From positions 29,535-93,534 of the forward strand of contig JBBCGN010000005.1 of NCBI GenBank assembly GCA_037200905.1: a stretch of 64,000 nt of DNA, given 5' to 3'. A program made the translations under genes and the position numbers. This document shows positions 1-64,000 of the stretch, one piece after another (within the stretch, counting starts at the first letter, position 1; the number at the start of each line of letters is the position of its first letter). The stretch comes from a bacterium (GTDB lineage Bacteria; Patescibacteriota; Minisyncoccia; Phycocordibacterales; UBA9973). A model generated the notes under the pieces. It worked only from the letters and a program-made list of their open reading frames with translations, had not been told where the DNA came from and did not search any database.

Positions 1-162
1 GAAGCCCTCATGGCTGCAACAGAAGGCCTCGCTTCCAAGGGCGAACTGCTCCACCCGGTACGCATGGCTTTGTCGGGCCGCGACCAATCGCCTGATCCGT
101 TCACCATCGCCTACGCCATTGGCAAAGATGAAACCATTGCACGATTACAAAAAGCCATATAA
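1..162 (+). CDS. gltX: glutamyl-tRNA synthetase, C-terminal fragment (5' end outside window)
   Basis: Frame 1 is open from base 1 to TAA at 160-162. The tail ...GELLHPVRMALSGRDQSPDPFTIAYAIGKDETIARLQKAI resembles the conserved GltX C-terminus. Only 53 aa are available. Confidence 0.45.
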   Translation, partial: EALMAATEGLASKGELLHPVRMALSGRDQSPDPFTIAYAIGKDETIARLQKAI

Positions 163-1429
163 GCGCCTCGCGGCGCTCGTGATGCTGTCGGCGGTGTTCG
201 TGCCGATCCTTTTCGTGCGCGCCCAGACGGCCCAGGACATCCAGGCGAAGATCGAGCAGCGCAATGCCGACATCGCCGCCCTCGAAAAAGAAATCTCGCA
301 GTACCAGGGCCAGCTCAATACCCTCGGCCAGCAGAAAAGCTCGCTCAACAATTCGCTGGCCGAGCTTGATTTGAACAGGAAGAAGCTCAACGCCGACATT
401 TCCGTGACCGGCAAGAAGATCGAGAACACCAATGCCACCATCTCCACCCTCGGCACCCAGATCGTCAGCAAGGAGGATGCCATCGAGAACGACAAGGAAG
501 CCATCAAGCTCGGCTTCCGCTCGCTCGACGAGCTCGAGACCACCAACGCCGCGGCCACTATCCTGTCGCGGGCCAATTTTTCCGACGTGTGGAACGACAT
601 CGACAACATCATCACCGTGCGCGACAACGTGCGGGACAAGATCGTGGAGCTCCAGCATATCAAGGGCGACCTCGAGGTGACCCGCACCGACACTACCAAC
701 GCCCGCGACGAGCTGGTGAAGCTGAAGGCCCAGCTTGCTGACCAGAAGAAGATCGTCGACCAGAACACCGCCGAGAAGAACAAACTGCTGGCCCAGACCA
801 AGGACAACGAAGCGAACTATCAGAAGCTCTTGCAGGACCGCGTGGCCAAGAAGACGACGTTCGAGAAAGAGATCAGCGACTACGAATCGCAATTGAAATA
901 CATTCTCGATCCTTCGAAATTGCCGGGCGGCGGCGTGCTCTCCTGGCCGCTCGACAACATCTACGTCACCCAGCTCTTCGGCAAGACCGAAGCCGGCAAG
1001 CGCCTCTATGCCACGGGTTCGCACAACGGCGTGGACTTCCGCGCCAGCGTCGGCACGCCGGTGAAAGCCATGGCGGACGGCGTGGTAGCCGGCACGGGCG
1101 ATACGGACGTGCAGTGCCCGGGCGTGTCTTTCGGGCGCTTCGTGCTCATCAAATACGACAACGGCCTGGCCAGCACCTTCGGCCATTTCTCCCTCATCAA
1201 AGTGGCCAAAGGGGACAGGGTAGTGCGCGGCCAGGTAGTGGGCTATTCGGGCGCCACGGGCTACGTCACGGGCCCGCACCTGCACGTTTCTATCTATGCT
1301 CGGGACGCCGTGGATCTACAGACCCTGCCGTCGAAGTCCTGCCCGGGGCACGTCCTGACCCAGCCGATCTCGCCGACGAACGCCTACCTCGACCCGATGA
1401 TCTATCTGCCCCCGTACAAGGCTCCCTAG
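128..1429 (+). CDS. M23/LytM-family peptidoglycan endopeptidase with N-terminal coiled coil (EnvC-like)
   Basis: ORF 119..1429. ATG at 128 gives a signal-like N-terminus (KKPYKRLAALVMLSAVFVPILFVRAQ). A long Q/K/E-rich coiled coil follows. The C-terminus carries M23 motifs HNGVDF ... GYVTGPHLHVSIY. Confidence 0.88.
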   Translation: MKPLHDYKKPYKRLAALVMLSAVFVPILFVRAQTAQDIQAKIEQRNADIAALEKEISQYQGQLNTLGQQKSSLNNSLAELDLNRKKLNADISVTGKKIENTNATISTLGTQIVSKEDAIENDKEAIKLGFRSLDELETTNAAATILSRANFSDVWNDIDNIITVRDNVRDKIVELQHIKGDLEVTRTDTTNARDELVKLKAQLADQKKIVDQNTAEKNKLLAQTKDNEANYQKLLQDRVAKKTTFEKEISDYESQLKYILDPSKLPGGGVLSWPLDNIYVTQLFGKTEAGKRLYATGSHNGVDFRASVGTPVKAMADGVVAGTGDTDVQCPGVSFGRFVLIKYDNGLASTFGHFSLIKVAKGDRVVRGQVVGYSGATGYVTGPHLHVSIYARDAVDLQTLPSKSCPGHVLTQPISPTNAYLDPMIYLPPYKAP

Positions 1430-1498
1430 GCCTTGCGTTATTGCTTTATCCTTGTTAGTCTCTAGAAGAACTTTCTCATAAGCAGGAATCCTAAATCC

Positions 1499-1530
1499 AG
1501 TCCGCCGATGTCTATCGGCGGACTTTTTAT
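1499..1530 (+). terminator. rho-independent terminator after the M23 peptidase gene
   Basis: AGTCCGCCGAT-GTCT-ATCGGCGGACT forms a perfect 11-bp stem and is followed by TTTTTAT. Confidence 0.65.
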
Positions 1531-1536
1531 GTTAAA

Positions 1537-1695
1537 ATGGAAAGTATGGAAAAGAGGCCGAAAAATCAGCAGGGAGGATTTCTGCAGCTCATCATCGTCT
1601 TCATCGTGGCCCTGTATCTCATGAACCGCTACAATATCACTCTGACCGTCTTCATCAACTGGTTCGTCGAGGCCTGGCACAATGTTGTCCGTTAA
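1537..1695 (+). CDS. small hypothetical membrane protein (52 aa)
   Basis: Below the ORF-track cut-off. Translation is MESMEKRPKNQQGGFLQLIIVFIVALYLMNRYNITLTVFINWFVEAWHNVVR, with one clear hydrophobic helix. It is bracketed by two terminator hairpins. Confidence 0.35.
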   Translation: MESMEKRPKNQQGGFLQLIIVFIVALYLMNRYNITLTVFINWFVEAWHNVVR

Positions 1696-1713
1696 ATAAA
1701 AAATAAGAGGCAT

Positions 1714-1746
1714 GAAAAGCACGCCCTCATAAAGCGTGCTTTTCCG
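1714..1746 (+). terminator. rho-independent terminator
   Basis: GAAAAGCACGC-CCTCATAA-GCGTGCTTTTCC is a hairpin followed by a T-run. Confidence 0.5.
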
Positions 1747-1907
1747 TTTCCAAATGCATGCGGCTCATTGGTCGTCTGTGAGTCTCATGCAAGTCCGGTG
1801 TTGGCGTGGGTCGTAAGTATTCACCTTACCCCACGTTTTAGATAGCCGACCGACTGCGCGGAATATTACGGCCTGTCGTTCCTGATAACATGACTTCCCT
1901 CGTCAGC

Positions 1908-1932
1908 CGAAAAAGAGGGGAAGCGGCTCCCC
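1908..1932 (-). terminator. terminator-like hairpin on minus strand inside an unassigned gap
   Basis: The minus strand reads GGGGAGCCGCTTCCCC followed by TCTTTTTCGG. No convincing gene is found upstream of it. Confidence 0.35.
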
Positions 1933-2274
1933 TTGAAATCCTGATGATAAATCCTCTGCAGATATCTCTCTATCCCCAAAATATTTTTCCAGGAATTTTT
2001 TTCTGGCGCGCGGCAGGAGAGTAGAGTGAGATGATGAGCCAGGCCATAGTACAGGTCATTTTAGAGCCTTGGCCCGAGAGACCCTTTGAGCCTAGCTACA
2101 TGTCTCAAAAGGTATATTGTGCGACACATCTATATAATATAAACCTCTATTCCCTCACATATGAATCGGCACAGAATGGGCAGCGTAGAAACCCTCTCCT
2201 TTTCTCTTTCCGTGCGGGAATTTTTTCCGGCAGGAATAAATGACATCAATACTTCCCTTTGGTATACTTTTAGT

Positions 2275-2646
2275 ATGAAAAAACCAAAAATCACGCTCAG
2301 GTCAATTTTTATCATTTTGGATATAATTGGTGTCGTGGTTTTGATTCTCTATTATGTAGTGCAGCATCCTCATGTACTTAATAGAGGCTATATAAGCGGT
2401 ATGGATGACCAATGTCCGGCCACATGGATGGGAAATAAATTCTATGATAGTTATGACCGCGAAGTTATCTTCGACGACCAGCATTTCTGCAATTATAGCG
2501 GTGTAGTCACTGGTGCACAGTGCGATGCCGAAGGCGGATATTATGTTTCAGATCGGCATGGCGCATGGTGCCAGAAATGGATCAATGACAATAAAACGGT
2601 GCTTTCTATAGCAGATTCGACTCAAGATTTGGGTGGCCGGTTCTAG
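2275..2646 (+). CDS. hypothetical membrane-anchored Cys/aromatic-rich protein
   Basis: Part of ORF 2161..2646. The in-frame ATG at 2275 gives MKKPKITLRSIFIILDIIGVVVLILYYVV (N-terminal TM). The region is visibly AT-rich. No family was recognised. Confidence 0.45.
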   Translation: MKKPKITLRSIFIILDIIGVVVLILYYVVQHPHVLNRGYISGMDDQCPATWMGNKFYDSYDREVIFDDQHFCNYSGVVTGAQCDAEGGYYVSDRHGAWCQKWINDNKTVLSIADSTQDLGGRF

Positions 2647-2648
2647 GA

Positions 2649-3068
2649 CTATTTGCAGCTCGTGGACTTGGTAAAGCCTGCAGCTTCCGCTTCGGTGGCG
2701 GTAGAAAAGTAGATCCTGTTCTCCTGCTTGATGGTCTTGCCGCCGGAGCAGCCGATGGAATAATATTTGTGTCCGATCTTTGAAGCGAAAAACGGCTTGC
2801 CGGCGGCGCTGGTCGAGCCAACGGTTGTCGAGGCCTTAGGAGTGATTTTAGGGGCTTCCAAAGTGGCTTGGGCTGATGCAGGTATCGTATCCGAGGCTCC
2901 GAGAACGTTCCCTGTCTGTTCCGGGTATGTGACGGTGATGCCAGCCATGGATTCATCCTTGGACAAGCGTCCCAGGCCGAACGAACCCGTGCCGACCAAA
3001 ATGACGATCAGAATGATAAAAAAGTTCTTCCCCTTTTCGCTGTCTAGAAATTTTTTAAATTTAGACAT
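2649..3068 (-). CDS. hypothetical membrane-anchored protein with small C-terminal Cys-containing module
   Basis: ORF of 139 aa. It has an N-terminal TM (NFFIILIVILVGTGSFGL) and an S/T/A-rich linker. The C-terminus KIGHKYYSIGCSGGKTIKQENRIYFSTATEAEAAGFTKSTSCK resembles small metal-binding-like tails I recall from other secreted proteins. This is not verified. Confidence 0.6.
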   Translation of the reverse strand: MSKFKKFLDSEKGKNFFIILIVILVGTGSFGLGRLSKDESMAGITVTYPEQTGNVLGASDTIPASAQATLEAPKITPKASTTVGSTSAAGKPFFASKIGHKYYSIGCSGGKTIKQENRIYFSTATEAEAAGFTKSTSCK

Positions 3069-3082
3069 TTGATTGTGTTAGT

Positions 3083-3613
3083 TTATAACCATCGTACAGG
3101 GTTTGCTTCTGCTGAAGCTCTTCCTTTGAGTGCTTGCATTTCTTGCTCATCTGCAATCTGTATTTTCCTTTTTTCACTCTCTTTGTAATCTTCTTCCTCA
3201 AGTACTCGTTCTTCGTACAAACTTTGATGCATTGCATTTGCAGCAGCTTCAATCATGGATATGGCATTATGAGCATCGCTAGTTTTTGTGTGTTTGAGTG
3301 TTTGTACTTTTATAAGAGCATTTAAGATACCCTTTGCATCCAACATCCAAATCTTTATTTGTGCTTTGTTTCTTTTCCCTTGTTCCTGTCCTTTGAGATA
3401 TTGCCACAGTGAAAAGCAAAGCAATAAGATGTTAAGTATAGTAGAAAATATAGACCACCACGCCCCTGGTCCCACTTGATATGCACTGGGATTAATCCAT
3501 TTGTAACTGATTGCTGATAGGGTGAGAGTAATTGAAATCACTGAGCTAATCAAAGCTGTGATAAGGAATGGAAGCCAGTTTGATTTTTTCTTAATTTCGT
3601 TAGAGTTTTCCAT
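3083..3613 (-). CDS. hypothetical two-TM protein with charged helical C-terminal half
   Basis: Part of ORF 3083..3664. The ATG at 3613 (MENSNEIKKKSNWLPF...) lies 8 nt after the stop of the upstream gene. The region is AT-rich. Two hydrophobic helices are followed by an E/K/Q-rich tail. Confidence 0.5.
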   Translation of the reverse strand: MENSNEIKKKSNWLPFLITALISSVISITLTLSAISYKWINPSAYQVGPGAWWSIFSTILNILLLCFSLWQYLKGQEQGKRNKAQIKIWMLDAKGILNALIKVQTLKHTKTSDAHNAISMIEAAANAMHQSLYEERVLEEEDYKESEKRKIQIADEQEMQALKGRASAEANPVRWL

Positions 3614-3620
3614 TTTATTA

Positions 3621-4064
3621 TTATTCCTTTTCTTCTGTTCCCAAAAATGCAGTAGCGAAACCATCGACTTTGTAAATCAAATTCTGATCCGCTACAAACA
3701 TGTCGAAAAAAGCACCAAAAGATTCTTTGGTATATCTACCCGTATGTATTGCTTCGAGTCTTAAGACAGCTTTGTCGTTTTCAATCTCATAATAAATCTT
3801 TACTATCGTAAAAATTTTATTTGCTCTGTTCATTACGGCATCCATCTCAGGAGAGAATTTCCTTTCAGTTGTTAGATTAACACGAAACATAATAAAGGAC
3901 GGAAAAAGTTCAAAAAATACAACGCTGTTTTTTTGAATGTGTTTCCCTACCCAAATATCCTTTTCATTGGCATTTTCAGATTTTAATTTCTCTGTAGAAT
4001 AGCCAAGAAATTTTAAATGAGAAGCTATGTTTTCTATTGAACCTGTCATATGTGTATCCCGCAT
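3621..4064 (-). CDS. hypothetical cytoplasmic protein, possibly YbjN-like fold
   Basis: ORF of 147 aa in an AT-rich region. The pattern IENIASHLKFLGY ... VVFFELFP ... AVLRLEAIHTG ... FGAFFDMF is reminiscent of YbjN/sensory-transduction-regulator-like proteins. This is a weak by-eye call. Confidence 0.5.
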   Translation of the reverse strand: MRDTHMTGSIENIASHLKFLGYSTEKLKSENANEKDIWVGKHIQKNSVVFFELFPSFIMFRVNLTTERKFSPEMDAVMNRANKIFTIVKIYYEIENDKAVLRLEAIHTGRYTKESFGAFFDMFVADQNLIYKVDGFATAFLGTEEKE

Positions 4065-4133
4065 TATAGGATATATTATTTTTAATGTAAAGAGCTACCT
4101 GCATTAATCGAATAAACTAAGAATTAGAATCTC

Positions 4134-4162
4134 TTGATTTATAACCTCATATCGTGTATACT
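4134..4162 (+). promoter_or_regulatory. sigma70-type promoter for rpmA
   Basis: TTGATT (4134-4139), a 17-nt spacer, then TATACT (4157-4162), 34 nt upstream of the rpmA ATG. Confidence 0.5.
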
Positions 4163-4195
4163 GCCTGAGCTTAGAAATAACCCAATAAACACAAT

Positions 4196-4471
4196 ATGGC
4201 ACATAGAAAAGCTGGCGGAACCGCCAAAAACTTAAGAGATTCAAACCCAAAGTACCTCGGTACGAAGCTTGCCGACGGCCAAAAGGCCCAGGCCGGCTCT
4301 GTCATCATCCGCCAGCGCGGCACGGCTATCATGGCCGGCACCAACGTCGGCATCGGCAAGGATCATACCCTCTTCGCTCTGGTGCCGGGCGTCGTCAAAT
4401 TCGGCTCTCGCCGCAAGACCTCCTTCAACGGCAAGACTGTGGTAAAGAAAGTGGTGAACGTGGTCGCTTAG
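4196..4471 (+). CDS. rpmA: 50S ribosomal protein L27
   Basis: [43 protein letters not shown]... is the canonical L27 N-terminus, and the length (91 aa) fits. Confidence 0.96.
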
Positions 4472-4472
4472 C

Positions 4473-5070
4473 CTAAATAGTCCACGTCCAAGACGCAAAT
4501 TTGCTAATTTGGAATAAGAAAGCCCCCGCTATGGCGGGGGCTTCGGCTTTCGTGTAAATCACTTCGTCCGTCGGTGTGTCGGCGGGCTTTTCTCTCTGTG
4601 CCGGCTCTGTGCTAATAACATCCTCCTTTTCTTTTGCGTCAGGCTTCAGCTGTGGCGATACGGTGATGACCAGGCTGTCCTTTCCCCGTGTCCAGTGGAA
4701 AATGAACTGAGTATCATCCTTCCATCGCGGATTGAGCTCCTCCCCGGACTCGGTCCAATGCGTGAAGATCTGGCCGTTCACCAGCCAGGTCTTCGGGTTA
4801 TGGAGCTTCTCATGCTGATACATGAAGTACTTCGGCGAGTACCAGAAGTAGAGTTCGCGCTTGCCGGCGATGTAGGCTTCCCAGCCGTTCGCTACCGAAA
4901 TCTTCGGCGAATCGGCTTTGGCCGGGTCGGCATACCGGACATTGTCCAGGCTTAATCTTTCAGTGTCTGCCTTCGTAGAAGGCAGGTGCATGCCTCCTTG
5001 GGCCCGGGCGGGGTTCACCGAGAATGCGATCAGTCCGAATGACAAGATACAGAGATTGCTTTCGTCTCAT
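4473..5070 (-). CDS. secreted hypothetical protein (paralogue of 5142..5607), one apparent frameshift near 5037
   Basis: ORF 4473..5045 plus an upstream ATG at 5070. Joining the frames gives a signal peptide MRRKQSLYLVI/GLIAFSVNPARAQ. It shares an ELYFWYSPKY-type block with the next gene. Confidence 0.55.
4521..4542. terminator. hairpin between convergent rpmA and the downstream minus-strand gene
   Basis: AGCCCCCGC-TATG-GCGGGGGCT is a perfect 9-bp GC stem. It lies within the last codons of the minus-strand ORF. Confidence 0.45.
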
Positions 5071-5141
5071 GGGCAAAGAAAAAGCCCCCTCTTTCGAAGG
5101 GGCCGGTCGCACGACATCAGGGGCTTCGCGGTACATTTTTC

Positions 5142-5607
5142 TCATGCGAGCATCACTGCTTTGTCTTCGGGAGGAGCGGGAGCCGGGCCTTCATTCTCGT
5201 TCCCTTTCGGCCTGATGCGCTTCTTCTTCAGATGCCGGGGCAGCTTTTTGCCATGGATCTGTATGAGCATGATCTCCTTATGGCCCTGCCGCCAGATATA
5301 GACGCGCTCGGCGTCTGCCGGGCGCCCTTCGTCCGGAAACTGGATGCTGGTAAAGAGATGATAGCGCCGCCGCCCTACCAGAAAGCGCCTGTTGCCGAGG
5401 ACATACACGTATCGCATGGGGCCTTCCGCCGCTCTGGAGCTCGGACATGGTTTTCGCCGAGTACCAGAACGTGAGTTTCTTGCAGTCGATTTTCGGCTTC
5501 TTCGCGCTGTCTGCTCCCCTGCCGGGAGCGGCGGACAGCGCCTGCCCTCGGGCGAGCGATGCGGAAAGGATAAACAGCAAGGCGAGAAAAATCTTGAAAT
5601 TTTTCAT
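5142..5607 (-). CDS. secreted hypothetical protein (paralogue), apparent frameshift near 5420
   Basis: ORFs 5278..5685 and 5142..5417 join into one product. It starts MKNFKIFLALLFILSASLARGQ at 5607 and carries KLTFWYSAKT, compare ELYFWYSPKY in the neighbouring gene. Confidence 0.45.
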
Positions 5608-5706
5608 GTCGCAGGGTTTTAAAGGTGGAGAATGTTGTTTCTTTATTTTGCAAAAAACAAAATAAGGTCTTTCGACCTTATTCATACCACATATCAGTTA
5701 GAAAGG

Positions 5707-6151
5707 CTAGGCCCGCTCGATGACCAGCTTGAAGGATGATTTCTTGCCCTTGATATCGATTGGGATGTCGTGCTCGCCCACTTCTTTGATAGGCTTTTCG
5801 ATCTTGAGGAATTCTTCGCTGATTTCCGCATGGTGCTGGGCATGCATGGCTTCCACGATTTCTTTCTCGTGCACGGCCCTTGAAGAGGTGGCCAGTCTCG
5901 TCGGCTTTCTCGGAGAGGGTCACCACCTTGTCCTTGATGGCTTCCAGGTTCTTCATGAGCAGGTCGTCGCGGACTTCCCGTTCAACCTTGATCTCCTTCT
6001 GGCGCAGTTCGAGGGCGGCGATGGATTTCACTGTGGCGAGCTCTGCGAACTTGCGCGGCAACAGGAAATTCATGGCGTAGCCATCATTCACTTCTTTGAC
6101 ATCGTATTTTCGGCCGACTCGCGGCACATCCTGCAGGAATATTACTTTCAT
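5707..6151 (-). CDS. rplI: 50S ribosomal protein L9, one apparent frameshift near 5877
   Basis: The N-terminus MKVIFLQDVPRVGRKYDVKEVNDGYAMNFLLPRKFAELAT is typical L9. After ...HLFKG the correct continuation AVHEKEIVEAMHAQHHAEISEEFLKIEKPIKEVGEHDIPIDIKGKKSSFKLVIERA* is in another frame. Confidence 0.85.
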
Positions 6152-6169
6152 ACTTCTATTTGTAGCTTT

Positions 6170-7417
6170 TTATTTGATCGCTGTCCAGTGCTGGAGCAGG
6201 TCTACGGCTTTGTCGAGCTGGGGGTCGCGCTTGGCGGCAGCATCGTCCTTGGTGAAGTCCACTTTGACGTCGGGAGTCAGGCCTTTCAAAGAAATGGATG
6301 TGCCGTTCGGGGTGAGCCACTTGGCCACGGTGATCTTGAAGAGCGTGTCGGGAGTAAGGTTGATGACTTCCTGCACCGAACCCTTGCCGTAGCTCTGCGT
6401 GCCGACCAGAATGGCTTTCTTCTGGTCCTGCATGGCGCCGGCCACGATCTCGGATGCGGAAGCGGAACCGCTGTCGATCAGGATGGCGAATTTCAGATTG
6501 TCACTGAAGATATCATAACCCTTGGAGCGATAGGTCTTCTCTTCCCCGCTCTTGCCGTGTCCTCGGTGACGATGGCCTTGCCGGTCGGCAGGAACCAGCT
6601 CGAGATGTCTACGGCCGCGTCGAGATAGCCGCCCGGATTGCCGCGGAGGTCGAGGACCAATTTATCGGTCTTTGCGGCGACGAATTTCTTCATGGCATCG
6701 CGGAAGAGCTGTGCGGAGTCGGACGAGAAGCTGTAGAGGCGGATGACGAAGACGCCGTCCTTGCGCATCTCGTGTCGATGGTCGGGATCTTGATGGTGTC
6801 GCGCACGACGGAAATCTCTACCGGCTCGGACTCGCCTTCGTGGAGGATGGTGAGCTTTACAGTGGTGCCCTTGTCGCCGCGGATGAGCTTGATGGCCTCG
6901 TCGATGGAAACGTCGGAAGTATATTTGTCGTCGATCTTCAGGACCATGTCTCCGCTCCGGATGCCGGCCTTTTCCGCAGGGGTATCCTTGAGCGGAGCGA
7001 TGACGGTCAGGATCTTGTCCTTGACCCCCACTTCCATGCCGATGCCGGTAAAATTGCCCGCGATATCCCCCTCGAAGACCTTGGCCTCGTCCGGCTTGAA
7101 AAAGACGCTGTACGGGTCGTTTAAAGAGCCTACAAGGCCCGAAATGGCCCCATAGATGCGTTCCTGGTCAGTTATGGCGCTGGCGCTCGGGTACTTCTCG
7201 TTGATGGTATTCCAGGCTCCCAGAAGGGGCCGAAGTCCGCGGTGGTGGCCACCTGCGGCTCCTTGTTCTCGATGCCGGTGACTTTCTCGATGGCCGAGCG
7301 GTGGGTGACGCCGACGTAGACGCCGAGGGCGAAAAAGGCGATCACGAGCAAAATGACCAGGCCCTTTTCCCTGCCCCGCAGCGGTTCGGCCGGCTTGTCC
7401 TTAATTTCGTTCTCCAT
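6170..7417 (-). CDS. ctpA: S41 carboxy-terminal processing protease (PDZ + S41), at least 3 apparent frameshifts
   Basis: ORFs 7172..7417, 6690..7037, 6493..6768 and 6170..6445 concatenate into one protein. It has an N-terminal TM, a PDZ domain (GIGMEVGVKD...PAEKAGIRSGDMVLKIDD), DLRGNPGGYL, and SGSASASEIVAGA...SYGKGSVQ. Confidence 0.82.
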
Positions 7418-7652
7418 ATTCGCTTGCCGGCTGTTCGCGGCCGAAGTCGCGGTTCTCGCTGAAATTGTCGAACGTCTGCCTGCCGGTGCGCACCTTGTGC
7501 TCGCGATACAGCACGTAGCCGAAATACGCCAGGCCGACGCCGGTTACGACGAAGAAGATGTTCTTCCAGGCGATGGGAAAGCCGAGATACGGCAAGACCG
7601 CGATCCAGACCCCGAAAGCCAAAAGTATGCGTGCGCGTTGCATGGAGTCCAT
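7401..7652 (-). CDS. small hypothetical membrane protein (83 aa)
   Basis: The ORF has two hydrophobic helices (RILLAFGVWIAVLPYLGF, IFFVVTGVGLAYFGYVLY). It overlaps the ctpA start by 17 nt, which looks like an operon arrangement. Confidence 0.5.
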   Translation of the reverse strand: MDSMQRARILLAFGVWIAVLPYLGFPIAWKNIFFVVTGVGLAYFGYVLYREHKVRTGRQTFDNFSENRDFGREQPASEYGERN

Positions 7653-7698
7653 TATACTAGACCGCGAGTTCGGAGCGCAACTTGATTTTGTCCGATTG

Positions 7699-9435
7699 TC
7701 ATTTGAAATATTCCGGAGTGTAGATGTTCATCCAGTCGAAGAGCTGGCGGGCCACTGCCGGAGCGCCGACGCCGTTGGTCGAAGGGCGGCTTCCATCATG
7801 ATGACGAAGGCGTATTTCGGGTGCTCGTACGGGAAGAAGCCCATGACCCAGGAGTTCACTTTGTTCTTCTGGACGCCGAGCTGGGCGGTACCGGTCTTCG
7901 ACGCGATGTCTACGTACGGCACGTCGAGCACGGCCGAGGTGCCGCCCTGGACGGATGCGCGCATGCCTTCGTGCACGACATCGAAGTCGGCGCGCGGCAG
8001 ATTGACAATCGGCAGTCTCTTTTTCTCTGGCAGTGTCGCCGAGGATGAAATGCGGAGTGACGAGCGTGCCGTAGTTCGCGATGGATGCTGCGGCGCGGGC
8101 CATCTCCATCGGCGTGACCTGGAAGCCGTACTGGCCGATGACGGTGTGATACGTGTCGCCGACGCGCCACGGATCGCCTTTGAAATTCTGCGCCTTCCAC
8201 TCGGGGCTTGGGATGGTGCCGGAATTCTCGTCCGGCAAGTCGACGCCCGTCTCGGTGCCGATGCCGAAGAGCCGCGCGTATTTCTCGATGTTGGCGATGC
8301 CCAAGCCCTTCTGGGCCTGGTAGCCGCCGCCGATCTCATAGAAATACACGTCGGAAGACACGGCAAGGGCTTGGCGCATGTCCACCCAGCCCTGGGCCCG
8401 CCAGTCCTTGAACACGGATTCTTGCTTCGGATCATACGGGTTCGGGATGGATATCGAGCCGGTGGAAAGGATCTTGGTAGCGGGGTCGATGACGTTCTCG
8501 TTGAGCGCGCCCATGGCCATGAACGGCTTGATGATGGAGCCGGGAGTGTAGAGGCCGGAAATGGTCTTGTCCATGAAGACCTTGCGCTTGTCCTCGAAAT
8601 AGCCCTTGATGGCCGTCGCGTCCTTTCCGAGGGAAAGGATCTCGGAATTGTATTCCGGGTAGCTCGTCGAAGTGAGCACTTCGCCCGTCGTCACGTCCAT
8701 GATGACACCTGCGCCGCCCGCGAAGAGATTGCTCTCGGAGAGTGCCTTGATCTCGTCGTAGAGGGTGTGCTGGATGCGCGAGTCGATGGTGGTGACGAGA
8801 TCCGCTCCCCGCTCCGGAGCATTGACGATGTTCTCGGACTGGATGCTGCCGCCCGCGTCGGTCTCCACGATCTTCAGGCCGTTGGTGCCCTTCAGCTCCT
8901 CGTCGTACTGCTTTTCCAAGCCGTCCTTGCCGATGAAATCCGTCTGCCAGTAGCGCCCGCTCTTGTCCGCGGAGGGATAGCCCACATAGCCTAGGAGATG
9001 GGCGAAGCCGTCAGGCAGATACGAGCGGATAGGAAAATCATTCTGCGCTGCTGGCTCTTGCGGCTCTTGCGTCGCGTCGGGAGCGCTTTCCGCTTTCTTG
9101 TTCCAGACGAGCTCCTTGCGGTTGCGGTCGTAGATGATGCCGCGGTCGGCGAAGATGATCTCCTTCTCGAGAGTGTTCTGCTCGCTCCGCATGAAATACG
9201 CCTCGCCCTTGTGTATCTGCAGGTAGCCGAGGCGGCCGGCGAAGGAGATCGCTGCCAGGGCGAAGAAGGCGCCGAGGAACCAGAGGGTGCGCTTCGGTAT
9301 GGGCTTCTCGATCCTGCCCTCGAACTGCTGCTGGTTGAAATTCGCCAGGTTCTCGGCATCGAGAAAGATCTCGTCGGGCTCGACGAAGTCGTTGCGGTTC
9401 CGTATTTTATTTTTGCGCAGTATCTTTCTGATCAT
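7699..9435 (-). CDS. penicillin-binding protein 2 / FtsI-class transpeptidase, 2 apparent frameshifts near 8040 and 7790
   Basis: It has an N-terminal TM, a PBP dimerisation region, and the motifs SIIK (SxxK), SSD and KTGT. KTGT and the true C-terminus appear only after switching to the frame of ORF 7728..8435 and back. Confidence 0.85.
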   Translation of the reverse strand: MIRKILRKNKIRNRNDFVEPDEIFLDAENLANFNQQQFEGRIEKPIPKRTLWFLGAFFALAAISFAGRLGYLQIHKGEAYFMRSEQNTLEKEIIFADRGIIYDRNRKELVWNKKAESAPDATQEPQEPAAQNDFPIRSYLPDGFAHLLGYVGYPSADKSGRYWQTDFIGKDGLEKQYDEELKGTNGLKIVETDAGGSIQSENIVNAPERGADLVTTIDSRIQHTLYDEIKALSESNLFAGGAGVIMDVTTGEVLTSTSYPEYNSEILSLGKDATAIKGYFEDKRKVFMDKTISGLYTPGSIIKPFMAMGALNENVIDPATKILSTGSISIPNPYDPKQESVFKDWRAQGWVDMRQALAVSSDVYFYEIGGGYQAQKGLGIANIEKYARLFGIGTETGVDLPDENSGTIPSPEWKAQNFKGDPWRVGDTYHTVIGQYGFQVTPMEMARAAASIANYGTLVTPHFILGDTAREKETADCQSAARRLRCRARRHARIRPGRHLGRARRAVRRHRVEDRYRPARRPEEQSELLGHGLLPVRAPEIRLRHHDGSRPSTNGVGAPAVARQLFDWMNIYTPEYFK

Positions 9436-9438
9436 TAT

Positions 9439-9707
9439 TTAGTCATGACTATAGAATTTCAATTTCTTCTTGGCCGCTTCAACGATGACGAACACGAAGA
9501 CTGCCACGATAGACGTGACGAAGGTGACGTTGAAGAATCGCGGCGCGCCGACGCCGTAGAGGAGGTCGAGGATGGCGAGGGCGACGATGCCTTCGATATA
9601 GAAGCGGAAATATATCATGCCGAAAAGCACGAGCACGGCCGTCACCCACAGCGGATGAAGAGCATGGACAATACCAGTCCTATTCCGAAAAAGATTCGCA
9701 GCGCCAT
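9439..9707 (-). CDS. small polytopic membrane protein (MreD-like position upstream of the PBP), apparent frameshift near 9655
   Basis: ORF 9439..9645 joins with the ATG at 9707. The product reads MALRIFFGIGLVLSMLFI/PLWVTAVLVLFGMIYFRFYIEG... Function is inferred only from its position next to PBP2. Confidence 0.4.
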
Positions 9708-9745
9708 AGTCTTATCTTACACGGCGCAGAGTGAAATGACAAAAT

Positions 9746-10205
9746 TTAGAATATCAAGCGTATCAGATACCGTATGGCCCAGAGCACGATGAGGAATGAC
9801 AAGCCGTAAAAGAGGATCTGGCTGCCGAGGACGGTGTCGAATACGCCGGTGAAGAAGTGCTCGATGTGCTTGGCAACGGGCAGGAGGCGCTCGTGAAAAG
9901 TCGGATGCTCCCCTTTCTCGGCCGCGTCGAGGGATGACGAGCTCGGCCTCGAGATCCGTCTTCTTCGCATCGAGCTTGCGGTCAAGATCGAGGCGGAAGT
10001 CTTCGGTCACGGCATAGGCGGAACGGATGGAATTCTGTATGAAGGCAGGCGTGTGGTCCACGATCCAGGCCCAGGCGCGCGGAAAGAACGACGTCACGCC
10101 GCTCTCGATCTTCGCATCGGTGTCTTCGCCCTCTGCCCTGACGGCTCCCGCGGGCGCGGCGGCAACGACGATGAGGATCATGAAGAGGACCAAGTTCTTT
10201 TTCAT
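9746..10205 (-). CDS. hypothetical secreted/membrane protein, apparent frameshift near 9935
   Basis: The start MKKNLVLFMILIVVAAAPAGAVRAEG looks like a signal peptide. The C-terminal TM (ILFYGLSFLIVLWAIRYLIRLIF) is in the frame of ORF 9746..9985. Confidence 0.45.
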
Positions 10206-10785
10206 GAGATGATTATACCACTTCGCAAAATAAAAAGAGCAGTGCGCGCGGCGCAAGGCTCTTTTCAGGATTCAATAATAGTCGGTCGCAATGATGCGAA
10301 TGATCGTTGGGGGCTGCGGAAACGGCACGAAAGCGTTGCGGAAGTTTGTCGGCTTTTCAAGCATGGTCGGCGGTCGCGTCATTTCGAAGAAAAGACTTTT
10401 CCAGGAAACTTTTTTGCGTCTCCGTACTACGATGTAACACATGATTTGCTTTTTAGGATTATGAAAAAGAATGCTCCCCCGCAGTATACGACAGGAAGCG
10501 GGTTTTTGCAAAGCCTGCCGGGAAATAAAACAGGGCCGGATAGAAATCCGACCCTCGCTGATCTACTTGCTGTTATATGCTGATATCACTGAGAAAAGAA
10601 CTAAGGAAGGGTCGGATAGAAATCCAACCCTGTTTTTAAAGCCAATATCCTATGAAAAACCGTTTTCAATATAGCATAACCGTATGCGTTCGGCAATAGG
10701 TTTCCATAGGAAATCAAAAAGGGGCCGGAAAATATTCCGAGCCCCTGTACCCGCTGTCCCTATGAAGAATTGTATATAATCTCGT

Positions 10786-10866
10786 TTAGGCCGAATTGAA
10801 ATCCAGCCTATTCTTTGCAGCCCTATATGGATATTGATAGGTATCCATATAAGGATGCATCGGACC
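10786..10866 (-). ncRNA. candidate small RNA (promoter + two hairpins), function unknown
   Basis: It lies downstream of the 10873-10901 promoter. The minus-strand transcript would contain the hairpin 10821-10854 (12-bp stem, 1 mismatch) and repeat copy 10788-10809. No plausible ORF is present. Confidence 0.25.
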
Positions 10867-10872
10867 GCATAC

Positions 10873-10901
10873 ACTATAATCCAAATCACTCCGTATGTCA
10901 A
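10873..10901 (-). promoter_or_regulatory. sigma70-type promoter inside the hairpin-repeat region
   Basis: The minus strand reads TTGACA (10901-10896), a 17-nt spacer, then TATAGT (10878-10873). Confidence 0.4.
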
Positions 10902-11056
10902 GAGGCACAACAAGAAGAAACCCAGAAGAAATTCAGAGAAAAAAGAAAGGGCCTGGATTGAAATCCTGGCCCGTGCTAAATCCGTACCCTATGAAAGAAT
11001 TATTGCGTAGTTTTCTTTTAGCATCATAGCAGACCCGAGAGCGCTGTCAAGATGTG

Positions 11057-11456
11057 TTAGACCGGCTCGGCGCAGTGCGAGCAGCGCTTGGCCCCGATGG
11101 GAATCTCGGACAGGCACTCCGGACATTTCTTGGTAGTGGGATCTGCGGGCGGTTCTTTGCGGGAGCGCGCGATGAGCAGATTCATGGGCTTGACGACGAA
11201 GAAGAATATCGTAGCGGCGACGAGGATGAACGAAATGAGGGCGTTCAAGAAATGTCCGAACATGAAGGTGCTGCCGTGGACGGTGAAAGAGAGCCCGCTG
11301 AAGTCGGGAGTCTTGGCGATGGCGGAGATGAGCGGCGTGATGATATCCGAGGACGAGCGCGGAAACGACGGTGCCGAAGGCCGCGCCGACGACCACGCCC
11401 ACCGCGAGGTCCACGACATTGCCGCGAAGCAGGAACTGTTTGAAATCTTTAAGCAT
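11057..11456 (-). CDS. mscL: large-conductance mechanosensitive channel MscL with C-terminal zinc-ribbon-like tail, apparent frameshift near 11355
   Basis: [35 protein letters not shown] is the canonical MscL N-terminus. The continuation ...[10 protein letters not shown]...[24 protein letters not shown]... is in ORF 11057..11419. The tail reads [24 protein letters not shown]. Confidence 0.88.
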
Positions 11457-11476
11457 AGCCGTATTGTATCACGGGA

Positions 11477-11788
11477 TTATTTCTTGTAAATATTCTTAGG
11501 CTTTGCCGCTCCCCTTTTCTTCTTGGCTTTCTGTATGTTTATGCAGATGAAAAGGATGCCGAGGAGAGCCGTGCTCGCGAGCAAGAGCGTCAGGGGCACG
11601 CTCGAGGCGCCGGTGCCGTCGGCGGCATCGACGGGCACAACCGCGTCCATCTCCATGGTCGGGAGCGATGAAATGACTTGGGCTTTTGTCTGTGCCGGAG
11701 TCTCCGCCGCCCTGCCCGCGATCGGCGCAGAGAGGAATAATGCGACAAGCAGGACGGAAAAAATGCTCATGAAGGATTTCATGAGCAT
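11477..11788 (-). CDS. small secreted protein with C-terminal membrane anchor
   Basis: An in-frame ATG at 11788 within ORF 11477..12028. The product starts MLMKSFMSIFSVLLVALFLSAPIAGRAAE (signal) and ends PLTLLLASTALLGILFICINIQKAKKKRG (TM plus basic tail). Confidence 0.5.
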   Translation of the reverse strand: MLMKSFMSIFSVLLVALFLSAPIAGRAAETPAQTKAQVISSLPTMEMDAVVPVDAADGTGASSVPLTLLLASTALLGILFICINIQKAKKKRGAAKPKNIYKK

Positions 11789-11805
11789 AGTATAACAATT
11801 ACTTT

Positions 11806-12747
11806 TTATAATTTCACGATGCTGTAGTCGTCGAACTGCACATCCATGAAATCCGTGCGGATGCCGCCATAGCCTGCGGCTTTGATCGGCGCGCCGCCGT
11901 AACTCTTGCCGTCGTCTTCGGCCTGGGCCGCCAAGACCCATTTGCCTGTGCGATCTTTGTCCACGTACAGCTTTATGGTGACTGTGCCATCGGCATTCGT
12001 CACCACAACGCTCCGCAACCCTATCCATGAATTTTCCGGCAAGAGGTTCGGATTTTTCTTGTTGTCGTACATACCCGGGAAAAGCGGCACGTATGCCATG
12101 GTGTAGTATGTCTTATCAATCTTCTTCTTTATGACCGCATAGCCGTCCACGCGGATGCCGGTGTAATAGAGATTGAACTCGTCCTGGTAGCGGTTGAAGA
12201 GCAGGAGGCCGTTCGAGGCGTTCCTGTTCGGGCTTGCGCTCAGGTTATCTTTCGTAATTTTAAAATACGCCTCTTGCTGCAGGTTCTGGAATTCCATCCG
12301 CGAGACCAGACGGAAAATATTCTGCGGATAATAGCCATTGTCCGTGTCGAGCGGATTTGAGGCGAGGAATGCCGTGCGGAAATAATCTTTTTCCGGCAAC
12401 GGTCCGGCCACGGTGCTCGCTATGCCGTTCTGGCTGTAGAAATATGCGCCCGAACCGATCCACCACTCCTTGCTCTTGCTTTCGCTGATGTCCCCTGTTT
12501 CGACCACAGTATAGCTCGTGCTGAAATCATCTAAAAATTTTGTAATGCTCGGTGCCGGCATCGGAGGAGTTGGTTTCGGTACGGATGAAGCAACGGGCGT
12601 AATGTCCGGCTCGCTCGGTGCCGTCGCAGGTTCGGTTACCGCATGTGGCGTTTCGAGCTGCGCTTTCATTTTGGAATTGACATACAGCCCCGCGAACGTA
12701 GCGACGGCTATGGCTAGAGCTGAGAAAAGAATAATCTTGTATTTCAT
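11806..12747 (-). CDS. secreted hypothetical protein, likely beta-sandwich, paralogous to the C-terminal modules of the upstream deacetylase
   Basis: ORF of 313 aa. It has a signal/TM MKYKIILFSALAIAVATFAGL and a P/T-rich linker. The C-terminal ...GYGGIRTDFMDVQFDDYSIVKL style resembles lectin/glucanase-like folds. This is a by-eye call only. Confidence 0.6.
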   Translation of the reverse strand: MKYKIILFSALAIAVATFAGLYVNSKMKAQLETPHAVTEPATAPSEPDITPVASSVPKPTPPMPAPSITKFLDDFSTSYTVVETGDISESKSKEWWIGSGAYFYSQNGIASTVAGPLPEKDYFRTAFLASNPLDTDNGYYPQNIFRLVSRMEFQNLQQEAYFKITKDNLSASPNRNASNGLLLFNRYQDEFNLYYTGIRVDGYAVIKKKIDKTYYTMAYVPLFPGMYDNKKNPNLLPENSWIGLRSVVVTNADGTVTIKLYVDKDRTGKWVLAAQAEDDGKSYGGAPIKAAGYGGIRTDFMDVQFDDYSIVKL

Positions 12748-12762
12748 CCTGATCTGATTCTA

Positions 12763-14843
12763 TCAGAATAGCCGAAGACTAGAAAGAAGTGACTTCGATG
12801 CTGTTGACCCTGAAATCAGCGATCTGTTCGTGCCGAAATCGATGCCTACCGAACCGTGTGCCGGTACTTTGCTGTCGCTCGAGTCGAGTATGATCTGGCC
12901 GTTGATGAGGCACTGCATGCGGGCGGCGCGCGATCTCATCGTGAAGTTCCATGGGTTGTATGAGTTTATCCTGACGTCTTTGTTTTCAGCCAATATCTCT
13001 TTTGTTCCTGCCACTACTTTGAACATTGTGACGTCCTTGCCATGATCCGTGAACGTACATGCGGTGTAGTTGTCGGCGTCTTGGTATCGGGTCATGAGCG
13101 TGAAGTCGCTCCTGCCGAGCCAGACGCCTGCAGTGACGGAATAGTCGTTCCACGGAGTGGAATTGTCGAGTATGGAGAAGCGGTTTGCTACCGTGGTCCA
13201 GTCGTATTTCTTCATGCCAGTCGAAACATACGGCATGGTCGGGTCGTCGTAGTATCCTTGCGCTTCGAGCTCGTTCGAAGAGTCACCTGCGGCAACGCTT
13301 GCTATTGGTACTGGCTGCAAGGCTTTTGGCTCCGCATCAAGCGAGCTGATAGTGAAGCTGTGAATGGTAGCATGCGCTTCTTTCGCGTCCCAGACGGAAA
13401 GGCCGCTTGTGCCGCGAGTGAGCGTGGTCGGTGCGCCGTTCGTGACAGTGACGCCGTTGAATGCAGCGCTGACGACGCCCCTCCAGATGCGGATAGAGAT
13501 GTCGGCCCTACTGACTGGCTTCGGCATGTCGTAGGAAGCGATAGTCCTCTCCTTGCCATTTACGCGTTCGATGAGGGACGCATATTTGTTGCCCCAGTCG
13601 AGAGCGATAAGGTTGTCCTCGTTCTTGTAGTACGCGAGGATTGATGTGGACTGCCCTTCTTCGCGGGTCACAGACATTTCTATGTCGTAATTCTTCCACT
13701 CTTCGTCGCCGATGAGCACGCGAGCAGAGGAATGGCAGGGCTCGAGATGAGGCTGATGCCGTTCGTGGTGTCGAGGTTGCCGTAGAGCAATTCAGTCTTG
13801 TTCTTTACCTGCATTGCATCTGCGGGGTTCGGGTACGACAGGTTCGGCTTGGTCGGCGCGAACTGATCGAGGGCGGTTTCAAGGTCGCTCGCGGTCATAT
13901 TCTTGACTTCGAGGCGCTTGATGTCGGTCTTGTCGGTATCTTTATAGTTATAAAAAGTGTCGAGGGCCTTGTTGTCCTTGTCACCTGCTTCGATGAAAGC
14001 CAGCCTGAAAGTTTCGGACACGACCTTCCTATTGAAAGCGCCGGCATCCGGATAGTTCGACTGATCGTCGTCGCCGTAGTGATTGAGCGGCACCGCGAAA
14101 TACTGGGCATCTATGCCGAGGTAATTCTTCAGGTCATGCAGATTGTTCAAATAGTCGAGGCTGACGCGCTGCTCGAAGTTTGCCACACTCTCGAGGTCCG
14201 TCGTCGGAGAATACAAACGTGAAGTGAGGTATACGCCGATATCGCCTTTCGCATCGTTGACGAATTTGTCGTGAGAGTTGCGGCCGTGCGCCTCTATCTC
14301 CCATCGGCCGGAATCGCGCATGTACTTGAGTTCGCTCCATGAGAGGAAGAACGGATCGTTTGAGAGCATGGCGGGGCGCAGTGACCGGGAATATGGTAGC
14401 CTTGAATCCGAGCTTCTTGAAGACTTCGTCAGAGGCGTAGAAGCTGTCACGTCGTCCGTCATCGAAGGTGATGATGACAGGCTTCGGAGGCAGTATGAAT
14501 TTTCCTTCTCGGAATGCGTCGTAGTCGGCGATAGATATGGTCTGATAGCCGTTGCGCTTGAGCATCTCCATCTGGGCGACGAAGTTCTCGCGCGTAGTAT
14601 TGGTGCCCAGATGCCCCGGCCGGCGATGATGCCGTGGTACATGAGTATCGGCACGCCTTGCGCGGGCGCGAGGTCAGAGACGTCTTCGGCGACGAGATCC
14701 TCGGGCGGGGTGTAGCTGTACGTATATGCGTGCGTGCGGATGGCGATGAGGAATTTCGTGGCGAGCGGAAAGAGGTATGTGACGATTCCCACCACGAGGG
14801 CGATGACTGCGAACAAATAAAAATATTTCTTATATGTTTTCAT
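12763..14843 (-). CDS. membrane-anchored polysaccharide deacetylase (NodB/CE4) fused to two beta-sandwich modules, at least 3 apparent frameshifts
   Basis: ORFs 13680..14843, 14134..14571 and 12763..13719 join into one product. It has an N-terminal TM, PILMYHGI, the NodB motif ITFDDGRRDSFY, and a tail continuing ...LISSPAIPLLA/LIGDEEWKNYDIEM... Confidence 0.7.
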
Positions 14844-14848
14844 GAAAT

Positions 14849-16080
14849 TTATCTGGTGCCCCAGCCGGTTTTCTTAAGGGTAAAAAGCGCGTACGGCATC
14901 TGCCACAGGAATACGGTGACGAACAGGAATGAGAAGAGCGGCATGTACATCCAGTTCTCGAGGCCGTGATAGACCCGCACGAAGAGCGCGAAGACGGTGC
15001 CGAGGAGCAGGAAGCCGCACATGAATACGAGGAAGAGCACCGGATTATGGGTGATGATACTGCGCGCGAGGATCACCGCAGCCAGTATCGGGCCGACGAT
15101 CGGGAAAGAAAAGTTCACATAGAAAGCGAAGCTCGCGAGCGGGTGGCGCTTTTTCCACATGAAGAGTCCTGCGAATGCGCCTTCGCGGATCCAGGATTTC
15201 TTCCAGCGGAGCTGCTGCTTGAGGTAGGTCTTGAATTTCTCTGGTACCGTCGTGGTGGCCTGTGCGGCCTGGCAGTAGACGATGTCCCAGCTCTTGCGGA
15301 GGACGTAGTTCGTCAGTCCGCGGTCGTCGCCGAAGGTAGATTTCGAGCCGAAGAACTTGTGCTCTCTCCAGGCCTCGACGAGGGGCTCGACCGCAGACTT
15401 GCGGTAGGCGCTGAAGCATCCCGGGCAGCAGGTTACTGATTGGTGCACGCTCTCGCTCGCCTTGTAGACGTCGAACGAGACGGCGTACTGGATGGACTGC
15501 ATCTTGGTGAGCAGGTCGCATTGATATTTTCCACTTTCGTGTTTCCGGCGACTGCGCCGACTTTCGGGTTGGCCATGAAGTGTTCTGCCAAATGACGGAT
15601 GCCGTCTACCGCGACGAAAGAGTCGGAGTCAATAAAGGTAACGATTTCGTATTTCGCTTCGTTGATGCCGACAGCCATGGCTTCACGCTTGCCGAGGTTT
15701 TTGGGGAACGAAATGACTTTTACATGTTCTGCGCCGTAGGTATCGCGGGCGCGGTGCATTTCCGCGAGAGTGCCGTCGGTCGAGCCGTCGTCGATGACGA
15801 TGCACTCGATGATGCCCTGGTATTCGCTTGCCATGGCAGTGGAAATAGTTTTGAAAATTCCTCCCTCTTCGTTTTTGCAGGCGATGACGACGGATACGTT
15901 CGGGTATTCGCTCGCGGAGTATACAGCGGTGTGGTCATCCTTATGGAGGTATGCGTATGGCAGGCGCGAGATCAGGAAGAGCGTCGCGATCAATCCGTAG
16001 ATAGTCCAGAACGAAGGCACGAGGGCCATGTTTGCGATGAAGACTACTTTGTACAGGATCAGTCCGGTCAGAAGGGGCAA
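14849..16080 (-). CDS. processive GT2 synthase of the hyaluronan-synthase/NodC/chitin-synthase type, one apparent frameshift near 15515
   Basis: ORFs 15433..16080 and 14849..15502 join. Motifs present: VVIACKNEE, VIDDGSTDGT, FIDSDSF, CCPGCFSAYRK, FGDDRGLTNY, and KQQLRWKKSWIRE (QxxRW). Several C-terminal TM helices follow. Confidence 0.8.
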
Positions 16081-16180
16081 GAAAGAAAAATCATGATGAA
16101 TGATTCCTTTACGATGCTGAAAACGCGGTCCCAGCCTGTGAAATTTTCTGTATTTTTAAGTATGTATGCTTTCATAAATA

Positions 16181-17427
16181 TTATCGGCCGATGCCTTTGT
16201 ATGATATGTCTGCCGCGACGAATTTATCCTTTGGCAGACAATTACGACCGTCGATGATGACACGTACGCCTTTGCTCATGAAATATTCGGGAGTGAGCTC
16301 TTTGAAGACTTTGTGAGCGGTAGGCGATGATTGACTACCTTTGCACCGAGCAGCGCGTCCTCGAGAGTCTTCGCGGTCGACTTGTCGAGCACGTACGGAT
16401 CGTACGAGGTGACATGCGCGCCGATTTCTTCCAGGTGCTCGATGATCTCGAATGACGGGCTCTCGCGGCAGTCTTCGATGTTCGCTTTGTATGCGAGGCC
16501 GAGGACGGTCACTTTCGTGTCCGCGATATCGACGCCAAGCTTCTCGAGTTCTTTGACCGCGAGGCCGACAGCGAACTTCGGCATGCCGTTGTTCACGGTG
16601 CGAGCAAGCGCAAGGAATTCATGGTTGAAGCCGTTCTGCTTTGCGTAATCGATCAAGTAGTACGGGTCGACCGGGATACAGTGTCCGCCGACGCCAGCGC
16701 CTGGGTAGTGAGCCATGAAGGCGAAAGGCTTGGTGGCAGAGCCGTTGATGACATTGACAACGTCGATGCCGAGCTTCGAGAATGACATGGCGAGCTCGTT
16801 CACGAATGCGATATTCACGTCACGGAAGGCATTTTCCACGATCTTTACGGATTCAGCTTCTTTGAGCGAACCCATTTCTTTCACTTCGCCGTCTATGATA
16901 GAGCGATAGAGTTCTGCGGCCATCTTGAGGCCGGCAGCATCGAGCGCGCCCACGACGCGAGGGATATTCCGGACGGTCCATTTCTCGTCGCCGGGATTGA
17001 TGCGTTCAGGACAGTGCGCGAGATAGAAATCTACGCCGGCTTTGAGGCCGGATTCTTTTTCGAGTATTGGCAGGGCGACTGTCTCGCAGACGCCCGGGTT
17101 CACCGTAGATTCGAGGACCACGAGCTGGCCCTTCGAGAGGTATTTGGCCACGCTTCGGCATGCGCCGACGACCGGTTCGAGATTAGGCAGCTTGGTGTCG
17201 TACACAGGAGTAGGTACGCAGATGATGATGGCAGCAGCATCCTTGATGGCACTGAAGTCATCTGTCACGGTGATCGGCGCATCTTTGAGCTCGGCGATCT
17301 TCTTCTGGCTGATTTCGACGCCGATGACATCGTAGCCCTTTTCGGCGGCGAGCAATGCCAAAGGCAGTCCGACGTATCCGAGGCCGACAATCGCGACTTT
17401 TTTGTTGTTCTCCATATTTTTCTCCAT
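16181..17427 (-). CDS. nucleotide-sugar dehydrogenase (UDP-glucose 6-dehydrogenase family), apparent frameshift near 16322
   Basis: VAIVGLGYVGLPLALLAAEKGYDV is a Rossmann motif, and GVGGHCIPVDPYYL carries the catalytic Cys. The true C-terminus AHKVFKELTPEYFMSKGVRVIIDGRNCLPKDKF...GIGR* is recovered in another frame. Confidence 0.82.
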
Positions 17428-17664
17428 ATACTTTACTGGTAATACAAGCTATTGACTAATCTATTAATATGTGAGCTAGAATATCATATTATATATAAAA
17501 AGTCAAGTTTTATTGCCCTTTTTTCCGGATTCGGCCGGATTTCCCGCATACCTTGACAAAGAAGGCTGAAATACCGCGAATACTGTTCGCTGAAACGATG
17601 CCGGGGCTATGCCGTCTTATCTAGTAAGGTCGAGTTTTTTGACAGGCCTGCACGGATTACTTAT

Positions 17665-19272
17665 ATGAAAAAAGTACAAGCACAACAAGAGACCGGGCAC
17701 GTAAACGTCTTTTTCTCTGCGTTCTTCAATATTCTGTGCATCCTTCTGGTGGTCGCCCTATCACTCTTGTTCCTGCGCTTCCTCTCAGCTATCTCTATGT
17801 GTTCTCATACCGCATGGTGGCCATCTTCCTGATCGCCATCTTCCTGTCGAACATCTTTGCGAAATTAATAAAGAACATCTCTCCCATTATGAAGAAAAAG
17901 CTCTTGTCTGACCGTACCGTCAAAATACTGACCTATATCGCCCTGTATGCCGTCCATGGGCTGGATCGTGGCGTCCGTATTCGTGCTCAAGGCCACCGAG
18001 GGTCAACCAGTTTCCCGTCCTTCGCGGGATCATCATACTCTTCGCGACCGTACTTCTGGCAAAATACTTCCTCTACATGATCGTCAGCCGTGGCACGACG
18101 TGGTGAATTTCTTCTATAACAAGAAGCATCGCGCCGAGATCGAGGCATACCGTCCGCTCGTCTCGGTGATGATACCCGCCTGGAACGAATCGCAGGGCAT
18201 CCTGAACACCATGAAGACGGTGCTCTTGAGCACGTACCGTAACATGGAGCTCGTGGTGGTGAACGACGGCTCGACGGACGACTCCGACAAGCTCATCAGG
18301 AATTTCCTCGCCGATTATGAGAGCTGGACGGACGGAGTGAACGACATCCGCATCATTTACGACTACAAGTCGAACGGCGGCAAGGGCCGGGCGCTCAACC
18401 GCGCCATCGAGCTCTCGCACGGCGACATCATCATCTCGATCGACGCCGATTGCATCGTGCTGCCGGATACCATCGAGAACTTCGTATCTTGCTTTTCCAA
18501 TCCGCGCGTCATGGCCGCTGTCGGCAACGTGAAGATCGGCAATACCACAAAGATCATCGGCGTCATCCAGTACCTGGAATACCTGTTCTCGTTCTATTTC
18601 AAGAAGGCCGAGTCCATCTTGAACACCATCTACATCATCGGAGGCGCGGCCGGCGCCTTCGCCGCGAAGTCTTCGAGAAGCTCGGCGTCTACAATACCAC
18701 CAACATCACCGAGGACATCGACTTGTCCGTGCGCATCCAGGACGCCGGCATGAAGATCGTCTATGCCGACCGGGCCGTGGTGTTTACCGAAGGCGCGAAC
18801 GACATCGCCGGCCTGCGCAAGCAGCGCTTCCGCTGGAAAGCTCGGCCGGTTCACCACGTTCCGCGACTTCAAGCATCTGTTCTTCAGCACCGACAAGAAG
18901 CACAACAAGATACTGACGTGGCTCATCCTGCCGCTCGCCATCTTCGGCGAGATGCAGATATCGCTCGAGGTCTTCTTCCTGGCCTTCCTGTACCTCTACG
19001 CCTTCCTGACGAACGATTTCACCTCGTTCCTGTCCGGCGTGGCCGTAGTCGCTACCATCTTCTTCGTGCAGATGTTCTTCGACGACAGGAAGAATCACTC
19101 GTTCTCCTTCTATATCCTCGCGCCCATCGGCTGGCTGCTCTTCTACCTGACCACGTTCATCGAGTGGAGCGCCTTCTTCGCGTCCATCAAGTCGACGATG
19201 CTCCACAAGATGCCGAAGTGGCAGCGCTGGAAGCCGCGAGGGCCTGGCCAAGGACCTGATACAAAATTATGA
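17665..19272 (+). CDS. GT2 polysaccharide synthase (PgaC/IcaA-like), about 4 apparent frameshifts
   Basis: Fragments 17665.., 17736..18080, 17947..18753, 18450.. and 18763..19272 join. Motifs present: SVMIPAWNES, VVNDGSTDDS, SIDADC, GGAAGAF(RREVFEKLG), QRFRWK (QxxRW), and a C-terminal TM bundle. Confidence 0.72.
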
Positions 19273-20940
19273 CAAGAAACTCATCGTTCAAGAATAAGAT
19301 AAGTGATTTCCGGCCGCGCTTCCGCGAAGGGAAATTCTTCAAGGACAGGAAGAATGTCTTTCTCTTTTCGTGCGCCATGCTGGCGGTCATCATCGTGGCC
19401 CTCGTCATCGGCTTGCGGCATGAAAATCCTGGCATCGTGGCCACGAACGAAGGCGATCCTGCAGACCTCGCCCTCGCCCAGTTCCAGGACAAGAAGACGA
19501 GTACGCCGTCGACCGCGATAGACACGAGCGCATCAGCGAACAAGGGCAAGAAAGGCAAGGCGAATTCGGCAGCTCCCAAACGCGCCGCGGCCGGCAGCCT
19601 GCGCCCTGTCGCTCTCGCTCTCGCCCCGGCAGAAGGCTATCGTCTCCGGCGGAAATATCGACTACGCCATGACGCTCACGAACAGCGGCTCCGTGGCCTG
19701 CCAGAATGCCAGCATCTCCTCTATTATGCCGATAACGAGACATTCGTGTCCGCGAGCCCTGCCGCTACTTCGTCCAATTATTATTGGAGCATCGGCACGC
19801 TGGCGGGCGGCGCCCAGAAAACTTTTTCTATGACTACTACCAGCAATGATTCCGGCGCAACGAGCGTGGATACCGAAGCCTGCGCCACTGCGGACAACGG
19901 CCAGGATTCCTGTTCCGATTCTTCCGTCGCTTTCGGCAGCGCCGTAGTGGCAAATACCGATGCTCCCGCGGTCGCAAAGACCGGCGGCATCACCTTGCCG
20001 AAACTTTCCGGACATATTCCCTGCCAAGCAAACGGCTGCACCTGTCGCTCTTGGTGACAGAGAATACGGCACATGGGTCTGGGTCACGCCCGACGCGCAT
20101 CACCAAGACGTATGCGAATACCGTCGTCGATGCCGCCGCGGCGAACAGGATCAATGCCATATACGTGACGTTTGACGACTATCTTGAGATCAACGCCCTG
20201 CCTGCCGGCGCGAACAAGGATGCGAAGATAAAAGCGTATTCGGATGCCGTGCAGAGCTTCGTCGAGATCGCCAGAGCCAAAGGCATCGCTGTCGATGCCG
20301 AGGCCGGTGCTCGCGACTGGGGCGAGCCGGGAAAACCACAGCAAGGCTTTTGCCATCATCGACTACGTAGCTTCGTACAATGCGACCCACCCGAATGCTC
20401 CGATCCGCGGCTTCCAGTTCGATGTCGAGTCGTACCTCCTGCCTTCATATGACAATGACAAGGCCGGCACGCTGACGAAATTCGTCTCGCTCGTCGCGGA
20501 GACGGCCGCGCACATGAGCGGCATGAACTGCGCTTTGCCGTCGTCCTTCCGCACTTCTACGACGGGGCCATCGGCTGGACGCCGAGCCTGACGTATGCCG
20601 GCACTTCAGGCCATGCATTCGAACAGGTGCTCAATATCCTCGACAAGCGCGCCCGACAGTTCCATCATCATCATGGCGTACAGAAACTTTTCAGAAGGTA
20701 CCAACGGTTCGATCGATCTCTCGAACGCGAAGTAAATGAAGCATCAGGCGCGGGGCATACCACGCGCATCATCGTGGCTCAGGAGACGGGTAATGTCGAT
20801 CCGGACTATGTCACTTTTTATGGCATGACAAAAAATCAGTATCTCGCCAAGTGAATCTGATCATCAATGCATTCAGCGGCCAGTCCAGATTCGGAGGCAT
20901 CGCCGTGCACTATATCGATCCGTTTCTCGAGCTCAACTAG
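19269..20940 (+). CDS. membrane-anchored surface protein: DUF11-like repeat + TIM-barrel-like putative glycoside hydrolase domain; at least 6 apparent frameshifts
   Basis: Fragments 19269.., 20051.., 20244.., 20627.. and a final piece ending ...GGIAVHYIDPFLELN* join. One segment (TLTNSGSVACQNASIS..YYADNETFVSASP...YYWSIGTLAGGAQKTF) looks like a DUF11 repeat. The domain call for the remainder is weak. Confidence 0.5.
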
Positions 20941-20950
20941 GAGAGAGCTT

Positions 20951-21486
20951 TCAGATTTTCCGCCGCCCTCGTCGCGGAGGATCTTGTGCGCCAGGCCCCA
21001 TGTTCACCGCTTCTTCGGCAGTGAGTATGGTGCTGCGCCGCATGAGTTCGAGTATTTTCTTGATAGTGAATTTTCCTCCCGTGGCGTCGGAAATGACCGA
21101 CGCGTACTGCAGGTCTTTCAGCGGTCTTCCTTGAGCATGTTTTCCATCTCGAGCGTGGTAAAGCGCTTGCCGCCCTCGAACGTCCTGCCGCCCAGGTGCA
21201 ACAGCATGGTCGTGTTCGGCATCAGGTACCGCTTTTCTCCCGCCAGGAAGACGATAATGCCGGAGGAATCTACGTCGCCGGTACCTATGGTGCAGAGCTT
21301 CGGACGGAGCAAGGTCTTTACCGTATCGTAAAATGAGAGCCCGATGCCTGTCGGCCCTCCGAACGAGTTCACGAGGAGATGTATCGGAGCCTGCGGATCT
21401 TTCTGCAATAATTCTTTCATGCCTCCGAGCACGTGCTCGAGATTGCCGTAGCTCACTCCGCCGAACCACTCGAGCGTGCGGCTCAT
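20951..21486 (-). CDS. ClpP/serine-protease-like (ClpP-crotonase fold) protein, at least 1 apparent frameshift near 21120
   Basis: IHLLVNSFGGPTGIGLSFYDTVKTL...IGTGDVDSSGIIVFLAGEKRYLMPNTTMLLHLGG parallels ClpP blocks (GG...Y D, Ser, His). The C-terminal part is in the frame of ORF 20951..21469. Confidence 0.6.
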
Positions 21487-21654
21487 GTCGGGAACATATG
21501 ACGGCTGGTTTTAAATGTGCGTGCAGTTTTCACTGCTGTGTTTGAACGTGTATTCATTTATTCTCTATGTAATTTTTATGATAATACAACGTATTATATC
21601 TTCGGCAAAAAGCTCTGCAAGCGCGACAGTAGAATACGAAAACCTGCATGCATG

Positions 21655-21684
21655 AAAAGAAAAACCCTCTCCGTAAGAAGAGGG
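21655..21684 (-). terminator. rho-independent terminator of the KGG-repeat gene
   Basis: The minus strand reads CCCTCT-TCTTACGG-AGAGGG followed by TTTTTCTTTT. Confidence 0.55.
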
Positions 21685-21746
21685 AAAAGCTTCGCTTTTT
21701 TTGAGATATGTAATTGTATAGAGTTAGGAAAAATGAAGTTCGGGCT

Positions 21747-21989
21747 TTACCAGTTGTTGTCTTTGGTGGTATCGCTCGTATTCGTATTGCTGTTGTTGCT
21801 TCGGGCCTGGCCGCCCTTTCGTCCCGCTTCTCTCGCCTCTTCGGAATCGAATTCATGCGCGTTGCCGCTCTGGTGCGCAGCCTTGCCGCCCTTGCTCGCT
21901 ATTTCCCTCTGCTCGTTCTCGTCCATCGCGGCAAAGCCTCTCTTGCTGCGATTCGTGTTGTCATTGTTAATGTTGTTGTTATTGTCCAT
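21747..21989 (-). CDS. general stress protein with KGG repeats (YciG/Con-10-like)
   Basis: RGFAAMDENEQREIASKGGKAAHQSGNAHEFDSEEAREAGRKGG matches the KGG stress-protein repeat. The ATG at 21989 is preferred because the ORF-track start is a TTG. Confidence 0.82.
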   Translation of the reverse strand: MDNNNNINNDNTNRSKRGFAAMDENEQREIASKGGKAAHQSGNAHEFDSEEAREAGRKGGQARSNNSNTNTSDTTKDNNW

Positions 21990-22224
21990 ATGATTTTGCA
22001 ATCACGTCGCGCAAGTCCTATGGGCGCGACGCTACTCGATTAAATAATTAGTAAGTGTGCTGCGCGCAGCTGCCTGCTGCAATTATTGCTTATAATTATT
22101 CGACCTTCATATACGGAGCCGACACTATTCATATCCTCTTACAAAAAATATGTGGTGTAATTTGGAAGACATAATCCTGCGGAATGTAATTCGGAATTCC
22201 GGGTCTTTTTTATTGCGCAAAACA

Positions 22225-22250
22225 AAAAACGCCCCATCGGGCGTTTTTCT
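22225..22250. terminator. bidirectional terminator hairpin
   Basis: AAAAAACGCCCC-ATC-GGGCGTTTTT has an A-run upstream and a T-run downstream. It lies 9 nt past the stop of the minus-strand DUF1059-like gene. Confidence 0.6.
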
Positions 22251-22258
22251 TTTTGTTG

Positions 22259-22506
22259 CTATACGGTCGCTGCTGGAGCTTCCGGTGCTGCGTCTTCGGG
22301 GGTAGCTTCCCAATCAGCCTTGAATTTGGCTGACCAATTCAACCATTTTCGGGTCGTCCATCGGGGTCCGCTTGATGTCGGCAGCCATTTCAGGATGCTT
22401 TTCCTCGACGTGCTGCATGCCTTTTGTCATCATTTCTTCGGATGTTGCGGCAGAGACCTTCTCTTCGCACGGTCCGCCCATCTGGGGCGCATGTCATTGT
22501 TTTCAT
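22259..22506 (-). CDS. DUF1059-like small protein, 2 apparent frameshifts
   Basis: Joining the frames gives MKTMTCAQMGGPCEEKVSAATSEEMMTKGMQHVEEKHPEMAADIKRTPMDDPKMVELVSQIQ.ADWEATPEDAAPEAPAATV. The pattern MK..C...G..C....A.T.EE......H....HP is as I recall for DUF1059. Confidence 0.55.
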
Positions 22507-22564
22507 AAGTTTTAAATTTAGTTTAGTTAGTATGCTAAGTCTTTCGACCGCACACAGTATAGCA

Positions 22565-23146
22565 CTAGCCCTGCTTCTTGAGCCAGGCTACCATCTTGTC
22601 GAAGGTGGCGGGCCTGCGAAGCCGTCGGCCTTGAGGCCCTGGTCTTTCTGGAACGACGCCACGGCTTTCTGGGTGCTCGCGCCGTAGTCGTTGTCGATCT
22701 TGTTCGAAGTCTTGAAGTAGAGGTTCAGGAATTTCTGCACGTTGCCCACGCTCGCATCGGCCTCTTTGGCCTTCATGGTCACGCCTTCTTCGACAGGGCT
22801 TGCAGGGCGGTGATGAGGCTCTGATTCTTGTATGTCGTCCCTGTCGTTGCCGGTTTGCTTGGAGCCGGCGCCGGAGGCTGGTCAGCCTCCGGCTGGGACG
22901 CTGGCATCGGGTTCGCGTCTACTGCCGGCAGAGGGTTTGCCGGCTGGGGCGCTACGGCGCTGATCTGTCCCGACATGTCCGCCATCTGGTCTTTCAGGGC
23001 GGCATTTTCCGCCTGCAGCTCTTTCATCATCTGCGCCGTCTTGAACTCGCTGCGGATTGCAGGCTGGTGGCGGCCCAATAGCCGACGAGTCCGAGCACGC
23101 CGAGGACGGCTACGATAAACAATGCGGACTTCAACGTATCTATCAT
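22565..23146 (-). CDS. membrane-anchored protein with C-terminal peptidoglycan-binding (PG_binding_1-like) domain, 2-3 apparent frameshifts
   Basis: It starts MIDTLKSALFIVAVLGVLGLVGYW (TM), followed by a coiled coil and a P-rich linker. The PG-binding-like part reads VGNVQKFLNLYF...DNDYGASTQKAVASFQKDQGLKADGFAGPATFDKMVAWLKKQG*, the last part recovered in a shifted frame. Confidence 0.6.
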
Positions 23147-23286
23147 GCTTCTTATTATATCACTGAAATCGGAGCAATACAGCACCGGAGAGTTGTCCTT
23201 GACACTGATTGAAAATGATGTAGCATGAGAACGAAACAACATCCGTCCCGTCACAGCACGGGGCATAACTTTTAAAACATAGTTCT

Positions 23287-23596
23287 ATGCAAACAAAAAA
23301 AATCACAGCGAACGCTGTGCACCCTCTTGCGGATCACTTTATCAAGCCGATCGGCAATTGGTCAGAATGGATGAGGACGATGGTGTCTTGCCACATCCTA
23401 CGATGAGTTGCTGGGCTTGCTGCATTGCGGTTTTGACGTAGTCATACGCGAAAGTAATGGATCTGAATTTTATCACGACGAATGCCTGCAATTCTATTTC
23501 CAAGTCGCCAACGGCTGGTATGACGGCAAGCCGTATAGGCTTAGGTGTCGCTTTGGGCCTCTGATTTCTCTTTGGCCTTTGGCGGTGTTACCCTAA
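23287..23596 (+). CDS. hypothetical protein, one apparent frameshift near 23400
   Basis: The ATG at 23287 (MQTKKITANAVHPLADHFIKPIGNWSEW...) joins ORF 23408..23596. The total length mod 3 equals 1, consistent with a single indel. No family was recognised. Confidence 0.3.
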
Positions 23597-23665
23597 AATC
23601 CGGTTAGTAAATAAATTTAAGTTGTACAGGGATACTACTATATATGGGCCGGAAACGCAAGCATA

Positions 23666-23694
23666 TAAAAAACCCGTCAGATAGGACGGGTTTT
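23666..23694. terminator. bidirectional terminator hairpin
   Basis: AAAAAACCCGTC-AGATAG-GACGGGTTTTGG. It overlaps the last codons of the minus-strand ORF. Confidence 0.55.
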
Positions 23695-24744
23695 GGCTTT
23701 GTCTTTGAACATTTTCGGCCGGTATTCTTCGAAGAATTGCATGAAGACCTCGTTCGTCAGCTTTACGTCTTCTTTCACATTCTTGTGGAGCCAGTCGTGC
23801 ATGTAGAGGTTCTGAGCGATCAGCATCTTGGAAAATTTCAAGAAAGAGAAATTTTGCTTTTGCATGGCTTTCAGAAGCGTCTTTTTGAAATCTTTGTGGC
23901 TGAGCCATAAGATGGGGTTGTGTATTGCCACGCTCGTGTGCTCTATCATTACCCCTTTCGGGGCAATGGCATAATCCACATCCTTGCTAGGCGTAACCCA
24001 GACAGCCTGGGCCCTATAGTGTTCCGGCATGTCTTCGGCCGTTTTGGCGGATGCCAGGATGCGGTTGTAGACAATGATTTGATGCTTCTGTACGAATGTA
24101 GAGAAGTAGTTCACATACATATACGCGCTTTCTCCTTTGCTGTAGGAATTGATCATCCTGTACGAAAATACTTCGTCGTATTTCTGTACGAGTTCCGGCA
24201 GGAGGCACAGATCATTGCGGAATGTTTCCGTCAGAATCTCATGGAACAGGGTCGTCTTTATGAGATTGCTGCGTATGGTCACTTCGATATCGCCTTTGTC
24301 GCTTTGCACGAAATACCAAGGCACGATGGCGTCGATGATATCCTGTATGACTGATACGTCTTCGCGCTTCACGATGGGACTGCCGGGCACTAAGGAAAAT
24401 CCGATTCTTTTCGGCACGATTTTCTGTTCGGCGAGAAATGTTCTGTATCTCTTCTGCAAACAGTTTTGCGTTGCCGGGCAGGCGGACGCCCTTGGCAGTT
24501 TCAAACCGGCTCATATGTATGATTTCCGGGTGCGAGAGCGTCGGCGCAAGGCCGAACGATGAAGTGAAGTGCAGATCGTATTCATGGCCTTTTTTCTTGT
24601 AGGCGTGTTCGAGGAAAGAAAATGTTTCTTGGACTTTCGGATCGATGGCAGTGGCTATCGGCGAGTCATCTCGGCGGGCGAGAGGACAGGCGGGCAGCCT
24701 TGTTCGCAGGTCTTTTCAGCGGGAAAGAGTTCGATGGAGTGCAT
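23677..24744 (-). CDS. AT-rich orphan protein (about 355 aa), two compensating apparent frameshifts in the 5' quarter
   Basis: ORF 23677..24504 plus the ATG at 24744 (MHSIELFPAEKTCEQGCPP...). A middle piece lies in the frame of ORF 24239..24514 (…AYKKKGHEYDLHFTSSFGLAPTLSHPEIIHMSRFETAKGVRLPGNAKLF). No family was recognised. Confidence 0.5.
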
Positions 24745-24857
24745 GTGTTTTTATTTAGTTTTAAAGAATAGTTTTTTCGGATTTAAATCTACCAGAAAAA
24801 CCCAAATTTGTCAAGTAGGGTAAAGGTATTTTCAATTCTGGCTCCCGAAAATTTATG

Positions 24858-24886
24858 TTGTAAAATTGATGCATCGGGAGTATACT
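24858..24886 (+). promoter_or_regulatory. promoter placing the TSS at or next to the ATG (leaderless)
   Basis: TTGTAA (24858-24863), a 17-nt spacer, then TATACT (24881-24886). The ATG at 24894 is only 7 nt after the -10 box. Confidence 0.45.
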
Positions 24887-24893
24887 AGAGGCA

Positions 24894-25520
24894 ATGATTA
24901 TCACGTATTTCGGCAAACAATTTTTCAAGGTGGCCCAGGGCGAGATGGTCATCGCTTTCAACCCTGTCAGCAAAAGCTCGAAAACGGGGCATCGCCGCGA
25001 AGTTCGGTTCCGATATCGCGCTCGTCACTACCAATCATCCTGACTACAACGGCGTCGAGCAGCTCTCGCACGGCGAGCGTGCTCCGTTCATCATCAGTCT
25101 CCCGGCGACTACGAAGTGAAAGAAATTTTCGTCAAAGGCCTGCTCGCCGAAGCCATGATCGGCGGCAAGAAATTCATCGATACTATCTATACGCTGACGG
25201 TGGACAATATCAACATCGTCTTTCTGGGCGCGCTTTCTACCGAAGACCTCGAAAAGGATGCCCGCGAGGAGATCGCCGAGCCCGATATCCTCTTCATCCC
25301 GATCGGCGGCAACGGCCTGCTCGATGCCAAGGCGGCTGCCAAGCTCGCCTCGAGCCTCGAGCCGAAGCTTGTCATACCCATGGACTACGATGCCGCTTCT
25401 CTGAAAGCCTTTCTCAAGGAGATGGGCGACGAGAAAGCCGAGACGGTGGACAAGCTCACCCTCAAGCGCAAGGATCTGGAAAACAAGGAGGGCGACGTGG
25501 TAGTATTAGCACAAGCATAG
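24894..25520 (+). CDS. metallo-beta-lactamase-fold hydrolase (UPF0173-like), 2 compensating apparent frameshifts
   Basis: MIITYFGKQFFKVAQGEMVIAFNP... then (shifted frame) ...FGSDIALVTTNHPDYNGVEQL..., and ORF 25116..25520 ends ...ILFIPIGGNGLLDAKAAAKLASSLEPKLVIPMDY. Confidence 0.65.
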
Positions 25521-25532
25521 CGCATCAATGCC

Positions 25533-25872
25533 ATGACACACCCCATCATCCACAGATTGCGAAAACATCCGGAGCACGTGCGAAGAAAGATCCTCTTCGT
25601 GGCGACCGCCGTATCGTTCGGCATCCTCTTGGTGCTCTGGGGCATCAGCGCCGGATACCGGGTGGCGGACGTGCAGACCAAGACCGCCATCAAGTCCGAC
25701 CTGAAGCGCCATCAAGTCCGACCTGAAGCCGTTCGCCATGCTCAAGGCGAGCGTCTTCGACAGCGCGGGCAAGCTGACCTGGCCGTTCGGCAAGAAAGAA
25801 ACGCCGGGCGCTATCGTGCCCGGCGATGGCGCGTCTATCGAAGCTAACGGCACGGATGCAGCGAATCAATAG
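25533..25872 (+). CDS. small membrane protein upstream of gyrA, disrupted by a 22-bp tandem duplication
   Basis: [42 protein letters not shown] contains a TM. Removing one copy of the 22-bp repeat restores a 105-codon ORF ending ...[16 protein letters not shown] at 25872. Confidence 0.55.
25686..25729 (+). repeat. perfect 22-bp tandem duplication (2 copies)
   Basis: GCCATCAAGTCCGACCTGAAGC at 25686-25707 is repeated exactly at 25708-25729. Confidence 0.95.
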
Positions 25873-25874
25873 GT

Positions 25875-28334
25875 ATGGCAAAAAAGATCGAACAACCAGC
25901 GGAAGAGATTCCTCACGTTAATATTCTCCCCGTCGATATCGTGGCGGAAATGAAAGAATCCTACTTGGCGTATGCCATGTCGGTTATTACTGCGCGCGCA
26001 TTGCCTGATGTCCGCGACGGCCTCAAGCCGGTCCACCGCCGCATCCTTTTTGCCATGAACGAGCTCGGCCTCGCTTCCACTGCGCGTTTCCGCAAGTCTG
26101 CGCTCGTAGTGGGCGATGTGCTCGGAAAATACCATCCGCACGGCGATACCGCAGTATACGACTCCATGGTGGGCATGGCCCAGGAATTCTCGTACCGCTA
26201 CCCGCTGGTCCTGGGCCAGGGAAACTTCGGCTCGATCGACGGCGACAATGCCGCGGCCATGCGCTATACCGAGGCCAAGATGTCAAAAATCTCTTCGGAG
26301 TTCTTGCGCGACCTCGAGAAGGAGACGGTGGATTTCCGTCCGAACTATGACCAGACCCGCAAGGAGCCGACCGTTTTTCCCACTGCGGTACCAGGACTCC
26401 TTTTGAACGGCACGCTCGGCATCGCCGTCGGTATGGCCACAAACATTCCTCCGCATAACTTGGCGGAAGTCTGCGACGCTACAAACCACCTCATCGACAA
26501 TCCTGAAGCCACCACCGAAGACTTGATGGAATTTATAAAGGGTCCTGATTTCCCGACGGGCGGTATTGCCTACGGCTACAAAGACATGTTGCATGCGTAT
26601 TCGAGCGGCCGCGGAGGCGTGGTGTGCCGTGGCGAAGCGGAAATCGTCGACAATGAAAAAGGCAATTCTCAGATCATCATCACGTCCATCCCGTACCGCG
26701 TGAACAAATCGAACCTTATCGTTTCCATCGCCGAACTGGTGCAAGAAAAAAAGCTCGAAGGCATCAAGGGCCTGCGCGACGAATCCGCCAAGGACATACG
26801 CGTGGTCATCGATCTCAAGAACGGCATCGTGCCCGAAAAAGTCCTGAACTATATCTATAAGAACACTCAGCTCGAATCCAATTTCAATTTCAATATCGTG
26901 GCTCTCGTCGACGGCGTGCCGCAGACGCTTTCCCTCAAATCCATCCTTTCCGAATTCATCTCCCATCGCAAGGAGATCGTCAGACGCCGCACCATCTATG
27001 ATCTGCGCCGTGCCGAAGAGCGCGAGCACATCCTGCTCGGACTCAAAAAAGCCCTCGACAAGATCGATCGCGTCATCACCATCATCCGCGGCTCGAAGAA
27101 CTCCGAAGCGGCAAAGGAGAACCTCATCAAGGAATTCAAATTCTCTGATCTGCAGGCGACCGCTATCCTCGAGATGCGCTTGTCCAAGCTCGCAGGCCTC
27201 GAACGCAAGGCGGTGGAAGAGGAACTGGCAGAAAAACAGAAATTCATCGCCGAAATGAAAGAATTATTGGCGAGTCCGAAGAAGATTCTTTCTACTATCT
27301 CAAGAGAGCTCAAGGAAATCCGCGAGAAATACGCCGACGAACGCAGGACAAAGATCATCAAAGGGGGAGTGAAGGAGATTTCCGACGAAGACCTCATTCC
27401 TGACAAGGAAACCGTGCTCGTGCTCACTGCAGGCGGCTACGTAAAGCGCACCGATCCGAGCGAATACCGCGCCCAGAAGCGCGGCGGCGTCGGCGTAGTG
27501 GACCTCGAGACCAAGGAAGAAGATTTCGTCACCATGCTCGTGTCCGGTTCCACTCACAGCGATCTTTTGTTCTTCACGAACCTGGGCAAGGCATACCAGA
27601 TGAAGATGTACGACATACCGGAAGGCCGCCGCGCCACCAAGGGCAAGTCCATCATGAATTTCCTCTCTCTTTCCGCTGACGAAAAAGTAAACTCCATCTT
27701 GTCCATGCCGAAAGAAGCAAAGAACAATTCCGTATCGCTGATGCTCATCACCAAGGACGGCACCGCCAAGAAGATGTCTTCGGCCTCGTTCAAGGACGTG
27801 CGCAGGAGCGGCATCATCGCCATCCGCCTCGAAAAGGGCGACAGCCTCGTCTCGGCCCTGCTCACCGACAAGAGCGATGACGTCATGCTCGCCACTTCCG
27901 GCGGCCAGTCCATCCGCTTCAAGGAGTCCGACATCCGCGAGATGGGCAGGACGGCCGGCGGCGTGCGCGGCATCAAGCTCGCCAAGGGCGACATCGTCAT
28001 GGGCGTCGACGTCATCAGGGGCGGGAAAGACGACGGCTTCTTCCTGACCATGAGCGACAACGGCTTCGGCAAGAAGACCGCTCTCAAGGAATACAAGGTC
28101 CAGAAGCGCGGCGGCTCCGGCATCAAGACCGCCAAAGTCACCGCGAAGACCGGCAAACTGATGGTGGCCAAGGTTCTCGCAGGCACGGAAGAAGAATTGA
28201 TCGCCATGTCGAAGAAGGGCCAGGTCATCCGCACCGCCCTCAAAGACATCTCCGCCCTCGGCCGCCAGACCCAAGGGGTGACCATCATGCGCCTGCGCGC
28301 CGGAGACAGCATCGCGTCACTGGCATGCGTCTAG
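25875..28334 (+). CDS. gyrA: DNA gyrase subunit A
   Basis: Intact ORF of 819 aa. Motifs present: [42 protein letters not shown], and a C-terminal beta-pinwheel repeat region. Confidence 0.97.
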
Positions 28335-28395
28335 CATTTTCCTGTGCATAAGATCCCTCGTGTTTTCCAGACGTACAAATGGTACAATAGAGGAT

Positions 28396-28924
28396 ATGTT
28401 TTCTGACCCGCTGAAAAATTTAAGAGCCTTCGGCTTGCGGGAAGATATGATTGTCGCCGATCTCGGCGCGGGGACGGGCTTTTACGCCCTCGCCGCGGCG
28501 AGCTTAGTGCCTTCGGGCAAAGTCTACGCGATCGAGATCCAGAAAGATTATCTCGCGACGATACAAAACAAGGCGAAAGAGGCGAAAGTCGCCAATCTCG
28601 AATGCATCTGGGGGCAACATCGAAAAGCCGGGCGGCACCAAGCTCGGAGATGCCGCTATCGATGCGGTCATCGCTTCCAACGTATTCTTCCAAGTCGAGA
28701 ACAAGGACCGCTTCATCGAGGAAGCCAAGCGCATCCTGAAGCCGGAAGGCAGGATCCTTTTCGTCGACTGGTCGGAGAGTTCCGCTCTCGGCCCCAAGCA
28801 GGCTGCGTTGGTGACCAAGGAGAAAGCTCGCGAACTTTTCGAGACCAAGGGCTTCGTATTCGACCGCGACATTGACGCGGGCGAGCACCATTATGGTATG
28901 ATATTCAAAAAACCGGCCATATGA
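28396..28924 (+). CDS. class I SAM-dependent methyltransferase, one apparent frameshift near 28613
   Basis: IVADLGAGTGFYALAAA is SAM motif I. After ...NLECIWG the continuation NIEKPGGTKLGDAAIDAVIASNVFFQVENKDRFIEEAKRILKPEGRILFVDW... is in another frame. Length mod 3 equals 1. Confidence 0.7.
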
Positions 28925-29001
28925 ATCCCGTTAGAGATCCATCAATCTTTATGAACCAAGCAAAACTATTACAAACTATGCAAAGTAATTTCTAACGGGA
29001 T
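28925..29001 (+). promoter_or_regulatory. 11-bp perfect inverted repeat whose right arm covers the SBP start codon
   Basis: ATCCCGTTAGA (28925-28935) pairs with TCTAACGGGAT (28991-29001); the ATG is at 29000. A 24-codon ORF (28921-28995) lies between the arms. Confidence 0.35.
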
Positions 29002-30292
29002 GAAAAAGAATAATTTCCAACTGATTATGATAGCCGTATTCATGGTCGCCGCGCTGATCGGCATGCTGGTGTTCGCCGGCAAGATCAAGATCGGCAAGGA
29101 TCCGGCCGGCTCGGGCGGCACGGTCATCCTCTGGGGGACGGCCAATGGCGGCGATCTCAGCAAGGCCATCGAGGATTTCAACCGCGATAATCCGGCCTTC
29201 ACCGTCAAGTACGTCCAGAAGAACGCCGATACCTTCGACCAGGACCTCCTGTCCGCCCTCGCTTCCGGCGTCGGGCCCGACATATTCTTCCTGCCCGACA
29301 CCCTGGCCTACAGCTACCGCAACAGGATCACCAGGGTGCCGTATACGACCTATCCGCTTTCCGCGTACAAGACGAAATTCGTCGGCGCGGGGGAAGTCTT
29401 CCTGACGTCGCAGGGCATCCTGGCGTTCCCGATGTCCGTCGATCCCATGGTCATGTACTACAACAGGAGCATGCTCGACGCGAACGGCATCGTCTATCCG
29501 CCGCAGTATTGGGACGAATTTCCCAATCTCGTGAGCATTCTCACCAAGAAGGACGACGCCAAGAAGATCATCTCGAGCGCCGTGGCTCTCGGGCAGTTTT
29601 CCAACGTCGCGCACGCCAAGGATATCCTGTCCACGCTCTTCATGCAGGCCGGCAGCCCCATCGTCACCGAACAGAACGGCCAGTTCGTCTCCGCCATGCT
29701 TGATGCTCCCGACTCCGCCCGGCTCGCCGACATCCTCAATTTCTATACGCGATTCACCGATCCCGTCAACGCGAATTATTCGTGGAACAGATCCTTGCAG
29801 GATTCGCGGAGCGCCTTCAGCGCCGAGACCCTCGCGTTCTATTTCGGCTACGCGAGCGAGCTGCCGTATCTCTTGAACAAGAATCCCAATCAGAACTTCC
29901 TGGTGGCGCCGATGCCCCAGCTCCGCAACAGCAATACCAAGATCACCGAAGGCCATGTCACCGGCCTCGCCGTCTCGGCGTTCTCGCAGAATTTCACTTC
30001 GGCTTTCACCGCCGCGAGCCTGATGTCCACCGGCGACTTCGCCGCTGCCTACGCCCAGGCCACCGGCAGCGTGCCGGTCAGGCGCGACCTGCTCGTCGGG
30101 AAGCCGAGCGACGCGTATACGCCGACGTTCTACAATTCCGCGCTCTTCGCCAAAAGCTGGCTCGATCCGGCGCCCGTCACCTCTGACGCCATATTCTCCG
30201 GCATGATCGACGCCATACTGGCCAATACCCTCAGCGCCGATCAGGCCATCAAGGATGCCGCCAACAAGCTAGCCTTCGCCCTTGCCAAATAG
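29000..30292 (+). CDS. extracellular solute-binding protein (ABC-transporter family 1, sugar-type), no cognate permease/ATPase nearby
   Basis: Intact ORF of 430 aa. It has an N-terminal TM/signal and sugar-SBP-like blocks such as ILWGTANGGDLSKAIEDFNRDNPAFTVKYVQ...DIFFLPD. This is a by-eye family call. Confidence 0.72.
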   Translation: MKKNNFQLIMIAVFMVAALIGMLVFAGKIKIGKDPAGSGGTVILWGTANGGDLSKAIEDFNRDNPAFTVKYVQKNADTFDQDLLSALASGVGPDIFFLPDTLAYSYRNRITRVPYTTYPLSAYKTKFVGAGEVFLTSQGILAFPMSVDPMVMYYNRSMLDANGIVYPPQYWDEFPNLVSILTKKDDAKKIISSAVALGQFSNVAHAKDILSTLFMQAGSPIVTEQNGQFVSAMLDAPDSARLADILNFYTRFTDPVNANYSWNRSLQDSRSAFSAETLAFYFGYASELPYLLNKNPNQNFLVAPMPQLRNSNTKITEGHVTGLAVSAFSQNFTSAFTAASLMSTGDFAAAYAQATGSVPVRRDLLVGKPSDAYTPTFYNSALFAKSWLDPAPVTSDAIFSGMIDAILANTLSADQAIKDAANKLAFALAK

Positions 30293-30296
30293 CCTT

Positions 30297-30797
30297 ATGG
30301 AACGCTATACGAAAAAATATCGCTTCGCCGCCGTCCTCATGACCATCGCTCTCGGCATGGCGTTCGCCGCGCCGGTATTCTTCGCCTACGCCCAGAATCC
30401 CAGTCCTACGACGGGAGATTCCACTGCCGGCAAGGGCCTCGTGCCCTGCGGCAAGGAAGTATACAAGGCGCAAGAGAAGATGGTCACGATCAACGGCACG
30501 CAGGTGGATGCCAAGGGCACCATCAAGGATCCCTGCACCCTGAAGACCTTGCTCGACATGGTCAACAATGTCGTGCACTTCATACTCTTCTTCATGGTGG
30601 TGCCCATCGGTGCCATCATGATGTGCTACGCGGGCTTCCTGCTCGTGACTGGCGGCGGGGAAGAGGCGAGGAAGACGAAAGCCAAAGAACTGATCTGGAA
30701 CGTGGTCTGGGGCCTGGTCATCGCCATCGCGGCCTGGCTCATCGTCGAGACCATATTGAAGCTGCTCGGCTATGACGGTTCCTATTTCGGATTTTAA
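30297..30797 (+). CDS. VirB2/TrbC-like small secreted two-TM 'pilin' paralogue 1
   Basis: Signal peptide ...APVFFAYAQ|N, a Cys pair (LVPCG...DPC), then two TM helices separated by the charged loop GGGEEARKTKAKE. The ATG at 30297 is preferred because the ORF-track start is a TTG. Confidence 0.7.
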   Translation: MERYTKKYRFAAVLMTIALGMAFAAPVFFAYAQNPSPTTGDSTAGKGLVPCGKEVYKAQEKMVTINGTQVDAKGTIKDPCTLKTLLDMVNNVVHFILFFMVVPIGAIMMCYAGFLLVTGGGEEARKTKAKELIWNVVWGLVIAIAAWLIVETILKLLGYDGSYFGF

Positions 30798-30822
30798 CAA
30801 TCTAACGTATAATTAAGAAGCC

Positions 30823-31245
30823 ATGAAGCATATCAAAACCAAAGGACTGATCGCTCTCGCCATCCTCTATGTCGCCCTCCTGTTCCCGTTCGCCGCCCTG
30901 GCGCAGAATCCGTCGCCGGCTCCGAGCGACTGCAATCCGTGCCCTTCGTCCGGCGCCACACCCTCCTCGCAGACATCCTCGAGCGCCGGCAGGATCTGCA
31001 ATCCCATCAATTGCGACCTGCCCGCCTATATCAAGACGATCCTGACCGGCGTCATCAAGATCGGCATACCGGTCATAACGCTTGCCATCATCTACTGCGG
31101 CTTCCTCTTCGTCAGCGCTCGCGGCAACGAGAAAGAGCTTCAGGTCGCCAAGCGCGCCCTCATGTACACCCTCATCGGCGCGGCAGTATTGCTCGGCTCC
31201 TGGGCTTTGGCGCAGCTCATCTCCGATACCGTGCTCGCGCTCTGA
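30823..31245 (+). CDS. VirB2/TrbC-like 'pilin' paralogue 2
   Basis: Signal peptide ...FAALAQ|N, a Cys-rich segment (CNPCP...CNPINC), and two TM helices with the loop SARGNEKELQVAKRA. Confidence 0.7.
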   Translation: MKHIKTKGLIALAILYVALLFPFAALAQNPSPAPSDCNPCPSSGATPSSQTSSSAGRICNPINCDLPAYIKTILTGVIKIGIPVITLAIIYCGFLFVSARGNEKELQVAKRALMYTLIGAAVLLGSWALAQLISDTVLAL

Positions 31246-31269
31246 TCCTTATCATTACTCATAAGCTCT

Positions 31270-31821
31270 ATGAAACACATATTAAAAAATAAATTCATAC
31301 GAATACCTGTAGCTCTCTGCATGGGCCTCGCCGTCTTCTTCGCGGGCGTAGCCATACCTCTGCATGTGACGTTTGCGCAAGGTTCATGCACCAATCCTAT
31401 CGATACCAATGAAAGCGATTGCATCTCGAACGGCGCGCAATGGATACCCGCAGGCGGAGGCGGGTGCAGGAGGCGGAGGAGGTGGCGGCGTGACCGTCAC
31501 GCAGTCCCACCGGCAGCTGCAGCACCCTCAAGGCCAATCCCAAGCCTCCAGGACCTGATCTGCTACGTCGTGGACAGCCTCATCGCCGGCGTGGTGCCGC
31601 TCATCTTCGCCCTCGCCATCGTCATGTTCGTCTGGGGCGTGGTGCGCTACGTCATCGGCGCGGACGACGAGAAGGAGAGGGAGCGAGGCAAGCAGTTCAT
31701 GATCTGGGGCATCATCGCCCTCGCGGTCATGGTGAGCGTCTGGGGCCTGGTGCATCTCGTCACCAATACCTTCGGATTGTCTACCGGCGGCCAGACCTAT
31801 ATTCCACAGGTCAGGCAGTAA
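31270..31821 (+). CDS. VirB2/TrbC-like 'pilin' paralogue 3 (GGN low-complexity insert)
   Basis: Signal peptide ...HVTFAQ|G with Cys residues. The two-TM core reads FALAIVMFVWGVVRYVIGADDEKERERGKQFMIWGIIALAVMVSVWGLVHLVTNTFGL. Confidence 0.7.
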   Translation: MKHILKNKFIRIPVALCMGLAVFFAGVAIPLHVTFAQGSCTNPIDTNESDCISNGAQWIPAGGGGCRRRRRWRRDRHAVPPAAAAPSRPIPSLQDLICYVVDSLIAGVVPLIFALAIVMFVWGVVRYVIGADDEKERERGKQFMIWGIIALAVMVSVWGLVHLVTNTFGLSTGGQTYIPQVRQ

Positions 31822-31940
31822 ACGGCTCTTGCATTCGTTCCGGCTGTGGTATAATTGTCGGGAGAAGTATTATTAATATTATAGGTCGTATCGTCATTAT
31901 CAGTTTATTAGTTGTCCCGCCTCCGGCGGGACGGGAATTT

Positions 31941-32360
31941 ATGAAAAACACATTAGTTAAGTTGTCTGGTTTCGCAGCTGGTTTGGGAACCGCGGTCGCT
32001 ATTCCGTTGTTGGCGTTCGCTCAGGGCGTAGGCACTCAGTCGGGCAGCATCGCGCCGACTAAGTGCAATAGCGGTACTATTACCGACATTCAGAGCTTCG
32101 TTTGTAAGCTTAACGAGATCTTGAGCGCGCTGTTGCCGTTCTTGGTTACCCTCGGCATCATCTACTTCGTCTGGGGCGTCGTTTCCTATGTCATCGCTGA
32201 CGACGAAGAGGCGAAGAAGAAGGGCCGCGATCGCATGATCTACGGCATCATCGGCTTGGTTGTCATCGTCGGTGTCTGGGGCCTGGTATCATGGGTTACC
32301 ACTACCTTCGGCTTGAACAACAACACCACGCAGATCATATATCCGACCGTACCGTATTAA
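31941..32360 (+). CDS. VirB2/TrbC-like 'pilin' paralogue 4
   Basis: Signal peptide ...LLAFAQ|G and a Cys pair. The core reads TLGIIYFVWGVVSYVIADDEEAKKKGRDRMIYGIIGLVVIVGVWGLVSWVTTTFGL. Confidence 0.72.
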   Translation: MKNTLVKLSGFAAGLGTAVAIPLLAFAQGVGTQSGSIAPTKCNSGTITDIQSFVCKLNEILSALLPFLVTLGIIYFVWGVVSYVIADDEEAKKKGRDRMIYGIIGLVVIVGVWGLVSWVTTTFGLNNNTTQIIYPTVPY

Positions 32361-32378
32361 TTCCTAAGACTGTACGCA

Positions 32379-32723
32379 ATGGATCTCTTATTCCCGAACG
32401 TAGCGCATGCTGAGACTGTGGACCAGTTCATAGCCAACGTCGATAGGCTCATCATCAATCCGCTTATCGTGCTCTTGTTCGCCTTGGCTGTCATCTACTT
32501 CCTCTGGGGCATGTTCATGTTCTTGGCCAACGCCGACAACGAAGAGAAGCGTTCTGTGGGCAAACTGCACATGATCTACGGGGTTATCGGCATGACGATC
32601 ATGGTAGGAGTGTTCGCAATCATGCACGTGGTTCTCGATACCCTCAGCATCGACGGCATCAATCCCGAACAAGGTTCCGTGCAATTGGATGATTACAACC
32701 CGTCCTATCCGCCCGCTCCATAG
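32379..32723 (+). CDS. VirB2/TrbC-like 'pilin' paralogue 5 (short pre-sequence)
   Basis: MDLLFPNVAHAE|T..., with the core LFALAVIYFLWGMFMFLANADNEEKRSVGKLHMIYGVIGMTIMVGVFAIMHVVLDTL. Confidence 0.65.
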   Translation: MDLLFPNVAHAETVDQFIANVDRLIINPLIVLLFALAVIYFLWGMFMFLANADNEEKRSVGKLHMIYGVIGMTIMVGVFAIMHVVLDTLSIDGINPEQGSVQLDDYNPSYPPAP

Positions 32724-32826
32724 CCCGCGTACGAACAGGGAATGCGAGAGAAACAAAAAAGCCATCACTATATCATAGTGATGGCTTTGCGTTTGCGCGG
32801 ATTATCGGGCGCAAGCGCGATGTTTC

Positions 32827-33603
32827 TTAAGGAACTAATTGCCATTTGATGTACGACTTGTCATCCACGGCATAATACTCGTAGGCCTCTCCTCCGGGAT
32901 ACCGGAAGAAGGCGTACCATTTCTTGGCCCAGTCCTTGTCGTTCGGCGTGATGTCGTACAGGACATTGCTCCGGTCTTTGACCAGCACGTACGTGCCCCT
33001 GCCTGTCGGCGCGGGGATTTCCGTATGCCTGCCGTCGATCCAGAGGGTCACCGGCTTCTCGGCCGTGGCCATGCCTTCTCCGCTTTTCGGATACAGGGAG
33101 TCGCGCCGGGCCTGGGCTTCTCTTCTCGGCTTGCTGATGGAATCAGCAAGCCGTGCGGCCTCGCGCTGTTGCGCTTTGACTATGGCGTCCACCTGCTCTT
33201 TAGCTCCTTTGTTCTGCAATTCCAGATGGTAGACGAATAGCATCGCTACTATCAATGCCAGAAGAAAGGCATTGTCCGTCTGGCCGAAAACTACGGCAAG
33301 AAGGATGCAGATGATGATCGCAATGTTCGACAAGATGAAGAAATCAAGAGAACCCCACCACGCTTCCCATGCGTTGGGAGCGACGGATCGTATCATCAGC
33401 ACGATCAGGGCGTACCCGATCAGGCAGAGCGCCAGGATCAGGATTTTCTTTCCCGTGAAGAGCACTGCTGTTCCGGTTTTCCGGAGAATTCCCGCAAGCG
33501 CGGCTCCGGCTTTTCCGGGCGCGCTGCTCTTTCTTCTGCCTGAGCGTTTCGTGCCATAAAGGATGAACGCCACAAGGATCAGTATGATCATAATGTTAAG
33601 CAT
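32827..33603 (-). CDS. hypothetical polytopic membrane protein with C-terminal soluble domain
   Basis: Part of ORF 32827..33645. The ATG at 33603 is preceded by GGAGG with 6-nt spacing and overlaps the stop of the upstream gene by 8 nt. Confidence 0.55.
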   Translation of the reverse strand: MLNIMIILILVAFILYGTKRSGRRKSSAPGKAGAALAGILRKTGTAVLFTGKKILILALCLIGYALIVLMIRSVAPNAWEAWWGSLDFFILSNIAIIICILLAVVFGQTDNAFLLALIVAMLFVYHLELQNKGAKEQVDAIVKAQQREAARLADSISKPRREAQARRDSLYPKSGEGMATAEKPVTLWIDGRHTEIPAPTGRGTYVLVKDRSNVLYDITPNDKDWAKKWYAFFRYPGGEAYEYYAVDDKSYIKWQLVP

Positions 33604-35008
33604 GAGTTGCCTCCTTTTTTGTATGCTCCGTGATCGCGTCTGCAACCATCAGAGACAGTTTTTTGAACAATTCTTCGTTTGCTTGAGTGAATGATGCGCC
33701 GTCGCTCATGCGGCTGGTCAAGTACGTGTGCTTGCCGTACTCGTAGGCTTTGATTTCCGCGTCTATCAGTGCGATAGTCTTGGCATCGATGCCTGCGTTG
33801 GCAGCGACGTCGAGCTTGGCTTTCAACGCTTCAGCATTGGCTACGCCCTTGCTCTTGATCGCAGCAGCTTCTCCTTGTCCGACTTTCGTCAGGTCTACAA
33901 GCTTGCCTTCTGCGAATTCTTTCATCTTGAGAGCGTCGCCTGTGCCTTCCAGCGCTTTCTTCTGCGCCGTGAAGCCTTCTGTTACGACGGCATTCACTGC
34001 GGCATGCACTGAAGGCGGACCCCCGAGAGATTTGACTCTGGCATCGATGACTTTCAATCCGAGGCCGTAGACCGGCTCATCATCGTCGTCAGTCAAACGG
34101 GCAATATCTTCGATTGCATTTTCTAATTTCTGGTCGAGCCATTTGGAAGTCTGCAAATGAAGGATTTGAGCATAGGTATACTTCTTGAATTCGGTGTTCA
34201 CCATGCTCTGGGCGGCATTTGTCAGCTGCTTGCCCGCTTCGATGAACCGTTCATGGGGATCATTGCCCCTGGCATTGCGCCGATAGAGGAAATAGTCATC
34301 TATTACCACGATGATGGGCATGTTCGGCGTGAGCGTCACCTGCTTGCTGTTCACATCGCTTTCCATGTTCTCTCTAAACGCTTGCTTCTGCGCGTCAGTC
34401 ACTACATCGTCCGGGTATGGAAATGTGGACCAATGCGCTTGCGCGAGTGTCGGAGTCGCCGTAGTGATTTCTGAGAAGCGATATTTGCCTTCGCTCGCCC
34501 ATGACTTGAGAAGGTCTTCTTTATTGCCTTCTTCGATATCCCTGTGGCCTTTCTTCAACTCCTTCTCGACTTCTTCGTTGCTGATGCCTTTTATCTCATA
34601 TCTGCGGCGTGAAAGCGAATCAGTCTCGATGCGCACGAATCCGGGGAAGGCGAAGTACAAAGTGCCTCCTTTCAGATTGTTCAGAAGGGGAATTGCTCCT
34701 CCGAACATCGGTAGTCCGTATGCGCCGCCGATTTCTTCGGGCTGGAGCGTACGGGCAGAAATCTTGAATGCCAGGAATGGCCAGAGGACGAATGCGATCA
34801 GCCAAGGGTTGATCGCGATACCTGTCGTAATGTGCGTGACGGGATCGACGGTAGTCGTTTTTATCGGGAAGATAATCCATCCGAGGATGATTATGATCCA
34901 GAAGAGCGATGCTCCAAAGATGTTCAAGAACCAGTAGAGGAACGGTCGTTCCTTGATAGGCCGCACGGCGCTTGCCGGTGCCAGCCTCCTTCTCCTATAC
35001 GTTGCCAT
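33596..35008 (-). CDS. membrane protein with divergent SPFH/band-7-like C-terminal half
   Basis: Intact ORF of 470 aa with an N-terminal TM pair. The tail GLGLKVIDARVKSLGGPPSVHAAVNAVV...AQKKALEGTGDA...GQGEAAAIKSKGVANAEALKAKL resembles the SPFH/flotillin Ala/Glu-rich region. This is a by-eye call. Confidence 0.5.
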   Translation of the reverse strand: MATYRRRRLAPASAVRPIKERPFLYWFLNIFGASLFWIIIILGWIIFPIKTTTVDPVTHITTGIAINPWLIAFVLWPFLAFKISARTLQPEEIGGAYGLPMFGGAIPLLNNLKGGTLYFAFPGFVRIETDSLSRRRYEIKGISNEEVEKELKKGHRDIEEGNKEDLLKSWASEGKYRFSEITTATPTLAQAHWSTFPYPDDVVTDAQKQAFRENMESDVNSKQVTLTPNMPIIVVIDDYFLYRRNARGNDPHERFIEAGKQLTNAAQSMVNTEFKKYTYAQILHLQTSKWLDQKLENAIEDIARLTDDDDEPVYGLGLKVIDARVKSLGGPPSVHAAVNAVVTEGFTAQKKALEGTGDALKMKEFAEGKLVDLTKVGQGEAAAIKSKGVANAEALKAKLDVAANAGIDAKTIALIDAEIKAYEYGKHTYLTSRMSDGASFTQANEELFKKLSLMVADAITEHTKKEATHA

Positions 35009-35133
35009 GTTTTGTCTCCTTTTTGTTTTTTGTTATGTAAATTGATTTGTCAAAAGGGAAGCCGACGCGAGATGCTCGTATCAGCTCCGGATCTGACAAA
35101 TCAATTAGTTTTCAAAGGGCACCCTTACCTATA

Positions 35134-35162
35134 TAGTATAGCACAAAGAAACAAAAAAGTCA
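35134..35162 (-). promoter_or_regulatory. sigma70-type promoter for the 35008 operon
   Basis: The minus strand reads TTGACT (35162-35157), a 17-nt spacer ending in TGC, then TATACT (35139-35134). Confidence 0.5.
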
Positions 35163-35209
35163 AGCCGTTCGGGCCTGACTTTTTCTTATGTCATAAGGGT
35201 AATTTGGGA

Positions 35210-36076
35210 TTATTCGTGCTCCGAATGTTCCGCGTGAGCGTGAGGATCTGCCACTTCTTCGCCTTCCTTCTTTTCCTCCTCTTCCTTCTTCTGGAGATAG
35301 TATTTCCTCCAGAGGATGACGCCGAGCAGGATCACGATGGCGAGGAAGAGCCATGCCAGGAAGCCCCACGGGAAGAAGCCGCTCGAAGCGTTCGCCGGCT
35401 GGTTTTTCACCGTTGTCGTCGAAGTATTGGTAGTATTGGTAGCAGTGGTGGTCGTGCCTGAGCCGTCCGCGTTGCTGGCAGCTATCGTGCCGTCAGGATT
35501 GGTGATGACATCGGCATTGCCTATGACCGGGGTGCCGTTGGTGACATTGAACGTCGTGACGTTCGAGATGCCTCCCGGGCTCGGCGTAAAGACGGTGATA
35601 GGATAGCTGCCGATAGCGGCCATATCAGCGTCGTTCAGAGTTACAGAGAGCTGCGTGCCGCTGACGAAAGTGGTCGTCCTGTCTGCGCCGTTGTAGCGCA
35701 CGATAGAAGCAGGCACGAAGTTCGCGCCGATGACGTTGAGGGAGATCTTGCTCGAGCCCATGGCGATGGCGCCGGGAGTAATCTTGTAGACTACCGGAGC
35801 CGCACCGTTTACGGAGCCGTAAGCATTTGCGCCGTTCGTGCCGTTTGAACCATCAGCGCCATTGGTACCATTTGAACCGTTCGTGCCGTAATAATTCTGA
35901 TTTGAAGTACCGCCGTTGTTCATACCGTTTGAAGGGGTCGAATTGCCGTAATATTGGATGTTGACCGTGCCGGCATTTTGCGCCAAAGCGCTGTTTGGAA
36001 AGGCGAGGGAAAGAGCACCGAGGGCCAAAAGGACCGAAGCGCTGACAATTATTGTGTTTTTCTTAATTGTATCCAT
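35210..36076 (-). CDS. cell-surface protein with G-x-N/collagen-like triplets, IPT/TIG-like domain and C-terminal TM anchor
   Basis: MDTIKKNTIIVSASVLLALGALSLAFPNSALAQ is the signal peptide. GTNGSNGTNGADGSNGTNGAN is a triplet repeat. PVVYKITPGAIAMGSSKISLNVIGANFVP...VRYNG...QLSVTL looks IPT/TIG-like. The C-terminus has a TM and an E/K/H-rich tail. Confidence 0.65.
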   Translation of the reverse strand: MDTIKKNTIIVSASVLLALGALSLAFPNSALAQNAGTVNIQYYGNSTPSNGMNNGGTSNQNYYGTNGSNGTNGADGSNGTNGANAYGSVNGAAPVVYKITPGAIAMGSSKISLNVIGANFVPASIVRYNGADRTTTFVSGTQLSVTLNDADMAAIGSYPITVFTPSPGGISNVTTFNVTNGTPVIGNADVITNPDGTIAASNADGSGTTTTATNTTNTSTTTVKNQPANASSGFFPWGFLAWLFLAIVILLGVILWRKYYLQKKEEEEKKEGEEVADPHAHAEHSEHE

Positions 36077-36084
36077 ATATTTAT

Positions 36085-36113
36085 AGTATAGCATAAAGAA
36101 GCTAAAAAGTCAA
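36085..36113 (-). promoter_or_regulatory. sigma70-type promoter; ATG 8 nt after the -10 box (leaderless)
   Basis: The minus strand reads TTGACT (36113-36108), a 17-nt spacer ending in TGC, then TATACT (36090-36085). The start codon begins at 36076. Confidence 0.55.
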
Positions 36114-36196
36114 TACCTTAGCAGGCTTGCAAAAAGGCTGCTTTATAAGGCTATTATCGGACATTGCCCGGTAGGTATGCTATACTATGCGCATCT

Positions 36197-37207
36197 ATGG
36201 AATCGCCCAATGCCCTCTGGCACCTGCCAGGCGGAGAGCAGAAAATCGAGGAATACGTGCGCCGCATCCGGGCGGGCGAGTCCAAGGAGGCTATCTTCGA
36301 GGGCCTGCCGGAATCTTTCAAGTCCGGCATCGAGATGCGGCTTGCTTCGCTCGAAGCGAAAGAAATAACAGATGCGTCCAAAGAAGAAAAAAAGGACATT
36401 GAACAAAGACAGATTGAAGAATTGAGGAAAAAACTCGGCGCAGACCAGGTCCCCGGGTTGAGCATGGAGGAAAGAAAAAAATTGCAGGGCTGGCCGGCGA
36501 GCTATGAATTGGCGAAAATCGCAAAGCAGCAGGGCATTGATCTTTCAAAAATATCGCGGGAAGAGTATGTCGATTTCGCCATACAAAACTCTCTGGCGAT
36601 CGACGATGGTCAGCTGCGGGTGGCTCCGTGGCAGCGTATGGGAACTTCTGTCGAGGAGATCGTGGCGGGGAACAGGGAAAGGAAGGCGCTCATCAATCCG
36701 GAATCAGAAAAATCTTTCGCACGGTTTTCCCACGACACTCAGGCGAAAGCGGGCACGGAAGATCGTTTTTTGGGCGAGAATATAAAAGTCCGGCAAGGAA
36801 CGAAAGATTCCAACTCATGGCTGTTCTTCGGAATCAACAAAGGCATCGCTCAAAATACCAATGAAACTTTCAAATCGTATGTTTCGGTCAAAGATCTGAA
36901 CACATTGACCCCCGAAAGATTCAAGCAATTCATGGCTGCGCTGCGGGATGCGGGATATAACGGCGATATAAAAATCTTTCAAGACATGTCCGAGCAAGGA
37001 ATCCGGCTCAATGACCAGATCGTGATGCACGGCGGCTCAGAGGCGGATGCGAAGCTCGGGCTTGAAGTTGCAGAGAAATTCTTTGGTGCCGACTTGGACG
37101 AGAAGAGCCTCGGAAAAGATGAAGTTATCGACGGGAAGAATATGAGTTACAGCCAGATCCTCGCGAAAAGGATCGCGGATGCCGTGCGTCCGCACAAATC
37201 TCAATAA
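36197..37207 (+). CDS. hypothetical cytoplasmic protein
   Basis: Part of ORF 36164..37207. The ATG at 36197 (MESPNALWHLPGGEQ...) lies 10 nt after a TGCTATACT box. No family was confidently recognised. Confidence 0.55.
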   Translation: MESPNALWHLPGGEQKIEEYVRRIRAGESKEAIFEGLPESFKSGIEMRLASLEAKEITDASKEEKKDIEQRQIEELRKKLGADQVPGLSMEERKKLQGWPASYELAKIAKQQGIDLSKISREEYVDFAIQNSLAIDDGQLRVAPWQRMGTSVEEIVAGNRERKALINPESEKSFARFSHDTQAKAGTEDRFLGENIKVRQGTKDSNSWLFFGINKGIAQNTNETFKSYVSVKDLNTLTPERFKQFMAALRDAGYNGDIKIFQDMSEQGIRLNDQIVMHGGSEADAKLGLEVAEKFFGADLDEKSLGKDEVIDGKNMSYSQILAKRIADAVRPHKSQ

Positions 37208-37211
37208 TTTG

Positions 37212-37293
37212 TGCTGGAGGAGGGACTCGAACCCTCAAGCCTTGCGGCACTAGTTCCTAAGACTAGCGCGTATACCAATTCCGCCACTCCAGC
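37212..37293 (-). tRNA. tRNA-Leu (anticodon TAG)
   Basis: The minus strand reads GCTGGAG-TG-GCGGAATTGGTATACGCG-CTAGT-CTTAGGA-ACTAG-long variable arm-GAGGG-TTCGAGT-CCCTC-CTCCAGC-A. The cloverleaf was folded by hand. Confidence 0.9.
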
Positions 37294-37344
37294 ATAAGCA
37301 TAAGTATATTCCTTATTTGCTATAATGATACTATAATAATTCCT

Positions 37345-38865
37345 ATGAATCTTCAATCCGGGGCGAAGGCGGCGAGTCCGAAGGCTATCTACTATGACGG
37401 AACCTGCCCCATGTGCACGGTGCTCATGGATAAGATCGGCAGTTCGAAAGCGGGAGAGAGCTTTGATATGAAAGATGCCACGAGCGAGCCTCTGCCGCGT
37501 GCGATATCGAAGGAAGCCGTCGAGCGGGGAATCCATGTCGTCGATGCTGACGGAACGGTCCATAAGAATTCCCAGGCCATTCTCTCGATCATGGCGGAAT
37601 ATCCGCGCTGGAAATTCCTTGCCAGGATCGGCAAGCTGCCGGTCATCCGCCAAGCGCTCGAGGCGGGGTATCGGCTGATTTCATTGCACAGGCATTTCCT
37701 GTTCGGCAGGGCGAGCCGCATCTTCTGGCTCAAAGTCGTGGTAGCGGCCGGACTCTGCGCCGGACTTATTTCCTCGTTCAGGCTGTGGGCCGGCGCGCGG
37801 TCATTTCCTCTGGTGCCCGCGTTCCGGTTCTTGCCGGCTCTGCCTCCTGCCGCAGCGACGATCCTCTTCGGATTGCTTCTTGCTCTCTTGCTTGCCGTGA
37901 TCTTCGTGCCGAGGCCGCGGAAGCTGATCATCTGCATCTCCGCTATCGCGCTAATTTTTGCCGTCGGCGACCAGATGCGCTGGCAGCCGTGGTTCTATCA
38001 ATATGCATTCATGCTCGGATCACTGGCATTCTTTTCCTGGAATCCTGGAGACGAGCAAGGCGGCCGGAAGGCGCTCAATACGAACAGGCTGATCATCGGC
38101 AGCATTTATTTCTTCAGCGGGCTGCAGAAGGTGAACGTCGCCTTCATGGGCAGCATCTTTCCGTGGCTCATCGCCCCGGTCGCGAAATTCTTTCCGGCGC
38201 AGGCCGCGCCGGTGCTGTACGCGTTCGGCATCCTGGTGCCCTTCATGGAGATGGCCATCGGCATCGGCCTCTTCAGCAAGAAGTTCCGCACGTATGCCGT
38301 CATCGGCGCGCTCCTGATGCACGGTTTCATCCTCTTTTCCATCGGCCCGTTCGGCCACGACTGGAACAGCGTCGTCTGGCCATGGAACATCGCCATGATG
38401 CTCCTGGTGCTCATCCTGTTCTACAAGGCCCGGGATTTCTCTTTCCGGGATCTTGTCTGGATCAGGCGCTTTCCGTATCAGAAGGCGGTGCTGGTCCTGT
38501 TCGCCGTCATGCCGATAGCCAGCTTTTTCAATATGTGGGATTCATATCTGTCTTCGACGCTATACTCGGGAAACACCAACAGCGCGAGACTCTCCGTGAG
38601 CGATAGTGTGGCAGAGAAGCTGCCGGCAGGAGCGAGACAATATCTCGCTGAGAGCAGGAGCGGAGGAAAAATATTGGATTTCTCCACCTGGTCCTTCGCC
38701 GAGCTGAACGTGCCTCCGTATCCCGAGACCAGAATATTCAAAGCTGTCGGCAGATACGCCTGCCGCTATGCCGATGCTCCTTCCGACGTTCTTCTCGATA
38801 TATACGGAAAGCCGACGATGTTCAATCGCGGTTGGCCCACGACGTATACGTGTAGAGATTTGTAG
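37345..38865 (+). CDS. DCC1-like thiol-disulfide oxidoreductase (DUF393) domain fused to a large polytopic membrane domain
   Basis: Intact ORF of 506 aa. The N-terminus IYYDGTCPMCTVLMDKI... is the DUF393/DCC motif. About 8-9 hydrophobic helices follow. Confidence 0.65.
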   Translation: MNLQSGAKAASPKAIYYDGTCPMCTVLMDKIGSSKAGESFDMKDATSEPLPRAISKEAVERGIHVVDADGTVHKNSQAILSIMAEYPRWKFLARIGKLPVIRQALEAGYRLISLHRHFLFGRASRIFWLKVVVAAGLCAGLISSFRLWAGARSFPLVPAFRFLPALPPAAATILFGLLLALLLAVIFVPRPRKLIICISAIALIFAVGDQMRWQPWFYQYAFMLGSLAFFSWNPGDEQGGRKALNTNRLIIGSIYFFSGLQKVNVAFMGSIFPWLIAPVAKFFPAQAAPVLYAFGILVPFMEMAIGIGLFSKKFRTYAVIGALLMHGFILFSIGPFGHDWNSVVWPWNIAMMLLVLILFYKARDFSFRDLVWIRRFPYQKAVLVLFAVMPIASFFNMWDSYLSSTLYSGNTNSARLSVSDSVAEKLPAGARQYLAESRSGGKILDFSTWSFAELNVPPYPETRIFKAVGRYACRYADAPSDVLLDIYGKPTMFNRGWPTTYTCRDL

Positions 38866-38968
38866 AGAGTTATTGCGTATGGTCACAAGTATTTTTCTGC
38901 TGAAAAATCTCGCGACCCCGCCTCGGCACCGTCGTGCCTGCGGCTCGCACAAAACATCCCATGTTTTG

Positions 38969-39041
38969 TGCGCCCTGAAGGGATCGAACCTTCGACCTTA
39001 TCCTTAAGAGGGATCTGCTCTACCAGCTGAGCTAAGGGCGC
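38969..39041 (-). tRNA. tRNA-Lys (anticodon CTT)
   Basis: The minus strand reads GCGCCCT-TA-GCTCAGCTGGTAGAGC-A-GATCC-CTCTTAA-GGATA-AGGTC-GAAGG-TTCGATC-CCTTC-AGGGCGC-A. Confidence 0.88.
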
Positions 39042-39069
39042 ATGATTGTATTTTTAAATTTCCTGCCGG

Positions 39070-39151
39070 TGCCCGAGGTGGGGGTCGAACCCACATCCCT
39101 TGCGAGACACGATTTTAAGTCGTGCGCGTATACCAGTTCCGCCACTCGGGC
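39070..39151 (-). tRNA. tRNA-Leu (anticodon TAA)
   Basis: The minus strand reads GCCCGAG-TG-GCGGAACTGGTATACGCG-CACGA-CTTAAAA-TCGTG-long variable arm-GTGGG-TTCGACC-CCCAC-CTCGGGC-A. Confidence 0.9.
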
Positions 39152-39200
39152 ATTATCTTAACATTTTTCCTAAAATATTTCCAATCCCTTTCTTTTAGGG

Positions 39201-39272
39201 AGGCCTGGGGCGGAATTGAACCGCCGCATATTCCTTTTGCAGAGGAACGCCTTACCACTTGGCTACCAGGCC
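39201..39272 (-). tRNA. tRNA-Cys (anticodon GCA)
   Basis: The minus strand reads GGCCTGG-TA-GCCAAGTGGTAAGGC-G-TTCCT-CTGCAAA-AGGAA-TATGC-GGCGG-TTCAATT-CCGCC-CCAGGCC-T. The discriminator is U, as expected for Cys. Confidence 0.9.
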
Positions 39273-39284
39273 GTATTCTTAATC

Positions 39285-39608
39285 CTACTTTTCCCGGAGC
39301 AACTCGTCAATCTTCTGACGGTTCTTCTCGCCGCGGTCTATCTCTATGTCGAGGAAGGGCACCACTTTCGTCTGCATATGCTTCTTCAGGTATTCCCGGA
39401 TGTCGCCGCGCTTGCGCTTGGCGAACTCGAGAGCCTCAGCCTCCTTCTTCTCCGGCAGTACGGTCATGAATACCGTGGCGCGCTTGAGGTCGGGAGAACA
39501 GGTGGCGCCGGTGATGGTGATGAGCGAGGTCCTATTGGTTTCCGCCGCCAAGAACTTCGCGGTGAGCTCTTTGATGAAGTTCGCTACTTTTTCCTGTCTC
39601 TGTGTCAT
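39285..39608 (-). CDS. rbfA: ribosome-binding factor A
   Basis: ORF of 107 aa directly downstream of infB. VANFIKELTAKFLAAE...TITGATCSPDLKRATVFMTVL matches the RbfA pattern. Confidence 0.85.
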   Translation of the reverse strand: MTQRQEKVANFIKELTAKFLAAETNRTSLITITGATCSPDLKRATVFMTVLPEKKEAEALEFAKRKRGDIREYLKKHMQTKVVPFLDIEIDRGEKNRQKIDELLREK

Positions 39609-39620
39609 CTAGTTGGTCAT

Positions 39621-41132
39621 CTATTTCTGTACTACGGCGAAGGATTCGATGATGTCGCCCGGAGCCACTTCGATCTTCGACTCGATCATCATGCCGAATT
39701 CGTCGCCTTCGAGGACGGTACTTGTTTTTGATTTGCTCTTTTCGAGGTTCACGATCTTGCCGCGGCCGATCTCGAAGTCGCGGCGCACGATCTTTACCGC
39801 GCCGTCGAGAGTGATGGCGCCTTCGGTGACTCTGCCTCCGACGATCTGGCGCTCGCGGGTTCTGCTGAAAGCCTTGATGATCTTCGCCCGGCCGTTGATC
39901 TCCACGGTGTCGATCTTCGGCTTGCGGGCTTCCATCTCGAGGGCGAGCCACTCGGTCATCTTGTAGATGATGTCGAAGAAAGAGATAGCGATGCCTTTCG
40001 CGTCCGCGAGGTCGGTGGCGTTCTTGTCAGCTTTCACATTGAAGCCGATGACGAGGGCTTCCGCTCCCGAGGAGACGTTCTTGATATCCGATTCGCCGAT
40101 CGGGCCGACGCCTTTCTGCACGATGCGGAACTCGGCGCTGTCGCTCTGTATCTTGCCGATCTCTTTCTCGATAGCCTCGATCGAGCCCCAGACGTCAGCC
40201 TTGAGGATGATAGGCAGGATCTTCTTGTCGCCGTGATGGCCACCTTTTTCGGCATCCTTGGCGCCGGCCTTCTTGCTGGCGAAATCTTCCGCATACTCGA
40301 GAGCATCGGATTTCTTCTTGAAGGCTTTGAATTCCGCGCCGATCTTCGGCATCTTGTCAAAACCGACGAGCCGGATAGGGGAAGAGAAGGTGGCGCTGTC
40401 GATGACTTTGCCTAAGAAATTTTCCATGATGCGCGTGCCGCAGGTGCTGTCTTCCACGGCCACGGTCATGCCGCGGCCCAAGGTGCCGTTCTTTATGATG
40501 AGCGTGGCTTCCGTGCCGCGCTTCGGATCGAGGTTCGCTTCGATGACGATGCCGGACGCTTCCGCGCTCGGGTCGCCGGTGAAGCCTTCGAGCTCGGCGA
40601 GGATGTTCACGAGCGAGAGCAGGTTGTCGATGCCTGCGCCGGTCTTGGCGGAAATCTCCGCGCTCGGTATCTTGCCGCCGTAGTTCTCGAGATAGATCTC
40701 GTTCTCGGCGAGGTCTGCCTTGGTCTTCTCGACGTCCGCGCCAGGCTTGTCGATCTTGTTGATGGCGACGATGGCCGGAGTGGAGCTCTCGACGATGGTG
40801 CGCCATGCCTCGATAGTCTGGTTCTTCACCGAGTCTTCGGCAGAGACGACGAGGATGGCGATGTCGGCTACGCGGGCGCCGCGAGCGCGCATCTCGGAGA
40901 AAGCTTCATGGCCGGGAGTGTCGAGGAAGGTGATCTTTTTGTCGCGGCCGTTTTCGTCCTTGTGGATGACTTCGTACGCGCTGATATGCTGGGTGATGCC
41001 GCCCGCTTCTTTTTCCGTCACATTGGTCTTGCGGATGTAGTCGAGGAGGGTAGACTTGCCATGGTCGATATGCCCCATCACGACGACGATGGGCGGGCGT
41101 TCTATTGAGTTTTGTTTATTTTCTGTTTTCAT
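39621..41132 (-). CDS. infB: translation initiation factor IF-2 (short form)
   Basis: [27 protein letters not shown]...GGITQHI...DTPGHEAF...NKIDK are GTPase motifs G1-G4. The IF-2 C-terminal domains follow. 503 aa. Confidence 0.95.
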
Positions 41133-41225
41133 GTCTGTTCTCTCTCAAGGGAAGCTGTAAAGTTTTTGCCTGCGGGCACTGGCTGCGTCTTGTCCGCCAG
41201 AAAATTTTGCAGCTCCTCTCGACTC

Positions 41226-41681
41226 TTATACCTGGGCCTTCTTCAGGACTTCTCTCTCTTCCGCGGTGAGCTCGTAATCGGATTTGCCGCCTTTGATCGG
41301 CTTGGCGAAGACGCTCATGCGGTCTCGGGAATACAGGCTCGAGAATACCACGCCGTCGCCTTCTTCGTTCAGCATGCCGATGGCGAAGCTCTGGTTCGAG
41401 CCCTGGTCGGCGAAGGGATTGAATCGTACCGTCTCGAGTCCTCGGACGCTTTTCTTGAGCTTCTGGTGCACCGTGGCGATCTCGCGTTCTGCAGAATCCT
41501 TTGCCGCGCGCAGTCGGTCGATATCTTCGCGCAGATCAATGATGACATCCTCCAAATTCTTTGCTTTCTTGCCGGCGAAGAATCTTTTCAGGCGGCCTTC
41601 GGTGCGTATCATCCAAATCGCTTCGATCAGGAAGATCAGGCCGAGCAGAACAAAAAGAGCTATTTGAAGCTTTGTATTCAT
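41226..41681 (-). CDS. DUF4446 family protein
   Basis: An N-terminal TM and coiled coil are followed by VRFNPFADQGSNQSFAIGMLNEEGDGVVFSSLYSRDRMSVFAKPIKGGKSDYELTAEE, which matches my recollection of the DUF4446 core. Confidence 0.7.
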   Translation of the reverse strand: MNTKLQIALFVLLGLIFLIEAIWMIRTEGRLKRFFAGKKAKNLEDVIIDLREDIDRLRAAKDSAEREIATVHQKLKKSVRGLETVRFNPFADQGSNQSFAIGMLNEEGDGVVFSSLYSRDRMSVFAKPIKGGKSDYELTAEEREVLKKAQV

Positions 41682-41705
41682 TGTTTTTCAATATATACTA
41701 TTTTC

Positions 41706-42959
41706 ATGGCTAAATCAAATGCCTCCGCGCCGAAAAATCCTAGAAAAATCTATCTCGATCATGCTTCGGCGACGCCAGTAGACCCTGGCGCGGCGCGCAT
41801 CATGCACCGGGTGTCGGAGGCTTTTTTCGCGAATCCGAGCGCCATCCATGAGGACGGCGTAGCGGTAAAAAATGCTCTGGCCGCGGTCCGTGCCGCCGTA
41901 GCCGAACCGCTCGGAGCGCACAGCGATGAAATTATTTTCACCAGCGGCGCCACGGAGAGCAATAATCTGGCAATAACTGGAATTGTAAATGCTTCACAAG
42001 ATGAAAATTTTTTCAGGGGCTCGGCCAGACCGTTCAAAAATTCTCATTTTGTTCCGCATATCATCACGACAAACATCGAACATGCGTCCGTGCTCGAAGC
42101 CTGCAAATATTTGGAAAAGACAAAACAAGCCCAGGTGACGTATGTACCGGTTGAGCCGAACGGCATCGTCGATGCGAAGAAAATAAAAAAAGCTCTGAAG
42201 AAGAATACCGTGCTCGTTTCGGTGATGTACGCCAATAACGAGATCGGCACTATCCAGCCGCTTCGTGAGATTGCCAAGGAGATTCGCCATTTCCGCAAAG
42301 ATAGCAAGAATTCCGCTTTGCCGTATTTCCATACCGATGCTACCCAAGCGACGAATTATTTATCCATGAATGCAGAAAAGCTCGGCGTCGATCTCTTGTC
42401 TTTCAATGCCGCAAAGATCTACGGCCCGAAAGGCATAGGGGCGCTTTGGAAAAAAAGAAGCATTTCGCTCGCCCCGATCATGCATGGCGGCGATCAGGAA
42501 TACGGATTGCGCTCCGGTACCGAGAATATCGTTGCTGTTTCCGGTTTTGCCGAAGCTCTGGCTGTAGCGGAAGATATGAAAGTCAAAGAAGTAAAACGGC
42601 TCACGGTACTGCGGGATTATTTCATAAAAAAATTGCAGGCTCTCGATAAAAGAATCATTTTGAATGGCGATGCGGAAAGCCGCTTGCCGAACAATGTGAA
42701 TATCACTAGTGCGAATATGCCGAGCGATCTGTTGATCATCGAGCTTTCGGCTCGCGGCATCATGGCGAGCGCGAAGAGCGCCTGCAAATCCGGCGACGGC
42801 AAAGCATCGCATGTCATAGCTGCCATCCGTCCCGATGCCAGAGAGCTCGACGGCTCATTGCGCTTTACTCTCGGCAGAGGAACGACAAAGGCCGATATCG
42901 ACCACACTGCCAAGGCTCTCGAGCAGATTTTGAACAAACTGAAGAAGTGGTATAATTAG
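41706..42959 (+). CDS. cysteine desulfurase (NifS/IscS class V aminotransferase)
   Basis: An in-frame ATG at 41706 within ORF 41112..42959. Motifs present: IYLDHASATP, FTSGATESNN, HIITTNIEHASV, and SFNAAKIYGPKG (PLP lysine region). 417 aa. Confidence 0.9.
   Translation: MAKSNASAPKNPRKIYLDHASATPVDPGAARIMHRVSEAFFANPSAIHEDGVAVKNALAAVRAAVAEPLGAHSDEIIFTSGATESNNLAITGIVNASQDENFFRGSARPFKNSHFVPHIITTNIEHASVLEACKYLEKTKQAQVTYVPVEPNGIVDAKKIKKALKKNTVLVSVMYANNEIGTIQPLREIAKEIRHFRKDSKNSALPYFHTDATQATNYLSMNAEKLGVDLLSFNAAKIYGPKGIGALWKKRSISLAPIMHGGDQEYGLRSGTENIVAVSGFAEALAVAEDMKVKEVKRLTVLRDYFIKKLQALDKRIILNGDAESRLPNNVNITSANMPSDLLIIELSARGIMASAKSACKSGDGKASHVIAAIRPDARELDGSLRFTLGRGTTKADIDHTAKALEQILNKLKKWYN
42001..42047 (+). 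repeat. short palindromic element inside the cysteine desulfurase ORF (related to 56545..56647)
   Basis: ATGAAAATTTTT (42001-42012) pairs with AAAAATTCTCAT (42036-42047) at 11 of 12 positions. They flank TCAGGGGCTCGGCCAGACCGTTC. The 25-nt stretch 42016-42040 is identical to 56603-56627. Confidence 0.75.
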
Positions 42960-42977
42960 TCCTAAGCAATTTGTACT

Positions 42978-43142
42978 ATGATGACCGAAGAAGAAAAAGC
43001 GAAAAAGATAAAAGAGATTTACGATGAAGCCGTTGCGAAACTGGATACTCTTGCAAGAAAGCGCAGCGAGATCGTCAAAGACTATATCAAAGAACTTGAG
43101 AACAAGAAGATAGAGGCGCTTAGGAGCAATTTAGGATTATAA
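42978..43142 (+). CDS. small coiled-coil protein (54 aa)
   Basis: Below the ORF-track cut-off. Translation is MMTEEEKAKKIKEIYDEAVAKLDTLARKRSEIVKDYIKELENKKIEALRSNLGL*. It is tightly spaced between its neighbours. Confidence 0.35.
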   Translation: MMTEEEKAKKIKEIYDEAVAKLDTLARKRSEIVKDYIKELENKKIEALRSNLGL

Positions 43143-43160
43143 ATTAATTAACATATCCCT

Positions 43161-43718
43161 ATGGAAAATGAGAAAGATTTGCTGAAGAAAGATTTGAGCA
43201 CGCTTGAGAAGAAAGAAGACATAGAGAAATTCATTGAAGATACGGAAATTATGGGAGGGCATGAGGATATCGTGGCTTCTGCGAAGGAAAAAATTTCCCA
43301 GCTCGAAGTAAAAGCGTCCGGCATTGAAACTACTCCCGCACGGGCAGCCCAAGTCGAGAACCTGGGCGGCAATACTGAAATTGTTGCGGAAAAAACGAAA
43401 GAAGTTGACGCAGAAATAGCAAACGTCAAAGCGGATGCTGAAAAGCAAATAGCAGAGATTGAAATTCAAAATTTAAAGAAAGAGGTCAGCAGGGAAAAAA
43501 TCGTACCGGGAGCCGTGTTTGATTGCAGGATGTCTAACGGCGCGATCCTCGAAGTGAGGGTGGAAAGCAAAATACAGAAGACTGCAGAAGCTATTCCTCG
43601 AGAATATGTCAGAATTCAGGCAACGCGAGGGGATTTGAATACCGATGTCACGCTGGATCAGTTGATCGAGAAAGAACCGGAACCGGAACAGAAAGAGGAA
43701 GAGAAAAAGCCCGAATAA
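43161..43718 (+). CDS. hypothetical acidic coiled-coil protein
   Basis: ORF of 185 aa, E/K-rich. No family was recognised. Confidence 0.5.
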   Translation: MENEKDLLKKDLSTLEKKEDIEKFIEDTEIMGGHEDIVASAKEKISQLEVKASGIETTPARAAQVENLGGNTEIVAEKTKEVDAEIANVKADAEKQIAEIEIQNLKKEVSREKIVPGAVFDCRMSNGAILEVRVESKIQKTAEAIPREYVRIQATRGDLNTDVTLDQLIEKEPEPEQKEEEKKPE

Positions 43719-43789
43719 GAAAAGAAAGAGGATAAAGAAAATCCCGATAAGCTTGCTGAAGAAGAAGCCAAAGAACAATAAAGCCATAC

Positions 43790-44251
43790 ATGAATACGCC
43801 CGAGACATATATCAGGAAACTCCACCCGCATCCGCTCGCGTTCTTCGGATTCTATTTCGGCGGCCTGTTCTTCATCGTTGCCGGACTGTTGCTGCAGCAT
43901 TATCTGCCATTCATGGGCTTCATCGTGGTCGTGCTCGGCGTCTTCGTGCCGGTGCTCGGCGAACTCTTGCGCCATGCGGAAACTTTTTATATTCTCGAGG
44001 CAGGGGTAGAACGAACGTATGATTTTCTTTCGAGCTCGCGGGCTTTTGTCGACTTCGGAAAAATCCAGGACCTCACCGTGAACCAGGGCATTCTCCAGCG
44101 CATCTTCAGCATCGGCAATATGGCATTCGACACCGCCGGCACGGGCAAGGTGGAACTGCGTTTCTATGCTGTCAGCGATCCGTATGCTCTCGAAAAAATC
44201 ATCCGCGACAAGATGGCCCGACCGACGCAAGTCGAGCATGTCGCCTCGTAG
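43790..44251 (+). CDS. bacterial PH-domain membrane protein (YdbS/YdbT-like, bPH_2)
   Basis: Two N-terminal TM helices are followed by ...FGKIQDLTVNQGILQRIFSIGNMAFDTAGTG..., typical of bPH_2/DUF304. Confidence 0.7.
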   Translation: MNTPETYIRKLHPHPLAFFGFYFGGLFFIVAGLLLQHYLPFMGFIVVVLGVFVPVLGELLRHAETFYILEAGVERTYDFLSSSRAFVDFGKIQDLTVNQGILQRIFSIGNMAFDTAGTGKVELRFYAVSDPYALEKIIRDKMARPTQVEHVAS

Positions 44252-44302
44252 CTTTTCTCTTTTCGGCTTTTAAAAGCTTGACAAACGTGCTATAATCGAG
44301 GC

Positions 44303-44857
44303 ATGGACATCAAAGACCTGAATAAATCACAGCTTATTCTGCTTGCCATCCTTCTGAGCTTCGTCGTGTCTATCGCCACGGGCATCACCACGGTGACGCT
44401 CATGGAGCAGGCGCCGAATTCGGTCACTGTGCCCATTACCCGCATCGTGCGCGAGACCGTCGAGAAAGTCGCTCCGGCCGCCGCCGATACGAGAAGCAAT
44501 GCGCCGGCTCTCTCCGACGACGAGAAGAAGCTGCTCGAGGACCTCAAAGCCATCAAGCCGCTGACCGTGACGCTCTATCTGAAAGGAGATACGGAAGCCG
44601 CGGACAAAGTTCTCGGCACCGGCCTCTTTCTCGGAGACAATAAAGTCGTCATCGCTTCGCTCGTAACCGCACCCGCCGATGGACAGACGTATGTGGTCAA
44701 AAGCGTTCTCGGCGAGCAGAATATCGTGAAGCTCACGCAGGAAAAAGATTTCACCGTCGTAGAGCTCGCGCAAACCGCCACTCCGGCTGATCCGAGTAAT
44801 GCCTCTCCGTCTGATACGTCATCAACTGGAGACGCCGCAGGCGGAGCTGCGCAATAA
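44303..44857 (+). CDS. hypothetical membrane-anchored protein
   Basis: ORF of 184 aa with the N-terminal TM LILLAILLSFVVSIATGITTV. GTGCTATAAT ends 6 nt before the ATG, implying a leaderless mRNA. Confidence 0.5.
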   Translation: MDIKDLNKSQLILLAILLSFVVSIATGITTVTLMEQAPNSVTVPITRIVRETVEKVAPAAADTRSNAPALSDDEKKLLEDLKAIKPLTVTLYLKGDTEAADKVLGTGLFLGDNKVVIASLVTAPADGQTYVVKSVLGEQNIVKLTQEKDFTVVELAQTATPADPSNASPSDTSSTGDAAGGAAQ

Positions 44858-44897
44858 ATAAAGCACCACAATAAAAAGTAATCACGTATACATACAT

Positions 44898-47585
44898 ATG
44901 CCACCACTACAAAAATTTACAGCCAAAGCAAAAGACGCCATCAAGAAGGCTCATGAGCTTGCTATAGAGCGCGGCATCAACCACGTCTCTTCGTCGCACC
45001 TCTTGGCCGCGCTGCTCCTCCAGGAAGAGAGCATCGTCAATTCCATACTCGACAAGCTCGAAATCGATACCATGCTCCTCACTGACGCGGTGCTCGAATC
45101 CATCGAGATGCCGGAGACGCAGAGCACGCTTTCGCCTTCGTACCAGATATATCTCAATCCCGATCTCGCGCAGTCTATAGAGCATTCGGTAAAGCTCGCG
45201 GAATTCCTGAAAGATGATTTCGTCTCGACCGAGCACCTCTTCATCGCCATGCTCGAAGTGCAGGGCGAAGCCCGCGAGATCCTTTCGCAATTCCGCATCC
45301 ACAAGGAAACGGTCTTGAAAGTCCTCGAGGAATTGCGCAGCCAGAACATCACCGATGTCGGCGGCGAGCCGAAGCGCTTCCGACTGCTCTCGAAATTCAC
45401 TCGCAATCTCACCAAGCTCGCGAAGGAAGACCGTCTCGATCCCGTCATCGGCCGCGACACCGAGATCATGCGCATCATGCAGATACTTTCCCGCCGCACC
45501 AAGAACAACCCGATACTGATCGGAGAAGCGGGCACCGGCAAGACTGCGGTCGTCGAAGGCTTGGCCCAGCGCATCGCCAAAGGAAACGTTCCGGAATCCC
45601 TCAAGGAAAAGGAACTCGTCTCTCTCGATCTGGGTTCGCTCATCGCCGGCACCAAATACCGCGGCGAATTCGAAGAGCGGCTGAAAGGCATCATGAAAGA
45701 GATCGAGCGTTCCGACAACAAGGTCATCCTTTTCATCGACGAGATCCATACCATCGTCGGCGCGGGCGCGGCCGAAGGCAACATGGACGCGTCGAACATG
45801 CTCAAGCCCGCCCTCTCTCGCGGCGAGCTGCGCGCGATCGGCGCCACCACGCTCCGCGAATATCAGAAGCATATCGAGAAGGATCCGGCCTTGGCCCGGC
45901 GCTTCCAGCCCGTCTATATCGACGAGCCGGAAACGGAAGACGCCATCGCCATCCTTCGCGGCCTCAAGGAAAAATACGAGCTCTTCCACGGCGTGCGCAT
46001 CACCGATGATGCCATTCTCGCCGCGGTAAATCTCTCGACCCGCTACATCACCAACAGATTCCTGCCGGACAAGGCCGTCGACCTCATCGACGAGGCTTCT
46101 TCGTCGCTCAAGATCATGCTCGAGAACAAGCCGCCCGTCCTCGAAGACGCGCATCGGAAGATCATGCGCTTGGAAATCGAGAAGGAAGCTCTTAAGACAG
46201 AGATCGAGAACGGCGACAAGGGAGACAAGACTCTGAAGACTCGCATCAAGGAAATCGACAAGGAAATCGGCAACCTGACCGAGAAGACCAAAGAGCTCGA
46301 GCTCAAATGGCAGAACGAGAAGGCCACCGTCATGGAAATCCGCACCATCAAGAAAGAGCTCGACAGCATGCGCGTCGAAGCCGAACAGGCTGAGGTCCGC
46401 GCTGATCTTTCCCGCGCCGCCGAGATCCGCTACGGCAAGATCCCGGCGCTGAAGAAAGATCTCGACCAGAAGCTCGTCCGCCTGCAGAAGCTCCAGAAGT
46501 CCCGCCGCATCCTGAAAGAAGAGATCACTGCCGAAGATATCGCGGAAGTAGTGTCCCGCTGGACGGGCATTCCGCTCACCAAGATGCTCGAAGAAGAGCG
46601 CGCCAAGCTCGAGAAGATGGAAGAGGAGTTGGGCAAGCGCGTCATCGGCCAGGATGCAGCCATCAAGCGCGTCGCCGACGTCATCCGCCGCTCGCGCGCC
46701 GGCATCAGCGATCCGAACAAGCCGATCGGCTCATTCATATTCCTCGGCCCGACCGGCGTAGGAAAGACCGAACTCACCAAAGCTCTCGGCCAGTTCATGT
46801 TCAATGACGACCGCGCTCTCATCCGCGTGGACATGTCCGAATACATGGAGCGCCACAGCGTCTCCAAGCTCATCGGCTCGCCGCCCGGCTACGTCGGCTA
46901 CGACGAAGCCGGACAGCTCACCGAAGCGGTGCGCCACCGCCCGTACGCCGTCGTGCTCTTCGACGAGATCGAGAAAGCCCACCCTGAGGTCTTCAACATG
47001 CTGCTCCAAGTCCTCGACGAGGGCCGCCTGACGGACGCGAAAGGCCGCGCGGTGAATTTCAAGAACACCATCATCATCATGACGTCGAACATCGGCTCGC
47101 AATTTATCGAGAAGATGGAATCGATCGGATTCTCCAACAATTCCGAGAGGCAGGACTACGGCGCGGTCAAGGACAAGGTCAGCGATGCGCTCAAGGACCA
47201 CTTCCGTCCGGAATTCCTCAATCGCCTCGACGAGATCATCGTCTTCGATATCCTCTCCGAGGCCGCCATCAAGGAGATCGTGAATCTGCGCATCAAGGTG
47301 GTCCATGACCGTCTGGCCACGAAGGGCATCGGCTTTGAGATTTCCGAGAACGCGCTGGCGCACCTCGCCAAGGGCGGCTACGATCCGCACTACGGCGCGC
47401 GACCGCTCAACCGCCTCATCCAGACTAAGATACTGAACCCCGTAGCTTCCTACATCATCTCGAGCGGCGTGAAGAAAGGGGATACGGTCATCGTCGCGGT
47501 CAAGAACAACGAGCTCGCCATCGAGACCAAGCGCGGCAAGGTAAAGAGCCCGCTCTCGCCCCGGCCGACGAAATCGAAAGCGTAA
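44898..47585 (+). CDS. clpB: ATP-dependent chaperone/disaggregase ClpB
   Basis: Intact ORF of 895 aa. It has a Clp_N domain, two AAA+ modules ([18 protein letters not shown]), and a long coiled-coil M-domain between them. Confidence 0.95.
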
Positions 47586-47589
47586 TCAT

Positions 47590-47616
47590 AAAGCCCCGGG
47601 TCAGTCCGGGGCTTTT
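47590..47616 (+). terminator. rho-independent terminator after clpB
   Basis: AGCCCCGG-GTCAGT-CCGGGGCT followed by TTTGCTTT. Confidence 0.6.
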
Positions 47617-47627
47617 GCTTTGCGGAA

Positions 47628-47660
47628 ATAAAAAAGCCCCGAACACAATCTGTGCCGGGG
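47628..47660 (-). terminator. rho-independent terminator of the lipoprotein gene
   Basis: The minus strand reads GCCCCGG-CACAGATTGTGTT-CGGGGC followed by TTTTTTATTT. Confidence 0.5.
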
Positions 47661-47679
47661 CTAAACCTATCCTAAACCA

Positions 47680-48495
47680 TCACGAAATTTCTTCTTTGTA
47701 CGTTCCACTGGTTCCTACGCTAACACTTTTCTCTTCTTTGGTGATTTCGATTTTGATATCACCGATGTTTCTGCCGGCTTTCTGATAGATGTTGATGCTC
47801 TGCGCGGGTATCTCGGCTTTGAATCCTCCAAACTCTACCTTGATGCCGTTCGGAGACTTCTGCATCTGTGCCAAGAGGGTGACTGCGCCTGCCCAGTCGT
47901 CTTTGCTGACGGTCTCATTCGTTTCTGATGTCTGGCTCTTTGTCGTGGTGCTGTCTCCACTACTCATGGCCTCTTTCAGTTTTTCCTTAAGGCCTGCGTT
48001 GGCTGGTGTTTCTTTTGCCTGATTAGTGCTCGCAGATTCGGTTACCGATGTTGTTGATGAAGTTGCGTCAGTCTTCGAATTCGGTTGGACCTTCTTATAA
48101 AGCCAAACCAGAAACAATACTGCAGCTGCGATCGCCAGGAGCTTCATGATGTCCCAGAACCAATCTGAACCATAATATGGCACAGGAGTCGGAACGGGGG
48201 TAGGAATCGGTTGTACTGCATTTTCGTCGCAGTCCACTTTCACTGTCTTGGTGAAGTGCAATGGCACTGCTTCGTAGCCCGTCTTGAAGAAATCCAATTT
48301 GTCTTTCTTCAATCTTTTCATGTCGCAACTGTAGCGCGGACTTGTTTTCATGTGATACGTGGGTATGCTTACCATAGTATCGAGATGCACTACCACAGAC
48401 TTTGTCTGGGGAGCATATCCGGTTCTGGTATTGGAATTACAGCTTGCGAGCATGATGCATGCCGCAAGAAAGGTCAGAAGGGAAGTTTGCTTCAT
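47680..48495 (-). CDS. hypothetical lipoprotein with internal TM and S/T-rich region
   Basis: MKQTSLLTFLAACIMLASC contains a lipobox L-A-S-C. The region is AT-rich. A TM (IMKLLAIAAAVLFLVWLY) follows. No family was recognised. Confidence 0.6.
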   Translation of the reverse strand: MKQTSLLTFLAACIMLASCNSNTRTGYAPQTKSVVVHLDTMVSIPTYHMKTSPRYSCDMKRLKKDKLDFFKTGYEAVPLHFTKTVKVDCDENAVQPIPTPVPTPVPYYGSDWFWDIMKLLAIAAAVLFLVWLYKKVQPNSKTDATSSTTSVTESASTNQAKETPANAGLKEKLKEAMSSGDSTTTKSQTSETNETVSKDDWAGAVTLLAQMQKSPNGIKVEFGGFKAEIPAQSINIYQKAGRNIGDIKIEITKEEKSVSVGTSGTYKEEIS

Positions 48496-48545
48496 TTTTA
48501 ACTGGTTTTATTCGTGAGTATTTAGGTTTAAAGAACTATGGGTAT

Positions 48546-48574
48546 ATTATAGCACCATTTTGTTAATTTGTCAA
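48546..48574 (-). promoter_or_regulatory. consensus sigma70 promoter for the lipoprotein gene
   Basis: The minus strand reads TTGACA (48574-48569), a 17-nt spacer ending in TGC, then TATAAT (48551-48546). Confidence 0.65.
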
Positions 48575-48725
48575 GTAAAAAAGCCGTATAAAATAAAGGC
48601 TTTTCAGGACTCGACCCTTACAGGGTCTGTACACCTTTCGCATCGTACTCGCCAAGGCTCCGTGCGATAGGCTCAAGGTCTTCTCGTCCTCTCACGCAAA
48701 GCTTCCGCTTTGCTCACGGCACATG

Positions 48726-48748
48726 CAAAAAACGCCCTTGCGGGCGCC
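48726..48748 (-). terminator. terminator hairpin just downstream of tRNA-Leu(CAG)
   Basis: The minus strand reads GGCGCCC-GCAA-GGGCG followed by TTTTTTGC. Confidence 0.55.
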
Positions 48749-48760
48749 TTATAGTGCATG

Positions 48761-48844
48761 TGCCGTGGAGAGGACTCGAACCTCCAAGGGGTTGCCCCCA
48801 CTACTACCTGAAAGTAGCGCGTCTACCAATTTCGCCACCACGGC
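48761..48844 (-). tRNA. tRNA-Leu (anticodon CAG)
   Basis: The minus strand reads GCCGTGG-TG-GCGAAATTGGTAGACGCG-CTACT-TTCAGGT-AGTAG-long variable arm-GGAGG-TTCGAGT-CCTCT-CCACGGC-A. Confidence 0.9.
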
Positions 48845-48897
48845 ATACGAATCAAATAATAGTCCAAAAACCCTATTTTTACTAGGTGGAAGATATA

Positions 48898-48926
48898 TTG
48901 ACTTTTAGCATAAAGTATGCTATTAT
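48898..48926 (+). promoter_or_regulatory. sigma70-type promoter for the 48945 orphan gene
   Basis: TTGACT (48898-48903), a 17-nt spacer ending in TGC, then TATTAT (48921-48926). Confidence 0.5.
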
Positions 48927-48944
48927 GTATGAAAATTCTTTGTC

Positions 48945-50198
48945 ATGACAAATACAAAAAACCTTACAGATTCAAACATCAGCTTGTTACAAAAATTCGT
49001 TGAAAGACAAGGCACTGATGCTCACTGCTATACAGTAAGCGGACGGGTCTTTCCCAGCGGCCCTAAAATGGGCATCAATATCCTTTACATCGGTCACTAC
49101 CGCTCGATGGAAACTATCGGTGAGATTCTCAATGGATTAGGACATTTTGGCGGTTCAGTTATTTTTCAGCAGAATTACGGCGCAAACATGTGGATGCAGA
49201 CCGGACAGATAGATCTGATCGTAGCATTAGATACTGAAGCCGGCGAAGCAGATTGGCTCGGCAAATGCTATGACGCCGGTCGCAAGTCTAACGCTCCATT
49301 ATGCGTAGAATTCTTAGTAGGAAGAGAATGCGGCCTCGATGAAAACTTTAAGGAGAAATTCACAAAATTCATGAAGGATGAATTTTATTCTCTTCGAAAT
49401 GCTCTCGAAGCTGAACCTTCCAAAGAACGCGTCCGCAAGCTTACTGACCCTGAAATCGGCTGGAAAGGTAAAGAATTTCTTGCCGAACTGGTGATGTCAA
49501 AAGGCCTTGCATCGTACCTTCAAAGCATCGGTATGACTGATCCGAAACTGGTCTATAAAGGCACAGTTAGGGATTTGGTTTATAACTTTGTAATGATGGT
49601 AGATGGCAAACCGACATTTGCCGCTACGGAAAACCAGGAATTCAACGCTGAGATTAAATTCATTCTCGAACAGCTCGGCTACTTGCCGCGTCCGAAGATC
49701 GAAAGAGGAGCAGTGCAGATTGACCTCAACGCTCCTCTGAGCGACGATGCGATCACCACAGTACTTGCAAAAAGTATTGACATGCATGCTCATCAGGTCG
49801 TTCTGAATGTAGACAAGAAAGAGGTTCGGATTATCCGCGGAAAACGTCCTAATGTTACGACCGACAAGAAGTTCGACGTCGTAAATTTCAATTTTAAGAA
49901 TCTGCGGAAGCTCATCGATGGAAAGACTGATATCAACCAATGGTTTGAAGACGGTCATCATTTTGACTTCAGCAGTTCCAAAACGGAAGAATCACCGCAG
50001 CCTGTACCGAAACGCGGTCTCATTAAAGGATGGATTCCAAAGATGTATGAGTATCGCGATATCATTGTTGATCGCGAGCTTATCGAAATGCTTATCAAAG
50101 TGGAAGAAGCTACATGCATTCCTCACTTTGCGTATGAAGCATTGCACGGAAGTTTCTACGGCAAGAAAAGCATGATCCCATTGCAGCAAATTGCATAA
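48945..50198 (+). CDS. AT-rich orphan protein (417 aa) between two tRNA genes
   Basis: Intact ORF. The composition is visibly AT-richer than the flanking housekeeping genes. No motif was recognised by eye. Confidence 0.6.
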   Translation: MTNTKNLTDSNISLLQKFVERQGTDAHCYTVSGRVFPSGPKMGINILYIGHYRSMETIGEILNGLGHFGGSVIFQQNYGANMWMQTGQIDLIVALDTEAGEADWLGKCYDAGRKSNAPLCVEFLVGRECGLDENFKEKFTKFMKDEFYSLRNALEAEPSKERVRKLTDPEIGWKGKEFLAELVMSKGLASYLQSIGMTDPKLVYKGTVRDLVYNFVMMVDGKPTFAATENQEFNAEIKFILEQLGYLPRPKIERGAVQIDLNAPLSDDAITTVLAKSIDMHAHQVVLNVDKKEVRIIRGKRPNVTTDKKFDVVNFNFKNLRKLIDGKTDINQWFEDGHHFDFSSSKTEESPQPVPKRGLIKGWIPKMYEYRDIIVDRELIEMLIKVEEATCIPHFAYEALHGSFYGKKSMIPLQQIA

Positions 50199-50206
50199 CA
50201 ATTCAC

Positions 50207-50240
50207 AAAAACCGCTTCTCGATTGAGAAGCGGTTTTTTT
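50207..50240 (+). terminator. rho-independent terminator (A-run/T-run flanked, usable on both strands)
   Basis: AAAAACCGCTTCTC-GATT-GAGAAGCGGTTTTTTT has a perfect 9-bp stem. Confidence 0.7.
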
Positions 50241-50249
50241 AATTTCTTG

Positions 50250-50332
50250 TGCGTCGGGAAGGATTCGAACCTTCGTAGCCCGGAGGCGACAGATTTACAG
50301 TCTGTTGTAATTGACCACTCTACCACCGACGC
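50250..50332 (-). tRNA. tRNA-Tyr (anticodon GTA)
   Basis: The minus strand reads GCGTCGG-TG-GTAGAGTGGTCAATTAC-A-ACAGA-CTGTAAA-TCTGT-long variable arm-GAAGG-TTCGAAT-CCTTC-CCGACGC-A. Confidence 0.88.
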
Positions 50333-50453
50333 AAGTACAGATAAAATACCATAAAACCCGCTGTTTTGCACCTTTTTGCTTTAATCTTCTTCGTATGTTA
50401 TTATATATGCAAATCCCCGGGGGATTTTTTGTTTACCCTAATCATCTATTCAT

Positions 50454-52271
50454 ATGGAAATACGAAACATAGCAATCATAGCCCACGTCGACCACGGCAA
50501 GACAACCTTGACCGACGGTCTCATGAAGCAGAACGGCGGCGCCCAGGACGAAGGCCTCTCGATGGACTCGAATGCCATCGAAAAAGAGCGCGGCATCACC
50601 ATCTATTCCAAGAATACTTCGATCGTCTACAAAGGCACGAAGATCAACATCGTTGATACTCCCGGCCACGCCGACTTCGGCTCCGAAGTGGAGCGCGTGC
50701 TCCGCGCCATCGATTCCGTGCTCCTCCTCGTCGATGCCGTCGAAGGCCCGATGCCTCAGACTCGCTTCGTATTGAAGAAGTCTCTCGAGCTCGGACTGAA
50801 GCCCATCGTCGTCATCAACAAGATCGACAAGCCTGCTGCAGACGCGCACCGCGTGCACGAAGAAGTCCTCGAACTCTTCTTCGAGCTCGGCGCCACCGAC
50901 GAGCAGGCGGACTTCCAGACCATCTACGCCATCGGCAGGGAAGGCAAGGCTTTCAAGAACCTCGGAGACGACTCGAAGGATTTTTCCCCGTTGCTCGATC
51001 TCATCCTCGAGACTGTGAAGCCGGCATCCGGCCGCGAGAGCGAAAAGATGTCCGCACAGGTCTTCAACCTCGCCTACGACAACTTCCTCGGCCGCATGGC
51101 TATCGCCCGCATCTATTCCGGCAAGGTGGTTTCCGGCTCTACCATTTTCGTCAAGGGCGAGCACGGCACCCGTACCGGCCGCATCACCAAGCTCTTCACC
51201 TTTGAAGGCATCTCCCGCAAGGAGGTAACGGAAGCGACTGCAGGCGACATCGCCCTCGTGGCCGGCATTCCTGACATCTTCATCGGCGAGACCCTCTGCG
51301 AGGACGAGTCAGTGCAGGAAATGCCGCATATCGCCATAGACGAGCCGACGCTTTCCCTCAACTTCTTGGTCAACGATTCTCCGTTTGCCGGCAAGGAAGG
51401 CAAATTCGTCACCTCACGGCAGATCAAAGAGCGATTGGAGAAAGAGATGGAGATCAATGTCGGACTCAAGGTGGATTTCTCTCCCGATCAGGGCCAAAAG
51501 ACTGAAGCGAAGTCCGGTCCGAGCTTCTTCCGCGTCTACGGCCGCGGCGAGCTCCATGTCGCAGTGCTTCTCGAAAATATGCGCCGCGAAGGGTTCGAGA
51601 TGCAGGTCTCGCAGCCGGAAGTCATCATCAAGGAAGAGAACGGACAGAAGACCGAGCCGTATGAAGAGCTCGTCATCGACGTGCCGATGGATTCATCAGG
51701 CACAGTCATCGAGAAGATGGGCAAGCGCCGCGGCATCATGAAGAACATGTCCGAGAAGAACGGCATCGCCCGCGTAGTCTTCGACATCCCGACCCGCGGA
51801 TTGCTCGGCTACCGGGGCGAATTCATCATCGATACCAAGGGCGAGGGCATCATGTCTTCCCGCGTGACCGGTTTCCGCGAGTATGCGGGGGAGATAAAGA
51901 AGCGCGACTACGGATCCATGGTTTCCATGATCAACGGCAAGGCAGTGGCCTTTGCCCTTGCAAATCTGCAGGAACGTGGTATACTATATATCGATCATGG
52001 GACCGAGGTGTACGAAGGCATGGTCATCGGCAATGTGCTCAAAGGCGAGGATATGTCGGTAAACCCTACGAAAGGCAAGCAATTGACCAACATGCGCGCC
52101 TCCGGCACGGACGAAGCCATCGTGCTCAAGCCCGCATTTACCCTCAGTATCGAGAGAGGATTGGAGATCATGAGCGGCGACGAGTACCTCGAAGTCACTC
52201 CGACATCGGTCCGTCTGCGAAAAAAGTACCTGACAGAGCTTGATCGCACCAAAGCCCAGCGGGGAAAATAA
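50454..52271 (+). CDS. typA: translational GTPase TypA/BipA
   Basis: Intact ORF of 605 aa. Motifs present: [31 protein letters not shown], and [23 protein letters not shown]. Confidence 0.95.
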
Positions 52272-52378
52272 CAGCCCAGAAAGCACGTAGGCTGAAGGCC
52301 AGTAATTAGACCATATAATTTGACACACATACAACCAGTGTGTATACTAAAAGAGATATAAAATAATTTTTTTAACAC

Positions 52379-53407
52379 ATGTCATCAATCACATTCAAGC
52401 CGAAACAAGTTACCAAGAAAATCACGTCGAACCTGCACGACAGGGCTCGCGACGTCATCATGAACCGCTTCGGCCTGACCGCTGATGCTGACAAGAAGAC
52501 TCTCGAAGAGATCGGCAAGAAATACAACATCACCCGCGAACGCGTCCGCCAGATCGAGGACGTGGCTATCGCCCAGGTGAAGAAGTCCGATGCTTTCAAG
52601 GCTGAATCCGCAGTATTTGACGAGCTCAAGGAGCTCATGTTCTCGCTCGGTTCCATCGTGGCGGAGCACGAGCTTCTCGGCCGCATTTCCAAGGACAAGG
52701 CTACCCAGAACCACATCAATTTTTACCTCGTGCTCGGCGATTCTTTCAAGAAGCACCGCGAAGACAATCATTTTCATGCCCGCTGGAGCGTCGATGACGA
52801 GCTCGCGACCCGCGTGCACGACTCGCTGAAGAGGCTCTATGCGAGCCTGAACGACGAAGACCTCGTGCCCGAGACCGAGATGATCAAGAAGTTCTTCGAT
52901 CACATGAAGGAGATCTCCGAAGAATACAAGAACGAGGAAGTGGCAAAGAGATGGCTCTCCATGTCCAAATCAATCTCGAAGAACCCGCTCGGCGAATGGG
53001 GCAAGACCACTTCTCCGAACATCCGCACTCGCGGCGTGAAGGATTATGCTTTCCTGGTCATGCGCCGACACGGCTCACCGATGCACTTCCGCGAAGTGGC
53101 CGACGCTATCACCAAGACCTTCGGCAAGAAGACCCACTACGCTACCACGCACAACGAGCTCATCAAGGATTCACGCTTCGTGCTCGTCGGCCGCGGGCTC
53201 TACGCCCTCGCCGAATGGGGCTACAAGACCGGCATCGCCCGCGACGTCATCAAGGATATCCTGAAGAAAGAAGGCCCGCTGTCCAAGGAAGATGTCGTCG
53301 ATCGCGTCATGAAAGAGCGGTATTTCAAGAAGAACACTATTCTCGTCAACCTCGTCAATCCGAAATACTTCAAGAAGAACAAGAACGGCCTCTATACCGC
53401 CGTCTAA
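52379..53407 (+). CDS. DNA-binding protein with sigma-70 region-4-like HTH and C-terminal HARE-HTH-like domain
   Basis: KKTLEEIGKKYNITRERVRQIEDVAI is region 4-like. The C-terminal YAFLVMRRHGSPMHFREVADAI...LIKDSRFVLVGRGLYALAEWGY resembles the HARE-HTH of the RNAP delta subunit. Confidence 0.65.
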   Translation: MSSITFKPKQVTKKITSNLHDRARDVIMNRFGLTADADKKTLEEIGKKYNITRERVRQIEDVAIAQVKKSDAFKAESAVFDELKELMFSLGSIVAEHELLGRISKDKATQNHINFYLVLGDSFKKHREDNHFHARWSVDDELATRVHDSLKRLYASLNDEDLVPETEMIKKFFDHMKEISEEYKNEEVAKRWLSMSKSISKNPLGEWGKTTSPNIRTRGVKDYAFLVMRRHGSPMHFREVADAITKTFGKKTHYATTHNELIKDSRFVLVGRGLYALAEWGYKTGIARDVIKDILKKEGPLSKEDVVDRVMKERYFKKNTILVNLVNPKYFKKNKNGLYTAV

Positions 53408-53417
53408 TGCCAATGCG

Positions 53418-53445
53418 AAAAAGCCCCTGCCAAGGGGCTTTTTTC
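53418..53445 (+). terminator. rho-independent terminator
   Basis: AGCCCCT-GCCA-AGGGGCT followed by TTTTTC. Confidence 0.65.
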
Positions 53446-53498
53446 TGGCGTCCGCGCCTTACGTTTTCCCTGCTTTTGTATTACAATAGTGCATAATC

Positions 53499-54737
53499 AT
53501 GCTTTCATCATTCACGTCGCTGTTTGTCCCATTCTTCCATATTCTCAATTTCGTGCCGTTCGCCGTCTGGCTCGGCATCGCCACATTTTTCCTGGGCTAC
53601 GCCGCCCGCAAGGTCTGGCTGCATTACGTGCAGACGGAATTCATCTCCGGCATCGAATGGGTGCTCATCGAGATCATCCCGCCGCGCGAAGTCTTGCGCT
53701 CGCCGCGGGCCATGGAGCTCTTCTTCACCAATGCCCTCTACCAGTACAGCCCGAAGGGCGCGCCGGAAATGTGGTGGCGCGGCGAAGTGCAGCTGTGGTT
53801 CTCTTTGGAAATAGTTTCCCTCGAAGGCCAGGTGCATTTCTTCATCCGCACCCCGTCGCGCCTGAAGGAGCTCATCGAGACGCAGATCTACGCCCAGTAT
53901 CCCCAGGCCCAGGTGAAAGTGGCGGAGGATTACGCCCTCGCCGTGCCGGAAATCTCCATGGAGAGCGAGCACAATCTCTGGGGCTGCGAATTCAAGCTCG
54001 AGAAGCCCGATGCGTATCCGATCAAGACGTATGTCGATTTCGGCCTCGACAAGGACCCGAAGGAGGAGTACAAGATCGACCCGATCTCGCCGGTGGTGGA
54101 GCTCTTCGGCTCTCTCAAGAAGGGCGAGCAGATGTGGCTGCAGATCGTCATCACCGCCGCCAAGAAGAAATACATGCACGAGGGCAAGGAGATCGACTGG
54201 GTGGAAGAAGGCCATCATATCCTTGAGAATATTTCCAAGCCGTACACCAAGGATGCCGAAGGAGTGAAAGAGGTCAAGGTGCCGAAATGGCTCGAGTCCG
54301 TCGTCGACGGCATCAACCTAAAGACGCTCAAGCTCGGCTTCGAGTGCGGCATCCGCTTCTGCTACGTGGCCAAGAAGGAGGCCTTCAACACCAACAGCAA
54401 GAAGAACAGCCGCCTCATCTTCCATCAGTATGCCAATCCGTACCTGAACCAGTTCGGCCGGCTCAACTCCACGAGCATCGCTTCGCTCTTCTTCGCCGTG
54501 CCGCAGAAGAAGATCCTCAAGAAGGCGAACAAGTTTCTCAACGAATACCGCGAGCGCTCATTCTTCTATCCGTCGCTCCGCCACAAGCTCACCTCGAGCC
54601 AGCATTCTCATACATTCATCTTGAACACCGAAGAATTGGCAACGCTGTTCCATTTCCCCGGACAGGTGCTCAAGGTGCCGACTCTCGAGCGCATCGAATC
54701 GAAAGAAGCTTCTCCGCCGACGAACCTTCCTATCTAA
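53499..54737 (+). CDS. conserved-looking hypothetical membrane protein ending in ...TEELATLFHFP...
   Basis: Intact ORF of 412 aa with an N-terminal TM pair. The C-terminal motif FILNTEELATLFHFPGQVLKVP is noted. The family is not securely recognised. Confidence 0.6.
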   Translation: MLSSFTSLFVPFFHILNFVPFAVWLGIATFFLGYAARKVWLHYVQTEFISGIEWVLIEIIPPREVLRSPRAMELFFTNALYQYSPKGAPEMWWRGEVQLWFSLEIVSLEGQVHFFIRTPSRLKELIETQIYAQYPQAQVKVAEDYALAVPEISMESEHNLWGCEFKLEKPDAYPIKTYVDFGLDKDPKEEYKIDPISPVVELFGSLKKGEQMWLQIVITAAKKKYMHEGKEIDWVEEGHHILENISKPYTKDAEGVKEVKVPKWLESVVDGINLKTLKLGFECGIRFCYVAKKEAFNTNSKKNSRLIFHQYANPYLNQFGRLNSTSIASLFFAVPQKKILKKANKFLNEYRERSFFYPSLRHKLTSSQHSHTFILNTEELATLFHFPGQVLKVPTLERIESKEASPPTNLPI

Positions 54738-54740
54738 TCT

Positions 54741-55628
54741 ATGCAGCGCTTATTCAAGAATTCCATCTTTGCCGGCGTCGTGCTCATCGTCATCATCTTT
54801 CTCGGCTATGTTCTCTTTTTGGCCGCGCCGCATTCGTTCGCGCCGGAGACAATATTCACCGTGGAGCAGGGCAAGAGCTTGCGCAGTTTGTCGCTCGCGC
54901 TCAAGGATTCCCATTTGATAAAATCCCGCGTCGCATTCGAGGCGTTCGTCATCGCTTATGAAGGGGAGAAACATATCGTGCCCGGCGATTATCTCTTCGA
55001 CAACAAGCTGCCGGTATTCGAGGTAGCGCGGCGCATCTCGCGCGGCGACCACCATTTGCCGCCGGTGAAAGTCACCATCCCCGAGGGATTCACCGATGCC
55101 GATGCCGCGGCGGCTTTTGCCGCCAAGCTGCCGAATTTCAATCAGTCGAATTTCTTTACGCTGGCAAAGGGAAAAGAAGGCTTTTTGTTTCCCGATACCT
55201 ATTTCTTCCTCAATACCAATACCGAGACCGAGGTCATCGCCCTCATGAGCGAGAACTATGAGAAGAAAGTAGCGCCGCTCCGGCCGCAGATCGCCGCCAC
55301 GGGACACGCCGAGAACGAGATCATCACCATGGCCTCGCTTATCGAAGGCGAAGCAAAGGGCGATGCCGACCGCGCCGTCATCTCCGGCATATTGTGGCAG
55401 AGGATAAAAAACGGCATGATGCTCCAAGTGGACACCGATCCGGAGACGTATCATATGAAAGGCCTGCCGGCGCATCCTGTGTCGAATCCCGGGCTCGAAG
55501 CCATCAAAGCCGCCATGTATCCGACCGCATCGCCCTATCTCTTTTACCTGCACGATGACAGCGGCACTATTCATTACGCAAAAACTTTTACGGAGCATAA
55601 GGCCAACAAGGCGAAATATCTGAAATAA
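54741..55628 (+). CDS. mltG: endolytic murein transglycosylase MltG (YceG-like)
   Basis: An N-terminal TM is followed by ...PEGFT..., ITMASLIEGEAKGDADRAVISGILWQRIKNGMMLQVD, GLPAHPVSNPGLEAIKAAMYP and YLFYLHD. Confidence 0.88.
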   Translation: MQRLFKNSIFAGVVLIVIIFLGYVLFLAAPHSFAPETIFTVEQGKSLRSLSLALKDSHLIKSRVAFEAFVIAYEGEKHIVPGDYLFDNKLPVFEVARRISRGDHHLPPVKVTIPEGFTDADAAAAFAAKLPNFNQSNFFTLAKGKEGFLFPDTYFFLNTNTETEVIALMSENYEKKVAPLRPQIAATGHAENEIITMASLIEGEAKGDADRAVISGILWQRIKNGMMLQVDTDPETYHMKGLPAHPVSNPGLEAIKAAMYPTASPYLFYLHDDSGTIHYAKTFTEHKANKAKYLK

Positions 55629-55629
55629 T

Positions 55630-56157
55630 ATGAAGAAACATAATCTGGCATTCATCGACATAGAGACGACCGGGCTCAATGTCACCAAGAACGAGATCAT
55701 CGAGATCGGCTGCGTCATCGTGACGCCGGATTTCGGGCTCGTCGAAGAATTCGATTTGAAGATAAAGCCTGAGCATATCGAGCATGCTGACCCTGTCGCA
55801 CTCAAGGTCAATCATTATCATCCCAAAGATTGGGTCTTTGCGTATACTCTCAAGGAAGCCATGCAGATATTCGCCGACAAGGTGAAGAATTGCATCATGG
55901 TAGGGCAGAACGTAGCCTTCGATTCCGGTTTTCTCGAGTACGCGTTCATACAGACGGGCATCAAGAACAGCATGCATTACCACAAGCTCGATACCATCTC
56001 CATGGTCTGGGCCAAGCTCCACCGCGAGCCGGACCTCGAGCACTTTTCCCTGCGCGAACTCTGCGCCCGTTTCGACATCGTGAACGAGAACGCCCACACC
56101 GCGCTCTCCGACGCTCGCGCTACGTTCGAACTTTACAAAAAGCTCATGAGCCTATAG
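55630..56157 (+). CDS. DEDDh 3'-5' exonuclease (DnaQ/epsilon-like)
   Basis: AFIDIETTGL (Exo I), VGQNVAFDSGFL (Exo II), and HTALSDARATFELY (Exo III, H-x4-D). Confidence 0.88.
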   Translation: MKKHNLAFIDIETTGLNVTKNEIIEIGCVIVTPDFGLVEEFDLKIKPEHIEHADPVALKVNHYHPKDWVFAYTLKEAMQIFADKVKNCIMVGQNVAFDSGFLEYAFIQTGIKNSMHYHKLDTISMVWAKLHREPDLEHFSLRELCARFDIVNENAHTALSDARATFELYKKLMSL

Positions 56158-56164
56158 GCTGAAT

Positions 56165-57298
56165 ATGATGAAGAAAATGACCGTATTCGTCGGCATGTCC
56201 GGCGGCGTGGATTCGTCCGTGTCCGCGGCATTGCTCAAAGAGGCCGGCTACGACGTAGTCGGCGTATTCATCAGGACTTGGCATCCTGATTTTTTGGCAT
56301 GCAACGAAGAAGAAGATCGCCGTGATGCCATGCGCGTAGCGGCGCATCTGGATATTCCATTTCTTACCTTTGATTTTGAAGATGTATATAAGAGGGAAGT
56401 GGCTGACTACATGATCTCTGAATATAAGAAAGGCCGTACGCCGAATCCTGACGTGATGTGCAACAAGGAGGTGAAGTTCGGCGCCTTCCTCAAGAAAGCC
56501 CTATCGATGGGCGCTGATTTCGTGGCGACGGGGCATTATGCGGTGAGAAAAAATTCTTCAGTGTTTTTTTCAGGTCCTCGGTTCTCCTCGCCCCAAATCC
56601 GAGGGGCTCGGCCAGACCGTTCAAAAAACACTGAAGAATTTTTTCTCGGCAAGGGTGCTGACCCCGCCAAAGACCAGAGCTATTTCCTTTGGACGCTGAC
56701 GCAGGCCCAACTTTCAAAGATACTTTTTCCTGGGGGTCATCTGCAGAAAAGCGAAGTCAGGAAACTGGCGGCGAAGTTTAAATTGCCAGTAGCGGAGAAA
56801 AAAGACAGCCAGGGCATCTGCTTCCTGGGCGAAGTGGATCTGAAAGAATTCCTGAAGCACTACATCAAGGAAAAGAAAGGCGATGTCGTCAATGAGAGCG
56901 GAGAAGTCATCGGCCACCACGACGGCGCGGTGTTCCATACCTTGGGCGAGCGGCATGGTTTTACCATTACCGAAAAGACTCCGCATGACAGTGCCTATTA
57001 TATCGTCGGCAAGGACATGAAGAAAAATACTTTGACGGTATCGCAGAATAGGAATACTGAAACCGCCGCGCAGCGTTCTATATACAAGATTTCAGATACG
57101 AATTTCTCGACAGTGCCTACTGATAAAAAATATACCGCACAAATCCGCTATCATGGAGAATTCTTACTGTGCGCTATCAAGACAAGCACCAAAGGCAAAG
57201 CCGAAGTCTCATTTGATCATCCCGTACTCGTGGCGGCAGGGCAGTCTATCGTGCTCTATGACGGCGAAATTTGTCTCGGCGGCGGCATAGTGGCATAA
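56165..57298 (+). CDS. mnmA: tRNA 2-thiouridine(34) synthase MnmA (carries an in-frame palindromic insertion)
   Basis: VFVGMSGGVDSSVSAALL is the PP-loop. NPDVMCNKEVKF, ATGHY, KDQSYFLW and DSQGICFLGE are also present. 377 aa. Confidence 0.93.
   Translation: MMKKMTVFVGMSGGVDSSVSAALLKEAGYDVVGVFIRTWHPDFLACNEEEDRRDAMRVAAHLDIPFLTFDFEDVYKREVADYMISEYKKGRTPNPDVMCNKEVKFGAFLKKALSMGADFVATGHYAVRKNSSVFFSGPRFSSPQIRGARPDRSKNTEEFFLGKGADPAKDQSYFLWTLTQAQLSKILFPGGHLQKSEVRKLAAKFKLPVAEKKDSQGICFLGEVDLKEFLKHYIKEKKGDVVNESGEVIGHHDGAVFHTLGERHGFTITEKTPHDSAYYIVGKDMKKNTLTVSQNRNTETAAQRSIYKISDTNFSTVPTDKKYTAQIRYHGEFLLCAIKTSTKGKAEVSFDHPVLVAAGQSIVLYDGEICLGGGIVA
56545..56647 (+). repeat. 103-nt palindromic element inside mnmA (25-bp perfect inverted repeats + 53-nt core)
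   Basis: GAGAAAAAATTCTTCAGTGTTTTTT (56545-56569) is the exact reverse complement of 56623-56647. The core contains the hairpin CCTCGG...CCGAGG and the 25-mer shared with 42016-42040. Confidence 0.85.
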
Positions 57299-57391
57299 AT
57301 AGTTGCTATATGGAGCACCATATAGCAACGGCACTCGGACATTATACAAATTGATTTGTATATGCTCCTCGTTTGTTGCTATACTAATGAC

Positions 57392-57871
57392 ATGGAAAAT
57401 TTATTCTCTGGCCCGACGTTTGATATCGCTCTGCGCCTTTTCATCGCCGTGATACTCGGCATGGTTATCGGCACCGAGCGCGTCTGGGCCCACAAGACTG
57501 CGGGCCTGCGCACCTACGCCCTCGTCTCCATGGGTTCGGCGCTCTTCGTCATCATCTCGAGCCAGATGGTCGCCGCCTATGCGGGCTTTCCCGGCCTGAA
57601 CCCGCTCATGATCGTAGCCCAGATCGTGGTTGGCATCGGCTTCCTCGGCACCGGCCTCATCTTCAACAAGGACTCGCATGTCATGGGCCTCACTACGGCC
57701 ACGGGCCTGTGGGTGGCGGCTGGCATCGGCATGGCCGCGGGCTTCGGCCTCTACGGCATCGCGCTCATCGCCACGGTACTCACTATCTTCGTCTTCACCA
57801 TTCTCTGGTTCGTAGAGGAGAGGATCAAGCGCACCAAACTCTTCGCCGATTCCGAAGAAGATGCGCATTAG
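57392..57871 (+). CDS. MgtC/SapB family membrane protein
   Basis: An in-frame ATG at 57392. ALRLFIAVILGMVIGTERVWAHKTAGLRTYALVSMGSALF is the MgtC signature region. Confidence 0.8.
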   Translation: MENLFSGPTFDIALRLFIAVILGMVIGTERVWAHKTAGLRTYALVSMGSALFVIISSQMVAAYAGFPGLNPLMIVAQIVVGIGFLGTGLIFNKDSHVMGLTTATGLWVAAGIGMAAGFGLYGIALIATVLTIFVFTILWFVEERIKRTKLFADSEEDAH

Positions 57872-57987
57872 GGCGCCGCTATTGCTAAAACAGAATATTT
57901 GTGTTATGATAAAACAGAATACGGTTTTTTGGTTTTCCATTTCCAAACCAAGCTGACCCATCAGTGAATGGTCAAAGTGTTCCTTGT

Positions 57988-58275
57988 ATGAATATACGTT
58001 CAGTTCCTCTGGGAGAAATTGAGAAGAAAGTCCAGCTCTCTGTCCTGAAAACAGGTGATGTATTCCGTTTCGGCGGCTTCACCTATGAAGAAGCGATGAC
58101 GAACAACAATGATGCTTCTTTCTACATGGTCGTAGAGATAACTCCGAAGAAAACGGGTCGTGTCAACATCGTTTCGATGGATGGCAAACATCTTCTCGAA
58201 AGGGACGAAAGCCATCTTGTCATCAGGCACGATGTAGAGCTGTATATAAAGCCTGCAGAGACAGAAAAAGGCTAA
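57988..58275 (+). CDS. small hypothetical protein (AT-rich)
   Basis: Part of ORF 57964..58275, with an internal ATG at 57988 (MNIRSVPLGEIEKK...). No family was recognised. Confidence 0.4.
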   Translation: MNIRSVPLGEIEKKVQLSVLKTGDVFRFGGFTYEEAMTNNNDASFYMVVEITPKKTGRVNIVSMDGKHLLERDESHLVIRHDVELYIKPAETEKG

Positions 58276-58290
58276 GCAAAAATTTATTTT

Positions 58291-58320
58291 AAAAACCGTA
58301 GCAATACGGTTTTTATTTTT
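58291..58320 (+). terminator. rho-independent terminator
   Basis: AAAAACCGTA-GCAA-TACGGTTTTTATTTTT. Confidence 0.6.
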
Positions 58321-58367
58321 TCCTAAAACTTTTATCTTTGGGGCTTTTGGTATACTATAGGCATCAT

Positions 58368-60125
58368 ATGACATCGGAAGACATACGCAGCCGGTTCCTG
58401 AAATTCTTCGAGAGCCGCGGCCATAAGCTAGTGCCGTCAGCCTCCCTCGTGCCGGAGAACGATCCTTCGGTGCTCTTCACTACGGCCGGCATGCAGCAGT
58501 TCAAGCCGTACTATACCGGTGCAAAGAATCCGGAAGCAGATTTCAATTCGAAGAATGTCACGACCGTGCAGAAATGCGTGCGTACCGGCGATATTGATGA
58601 AGTCGGCGACGATACGCATCTGACGTTTTTCGAGATGCTCGGCAATTTCTCGTTCGGCGGATACTGGAAGAAAGAAGCCATCGCGTACGCCCACGAATTT
58701 ATCACCAAAGAACTCGGCCTGGCTATCGATTACGTTTCCATATTCAAGGACGACGAGAGCGGCATTCCTGCTGACGAAGAGTCTCGCGAGATTTGGAAAT
58801 CAATCGATTCAAATCTGACGGTTACAGAGCACAAGAAAGAAGATAATTTCTGGGGCCCGACAGGGGACGAGGGTCCCTGTGGTCCGACGACGGAAATATA
58901 TATCAATGGTGTGGAGATCTGGAATATCGTTTTCAATGAGTACTACAAGACCAAAGAAGGGCAGTACACGCCGCTCGAAACAAAGGGCATTGATACGGGC
59001 ATGGGCTTAGAGAGGCTGTTGGTGCAGGCTGGCGCGGGCGTCAATAATGTCTACGAGACGGACCTGTTCGATCCTGTGCTTGAAATTCTCAAGAAGCTTT
59101 CGCTCGGCGGCGAGTATCATGAACAGAATGCCCGGATAGTCGCCGACCATGTCAGGACGTCCATCATGCTCGTGAGCGACGGCGTTCTGCCTTCGAACAA
59201 GGATCAGGGGTACATATTGAGGCGCTTGATCAGGCGGGCCCTGGTAAGGATCAGGCCGCTCGCCGGTTCTTTCGCCCATGAAGCAGTTCATGCATCTGCG
59301 AGTCCTACCGGCCTGGAAATTGAGCCAGCAGGCTCCAGGTCTGTTTTTCATGAAATCATCGAAGGTTTTTTTGAAATCTATAAGAACACTGCATACCTGA
59401 ACGAGAACAAAAAACATATCAAGGAAGTTATTTTCGATGAAGAAATTAAATTTCGGAAAGGTCTGGAAAATGGTTTTAAGGAAATAGATAAAGGAACTAT
59501 AGATCCGTTCATTTTGTGGACTACTCATGGATTTCCTATAGAGCTGACCATGGAGATTGCGAAGCCGAAGGGCATACATATTGACCTTGAGGATTTCAAC
59601 AGGAAAATATCAGAGCATCAGAAACTCTCACAGACTGCCTCTGCCGGCATGTTCAAGGGCGGATTGGCGAATCATGAGCCTGCTACGGTTGAATTACATA
59701 CCGCGCATCATTTATTGCTCGCAGCCTTGCAGGAAATCGTCGGCCCGAGCGTAAAACAGCGAGGAAGCAATATCACCGAAGAGCGCCTGCGCATGGATTT
59801 CGTCTGTGATCATAAATTGACCGACGAAGAAAAACAAAAAGTCGAAGCCTGGGTCAATGACAAGATCGCGCAAGGCTTGAACGTCGTCCGCCGCGAGATG
59901 CCGCTTGCCGAAGCCGAGAAGATCGGCGCCGAGATGGAATTCGGCGCGAAATATCCCGAGACAGTGTCCGTGTACTTCATCGAAGACAAAGACGGCAATC
60001 ATATTTCCAAAGAATTCTGCGGCGGGCCGCATGTCTCGAACACTTCCGAACTCGGCCATTTCAAAATTTTGAAAGAAGAAGCAGTCTCTGCGGGCGTGCG
60101 CCGCATCAAAGCGGTGCTCGGGTAG
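58368..60125 (+). CDS. alaS: alanyl-tRNA synthetase, short form (catalytic + editing domains, no C-Ala/DHHA1 extension)
   Basis: MTSEDIRSRFLKFFESRGHKLVPSASLVPENDPSVLFTTAGMQQFKP, FEMLGNFSFG, the editing-domain HHLLLAAL, and ...FCGGPHV. The protein ends soon after GVRRIKAV. About 585 aa. Confidence 0.92.
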   Translation: MTSEDIRSRFLKFFESRGHKLVPSASLVPENDPSVLFTTAGMQQFKPYYTGAKNPEADFNSKNVTTVQKCVRTGDIDEVGDDTHLTFFEMLGNFSFGGYWKKEAIAYAHEFITKELGLAIDYVSIFKDDESGIPADEESREIWKSIDSNLTVTEHKKEDNFWGPTGDEGPCGPTTEIYINGVEIWNIVFNEYYKTKEGQYTPLETKGIDTGMGLERLLVQAGAGVNNVYETDLFDPVLEILKKLSLGGEYHEQNARIVADHVRTSIMLVSDGVLPSNKDQGYILRRLIRRALVRIRPLAGSFAHEAVHASASPTGLEIEPAGSRSVFHEIIEGFFEIYKNTAYLNENKKHIKEVIFDEEIKFRKGLENGFKEIDKGTIDPFILWTTHGFPIELTMEIAKPKGIHIDLEDFNRKISEHQKLSQTASAGMFKGGLANHEPATVELHTAHHLLLAALQEIVGPSVKQRGSNITEERLRMDFVCDHKLTDEEKQKVEAWVNDKIAQGLNVVRREMPLAEAEKIGAEMEFGAKYPETVSVYFIEDKDGNHISKEFCGGPHVSNTSELGHFKILKEEAVSAGVRRIKAVLG

Positions 60126-60169
60126 CTTTTCCATAGTTTTTCTCCGCTTTCTCATGGTATACTTTTACC

Positions 60170-61345
60170 ATGGGCTTTTTCTCTGCGGCAAAAAAGAAAG
60201 ACGAGATCGCGCTCGTTTTCGACGTCGGCTCTTCGTCCGTCGGCGCGGCGCTTTTTCTCATGCAGTCGTCCGGCGCGCCGAAGATACTGTTCTCCCTGCG
60301 CGAGCAGATACCCCTCCAGGAGGAGCTCGACTTCGACGCCTATCTCGCGAGTACCATGCGCGCCTTCGAGACGGTGGCGCAAAAGGTAAGCGTGGCCGGC
60401 AAGGGCGCTCCGACAAAGATCTTTTGCACGCTTGCGGGATTGTGGACCGCCTCGCAGACCAAGACCGTCAAGTACAAGAACGACATGCCATTCATATTCA
60501 ACAAGAAGCTGGCGGACAGCCTGATGGACAAGGAGATCACCGTTTTCGAGAAAGAGCATGTCGAGCGCCTCAAGCATTCCGACAACAAGGTCCGACCCAT
60601 AGAGTTCAAGAACATGAAGACTATGCTCAACGGCTACCCGACGGCGAACCCGCTCAACCAGAAGGCTAAAGATCTCGAAATGCATATCTTCATCTCGCTC
60701 GCGAACGAGCAGATCCTCGGGCATATCGAGGAGTCGGTCTTCAGGCATTTTCATTCCAAGGAAGTGAAGTTCGCTTCGTTCCTGATGTCGTCGTTCGCGG
60801 TAGCCCGCGACATGTTCGTGCACCAGGACAATTTCCTGCTCGTCGACATCGGCGGCGAGATCACCGACATCTCCATGATCAAGAAGGACGTCCTGCAGGA
60901 GTCGCGGTCGTTCCCGATCGGCCGCAATTTCATCATCCGCGGCGTGGCTCGCGAGCTCAAGTGCTCTCTCGCCGAAGCTCAGTCTTTCATCTCGCTCTAC
61001 AAGGACGGCCACGCCGCGGAATCGACGGAGAGGATACTCGAGCCCGTCCTTACCCGTCTCAAGGCCGAGTGGCTCGCGAGCTTCCAGGAGGCGTTGGCGA
61101 ACCTGTCGAACGACATTTCCATCCCCGCTACCATCTTCATCACCATAGACGGAGAGTTCGTGGAATTTTTCTCCTCGACCATCAAGAACGAGCAGTTCAA
61201 CCAGTACACCCTGACCGAATCCAAGTTCCGCGTCATCTTTCTCGGCACCGAAGCCCTGCACGGCATCGCCGAATTCGATCCGGCTGCCCTCCGCGACGCC
61301 TTCCTCATCATCGAATCTATTTACATTGCCCGCTTTCTCCGTTAA
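60170..61345 (+). CDS. actin-like ATPase of the FtsA/PilM family
   Basis: ALVFDVGSSSVGAAL (phosphate 1) and LLVDIGGEITDISMI (phosphate 2) are ASKHA-fold motifs. 391 aa. Confidence 0.65.
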   Translation: MGFFSAAKKKDEIALVFDVGSSSVGAALFLMQSSGAPKILFSLREQIPLQEELDFDAYLASTMRAFETVAQKVSVAGKGAPTKIFCTLAGLWTASQTKTVKYKNDMPFIFNKKLADSLMDKEITVFEKEHVERLKHSDNKVRPIEFKNMKTMLNGYPTANPLNQKAKDLEMHIFISLANEQILGHIEESVFRHFHSKEVKFASFLMSSFAVARDMFVHQDNFLLVDIGGEITDISMIKKDVLQESRSFPIGRNFIIRGVARELKCSLAEAQSFISLYKDGHAAESTERILEPVLTRLKAEWLASFQEALANLSNDISIPATIFITIDGEFVEFFSSTIKNEQFNQYTLTESKFRVIFLGTEALHGIAEFDPAALRDAFLIIESIYIARFLR

Positions 61346-61354
61346 AATATATCC

Positions 61355-62662
61355 ATGCCAAAGAACACTCTCGACGATATGGTGAGAATAAAGAGTACGA
61401 GGAGGGAAACCGCTTCGGAAAAGAATCTCGATGCCGAAGTCGACGATAAGTTCAATTCCTACTACAACAATCTCTCCCGCAGGGAGCAGCGCGCCGAGCG
61501 CGGCATGCGCACGAGGGAGCCGGGCGGCAAGTCGAGGAACTCGCTCTGGTTCGTCGCTCTCGTGTCGGCGCTCTTCCTCTTCTTCGCCGTCTCATTCCTC
61601 TTCACGAGCGCTACCGTCACCATCCATCCGAAGCAGAAAGACGTGCCGCTCAACGAGACCGTCACCGCCATCAAGGATTCCAATACCGATACCCTGCCGT
61701 TCGACCTCACCGTCATATCCGGGGAGGAGACGGCCGTCTTGCCGGCCGGCAGCACTACCGCGACGCCGATATCGGAAAGCGCCACGGGCACCGTGGTCAT
61801 CTACAATGCCTACAGCGCGGCCGCCCAGCGCCTCGACATAAACACCCGCCTCGAAGGCTCGAACGGCAAGCTCTACAAGACCGTGAAGCAGGTGACCGTC
61901 CCCGGCATGAAGGGCAGCACTCCGGGCTCGGTGACTGTGGACATCTATGCGGCGGAGCCGGGCGAGGGCTACAACAGCGGCCCGCTCGATTTCAAGATTT
62001 TCGGCTTCAAGGGTTCGCCGAAATATGCCAAGTTCTACGCCCGGTCGAGCGGCGACATCGCCGGCGGCCTGGTCGGCACCCAGACGGCGGTGACGGGCGA
62101 CGCGTCGGGCGGCCAGACTTTGGCCAGCCTCAAGGCGAAGCTAGAGGACGAGCTCTTCGCCAAGATCAGCGGCCAGATACCGGCCGGCTTCGTGCTCTTC
62201 AAGGATGCCGTCGTTCTTACCCTGAACGACGTGGTGACGGACACGACCTCCTCGAACAGCCAGGCTTCCGTCACTATCAAGGGCACGCTCTACGGATTCC
62301 TCTTCAACGAGGCCAAGCTTACGAAGAAGGTCCTCGAAGGGGCGGTCCCGGATTTCGACGCGAATCCCGTCCGCATCTCCAACCTCAAGGACCTGGACTT
62401 CTCCATTCCCGGAAAAGATGCGCTCGACTTCAGTAACGTCAGCACCATCGTCTTCAATCTCTCCGGCACGCCGCACTTGGTCTGGGACGTCGATACCGCA
62501 AAGCTCGCCGCCGACGTGGCAGGGAAGAAGAAAAAGGATTTCAATAGCGTTCTCGGCCAGTATCCGAACATCGACACCGCGAGCGTCGTTATCCGGCCCG
62601 TGTGGAAATTCTCTTTCCCGACCGACGCGGCGGACATAAAGATAGTCAATACGGCAGAATAG
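61355..62662 (+). CDS. hypothetical single-pass membrane protein with large extracytoplasmic domain
   Basis: Intact ORF of 435 aa with the TM LWFVALVSALFLFFAVSFLF. It lies 10 nt after the FtsA/PilM-like gene. No family was recognised. Confidence 0.6.
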   Translation: MPKNTLDDMVRIKSTRRETASEKNLDAEVDDKFNSYYNNLSRREQRAERGMRTREPGGKSRNSLWFVALVSALFLFFAVSFLFTSATVTIHPKQKDVPLNETVTAIKDSNTDTLPFDLTVISGEETAVLPAGSTTATPISESATGTVVIYNAYSAAAQRLDINTRLEGSNGKLYKTVKQVTVPGMKGSTPGSVTVDIYAAEPGEGYNSGPLDFKIFGFKGSPKYAKFYARSSGDIAGGLVGTQTAVTGDASGGQTLASLKAKLEDELFAKISGQIPAGFVLFKDAVVLTLNDVVTDTTSSNSQASVTIKGTLYGFLFNEAKLTKKVLEGAVPDFDANPVRISNLKDLDFSIPGKDALDFSNVSTIVFNLSGTPHLVWDVDTAKLAADVAGKKKKDFNSVLGQYPNIDTASVVIRPVWKFSFPTDAADIKIVNTAE

Positions 62663-62673
62663 AGCCGGAGCAT

Positions 62674-62702
62674 TTGACGCCGCGCTTTCTCTTTGTTAGA
62701 AT
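62674..62702 (+). promoter_or_regulatory. sigma70-type promoter for infA (very short leader)
   Basis: TTGACG (62674-62679), a 17-nt spacer, then TAGAAT (62697-62702). The ATG at 62714 is 11 nt after the -10 box. Confidence 0.5.
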
Positions 62703-62713
62703 GACAACCATAC

Positions 62714-62947
62714 ATGAGCGACAATAAAGACGAAAAACTTCTGGTGGCAAAAGGCATTGTCACCGAGGCGCTGCCTTCTACGCTGTTCCGGGTGAAAATC
62801 GAAGATTCGGGCGACGAAGACAAGGAAATCCTCGCATATCTGTCGGGCAAGATGCGCATGCATCGCATCAAGGTGCTCATCGGGGATTCGGTGGAAATGG
62901 TCCTCGATTCCTACGGCGGAAAGGCCAGGATCGTGAAGCGCCTCTGA
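62714..62947 (+). CDS. infA: translation initiation factor IF-1
   Basis: GIVTEALPSTLFRVKIED...ILAYLSGKMRMHRIKVLIGDSVEMVLDSYGGKARIVKRL is a typical IF-1 S1-fold sequence. Confidence 0.93.
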   Translation: MSDNKDEKLLVAKGIVTEALPSTLFRVKIEDSGDEDKEILAYLSGKMRMHRIKVLIGDSVEMVLDSYGGKARIVKRL

Positions 62948-63067
62948 GGGGGTTGTAATTTTTAAGGCAATGGTGTATCATAGTACTCACGGTTAGTAAA
63001 ACGCCATACAGTCTTGAAAAATAAGGGTTTTATCCTTGTTTTTCTTTTGCACTTATATCGAACTTTT

Positions 63068-63178
63068 ATGAAAATCAAAGCATCAGTCAAGAAAATATGC
63101 GATAACTGCAAGCTCGTACGCCGAGCGAGGCATTTGCGCGTGATTTGTATTAATCCGAAACACAAGCAGAAACAATAA
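63068..63178 (+). CDS. rpmJ: 50S ribosomal protein L36
   Basis: Below the ORF-track cut-off. Translation is [36 protein letters not shown], the canonical L36. Confidence 0.93.
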
Positions 63179-63180
63179 TC

Positions 63181-63561
63181 ATGAGAATCCTCGGAATCAC
63201 AGTACCAGACGAAAAGCGATTGGAATACGGACTGACTGTCCTGTACGGCATCGGCATTTCCGCCGCCCGCAAGATACTTGACCAGGTCGGCATCGACCGC
63301 GGCACCAAATCGAAGGATCTCACTCCCGAACAGGAGAACAAGATCCGCGCCATCGTCGAAGGCATCACCATCGAAGGTAACCTGAAGCGCGAAATTTCCG
63401 CGAACATCAAGCGCCTGAAAGACATCAAGAGCTACCGCGGCGTCCGCCACATGAAGCGCCTGCCGGTACGGGGACAGCGAACGAAGACAAATTCCCGCAC
63501 TATCCGCGGCAATGTCCGAAAGACCATGGCATCCGGCAAGAGAAAGGAGACTAAGACATAA
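63181..63561 (+). CDS. rpsM: 30S ribosomal protein S13
   Basis: MRILGITVPDEKRLEYGLTVLYGIGISAARKIL...SYRGVRHMKRLPVRGQRTKTNSRT is canonical S13. Confidence 0.96.
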   Translation: MRILGITVPDEKRLEYGLTVLYGIGISAARKILDQVGIDRGTKSKDLTPEQENKIRAIVEGITIEGNLKREISANIKRLKDIKSYRGVRHMKRLPVRGQRTKTNSRTIRGNVRKTMASGKRKETKT

Positions 63562-63609
63562 TCAAGCGTCGCGCCGAAAGGACTTACGCGACGTGATTTG
63601 CAAAATCAT

Positions 63610-64000
63610 ATGACAAAGACAAACGACACAACAGAAGAGAAAGAGAAGGAAGTTTCCATCGAAACTCCGGCCGAAGGAGCAGAAGTAAAAGCTGCGCCTG
63701 GAGCAAAGGGGGGCAAGAAGAAAGTAGTTTCCGGCATCGTCTTCGTAGATGCGACATTCAACAACACCAAAGTGCTTTTCGCAGACAAGGGCGGCAACAC
63801 GCTTTTCTGGTCTACCGCAGGATCTCTCGGATTCAAGGGCGCCAAGAAGGGTACGCCGTTCGCAGCCTCGAAAGTCGGCGACCTGATCGGCTCGAAGGCC
63901 ATGCAGCTCGGCGTGAAGGATTCCGACGTCGTAGTGCGCGGCGTAGGCAGCGGCCGCGAGCCGGCGATCAGAGCATTCATGGCCAACGGCATCGAGATCA
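63610..64000 (+). CDS. rpsK: 30S ribosomal protein S11 (3' end outside window)
   Basis: ATG at 63610. ...GIVFVDATFNNTKVLFADKGGNTLFWSTAGSLGFKGAKKGTPFAA...VRGVGSGREPAIRAF... is canonical S11. The frame is open to the window edge. Confidence 0.92.
   Translation, partial: MTKTNDTTEEKEKEVSIETPAEGAEVKAAPGAKGGKKKVVSGIVFVDATFNNTKVLFADKGGNTLFWSTAGSLGFKGAKKGTPFAASKVGDLIGSKAMQLGVKDSDVVVRGVGSGREPAIRAFMANGIEI

Follow-up and report, generated by a model that had tools for sequence, protein, structure and literature searches.

A membrane-embedded glycosyltransferase resembling hyaluronan synthase (HAS), NodC and chitin synthase, encoded beside a nucleotide-sugar 6-dehydrogenase, raises the question of which polymer such a pair would make. 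In the bacterium studied here, a member of the Patescibacteriota (CPR), it also raises the question of whether the genes function at all, as their reading frames are interrupted in the assembly. The window analyzed is a stretch of 64,000 nucleotides from contig JBBCGN010000005.1 (assembly GCA_037200905.1). The original prediction took the pair for a hasA–hasB-like system, with the dehydrogenase supplying UDP-glucuronic acid (UDP-GlcA) for a glucuronic-acid-containing polymer made by a single synthase.

Operon Organization and the GT2 Synthase

Four co-oriented genes follow each other on the minus strand in the order dehydrogenase, family 2 glycosyltransferase (GT2), CE4 deacetylase with beta-sandwich, and exported protein (Table 1). 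The dehydrogenase adjoins the GT2 in the same orientation, as predicted, and its stop codon (16181–16183) and the GT2 start codon (ATG at 16175) are 5 nt apart, the GT2 thus being translationally close-coupled to the dehydrogenase. Open reading frames 15433–16080 and 14849–15502 (minus strand) each encode half of a single GT2: they match Pfam Glycos_transf_2 and Chitin_synth_2 and jointly span positions 13–394 of the 395-position NCBIfam NodC profile. All five motifs quoted in the original prediction, DGSTDGT (DDGSTD), DSD, CCPGCFSAYRK, GDDRGLTN and KQQLRWKKSW, were found in the translations, together with a C-terminal WGTR. Past a CCCC run the reading frame continues to the ATG at 16175, with the true N-terminus, MKAYILKNTENF..., cut off from the remainder by the break in that run. 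The single GT2 frameshift anticipated earlier is therefore two, and the dehydrogenase is broken as well. The earlier estimate of about 410 residues, near streptococcal HAS, was roughly right but short of the real ∼442 residues, a length that fits the intact homologues (383–676 residues, mostly 410–460).

Table 1. Genes of the operon, a neighboring GT2 gene and the frame breaks, with positions in the window
Feature	Position	Strand	Size	Basis or remark
Nucleotide-sugar 6-dehydrogenase	16181..17427	−	∼414 aa, read through	three UDPG_MGDP_dh Pfam domains
GT2 processive synthase, HAS/NodC/chitin-synthase superfamily	14849..16175	−	∼442 aa	motifs, profiles, trees, model
CE4 polysaccharide deacetylase with C-terminal beta-sandwich domains	12763..14843	−		Pfam, NCBIfam, tblastn frame map
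Conserved partner, membrane-anchored, lectin-fold	11806..12747	−	313 aa, intact	homologues, model
Second GT2, divergent, PgaC-like	17947–19272			further frame breaks in neighboring GT2 up to 19.3 kb
GT2 break 1	15516..15517			one base missing between ...NINA and LLTKMQ...; X1 contigs end/begin exactly there
GT2 break 2	16074..16077			CCCC run (GGGG on plus strand); X1 contig ends at 16076
Dehydrogenase breaks	∼16324 and ∼16332			two single-base insertions (GG, TT on plus strand); last ∼45 codons shifted
CE4 breaks (∼3)	∼14604–14610, 14370–14380, 13735–13745			tblastn frame map with L011, L014, L017, L068

For structural comparison we used P0001, a close intact homologue that is 75% identical to the window GT2 over 404 columns. 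Its best solved relatives by sequence are Xenopus HAS1 (XlHAS1, 115 bits) and the Chlorella-virus HAS (CvHAS, 88 bits), with chitin synthases at ∼31 bits, and its model superposes on both HAS structures with TM scores of 0.70–0.75 over the whole length (∼420–450 columns), a ranking biased toward HAS because the structures searched include neither NodC nor PgaC. The homologue model (pLDDT 82) has two N-terminal and about four C-terminal helices. The catalytic motifs DxD, GDDR, QxxRW and WGTR in the alignments and the membrane-integrated architecture of the P0001 model both bear out the assignment as a HAS/NodC-type membrane synthase.

The CE4 protein is a large multidomain exported protein of ∼690 residues, encoded by a single gene in its homologues (516–827 residues). 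Polysacc_deac_1 (PF01522) scores 25 bits on frame 14134–14571 (cut-off 23.1) and 64.6 bits on the orthologue from relative G036; the translation contains TFDDG, which includes the TFDD metal/catalytic motif, and NCBIfam returns PgaB N-terminal matches. The product of the fourth gene begins with a membrane helix, followed by a disordered linker and, outside the cytoplasm, a concanavalin-like beta-sandwich (model pLDDT 89). It has no Pfam match; Foldseek matches CBM66 and L-type lectins, the domain resembles PF06439/CBM66, and its Atlas neighbors carry the name 3-keto-disaccharide-hydrolase domain. We rejected the assignment of this partner as a polysaccharide lyase, which would have favored a uronic-acid polymer but is without support, as the fold is lectin/CBM-like and a PL14 alginate lyase appears at rank 48 with a TM score of 0.29.

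Frame Breaks in the Operon

The operon (about 12.8–17.4 kb) contains at least seven frame breaks, all of them in homopolymers of 2–4 nt, with those of the dehydrogenase mapped against G036. Since gyrA, clpB, infB, typA and alaS are open in the same window, the breaks are locally concentrated, and local decay would fit this pattern too. A decaying pseudogene cluster with real frameshifts in this strain would also be in keeping with the additional breaks in the neighboring GT2 and with the accessory nature of the synthase gene, of which no close homologue was found in 24 same-genus genomes searched. We nevertheless consider decay improbable. The changes are indels only; reading through the breaks revealed no in-frame stop, and none of the residues invariant in the family is lost. 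The same kind of damage is found outside the operon: relative to G007, 15 of 81 conserved proteins of the assembly carry 20 frame changes, clustered in like manner and affecting ATP synthase alpha, beta and gamma, TopA and DnaK. Further contigs were taken from Logan (runs X1, X2 and X5, depth ∼2–4, with uncovered stretches and depth values left out of the evidence). X1 contigs come to an end at each of the breaks, and one contig of X2, a second sequencing run of the sample, lacks both extra bases and restores the dehydrogenase frame, although at a depth of ∼2.4 it could be that of a related strain. Because the breaks sit in short homopolymers, because essential genes are broken alike and because the X2 contig restores the dehydrogenase frame, they are probably errors of the assembly consensus, with the operon intact in the cell. 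Apparent pseudogenes in this assembly, with its patches of homopolymer indels, therefore call for caution.

Two early assumptions were discarded. The 72% completeness of the assembly is no sign of frameshifting, since it lacks rpoB and rpoC altogether. The residue at the 15516 break, read as W from G036, was replaced, closer homologues reading N/D-LLTKMQ. The X5 contigs matched short conserved pieces only, at 90–95% identity and from other organisms.

The GT2 Family and Its Conserved Cassette

The window GT2 falls in a large family of its own, with members in Patescibacteria, Methylococcales, Actinomycetota, Acidobacteriota, Nitrospirota, Paenibacillus and others. In the phylogeny proposed alongside the original prediction as a check against HasA and NodC, six HasA-family rows, NodC and a Lactococcus synthase form a clade (100/99) with the window family outside it, in a tree built without Streptococcus pyogenes HasA, vertebrate HAS, Cps3S or fungal sequences; a quick tree agrees. 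PgaC is an outgroup on a long branch, outside the HAS/NodC/window group. Relatives of the GT2 have already been labeled hyaluronan synthase by the JGI pipeline, a label that is probably wrong for this family and should not be propagated. In a limited literature collection, the papers listed showed no occurrence of hyaluronan synthase in Patescibacteria/CPR and nothing on the GT2 family under Methylococcales, NodC or chitin synthase.

Examination of 80 GT2 loci revealed a cassette that recurs in many phyla and comprises the HAS-like GT2, CE4, the lectin-fold protein and sometimes a UDP-N-acetylhexosamine (UDP-HexNAc) dehydrogenase. CE4 is present in 65 of the 80 loci (directly downstream in 42) and the lectin-fold protein in 39, with homologues 34–58% identical. 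The dehydrogenase occurs in 22 and is never of the Ugd type; 14 loci, spanning several phyla, have a dehydrogenase of the clade of the window enzyme as the immediate upstream gene, in the same orientation. As 58 loci have none in the fetched flanks, the synthase does not need a neighboring dehydrogenase, and the latter could feed another pathway. Relative G036 carries an intact dehydrogenase–GT2–CE4 set in the same order, and a plasmid of Paenibacillus cellulositrophicus bears the cluster CE4–dehydrogenase–GT2–CE4–GH18, the chitinase family GH18 fitting a GlcNAc backbone. Other cultured carriers are Methylobacter, Methylovulum and Holophaga foetida, which means that the polymer product can be determined at the bench.

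Dehydrogenase Type and Nucleotide-Sugar Supply

The dehydrogenase has the complete three-domain UDPG_MGDP_dh architecture (PF03721, PF00984 and PF03720), and its open reading frame contains GGHCIPVDP, the cysteine of which is presumably the catalytic residue, as in the family. Among NCBIfam profiles it scores 288 bits with archaeal UDP-ManNAc dehydrogenase, 233 with TviB (below the equivalog cut-off of 592) and 218 with WecC, against 152 with AglM and 135 with TuaD; among PDB entries 4r16 (244 bits) and Cap5O (213 bits) stand against UDP-glucose dehydrogenases at no more than 114 bits. The best named matches in both collections are annotated as UDP-ManNAc dehydrogenases, and UDP-ManNAc is a candidate substrate beside UDP-GlcNAc. 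In a tree built without WbpA, WbpO and Cap5O sequences, 12 CPR dehydrogenases (11 from GT2 loci and that of the window) form a clade (99 SH-aLRT), with TviB, Paenibacillus and L049 as its sister group (97 SH-aLRT), making the TviB/WbpA type of UDP-GlcNAc 6-dehydrogenase the nearest named clade, and with WecC separate. The Ugd/HasB-type enzymes are the outgroup clade, and the window dehydrogenase is split at 99 SH-aLRT from Escherichia coli Ugd, pXO1 HasB and the Lactococcus and Streptomyces dehydrogenases. All 23 dehydrogenase matches in the 80 GT2 loci score better with TviB, WecC or the window enzyme than with Ugd/HasB, and plasmid homologues annotated tviB are 37–39% identical to the window dehydrogenase. 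On sequence grounds we thus place the enzyme in the UDP-HexNAc dehydrogenase clade, closest to TviB-type UDP-GlcNAc 6-dehydrogenases, and the original notion of a hasA–hasB pair working by UDP-GlcA supply, which was to fall if the dehydrogenase clustered in this way, was not sustained.

The supply of UDP-GlcNAc and UDP-glucose was then considered in the assembly, where the sole NTP_transferase is GlmU-N-like (168 bits) and a GlmM-like mutase scores 176 bits. In this 72%-complete assembly no match was found for GalU or glmS, a single UDPG_MGDP_dh enzyme leaves no second dehydrogenase or Ugd, and no UDP-GlcNAc 2-epimerase (PF02350) exceeded the cut-off; relative G036 carries two 2-epimerases. 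A supply enzyme for UDP-GlcNAc is therefore seen in the assembly and GalU, for UDP-glucose, was not found, the missing galU, ugd and wecB being weak evidence because rpoB and rpoC are absent from the assembly too.

Proposed Product and Alternatives

Our working interpretation, toward which we lean with a slight preference, is that of a co-transcribed and probably intact CPR exopolysaccharide operon, its breaks being consensus errors, that would make a partly de-N-acetylated polymer of GlcNAc and the uronic acid GlcNAcA. The analysis shows the order and coupling of the genes, the family to which each protein belongs, the conservation of the cassette and the patchy indel errors of the assembly, whereas the substrates, linkage and processivity assumed, as well as the role of the lectin-fold protein, are those we infer. 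The dehydrogenase would oxidize UDP-GlcNAc at C6 to give UDP-GlcNAcA; for no nucleotide sugar but UDP-GlcNAc was a supply enzyme seen in the assembly. The HAS-like GT2, predicted to be embedded in the membrane with a cytoplasmic GT-A domain, would polymerize HexNAc from UDP-GlcNAc and, with the dehydrogenase present, most likely from UDP-GlcNAcA too, and would export the growing chain by a transmembrane channel that it forms itself. Some of the N-acetyl groups would then be stripped extracellularly by the CE4 domain, and the polymer may be held or organized on the surface by the lectin-fold domains, those attached to CE4 as well as that of the separate membrane-anchored protein. Rather than hyaluronan, this would give a chitin-like polymer that is acidic and in part deacetylated.

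The chief competing interpretation, unlikely in our judgment but to be taken seriously, is that the GT2 makes plain chitin or chito-oligosaccharide trimmed by CE4 (compare nodBC and pgaBC), with the dehydrogenase serving another glycan and being a neighbor by packing. The GT2–CE4 pair is indeed the conserved core of the cassette and the dehydrogenase its minority member, the closest GT2 homologues (L011, L014 and L016) have no dehydrogenase in their 6-kb flanks, the NodC profile can be aligned over its full length, and the Paenibacillus cluster includes GH18. This is countered by the 5-nt spacing of dehydrogenase stop and GT2 start, by the 14 loci in which a dehydrogenase of the same clade is placed directly upstream, and by an unsystematic look through this minimal genome, in which no other HexNAcA-using glycan pathway was seen. 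The fungal and viral triad discussed below has the same linkage (PMC4059230). Very improbable is a true has-like system, in which the GT2 would alternate GlcNAc and GlcA to give hyaluronan from UDP-GlcA made by the dehydrogenase. The sequence and fold relationship to class I HAS, the JGI label and the motif set common to HasA speak for it, but both enzymes fall outside the respective HasA+NodC and Ugd/HasB clades, GalU was not found in the 72%-complete assembly, and the has-type pairs examined (pXO1 hasA–galU–dehydrogenase, Lactococcus, Streptomyces) all have Ugd-type dehydrogenases. The glucuronic-acid polymer first suggested thus gives way to the acidic GlcNAc-based, chitin-like polymer to which the partner enzymes point.

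A broader proposal, which we advance tentatively and with less conviction than the working interpretation, is that widespread bacterial HAS-like synthases make a new glycosaminoglycan-like GlcNAcA polymer, for instance alternating GlcNAc–GlcNAcA, that loses part of its N-acetyl groups to CE4 and is retained at the surface by the lectin-fold protein. If the polymer does contain GlcNAcA, it would stand for a new exopolysaccharide class, acidic and chitin-like. For CPR bacteria, with their reduced genomes, it would mean that resources go into a UDP-GlcNAc-based polymer at the cell surface, which could be a matrix for host attachment.

Comparison with Known Systems

Like class I HAS and the has operon (HasA–HasB–HasC; Bacillus pXO1 hasA–galU–dehydrogenase), the window operon has the GT2 motifs in a protein of about 420–450 residues with N- and C-terminal membrane helices and a best structural match to HAS, and places the synthase next to a nucleotide-sugar 6-dehydrogenase. 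It differs in that the GT2 is outside the HasA clade, the dehydrogenase is of the UDP-HexNAc type, no GalU was found and a CE4 deacetylase is encoded; we know of no role for CE4 deacetylases in hyaluronan. With NodC–NodB it shares an alignment over the whole NodC profile, an adjacent CE4 and GlcNAc as (putative) substrate, but the two GT2 halves reach 74.6 and 82.5 bits, the equivalog cut-off of TIGR04242 being 550, NodC groups with HasA and the Lactococcus enzyme away from the window family, NodB has 216 residues where the window CE4 is large, multidomain and exported, and no NodA-like open reading frame was found in the operon. The PgaC/IcaA–PgaB/IcaB system for PNAG follows the same logic of a synthase and an extracytoplasmic CE4, with the N- and C-terminal halves of the window GT2 scoring 97.9 and 21.5 bits on PgaC_IcaA (TIGR03937, cut-off 422 bits). 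Unlike the TviB system, the window operon has neither a TviC-like 4-epimerase nor a TviE-type GT4.

The closest parallel is eukaryotic and viral. In the available parts of three reports (PMC4059230; PMC5122149; PMC7053769), a chitin-synthase-like (CHS-like) GT2 of the CV and ESV classes, "chs8", occurs together with a UDP-GlcNAc 6-dehydrogenase (UNGD) and a polysaccharide deacetylase in fungi and in algal viruses (chloroviruses and phaeoviruses); the authors infer that the dehydrogenase feeds the synthase, the product being uncharacterized there. As far as these parts go, a HAS/CHS-type GT2, a UNGD-type (non-Ugd) dehydrogenase and a deacetylase stand side by side in both settings. The resemblance seems to be one of logic rather than shown orthology, as the viral members are distant relatives: EsV-1-84 and two chlorovirus proteins align with the bacterial family at 15% identity, against 22–23% for CvHAS. 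A GlcNAcA polymer would make the bacterial cassette the prokaryotic counterpart of the CHS-like/UNGD/deacetylase cluster and a tractable bacterial model for it, to which the bacteria add the lectin-fold membrane protein.

Operon layout and frame breaks

As best read from the sequence, the window holds an intact operon for a putative GlcNAc/GlcNAcA-type exopolysaccharide, with a synthase from an uncharacterized HAS-like family. Its four genes share one orientation on the minus strand, and because 5 nt separate the dehydrogenase (DH) stop codon (16181–16183) from the family-2 glycosyltransferase (GT2) start codon (16175), these two genes are almost certainly co-transcribed. The original prediction of a hasA–hasB-like pair holds as to a real, adjoining pair in the same orientation and needs correcting as to its single frameshift, the operon having at least seven breaks. 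Two of these are in GT2 (15516/15517 and the CCCC run 16074–16077, the latter masking the true N-terminus), two are extra bases in the DH gene (~16324 and ~16332) and about three are in the deacetylase (~14604–14610, ~14370–14380 and ~13735–13745), every one falling in a homopolymer of 2–4 bases.

Features of the window and of the loci compared with it
Feature	Location	Strand	Remarks
Nucleotide-sugar 6-dehydrogenase (DH)	16181–17427	-	
Family-2 glycosyltransferase (GT2)	14849–16175	-	
CE4 polysaccharide deacetylase	12763–14843	-	C-terminal beta-sandwich domains
313-aa protein	11806–12747	-	intact; no Pfam match
MscL-like ORF	10989–11456	-	155 aa
Second GT2	17947–19272	+	divergent from DH; N-part 105 bits on PgaC_IcaA
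ORFs beyond second GT2	19269–20452	+	overlapping frames; weak DUF11 match (18.7 bits)
Frame-change clusters in essential genes outside the window (ATP synthase alpha/beta/gamma, topoisomerase I, DnaK)	C4:52.9–61.4 kb; C4:12.6–16.3 kb; C5:100.3–102.2 kb		C4 and C5, contigs of the same assembly
Paenibacillus locus L091	plasmid NZ_CP045296.1, 258305–273462		CE4, DH, 625-aa GT2 of this superfamily, second CE4, GH18

Three observations argue that the operon breaks are assembly errors. Essential genes of the same assembly show frame changes too: against 200 kb from the nearest relative identified (84% GyrA identity), with 81 of 178 ORFs of at least 120 aa kept (match at ≥45% identity) and the other 97, lacking such a match, left out, 20 clustered frame changes were counted in 15 of the 81 conserved proteins (26,469 aligned residues), among them ATP synthase alpha, beta and gamma, topoisomerase I and DnaK (three changes), which to our knowledge no living cell can lose. 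Logan contigs of a sequencing run that holds 85% of the sampled words of the stretch start or stop at the break sites 14370, 14610, 15516, 16076, 16333 and 19234 (among the longest pieces; there are 57 more), and stop in the second GT2 at 18337, 18660 and 18838. Finally, in a second run, from the same sample, a contig matches the window to 16323 and continues for 17 letters without either extra base, restoring the DH frame to ...VVIIATAHKVFKELTPEYF..., as in the intact orthologue of a same-order genome, G036; this run also differs from the window by one base at 19234. That the breaks are real and the operon is decaying seems improbable to us. The frame-restoring contig, at a depth of ~2.4, may derive from a sister strain, and gyrA, clpB, infB, typA, alaS and others elsewhere in the window are open, so that the breaks are locally concentrated; contig C4 shows such local concentration as well, around the ATP synthase genes. 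With assembly error preferred, the assembly contains patches of indel errors, and apparent pseudogenes in it therefore call for read-level confirmation.

Just downstream of the operon, an MscL profile matches over positions 1–35 of 123 only, at the start of its ORF, and another frame break probably lies there. The second GT2 is spread over three overlapping frames, hence at least two breaks, and groups with PgaC in a quick tree (a long-branch join); the ORFs beyond it look like a surface protein gene likewise struck by frame breaks.

Synthase family

Every GT2 motif named in the original prediction is present, and the protein ends in WGTR. Both halves match Pfam Chitin_synth_2 and together cover positions 13–394 of the 395-position NCBIfam NodC profile, with 74.6 and 82.5 bits, far under the equivalog cutoff of 550. 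A search with the C-terminal half at E ≤ 0.001 yields 736 longer proteins; the top 120 (383–676 aa, up to 79% identity) are named "hyaluronan synthase" by JGI or, by NCBI, "glycosyltransferase" of Pacebacteria or Moranbacteria. Scanning one genome per species gave 110 loci, and the hosts of the best 80, which we kept, comprise many CPR lineages, Methylococcales, Actinomycetota (including a Frankia symbiont), Holophaga, Nitrospirota, Nitrospinota, Verrucomicrobiota and others. In 24 genomes of the same genus, the only matches were weak ones to other GT2s; G036 has an intact, 39% identical GT2 in the same gene order.

In a careful tree of 35 rows (outgroup PgaC; S. pyogenes HasA, Cps3S, vertebrate HAS and fungal chitin-synthase-like proteins not among the rows), a long stem leads to a clade (100/99) that unites the HasA family of Bacillaceae and Streptococcus with Rhizobium NodC and a Lactococcus plasmid synthase. 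The window family (25 rows, 89/75) falls outside it, and the Paenibacillus GT2 joins the HasA/NodC side weakly (82/71). A quick tree of 49 rows agrees, with PgaC, BcsA and the second GT2 further out; both trees carry long-branch warnings. On these sequences, GT2 belongs to neither the HasA nor the NodC clade. In an AlphaFold model of the close intact homologue P0001 (12-sequence alignment, pLDDT 82, pTM 0.82), a GT-A domain is preceded by two N-terminal helices and followed by four C-terminal ones; the model best matches Xenopus HAS1 and Chlorella-virus HAS (TM 0.70–0.75, 19–23% identity), compared with TM 0.59 for BcsA and ~0.5 for chitin synthases, in a library without NodC and PgaC. Fold matches and tree placement together point to GT2 as a channel-forming processive synthase of class I HAS type in its predicted mode of action, outside HasA and NodC.

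A contig of the Frankia symbiont (cluster-2) of Coriaria arborea carries a 724-aa GT2 of the family with CE4 downstream. Related Frankia reportedly have canonical nodABC, from which this GT2 is distinct since it clusters with other Actinomycetota copies, not NodC.

Dehydrogenase type and sugar-nucleotide supply

The hasB reading of DH did not survive comparison, DH falling outside the UDP-glucose dehydrogenases. Its NCBIfam scores are 288 bits for archaeal UDP-ManNAc dehydrogenase, 233 for TviB and 218 for WecC, against 152 and 135 for the UDP-glucose dehydrogenases AglM and TuaD; among solved structures, 4r16 (annotated UDP-ManNAcA dehydrogenase) scores 244 bits, followed by Cap5O (213), 3g79 (199) and CalS8 (179), with all UDP-glucose dehydrogenases at 114 or less. 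In a quick 30-row tree (SH-aLRT support only), the UDP-glucose-type clade holds E. coli Ugd, the pXO1 has-operon enzyme and Lactococcus and Streptomyces synthase neighbors, and every DH linked to the window GT2 family lies on the opposite side (99). The 12 CPR rows form one clade (99), whose sister group (97) contains the DHs of Paenibacillus and a methanotroph along with a TviB from a plasmid; WecC of E. coli and Citrobacter stand apart. Because DH is allied to TviB and the assembly (72% complete) shows no UDP-GlcNAc 2-epimerase over cutoff, UDP-GlcNAc is more likely to be the substrate than UDP-ManNAc; G036 has two such epimerases.

The sole sugar-1-phosphate nucleotidyltransferase found in the assembly is GlmU-N-terminal-like (168 bits), and a GlmM-like mutase is present. 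The GalU considered in the original prediction was not found at this completeness, nor were GlmS and a second DH. The rpoB and rpoC profiles also have no match in the whole assembly, so the assembly has true gaps in addition to broken genes.

Gene neighborhood and proposed polymer

In the flanks of the best 80 of the 110 loci (at least 1.5 kb upstream in 70, at least 3.5 kb downstream in 67), CE4 is found at 65 loci, 42 of them with it immediately after GT2; a homologue of the 313-aa protein is found at 39, and DH at 22, in 14 of which it immediately precedes GT2 in the same orientation. Ten of the 22 DHs are at least 50% identical to that of the window. None of 23 DH matches (one partial) favors Ugd or HasB over TviB, WecC or the window DH; the genuine has-type pairs fetched all have a Ugd-type DH.

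The 313-aa protein is the best-conserved GT2 partner (34–58% identity by tblastn at L011–L090, several phyla), above the deacetylase (24–40%). It is 40–56% identical to 21 aligned homologues, four of them from loci labeled Methylococcales or proteobacterium, and is not represented by a dedicated Pfam family; its Atlas neighbors carry PF06439. The protein is modeled (pLDDT 89) as a concanavalin-like beta-sandwich anchored in the membrane, nearest to CBM66 and L-type lectins among solved folds, and looks like a sugar-binding module. A lyase assignment was rejected on this fold.

Taken together, neighbor genes across loci and supply enzymes suggest that GT2 would polymerize HexNAc from UDP-GlcNAc, that the polymer would be acidified with GlcNAcA where DH is present, and that it would be partly de-N-acetylated outside the cell. 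Hyaluronan made from UDP-GlcA is not supported by DH type, GT2 placement, neighbors or the GalU search. The same triad of chitin/hyaluronan-synthase-like GT2, UDP-GlcNAc 6-dehydrogenase and polysaccharide deacetylase has been reported from some fungi, chloroviruses and a phaeovirus as a conserved cluster spread by horizontal transfer, the authors inferring that the dehydrogenase feeds the synthase (PMC4059230; PMC5122149, PMC7053769); section 15 of the first and the passages on the triad in the other two give no product chemistry. The viral proteins are only distantly related to the bacterial family, EsV-1-84 and two chlorovirus proteins aligning at 15% identity against 22–23% for CvHAS; we treat the two clusters as an apparent parallel in design. 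The literature searched yielded no description of this bacterial GT2 family. Judged by its genes, the cassette appears widespread and mis-annotated, and its polymer testable and possibly new. An experimental system is at hand in cultured Paenibacillus cellulositrophicus, whose megaplasmid has the order CE4-DH-GT2-CE4-GH18; the DH there (locus 5013–6275) lacks annotation in the PLSDB table, yet is open, with a 421-codon stop-to-stop frame.

Follow-up and report, generated by a model that had tools for sequence, protein, structure and literature searches.

The window, i.e., the whole 64-kb stretch of DNA analyzed, comes from a small, uncultivated member of the Patescibacteria and carries a block of genes encoding a methyltransferase, a family-1 solute-binding protein (SBP), and five pilin paralogues, designated P1 to P5. 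The features of the block are as follows:

28380–28388, plus strand: extended −10 box TGgTACAAT, promoter-like, 7 nt before the methyltransferase ATG
28396–28924, plus strand: methyltransferase, first gene of the conserved block, about 175 aa
29000–30292, plus strand: SBP, family-1 solute-binding protein, 430 aa
30297–30797, plus strand: pilin paralogue P1, 166 aa
30823–31245, plus strand: pilin paralogue P2, 140 aa
31270–31821, plus strand: pilin paralogue P3, 183 aa
31847–31855, plus strand: extended −10 box TGgTATAAT, internal, promoter-like, between P3 and P4, 85 nt ahead of the ATG of P4
31914–31932, plus strand: G+C-rich hairpin GTCCCGCC-TCC-GGCGGGAC in the P4 5' leader, read from the sequence
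31941–32360, plus strand: pilin paralogue P4, 139 aa
32379–32723, plus strand: pilin paralogue P5, 114 aa
32758–32788, no strand assigned: 14-bp hairpin between the array end and a convergent minus-strand gene, from a scan for terminator-like sites

The gene order of the operon is methyltransferase, SBP, P1, P2, and P3, then P4 and P5, and the spacers from SBP to P5 are 4, 25, 24, 119, and 18 nt. The coordinates and lengths of the five pilin ORFs, all on the plus strand, had been given correctly in the preliminary description of this DNA, whose overall observation was confirmed in part: the corrections concern the signal peptide and the cysteine ascribed to P5 and the frame of the P3 linker. 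The methyltransferase heading the block, the two conserved promoter-like boxes, the frameshifts, the five-way positional orthology, and the signal-peptide-less P5 type go beyond that description.

A −10-like hexamer ending 6–8 nt before the methyltransferase ATG was found in 51 of 62 related loci, and so short a distance suggests that the methyltransferase transcript is leaderless. The second box lies in the P3–P4 gap, which had a median length of 119 nt in the related loci versus 12–19 nt for the other pilin spacers. Exact TATAAT occurred in this gap in 35 of 45 loci, versus 12 expected from shuffles, and TGnTATAAT in 31 of 45; P4 and P5 appear to have their own promoter. The gap of the window folded at −33.6 kcal/mol (z = −2.05), but such folding was not a general property of the loci (median z = −0.35), so the role of the P4 leader hairpin is doubtful. 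The hairpin at 32758–32788, the T-run of which lies on the minus strand, is probably a terminator.

The methyltransferase matched Methyltransf_31/11/25 in Pfam, which is consistent with a small class-I SAM-dependent enzyme; only generic class-I models, and no specific family, were reached in NCBIfam. An orthologue aligned by tblastn as two HSPs in two frames (67–68% identity), and in this assembly the gene has a frameshift, located at the G-run 28610–28614. It was located directly upstream of the SBP gene in 78 of 79 loci, most commonly with an overlap of 4 nt. The SBP matched PF01547 (60.3 bits, Pfam) and has an N-terminal membrane anchor (helix 3–25). The top Foldseek matches of its AF2 model (pLDDT 88.2, pTM 0.83) were cyclo/maltodextrin-, beta-glycoside-, and trehalose/maltose-binding proteins (E about 1e-21, TM about 0.7, 15–21% identity), and the predicted fold is that of an oligosaccharide-SBP. 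There were 2195 homologues with E ≤ 0.001, of which the best 120, the window's own 100% entry aside, were about 56–68% identical.

Profile searches place the five small proteins in the T4SS_pilin family far beyond chance. The PF18895 scores of P1 to P4 (28.9, 27.7, 43.1, and 43.9 bits, respectively; Pfam) exceeded the gathering score of 26.6 bits, whereas that of P5 (23.0 bits) was below it; P5 is assigned to the family by profile–profile comparison with the P4 group (hhalign probability 99.4%; for P4 versus P2, 97.4%). All five pilin genes of the relatives L031 and L077 were above the threshold. For TrbC (PF04956, gathering score 27.9 bits), P1 and P2 scored 16.7 and 27.5 bits, and the P2 orthologue of L031 was above the threshold (30.1 bits). 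The VirB2/TrbC-type pilin reading put forward earlier is thus supported by membership in PF18895, with TrbC borderline. The best NCBIfam match of all five proteins was NF045849 (Mbov_0395/MMCAP2_0565), at 21.8–39.5 bits and below its cutoff of 40 bits. Direct homology to Agrobacterium VirB2 was undetectable (hhalign probability about 1%), and the proteins matched no solved T4SS pilin by profile or by fold, the helical hairpin being a non-discriminating fold in any case. Holins or other phage or mobile-element proteins may likewise be small and have two TM segments, and the P4 of one relative gave a sub-threshold match to Phage_holin_4_1 (16.8 bits versus a gathering score of 22.2). However, the HMMs matched T4SS_pilin and not an unrelated family, no holin was matched in PHROGs or, within the window, in Pfam, and collections of phages and plasmids yielded no match; the block lies in a housekeeping chromosomal context (gyrA, infB, clpB), and signal peptides are not characteristic of holins. 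A holin or phage identity is effectively refuted on these grounds.

Each of the five proteins has two C-terminal hydrophobic helices with a K/R/E/D-rich loop between them (hydropathy), and within one array they are 17–28% identical to each other. Of the single architecture ascribed to them before, the two-TM hairpin is present in all five, and the common block of P3–P5 was recovered by comparing the sequences; a signal peptide composed of n- and h-regions and a site of the AxA↓Q type is evident in four of the five (P1–P4, with TFA↓Q in P3), whereas P5 has neither a signal peptide nor Cys. The signal peptide of P1 ends in AYA↓Q and is followed by two conserved Cys and the hairpin; the P1 position in relatives often bears FN3-like repeats N-terminal to the pilin domain, and long P1 variants (334–737 aa) match fn3/Pur_ac_phosph_N. 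P2 (ALA↓Q, four Cys, two-TM hairpin) is the most TrbC-like of the paralogues. P3 has a Cys-containing linker before its hairpin and is single- or double-domain in relatives. This linker (about 31440–31545, 'GGGGCRRRRRWRRDRH') reads in another frame than the orthologues; TGSCSTLKANPK, the motif found before LQDL in the latter, is encoded in frame +2, and the orthologue alignment to P3 begins at 31540. The linker is probably frameshifted. P4, for which the NCBI name is 'pilin', has a signal peptide ending in AFA↓Q, a pair of invariant Cys residues (C42 and C55), and a two-TM hairpin (AF2 helices 50–85 and 89–122); mean column identity in an alignment of 41 sequences was 66%, and P4 is the candidate major subunit. 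P5 begins with MDLLFPNVAHA followed by E, contains two hydrophobic segments only, and its ORF is closed upstream by the in-frame TAA of P4. The 11-residue leader (M-D-L-F-x-x-N-x-A-Y-A) was kept in most of 37 orthologues, 44 of 48 orthologues had only two hydrophobic segments, and extensions in P5 variants of relatives were C-terminal.

In 67 of the 73 related loci, five or six pilin genes directly followed the SBP gene (five in 49, six in 18), with an SBP–P1 spacer of a few nt, and reverse sampling through P5 revealed SBP directly upstream in 37 of 37 metagenome loci; linkage of SBP and array was kept in essentially every relative sampled. The best cross-genome match of a pilin was the one in the same position in 48 of 48 loci at each of the five positions, with 100% agreement among the top-10 matches, and orthologous pilins were 45–54% identical versus 23–46% for paralogues. 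With such strict positional orthology, the five pilins form a set of fixed rather than variable composition. Variable arrays serving antigenic or host-range variation have been proposed for Patescibacteria and for the virB2 paralogues of Bartonella and Anaplasma, and this is the interpretation given in PMC12102498, with which the low identity between paralogues and the large length differences between genomes in the outer P1 and P5 segments would agree. Here, it is highly improbable: the positional orthology is perfect, the copy number is nearly constant (5–6), and conservation extends to position-specific features, e.g., the leader of P5 and the Cys pair of P4, all of which points to old, fixed, non-redundant roles and not to turnover. 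For the core domains, variation of this kind is already contradicted. The five pilins are regarded, with moderate confidence that extends jointly to the whole explanation given below, as ancient, non-interchangeable, VirB2/TrbC-like paralogues of the Patescibacteria T4SS_pilin family.

It should be noted that all sampled loci belong to one clade (GyrA 63–86% identical, median 83%), in which the wider gyrA...infB neighborhood is also syntenic, so conserved adjacency alone is weak evidence of a functional link. The SBP may serve an ordinary ABC sugar importer with its permease and ATPase genes elsewhere, and the methyltransferase may be a housekeeping enzyme, both merely co-transcribed with the pilins in a compact, rarely rearranged genome; the standard family-1 oligosaccharide-binding fold, the closeness of the sampled genomes, and the generic class-I matches of the methyltransferase are in line with this. 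Such synteny without coupling is a possibility to be taken seriously, although not a probable one, as the linkage is complete in both sampling directions, and the overlapping or abutting ORFs, with the conserved promoter before the methyltransferase, define one transcription unit. The block also outlasts changes of its upstream and downstream neighbors, being intact in L063, where rpsB–tsf replaces gyrA, and in L002, which has inserted genes separating gyrA from the methyltransferase gene. Moreover, no permease or ATPase was found in the 64-kb window or within 10 kb of the block in L002–L005.

Pfam analysis of the 49 principal ORFs of the window revealed no T4SS component or prepilin peptidase, with the sole exception of a sub-threshold T2SSE match inside ClpB (18.1 bits versus a cutoff of 24.9), and no permease or ABC-transporter family; the absence of VirB4, VirB6, VirD4, and prepilin peptidase and of a transport partner for the SBP, as described earlier, holds for the window. 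A pilin HMM scan of the window detected no further pilin gene, and no T4SS gene occurred within 10 kb of the block in relatives. VirB4 is recorded as present in six of the seven relatives checked in Table S1/S3 of PMC12102498, and the census rows examined contain a VirB4–TrsD–VirB3 cluster with its own pilin. VirB4 and VirB6 would therefore be missing near the array because the T4SS core is held elsewhere in the genome; since these relatives have a pilin beside virB4, the SBP-linked five may not use the VirB4 machine. The rows for L031 and L077 in that census table list only a single virB4-adjacent pilin and not the SBP-linked five (PMC12102498). A membrane channel instead of a filament, composed of PrgF/Mbov_0395-like parts of a monoderm T4SS or belonging to an SBP-dependent unconventional uptake system, would fit the Mycoplasma ICE 'pilin-like conjugal transfer protein' as the top, although sub-cutoff, NCBIfam match and the ten helices of five hairpins beside an orphan SBP. 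Monoderm conjugation systems are generally without pili (PMC12102498, PMC12857230), and gene 287 of RAAC4_OD1_1, which judging by its number would lie near the SBP locus, is labelled PrgF in the census rows for that genome. A channel is nevertheless unlikely, given that no transporter-family similarity rose above noise, the block is without an energizing ATPase, and surface-exposed subunits account better for the presence of signal peptides, for Cys pairs on the extracellular side, and for outer ends that are extended or carry FN3.

The locus is best explained, at a middling level of confidence for the explanation as a whole, as a clade-conserved chromosomal operon of a Nomurabacteria-like Paceibacteria member (Patescibacteria), situated away from the T4SS core. 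The data show the family membership of the proteins, the anatomy of the operon, the positional orthology, and the linkage, whereas pilus assembly, the need for VirB4, the roles of single subunits, and the parts played by SBP and methyltransferase are inferred. P1–P4 would pass through Sec and lose their signal peptides by cleavage behind AxA, P5 would be inserted into the membrane without a cleavable signal peptide, and all five would form helical hairpins of N-out/C-out topology, the K/R-rich loop being cytoplasmic; the N-terminal position of the FN3-like repeats in P1 and the C-terminal position of the extensions in P5 variants argue for outward-facing protein ends. A VirB4-type machine encoded elsewhere may draw the five into a single heteromeric structure, either a pilus or a conduit that spans the envelope, with P4, perhaps also P5, as the abundant subunit and P1 as an adhesin-like minor subunit, in relatives with FN3-like repeats on its outer end. 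The membrane-tethered oligosaccharide-type SBP, presumably produced from the same transcript as the pilins, would most likely stand beside the pilus or conduit for recognition of host-surface glycans or capture of sugar at the contact site.

The statement that such arrays are a known CPR trait was correct (PMC12102498; bioRxiv 10.1101/258137; PMC12857230), and the array itself is no novelty, since tandem VirB2-like arrays have already been published for Patescibacteria. No published report of a fixed five-pilin set behind an SBP was found, and this context appears to be new. The pilin array of S. epibionticum is essential and lies inside a T4SS locus (PMC10633639, PMC12857230). The published arrays (S. 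epibionticum ML1 T4SS locus; N. lyticus TM7x 'Sec-secreted array'; PMC12102498 census) and this one share the family PF18895, tandem same-strand arrangement of 2–11 small proteins with signal peptides, low within-array identity (about 25%), and monoderm ultrasmall hosts. Unlike them, the present array lies outside a T4SS cluster, is headed by the methyltransferase and SBP, and consists of a fixed five (sometimes six) with positional orthology and one signal-peptide-less member. VirB2, TrbC, and TraA (PF04956) resemble P1–P5 in the two hydrophobic helices, basic loop, and predicted N-out/C-out membrane topology, and resemble P1–P4 in the long cleavable signal peptide, whereas the proteins described here have Cys-containing N-terminal segments (except P5), no neighboring VirB genes, and a monoderm envelope. 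Mature P1–P5 are about 100–150 aa long versus about 70–80 aa for classical pilins, which counts against the pilin reading.

GspG–K of type II secretion and ComGC–GG of Gram-positive competence pili comprise one major and several minor (pseudo)pilins. The fixed tandem set of five small paralogues, each an orthologous group of its own, is analogous and not homologous to these, which have a type IV pilin fold and a prepilin peptidase in place of a two-TM hairpin and signal peptidase I. PrgZ of pCF10, a family-5 peptide binder, captures pheromone, and ChvE of Agrobacterium, encoded with a transporter, senses sugars through VirA, acting via this two-component sensor. Both offer a possible analogy as SBPs without their own adjacent transporter and with a T4SS-tied function, ChvE also binding sugars, but the SBP gene described here is co-operonic with pilin genes in a block without a sensor or regulator. 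Mbov_0395/MMCAP2_0565 (NF045849) are, similarly to P1–P5, small two-TM proteins of wall-less or monoderm T4SS, whereas those of Mycoplasma have about 80 aa, are single-copy, and are encoded inside an ICE.

The solute-binding protein gene and the five pilin-like ORFs of the preliminary description were recovered at the same positions, all on the forward strand, and are preceded by a small methyltransferase gene. The elements of this block are as follows:

28380-28388, -10 box of the methyltransferase gene (TGgTACAAT, by sequence reading)
28396-28924, + strand, methyltransferase, small class-I SAM-dependent gene, first of the block
29000-30292, + strand, SBP, family-1 solute-binding protein of 430 aa
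30297-30797, + strand, pilin paralogue P1
30823-31245, + strand, pilin paralogue P2
31270-31821, + strand, pilin paralogue P3
31847-31855, TGnTATAAT box (conserved extended -10) in the P3-P4 spacer
31941-32360, + strand, pilin paralogue P4
32379-32723, + strand, pilin paralogue P5

The spacers SBP-P1, P1-P2, P2-P3, P3-P4 and P4-P5 measured 4, 25, 24, 119 and 18 nt, respectively. The SBP had 2195 homologues with E ≤ 0.001, and the best 120 of these (its own entry aside) were about 56-68% identical to it, most over 93-100% of the query; the entries with a source name were labelled Nomurabacteria, Paceibacterota, Pacebacteria, Minisyncoccia, Patescibacteria group or "bacterium". The gene tables of three relatives showed the order gyrA, methyltransferase, SBP and five T4SS_pilin genes. 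The linkage of the SBP to the array, which had been put forward from a single sequence, was borne out in a sample of 80 SBP-bearing loci of species-representative genomes analyzed with an iterated HMM built on the five window proteins. In 73 of these loci (a few of them duplicates of one genome) the sequence extended more than 3.5 kb downstream; exactly five pilin genes directly followed the SBP in 49 of the 73 and six in 18, and the loci outside this pattern carried interrupted or degraded arrays. The extra gene of the six-gene loci was of the P3-like type. Of 80 metagenome loci sampled in reverse via the P5 profile, 37 had at least 5 kb upstream, and in all 37 the SBP gene was the immediate upstream neighbour of a run of 4-6 pilin genes. 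The methyltransferase, for which NCBIfam gave no specific identity, directly preceded the SBP in 78 of 79 loci, most commonly with a 4-nt overlap.

In 51 of 62 loci (L002-L085), a -10-like hexamer ended 6-8 nt ahead of the ATG of the methyltransferase gene. This spacing implies a leaderless transcript and an operon starting at the methyltransferase, not at gyrA, and points to putative leaderless mRNAs in this Patescibacteria clade. The gyrA gene was rejected as a member of the block, given this conserved promoter between the two genes and the absence of gyrA from one related locus (L063), where rpsB-tsf replaced it and the methyltransferase-SBP-pilin block was intact; the block was likewise intact in L002, where an isochorismatase and a transposase gene separated gyrA from the methyltransferase. 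Identity to the window was 63-86% (median 83%) for GyrA, had a median of 56% for the SBP and was 43-53% for the pilins. The main rival explanation, inherited co-transcription without a functional link, bears on these data: a single clade was sampled and the wider gyrA...infB neighbourhood is also syntenic in it, so a functional link is only moderately supported by conserved adjacency, with additional support from the operon signals and from the persistence of the block where neighbouring genes were rearranged. This rival is considered rather unlikely, with appreciable weight nonetheless.

The only long spacer of the array was that between P3 and P4 (median 119 nt). Within it, TATAAT occurred without mismatch in 35 of 45 loci, versus 12 expected, and TGnTATAAT in 31 of 45; enrichment was confined to this extended -10 motif, the generic two-hexamer sigma-70 score being 8.7 in the gap versus 8.6 in shuffles. 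From this motif we infer a second promoter driving P4-P5, which suggests that P4 may be the abundant subunit. A hairpin in the P4 leader was dropped as a regulatory element since it was not conserved across loci, and the spacer was empty in an Rfam search at gathering thresholds, which returned only tRNAs.

The VirB2/TrbC-like reading of the five ORFs was supported by whole-protein scores against PF18895 (T4SS_pilin; gathering score 26.6 bits) of 28.9, 27.7, 43.1 and 43.9 bits for P1, P2, P3 and P4, respectively. P5 by itself scored 23.0 bits, under the gathering score; its orthologues in L031 and L077 (Nomurabacteria GWE1_32_28 and RAAC4_OD1_1) passed with 31.7 and 37.6 bits, as did all ten array pilins of these two loci. 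Profile-profile comparison (hhalign) gave 99.4% for the P5 versus P4 groups and 97.4% for the P4 versus P2 groups, and the paralogue groups are thus mutually homologous. Against PF04956 (TrbC/VirB2 pilin; gathering score 27.9 bits), P2 reached 27.5 bits (E = 3.7e-6) and P1 16.7 bits, both under threshold, P3, P4 and P5 had no match, and the P2 orthologue of L031 scored above it (30.1 bits). The best NCBIfam match of all five was the Mycoplasma ICE "pilin-like conjugal transfer protein" family, in each case under the cutoff; P4 is annotated as "pilin" at NCBI. Comparison of the P2 and P4 groups with 27 Agrobacterium-type VirB2 sequences gave hhalign probabilities of 0.9% and 1.6% with shallow profiles (Neff 1.9-3.0). 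A Foldseek search of the P4 AlphaFold model (pLDDT 66.6) against the PDB returned generic helical hairpins only, none with E ≤ 0.001, and when PDB sequences were searched with profiles of the orthologue groups of P4, P2 and P5, the outcome was either empty or limited to chance similarity to transmembrane segments of GPCRs and designed channels. Since direct VirB2 homology was not detectable and neither the sequence nor the fold searches recovered a solved pilin, the putative "pilin" label rests on PF18895, the borderline-to-passing TrbC score of the P2 group, the topology and the reported virB4 association of other family members. The alternative that these proteins are holins was rejected: the HMM match was to PF18895, PHROGs yielded no holin match, blastn of the locus against phages yielded no match, and the context consists of chromosomal housekeeping genes. 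No match was found by tblastn of P2 against 72,556 plasmids.

As regards topology, the hydropathy profiles of P1-P4 each contained three hydrophobic segments, one for the signal peptide and one for each of two helices; that of P5 contained two. The T4SS-pilin topology, namely, an AxA-type signal peptide and two hydrophobic helices with a basic connecting loop, was recognized in P1-P4 from hydropathy and sequence reading, and the P4 model reproduced it as a signal-peptide helix followed by a hairpin of helices 50-85 and 89-122; P5 is a hairpin without a signal peptide. Thus, the signal peptides and the Cys-containing segment ascribed to all five proteins need correction at P5, which has no signal peptide and no cysteine; the signal peptides predicted for P1-P4 stand. 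The N-terminus of P5 reads MDLLFPNVAHA followed by E, and its frame is closed just upstream by the P4 stop codon. The leader M-D-L-F-x-x-N-x-A-Y-A was kept in most of 37 P5 orthologues, which indicates that the short leader is genuine and does not result from truncation.

The second correction concerns P3, whose arginine-rich linker is probably an artefact. At about 31440-31545, the open frame reads GGGGCRRRRRWRRDRH, whereas frame +2 reads TGSCSTLKANPK, the motif preceding LQDL in orthologues, and frame +1 contains a Gly-rich stretch; the orthologue alignment begins only at 31540. This pattern suggests up to three single-base indels in the G+C-rich stretch. The methyltransferase gene is frameshifted at 28610-28614 (a run of five G) and split over two reading frames, because of which it was missed by the assembly annotation; at this site, the public annotation has a spurious antisense ORF of 186 aa (28331-28891). 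Other genes of the window also look truncated: the MscL gene (10989-11456) matched only the first 35 model positions, and the Lactamase_B_3 gene ahead of gyrA (24866-25726) is shorter than in relatives; both observations again hint at indel errors or pseudogenes. Judging from these reading frames, indel errors in the contig are likely.

The five adjacent genes are 17-28% identical (MAFFT) and constitute an array in the sense of at least two PF18895/VirB2-like genes, in tandem or one gene apart, with low identity. The same definition holds for the published VirB2-like arrays of Patescibacteria, bacteria that carry a monoderm-type T4SS; these arrays have 2-11 genes, average 25% identity and occur in 383 assemblies (PMC12102498). 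The statement that such arrays are a known CPR trait thus agrees with the literature, and the array itself is of a type already known. Across 48 non-redundant loci with five pilin genes, each pilin had its best cross-genome match at the same position in 48 of 48 cases, whichever of the five positions was considered, and 100% of the ten best matches per pilin were also at that position. Orthologues were 45-54% identical and paralogues within a locus 23-46%, with P3/P4/P5 and P1/P2 as subgroups. P1 had a conserved Cys pair and was extended to 334-737 aa in 18 loci, with FN3-like repeats ahead of the pilin domain in the long forms scanned; P3 was single- or double-domain across loci; P4 had an invariant Cys pair; and P5 combined the short leader with, in some loci, long C-terminal extensions. 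Position-3 genes of 220-278 aa (e.g., L004:12009-12788) were often fusions of two T4SS_pilin domains. The P5 extensions in L070:13299-15569, L083:13026-14243, L075:13300-14361 and L073 contained a repeated Cys/Trp-rich unit, CWH...YYxWxDxR...C, with no match in Pfam. The N-terminal extensions of P1 and the C-terminal extensions of P5 are consistent with both termini facing the cell exterior. The current explanation of a pilin array as a source of variation is countered, at least in this clade, by the strict positional orthology, which points instead to a putative heteromeric structure with division of labour.

The array appears to be remote from any T4SS core. As had been noted for VirB4, VirB6, VirD4 and prepilin peptidase, Pfam searches of the 49 principal window ORFs matched no T4SS component or prepilin peptidase, with the single exception of a sub-threshold T2SSE match within ClpB (18.1 bits, cutoff 24.9); these ORFs are chromosomal housekeeping genes (gyrA, infB, clpB, PBP2-type transpeptidase, alaS, typA, mnmA and glycosyltransferases). 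The iterated pilin HMM found no additional pilin genes in the window, and VirB4-type T4SS genes were absent both from it and from within 10 kb in relatives. VirB4 is recorded elsewhere in the genome for six of seven related assemblies checked in the published census of Patescibacteria T4SS (PMC12102498, Table S1), and the full rows for GWE1_32_28 and RAAC4_OD1_1 list a core of VirB2, VirB4, TrsD and VirB3 with one pilin of its own, RAAC4_OD1_1 additionally having VirB6. In Table S3, GCA_000989515.1 and GCA_000505065.1 each have a single VirB2 entry, beside virB4, and the five PF18895 genes linked to the SBP are left out; one of these five may be gene 287 of RAAC4_OD1_1, which the census labels PrgF. 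Thus, the clade has a T4SS core plus a separate five-pilin operon, and the census under-reports pilin loci far from virB4.

The SBP matched PF01547 (SBP_bac_1) with 60.3 bits, and its AlphaFold model (pLDDT 88.2) showed a bilobed periplasmic-binding-protein fold joined by a short linker to a membrane helix at the N-terminus. The nearest Foldseek structures were cyclo/maltodextrin, beta-glycoside, trehalose/maltose and sucrose/maltotriose binding proteins (E about 1e-21, TM about 0.7, 15-21% identity), and the sequence profile likewise indicated kinship with oligosaccharide binders. Many aromatic residues were invariant in a 52-sequence alignment, which would fit sugar binding. In line with the earlier remark that the SBP lacks a transporter partner, no permease or ABC-transporter family was found by Pfam among the 49 principal ORFs, and the gene tables of L001-L005 showed no permease or ATPase genes adjoining the SBP.

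Apart from the corrections to P5 and P3, the original observation is real and its interpretation is supported. The most likely mechanism, considered about as probable as not, is that the pilins would form a heteromeric VirB2-like surface structure built with a distant VirB4 machine, beside which the SBP would act. In the one species tested, S. epibionticum, the array within the T4SS locus is essential (PMC10633639), and what the T4SS and its pilin arrays do in Patescibacteria is acknowledged to be unknown (PMC11665869). More speculatively, and with little probability attached, the methyltransferase, the anchored SBP and the five fixed VirB2-like subunits might be a dedicated host-contact/uptake device of episymbiotic Paceibacteria, in which a heteromeric pilus or conduit would be combined with a co-expressed SBP that selects or captures a host-derived glycan; if so, Patescibacteria T4SS pilins would be tied to nutrient acquisition, not to DNA/effector export. 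No published link of an SBP to pilin arrays was found in an incomplete search; a T4SS-distal, promoter-defined operon that combines a methyltransferase and an anchored SBP of the oligosaccharide type with five pilins conserved as positional orthologues, of which one has no signal peptide, is not described in searchable sources. A clade-wide operon of a fixed set of five distinct pilins and a soluble, easily expressed sugar-binding protein provides a concrete experimental handle.

Several other features of the window should be mentioned. A convergent pair at 32827-35008 (- strand) codes for a multi-pass membrane protein of 272 aa and an SPFH/Band-7-like protein of 470 aa; it was rejected as a member of the module because iterated HMMs recovered it from no more than 14-16 of 54 loci. 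Inside the pilin cluster of L078 there is a similar pair. A choice-of-anchor-Z repeat surface protein (85 bits) with a C-terminal membrane anchor is encoded at 35210-36094 (- strand), with a homologue downstream of the array in 43 related loci. The 506-aa protein at 37345-38865 (+ strand) has an N-terminal DCC1-like thiol-disulfide oxidoreductase domain and lies near the pilin array, whose predicted exported members carry conserved Cys pairs. Low-G+C islands at 2001-4000, 42001-44000 and 48001-50000 (0.41-0.47 versus about 0.55 elsewhere) may be foreign DNA by their composition; an ORF in one of them (47680-48495) has a lipoprotein-like N-terminus and matched no family. Six tRNA genes on the - strand (Leu-TAG, Lys-CTT, Leu-TAA, Cys-GCA, Leu-CAG and Tyr-GTA) are located at 37211-37293, 38968-39272, 48760-48844 and 50249-50332, three of them clustered beside rbfA-infB.

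Follow-up and report, generated by a model that had tools for sequence, protein, structure and literature searches.

Ogata and coworkers reportedly described, in 2000 and 2002, the Rickettsia palindromic elements (RPEs), also named "protein-coding palindromes." With a length of ∼100 to 150 bp, RPEs are conserved within each family over their whole sequence, arms included, and specify a conserved peptide in one frame. Mobile hairpins are also found in mitochondria, where they include the GC clusters of yeast, the "byp" elements of Magnusiomyces, and the double-hairpin elements of Allomyces. The candidate phyla radiation, for its part, is a huge uncultivated branch of the bacteria with very small genomes, usually called streamlined. 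RPEs have been reviewed (PMC10969869), and byps are cited in a study of coding palindromes for which template switching was proposed (PMC6649704). Template switching is a documented route to the creation and maintenance of hairpins (PMC8794818).

The element studied here lies within an IscS/NifS-like cysteine desulfurase gene (41706 to 42959, plus strand; 417 amino acids) of the window, that is, the whole 64,000-nucleotide stretch of DNA analyzed. The open reading frame (ORF) has PDB homologues over residues 13 to 413 (E value, 1e-75), and a protein identical to it (P0001) carries the recorded Pfam domain PF00266. A preliminary description had pointed out two inverted repeats, ATGAAAATTTTT (42001 to 42012) and AAAAATTCTCAT (42036 to 42047), flanking TCAGGGGCTCGGCCAGACCGTTC (42013 to 42035). 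The arms are indeed reverse-complementary at 11 of 12 positions, and the stretch from 42001 to 42047 is translated in frame, its full reading being DENFFRGSARPFKNSH; the element itself (plus strand) is read as ENFFRGSARPFKNS (residues ∼100 to 113) and was delimited by its match to a second copy in mnmA, by a covariance model (CM), and by folding. The estimate of 23 residues at this position versus about 9 in IscS of Escherichia coli was roughly right, with 15 residues more than in the best solved (PDB) homologues. The peptide is absent from solved homologues of Bacteria, Archaea, and eukaryotes, and the closest Paceibacteria orthologues (P0002, P0003, and P0005 to P0007) also lack it. AlphaFold assigned a pLDDT below 50 to residues 101 to 113, between a helix (82 to 98) and a strand (118 to 122). 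The iscS copy is probably a tolerated relic in a surface loop that is predicted to be disordered.

Rather than being terminal repeats, the two repeats form part of a locus-specific stem made of the gene's own sequence. The left arm, ATGCTTCACAAGATGAAAATTTTT (41989 to 42012, plus strand), whose inner 12 nucleotides (nt) are the repeat mentioned above, pairs at 19 of 24 positions with the right arm, AAAAATTCTCATTTTGTTCCGCAT (42036 to 42059, plus strand), which reaches the conserved codons CCG CAT (Pro-His of PHIITTNIEH) and ends in them. Between both arms lies a core remnant, TCAGG followed by GGCTCGGCCAGACCGTTC (42013 to 42035, plus strand), from which, in comparison with positions 56570 to 56622, three parts are missing: the 9-nt internal loop and the 5′ halves of helix P2 and of the apical hairpin.

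The intact counterpart is located in mnmA (tRNA 2-thiouridylase; 56165 to 57298, plus strand), whose product aligns with PDB MnmA proteins (E value, 4e-84) in two stretches around residues 127 to 160; the insert falls between them, and MnmA has ∼23 residues more than its best solved homologues. This copy is a 103-nt perfect hairpin (56545 to 56647), a 25/25 inverted repeat around a 53-nt core (56570 to 56622, plus strand). Its left arm is GAGAAAAAATTCTTCAGTGTTTTTT (56545 to 56569, plus strand), and its right arm, AAAAAACACTGAAGAATTTTTTCTC (56623 to 56647, plus strand), is read as KNTEEFFL. The core, also supported by the CM and the fold and near-identical to cores in L002, L003, and L072, runs from TC-A-GGTC (P2, 5′ half) through the loop CTCGGTTCT and the apical hairpin P3, CCTCGCCCC-AAATCCGA-GGGGCTCGG, to CCA, GACC (P2, 3′ half), and GTTC. 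Folding of both elements as RNA, which had been suggested, gave −50.5 kcal/mol (z score, −8.1) for the long copy and −14.9 kcal/mol (z score, −2.25) for the short one.

Both copies share an exact run of 26 nt (42015 to 42040, identical to 56602 to 56627) plus TTTTTTCAGG. The window contains the 20-mer GGGGCTCGGCCAGACCGTTC at two positions only, 42016 and 56603, and 100 shuffles gave a chance expectation of none. The copies are read in different frames, RGSARPFKN in IscS and RGARPDRSKN in MnmA; thus, the nucleotide sequence is what the two share. This identity, the difference in frame, and the existence of the repeat elsewhere bear out the earlier opinion that two in-frame insertions are no coincidence. 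Likewise, the 29 to 30 nt said to be missing from the short copy could be defined precisely: removal of TCCTCGGTTCTCCTCGCCCCAAATCCGAGG (30 nt, bounded by AGG) from the long core yields the short core with no mismatches. Of the two possibilities raised, a short family member or a partial deletion, the data show a clean 30-nt deletion within a genuine multicopy family present in many other genomes. An assembly artifact was ruled out, given that three contigs, assembled independently of one another, code for the identical IscS protein; the presence of the repeat family in NCBI, JGI, ENA, and Logan assemblies also speaks against it.

A CM built solely from copies of other genomes matched the window exactly twice, at these two sites, with 71.9 bits for the mnmA copy (E value, 3e-17) and 26.8 bits for the iscS copy (E value, 1e-4). 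About 60 copies were recovered from Paceibacteria contigs of other genomes and metagenomes. Near-identical 53-nt cores were present in one Nomurabacteria genome and one Paceibacterota genome, while the other two of the four genome matches (Stutzerimonas and Subtercola) were chance matches in GC-rich coding DNA. Among 120 metagenome matches, ∼50 were further copies, and the remaining ∼70 were chance matches of the kind found in GC-rich coding DNA; the CM gave 57 matches in 407 kb. Viral contigs gave 12 matches, all 12 by chance in GC-rich sequence without stems, and nothing in them pointed to a phage carrier. We conclude that the stretch of 47 bases is genuine and represents a small hairpin-forming repeat, here with an internal deletion, found in frame in essential genes across the Paceibacteria. 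The family has apparently not been described before; full-text literature searches turned up no account of elements of this type in Patescibacteria, and a scan of the window with Rfam 15 at the gathering score returned only tRNAs. At E values of up to 10, the element matched only unrelated models of microRNA-precursor hairpins, far below threshold, because it is a long hairpin.

Of 61 copies, 42 (69%) are intragenic, 31 in sense and 11 in antisense orientation inside ORFs of at least 120 amino acids, and 19 are intergenic. Like the two copies of the window, which are in frame and free of stop codons, those 42 remain inside ORFs. Five reading frames occur, three of them sense and two antisense; together with the presence of both orientations, this indicates that DNA or RNA, and not a peptide, is conserved. 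The hosts are housekeeping genes, encoding LeuRS, PolA, LigA, UvrD, PheT, the CCA-adding enzyme, IscS, and MnmA, and in the eight host proteins scanned the copies lie between Pfam domains or at their edges.

The core common to the copies is GGTCCTCGG-variable hairpin-CCAGACC, placed between T and A runs. When intact (∼45 to 53 nt), it consists of a T run, TC-A-GGTC, the loop CTCGGWTCT (9 nt), an apical hairpin that is rich in GC and varies in sequence, CCA, GACC, RTTC, and an A run; in all subtypes, the GC-rich hairpin is followed directly by CCA. The metagenome search pattern fixes both anchor blocks, CCA included, so that their invariance in that set is by construction, and only the orthologues found via proteins (L005, L141, L144, and L145) constitute an independent test of anchor conservation. 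Core blocks are identical across genomes whose IscS proteins are only ∼60% identical, an observation that could equally mean a function at the host level.

Outside the core there is a stem with a median length of 22 bp and a different sequence at every locus. Gapped stems of 14 to 37 nt (median, 22) were detected in 54 of 59 copies, the best score at random control positions being 4. Changes on both sides of the stem were found in 13 of 19 pairs, with a covariation score of 0.311 versus 0.092 for shuffled stems, a value reached by none of 500 shuffles. Nearly all copies have a T run adjoining the core, and the common edge is only a T run/A run of 4 to 6 nt. No terminal inverted repeats common to all copies were found, the stem beyond the T/A run being locus specific. 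Comparison of the edges, proposed earlier as a way of detecting a target-site duplication, revealed none; in the 49 copies whose stem measures 6 nt or more, direct repeats of 2 nt were present in 5 (5 in the control), of 3 nt in 3, and of at least 4 nt in none. Isolated half-elements, such as a parent insertion sequence might have left behind, were not encountered in 512 kb of DNA from Paceibacteria loci, nor was a transposase or partner gene found in the loci surveyed.

Stem mismatches are strand specific. On the strand carrying TCAGG, 34 A·C and 6 G·T mismatches were counted (P = 8e-6), the G·T type thus falling on the minus strand, and the asymmetry tracks the orientation of the element in sense, antisense, and intergenic copies. 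In the complementary strand, two UC/UC internal loops become tandem G·A/A·G pairs, and this strand is predicted to be the more stable one in 48 of 49 copies. The GC skew of the window, considered for orientation relative to replication, gave no usable signal. The narrow distribution of stem lengths (∼16 to 27 bp) and the mismatch asymmetry look like constraint and not like neutral junk.

Related elements, in other frames and of other subtypes, occupy the same IscS site in many other Paceibacteria, which makes it a hot spot and not the scene of a unique event. In most orthologues, the same IscS and MnmA loops are filled, the occupants belonging to several unrelated core families. Almost every MnmA orthologue has retained a hairpin of some kind at this single position, which would be unexpected of a parasite that only does harm. 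In L143, where the mnmA site is empty, the sequence agrees with the left arm of L141 at 17 of 18 positions and with that of the window at 15 of 18, and nothing in it corresponds to the right arm. In iscS, a left-side xAT GCx, complementary to the invariant CCG CAT (Pro-His), is present in 11 of 14 filled orthologues versus 1 of 12 empty ones. A stem formed as an inverted copy of the flank would be compatible with both states of the mnmA site, empty and filled, and with the CCG CAT arm of iscS. A weak A-run/T-run quasi-palindrome may already have existed at the ancestral mnmA site, and insertion into such a preexisting structure may be an alternative origin of the stem. For its part, the seemingly empty site of L142 may instead be a footprint left by excision.

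Taken as a whole, these data probably reflect a selfish, nonautonomous hairpin element comparable to RPEs and dispersed in the Paceibacteria, with the iscS stretch as a degenerate copy. Mobility is suggested by the dispersed distribution. Copies would land or persist only where 15 to 30 extra residues are tolerated, in surface loops and interdomain linkers of essential enzymes, and also in intergenic DNA; such a tolerant location agrees with the position of the copies in the eight scanned host proteins and, for IscS, with the predicted model. Within genes, only in-frame, stop-free copies would survive, to be read through and translated as a junk peptide in whatever frame. The stems were probably created or maintained by template switching during replication. 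Fold-back copying around the stable core would turn one flank into an inverted copy of the other and would later repair mismatches, generating stems specific to each locus. Template switching would explain the near-perfect stems, the one-step "compensatory" changes between orthologues, and the extension of stems into invariant codons. The iscS copy would originally have been of type C, like that of mnmA, would have been shortened by 30 nt through slippage between AGG repeats, and would have gathered five stem mismatches, persisting as an inert, disordered loop of 14 residues.

A more speculative interpretation, which we regard as doubtful, is that of an unrecognized kind of mobile element in which the transferable unit is only the hairpin loop, that is, the core, and the ∼22-bp stem is a long-lived "socket" of host coding sequence in which cores of several unrelated families are inserted or exchanged. 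It would explain the hairpin at a single site in almost every MnmA orthologue, the homologous outer stems under different core families, and the lack of terminal repeats and target duplications. The core may then be a unit resembling a tRNA minihelix and copied via the complementary strand, an idea prompted by its end, a GC hairpin with CCA after it, and by a 13-nt match to the T-arm of tRNA-Lys.

Usefulness to the host would account for retention in housekeeping genes. The element would then be a structured RNA or single-stranded DNA, recognized through its conserved core and a stem spanning about two helical turns. It could be bound by RNase III or a different RNA-binding protein, with control of mRNA stability or of translation pausing, or by a factor that works on DNA hairpins in replication, repair, or segregation. 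The strong stem covariation and narrow stem lengths (median, 22 bp), the core blocks conserved in diverged genomes, and the almost constant hairpin of MnmA all favor such a role. So does the mismatch asymmetry, which follows the orientation of the element in sense, antisense, and intergenic copies alike; however, the presence of 31 sense, 11 antisense, and further intergenic copies fits no single role at the mRNA level. Similarly, the greater predicted stability of the complementary strand, with its tandem G·A/A·G pairs, in 48 of 49 copies also speaks for this role, but better folding of a G-rich strand is expected from composition alone, and the favored strand is antisense to most host mRNAs. 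Moreover, the closest orthologues can lack the element (P0002 to P0007, P0162, P0207, and P0224), unrelated core families fill the same sites, and the iscS gene of the window has been retained with a copy devoid of half the core. We therefore consider a benefit to the host unlikely.

Improbable to a higher degree is a derivation from tRNA, according to which the element would be a retroelement or an element of the minihelix type, its core going back to the 3′ half of a tRNA, with AGGTC as the variable loop, CTCGG as the T-stem, and then a hairpin and CCA. It would have spread via an RNA intermediate and snap-back cDNA, leaving an inverted copy of the flank and G·T mispairs on the minus strand, which is where the mismatches of this type are located. 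Outside the elements, the 13-mer AGGTCCTCGGTTC was found in a tRNA-Lys(UUU) gene (L108, 1001 to 1076), exactly in the variable loop plus T-stem; an exact 10-mer screen of the same 512 kb of Paceibacteria DNA gave one other match, in L106, judged to be due to chance, and a single tRNA match is thin evidence. The type C core can be read as AGGTC, CTCGG, an expanded loop, CCGAG, GGGCTCG, G, and CCA, but the CCGAG partner exists in type C only. The GC-rich hairpin is followed by CCA in every subtype, although this invariance was forced by the search pattern in the metagenome set. Finally, the Rfam tRNA model did not match the element even at E values of up to 10.

A lineage-specific IscS loop under selection at the protein level, with an incidental nucleotide likeness to mnmA, was rejected on the frame data as practically untenable: many Paceibacteria IscS orthologues do have an insert here, several with ARPFKN-like peptides, but the same nucleotides are used in another frame in mnmA, orthologous IscS inserts use other frames (FFRS..ARPFKN versus FLGPRKGVSQTLKN), the element is antisense in other genes, the peptide is absent from the closest orthologues, the predicted structure is a disordered loop, and the 26-nt identity is at the DNA level. 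An intein, an intron, or a translational bypass element (as in T4 gene 60 or the byps) was also rejected, the insert being too short, devoid of a catalytic core, in frame, and stop free in both window copies, as are 42 of 61 others.

If confirmed, a selfish hairpin element of this kind would mean that selfish DNA in protein-coding genes, best known from Rickettsia, extends to the candidate phyla radiation and that essential enzymes carry junk loops of 15 to 60 residues at recurrent positions. Such loops would inflate the apparent divergence of proteins, disturb alignments, phylogenies, and structure predictions, and could be mistaken for lineage-specific domains. A conserved core with host-built stems would link mobile repeats to replication template switching, providing a natural system in which to study how long perfect hairpins arise and persist in translated sequence. 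The strand specificity of the mismatches and the constancy of the stem length suggest that an intermediate in single-stranded form, or a partner that binds the element, may exist.

Several known systems share part of these features. Like the mobile hairpins of mitochondria, the elements described here are short GC-rich hairpins invading compact AT-rich genomes, protein-coding genes included. However, byps break the reading frame, and ribosomes skip them by translational bypassing, whereas our copies are in frame and stop free, and the mitochondrial hairpins have no long locus-specific stems. With bacterial MITEs (Correia, ERIC, Nezha, and others) and REP/REPIN sequences, they have in common a small size, the absence of coding capacity, hairpin formation, dispersal, an occasional intragenic location, and an AT-rich insertion context. 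MITEs, in contrast, have terminal inverted repeats common to all copies and target-site duplications, neither of which was detected when looked for here. REPs lie outside genes and combine conserved arms with a GTAG head, while here 69% of the copies are intragenic, the loop is conserved, the arms are variable, and there is no GTAG head. The coding palindromes of Nematomorpha mitochondria (PMC6649704) and template-switch hairpins (PMC8794818) are, like ours, near-perfect inverted repeats in coding sequence with both arms lying in the reading frame. In these systems, as here, perfection is apparently actively maintained, gains and losses occur between related species, and template switching is the proposed generator. 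These palindromes, however, have no conserved dispersed loop core and form no repeat family, whereas here a conserved, putatively mobile core occupies the middle of each palindrome.

The element also resembles RPEs in its general features. In both cases, short multicopy palindromic repeats without a recognizable transposase populate a reduced bacterial genome, lie in frame in many unrelated housekeeping ORFs that are kept open, occupy positions tolerated by the fold, and occur in intergenic DNA as well. The hosts differ, being Patescibacteria here and Alphaproteobacteria for RPEs. Unlike in RPEs, only the core of ∼45 to 53 nt is common to the copies, each locus has a ∼22-bp stem of its own, made from host sequence, five frames are used, and the same protein loops are reused by several core families. 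Furthermore, RPE arms decay over time (PMC6649704), whereas the stems described here are near-perfect between orthologues. The resulting architecture, a conserved core in which each copy has its own ∼22-bp stem taken from the neighboring gene sequence, is unusual.

The short copy lies at positions 42001-42047, within a forward-strand ORF of 417 codons (41706-42959) encoding an IscS/NifS-type cysteine desulfurase that solved homologues match over its full length (E 1e-75). The sequence is as the preliminary description had written it, and its arms, ATGAAAATTTTT and AAAAATTCTCAT, are complementary at 11 of 12 positions and enclose TCAGGGGCTCGGCCAGACCGTTC, the whole being translated as DENFFRGSARPFKNSH. 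The window IscS exceeds the best solved homologue by 15 residues precisely at this site. In its AlphaFold model (mean pLDDT 79.5), residues 101-113, with pLDDT below 50, correspond precisely to the insert, which falls between a helix (82-98) and a strand (118-122).

The larger second copy is located in mnmA (56165-57298, forward strand), where it adds ∼23 residues relative to solved MnmA structures, and consists of a 53-nt core enclosed by perfect inverted repeats of 25 nt (56545-56569 and 56623-56647). The two copies have 26 consecutive identical bases in common, plus TTTTTTCAGG, for a chance expectation of zero for a common 20-mer. Removal of 30 nt from the long core (TCCTCGGTTCTCCTCGCCCCAAATCCGAGG, with AGG on either side) yields the short core exactly, so the proposal that the iscS copy is a short version or partial deletion of the mnmA element held. 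An assembly artefact, which had been considered at the outset, was excluded by the finding of an identical IscS protein on three independently assembled contigs, including GCA_037975565.1 JBBCBH010015323.1. Similarly, the peptide was ruled out as the conserved object, since iscS and mnmA read the common bases in different frames (RGSARPFKN versus RGARPDRSKN); what is conserved is thus the nucleic acid.

In the iscS copy, the T-run and A-run, TCAGG, CCA, GACC and the 3′ half of the apical hairpin have been retained, and the 9-nt loop and the 5′ halves of the GGTC/GACC helix (P2) and of the apical hairpin have been lost. Its stem is mismatched at 5 of 24 positions. A covariance model built from 33 foreign copies recognized two sites only in the window, scoring 26.8 bits for the iscS copy versus 71.9 for that of mnmA, and the folding of both elements, as had been suggested, gave z-scores of -2.3 and -8.1, respectively. 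The GGGGCTCGG block of the iscS copy is specific to the subtype present in mnmA, which indicates that this copy originated as a full member of that subtype and has become a 14-residue loop predicted to be disordered. Shorter variants in two other loci (L141 and L144) keep GGTCCTCGG and CCAGACC and are missing the apical hairpin only, so the deletion in the window iscS is a separate event and probably a private one. A short degenerate copy is by itself ordinary once the family is recognized; the family that it revealed is of real interest.

Read on the TCAGG strand, the 5′ half of an intact copy comprises a locus-specific arm (median, 22 nt), a T-run, TC-A-GGTC and the 9-nt loop CTCGGWTCT. The apical hairpin is GC rich, begins with CC and finishes with GG, its interior sequence and length differing among subtypes (CCGGGGCCCCGAACCCCGG, CCGGGTCCCTATCCCGG, CCTCGCCCCAAATCCGAGGGGCTCGG, CCTCGCGAGTACGCTCGG and CCTTCGCCTTCGGCTCGG, for example). 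The 3′ half contains CCA, GACC, one bulged base, T-TC, the A-run and the complementary arm. Gapped extension gave arms of 14 to 37 nt, mostly 16 to 27 nt, in 54 of 59 copies, the score at random control positions never exceeding 4. Among 33 copies, 13 of the 19 stem pairs vary on both sides, with a covariation score of 0.311 versus 0.092 for shuffled stems (reached by none of 500 shuffles) and at most 0.116 when the partners were slid. The comparison of edges for target-site duplications proposed in the preliminary description revealed no direct repeat beyond the control at the outer edges of the element copies, and these had no terminal sequence in common apart from the T and A runs.

A genome scan with a 20-mer query, using one genome per species, rendered two genuine further copies, in a Candidatus Nomurabacteria MAG and a Candidatus Paceibacterota MAG, with 53-nt cores 1 to 3 bases off the window's and entirely different flanking arms. 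A metagenome scan with a pattern of two core blocks gave at least 120 matches; ∼50 of the 120 listed were real copies, with AT-rich context and flanking stems, the remaining listed ones being chance matches in GC-rich organisms. All 12 viral-contig matches were also due to chance. The two anchor blocks are invariant in the metagenome set by construction of the search pattern, their conservation being independently backed only by the copies reached via protein homology (L005, L141, L144 and L145), all of which keep GGTCCTCGG and CCAGACC. The covariance model found 57 sites across Paceibacteria loci totalling 407 kb. When applied to contigs picked via mnmA and not via the element (109 kb), it found one copy additional to those of mnmA, which suggests a density of roughly ten copies per megabase. 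The G+C content of the window is 53%, versus 29 to 46% in related element-bearing Paceibacteria contigs; the arms and runs of the element stay AT rich within the richer background of the window.

ORFs of at least 120 codons housed 42 of 61 copies (31 sense, 11 antisense), the other 19 being intergenic. Each of the three sense frames is in use, as are two of the antisense frames; the third antisense frame holds a TGA. In the eight host ORFs scanned with Pfam (leucyl-tRNA synthetase, DNA polymerase I, NAD-dependent DNA ligase, UvrD/PcrA helicase, a class I [Ile/Val-type] tRNA synthetase, PheRS beta, an FAD-linked oxidase and the CCA-adding enzyme), the element was situated between domains or at domain edges.

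The alignment of IscS orthologues that had been recommended included 34 Paceibacteria proteins, whose identity to the window IscS was 57 to 66% in the search. An insert at the position of the window's is present in about half of them and absent from the closest ones. Insert peptides such as FFRS..ARPFKN, FFSSPRFSSRLRSARPFKK and FLGPRKGVSQTLKN are the same element in various frames and lengths, and some others appear unrelated to it. At the DNA level, three filled orthologues had the element at the same place and in the same orientation as the window's, with different apical hairpins and with arms that differ yet remain complementary. Further insertion hot spots were seen in the IscS orthologues (alignment columns 250-280, 390-420 and 490-513); one of them precedes FHTDATQA, and locus L096 (1192-1235) carries the element there. 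One IscS protein (P0047) has a single peptide (LTPSPLSL..RRGVGER) at two different sites.

For its part, MnmA has 15 to 60 additional residues in the same loop as the window's in 116 of 120 Paceibacteria orthologues. These inserts derive from the element in sense (VFFSGPR..RPDRSKN) or antisense (FLNGLAEP..ENRGPEKK) orientation or belong to at least 8 other peptide families, giving at least 10 in all when both orientations are counted. Insert sites orthologous to window 56545-56647 were located at L141 10391-10446, L144 1147-1202, L145 10393-10461, L147 6467-6628 and L148 10358-10513. Two of the other families are also hairpins at the DNA level, with arms of ∼20 to 24 nt and unrelated cores (L147 6509-6566 and L148 10400-10447), and the L148 core was found again in a DNA ligase gene (L123 5168-5186) and on L034 and L024. 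These unrelated cores and the re-used positions in IscS and MnmA indicate that Paceibacteria harbour several families of such elements, with a few protein loops as hot spots.

The empty mnmA site of L143 reads AAA AAA AAT TCT TTA GTG / AAA GGT, its first 18 nt matching the left arm of the filled L141 site at 17 of 18 positions and that of the window at 15 of 18; no right-arm counterpart was found in this gene. The 63-nt length difference in this comparison corresponds to the short core with its runs and a single arm. In iscS, the right arm extends into the invariant Pro-His codons CCG CAT, and a left flank with the complementary xAT GCx (residues N/H/Y-A) was present in 11 of 14 filled orthologues versus 1 of 12 empty ones. 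Orthologous arms differ at many positions with pairing kept, as in mnmA of the window (GAGAAAAAATTCTTCAGTGTTTTTT) and L144 (AGAAAATCAGATAGTGAATTTTTT), and the same holds for two UvrD genes (GTCGGCAATCC/GTTGGTAATGC). Taken together, the empty and filled mnmA sites, the CCG CAT codons and the diverged but paired arms argue that the arms were made from, or converted to, an inverted copy of neighbouring gene sequence and then kept paired. Cores may instead insert into, or swap within, a pre-existing A-run/T-run quasi-palindrome, in favour of which the outer arms at the mnmA site appear homologous across different core families. We infer that template switching during replication is the most likely origin of the stems; it would produce perfect stems and multi-base "compensatory" changes in a single step. 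Hairpins have been demonstrated to arise and be maintained through template switching (PMC8794818), a mechanism also put forward for the translated palindromes of hairworm mitochondria (PMC6649704). A further "empty" mnmA (P0217; L142 5246-5338) contains AAA AAT TCA AAA GAT TTT TAT TTG, in which 6-nt inverted repeats are set 7 nt apart. This site is similar to the outer arms of the filled ones and may have been left behind by a hairpin deletion, as opposed to never having been occupied.

Arm mismatches on the TCAGG strand of ∼60 copies (loci L002-L148) comprised 34 A.C/C.A versus 6 G.T/T.G (binomial p 8e-6), a direction of skew common to sense (23:3), intergenic (8:3) and antisense (3:0) copies. 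On the complement, the mismatches read as G.T wobbles, and tandem G.A/A.G pairs take the place of the two conserved UC/UC internal loops; this strand was predicted to be the more stable in 48 of 49 copies, which its G-richness alone would favour. This suggests that the complement is the physically folding strand, or the one copied by fold-back synthesis with G.T misincorporation. Since it is antisense to most host mRNAs, an mRNA role is disfavoured, and the data point to an intermediate, either single-stranded DNA or antisense.

An exact 10-mer screen outside the elements in 512 kb of Paceibacteria DNA showed that the 13-mer AGGTCCTCGGTTC (core, 56572-56584) is identical to the variable loop and T-stem of a tRNA-Lys(UUU) gene (L108 1001-1076); one other match, in L106, was judged to be due to chance. 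As a lead and not a result, the core type of both window copies (type C) could be parsed like a tRNA 3′ half, AGGTC/CTCGG/expanded loop/CCGAG/GGGCTCG/G/CCA. Every subtype finishes in a GC hairpin and then CCA, the latter forced by the search pattern, and the Rfam tRNA model gave no match to the element.

Other repeats were observed in the window. Within 450 nt (10522-10972), a ∼34-nt unit (GAAATAAAACAGGGCCGGATAGAAATCCGACCCT-like) that contains a GC-rich hairpin is present four times; these may be clustered terminator-like hairpins or a small repeat of another kind. A ∼64-nt segment occurs in inverted orientation at 21971-22033 and 63565-63628 (41.5 kb apart, 77 to 91% identical), with a CGTCGCGC/GCGCGACG hairpin followed by CATATG and an apparent gene start; two paralogous genes could share this segment as a leader or a regulatory hairpin. 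A perfect 13-nt inverted repeat (TCCGCGGCGTGGC / GCCACGCCGCGGA; 59-nt spacer) at 60936-61020, within a 391-codon ORF (60170-61345) that translates both arms (IRGVA / GHAAE), may represent a coding palindrome devoid of the core of the element. Perfect 13-nt-stem hairpins were also found at 35040-35106 (41-nt loop), which is between ORFs, and at 48715-48767 (27-nt loop), the latter adjoining and overlapping the 3′ end of tRNA-Leu(CAG) (48760-48844). Three tandem paralogous small genes (repeat families D1, D3, D8 and D9) occupy 31592-32611; their counterparts in the syntenic loci L006 and L007 match Pfam T4SS_pilin (PF18895).

A full-text literature search found no description of such elements in Patescibacteria. 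The element matches no Rfam family, does not fit the definition of REP elements or bypass elements, and lacks the shared terminal repeats and target duplications that define a classical MITE. The closest known kind is that of the Rickettsia palindromic elements, reportedly described by Ogata et al. as short palindromic repeats in frame in housekeeping genes. Such repeats occur in frame in many housekeeping genes of a reduced genome (PMC10969869). Like them, the Paceibacteria element is multi-copy, hairpin forming and in frame in unrelated essential genes, at tolerant locations. Unlike them, it conserves the core alone, with a locus-specific stem built from host sequence that does not decay, and it uses several frames and both orientations, the same loops being re-used by several families.
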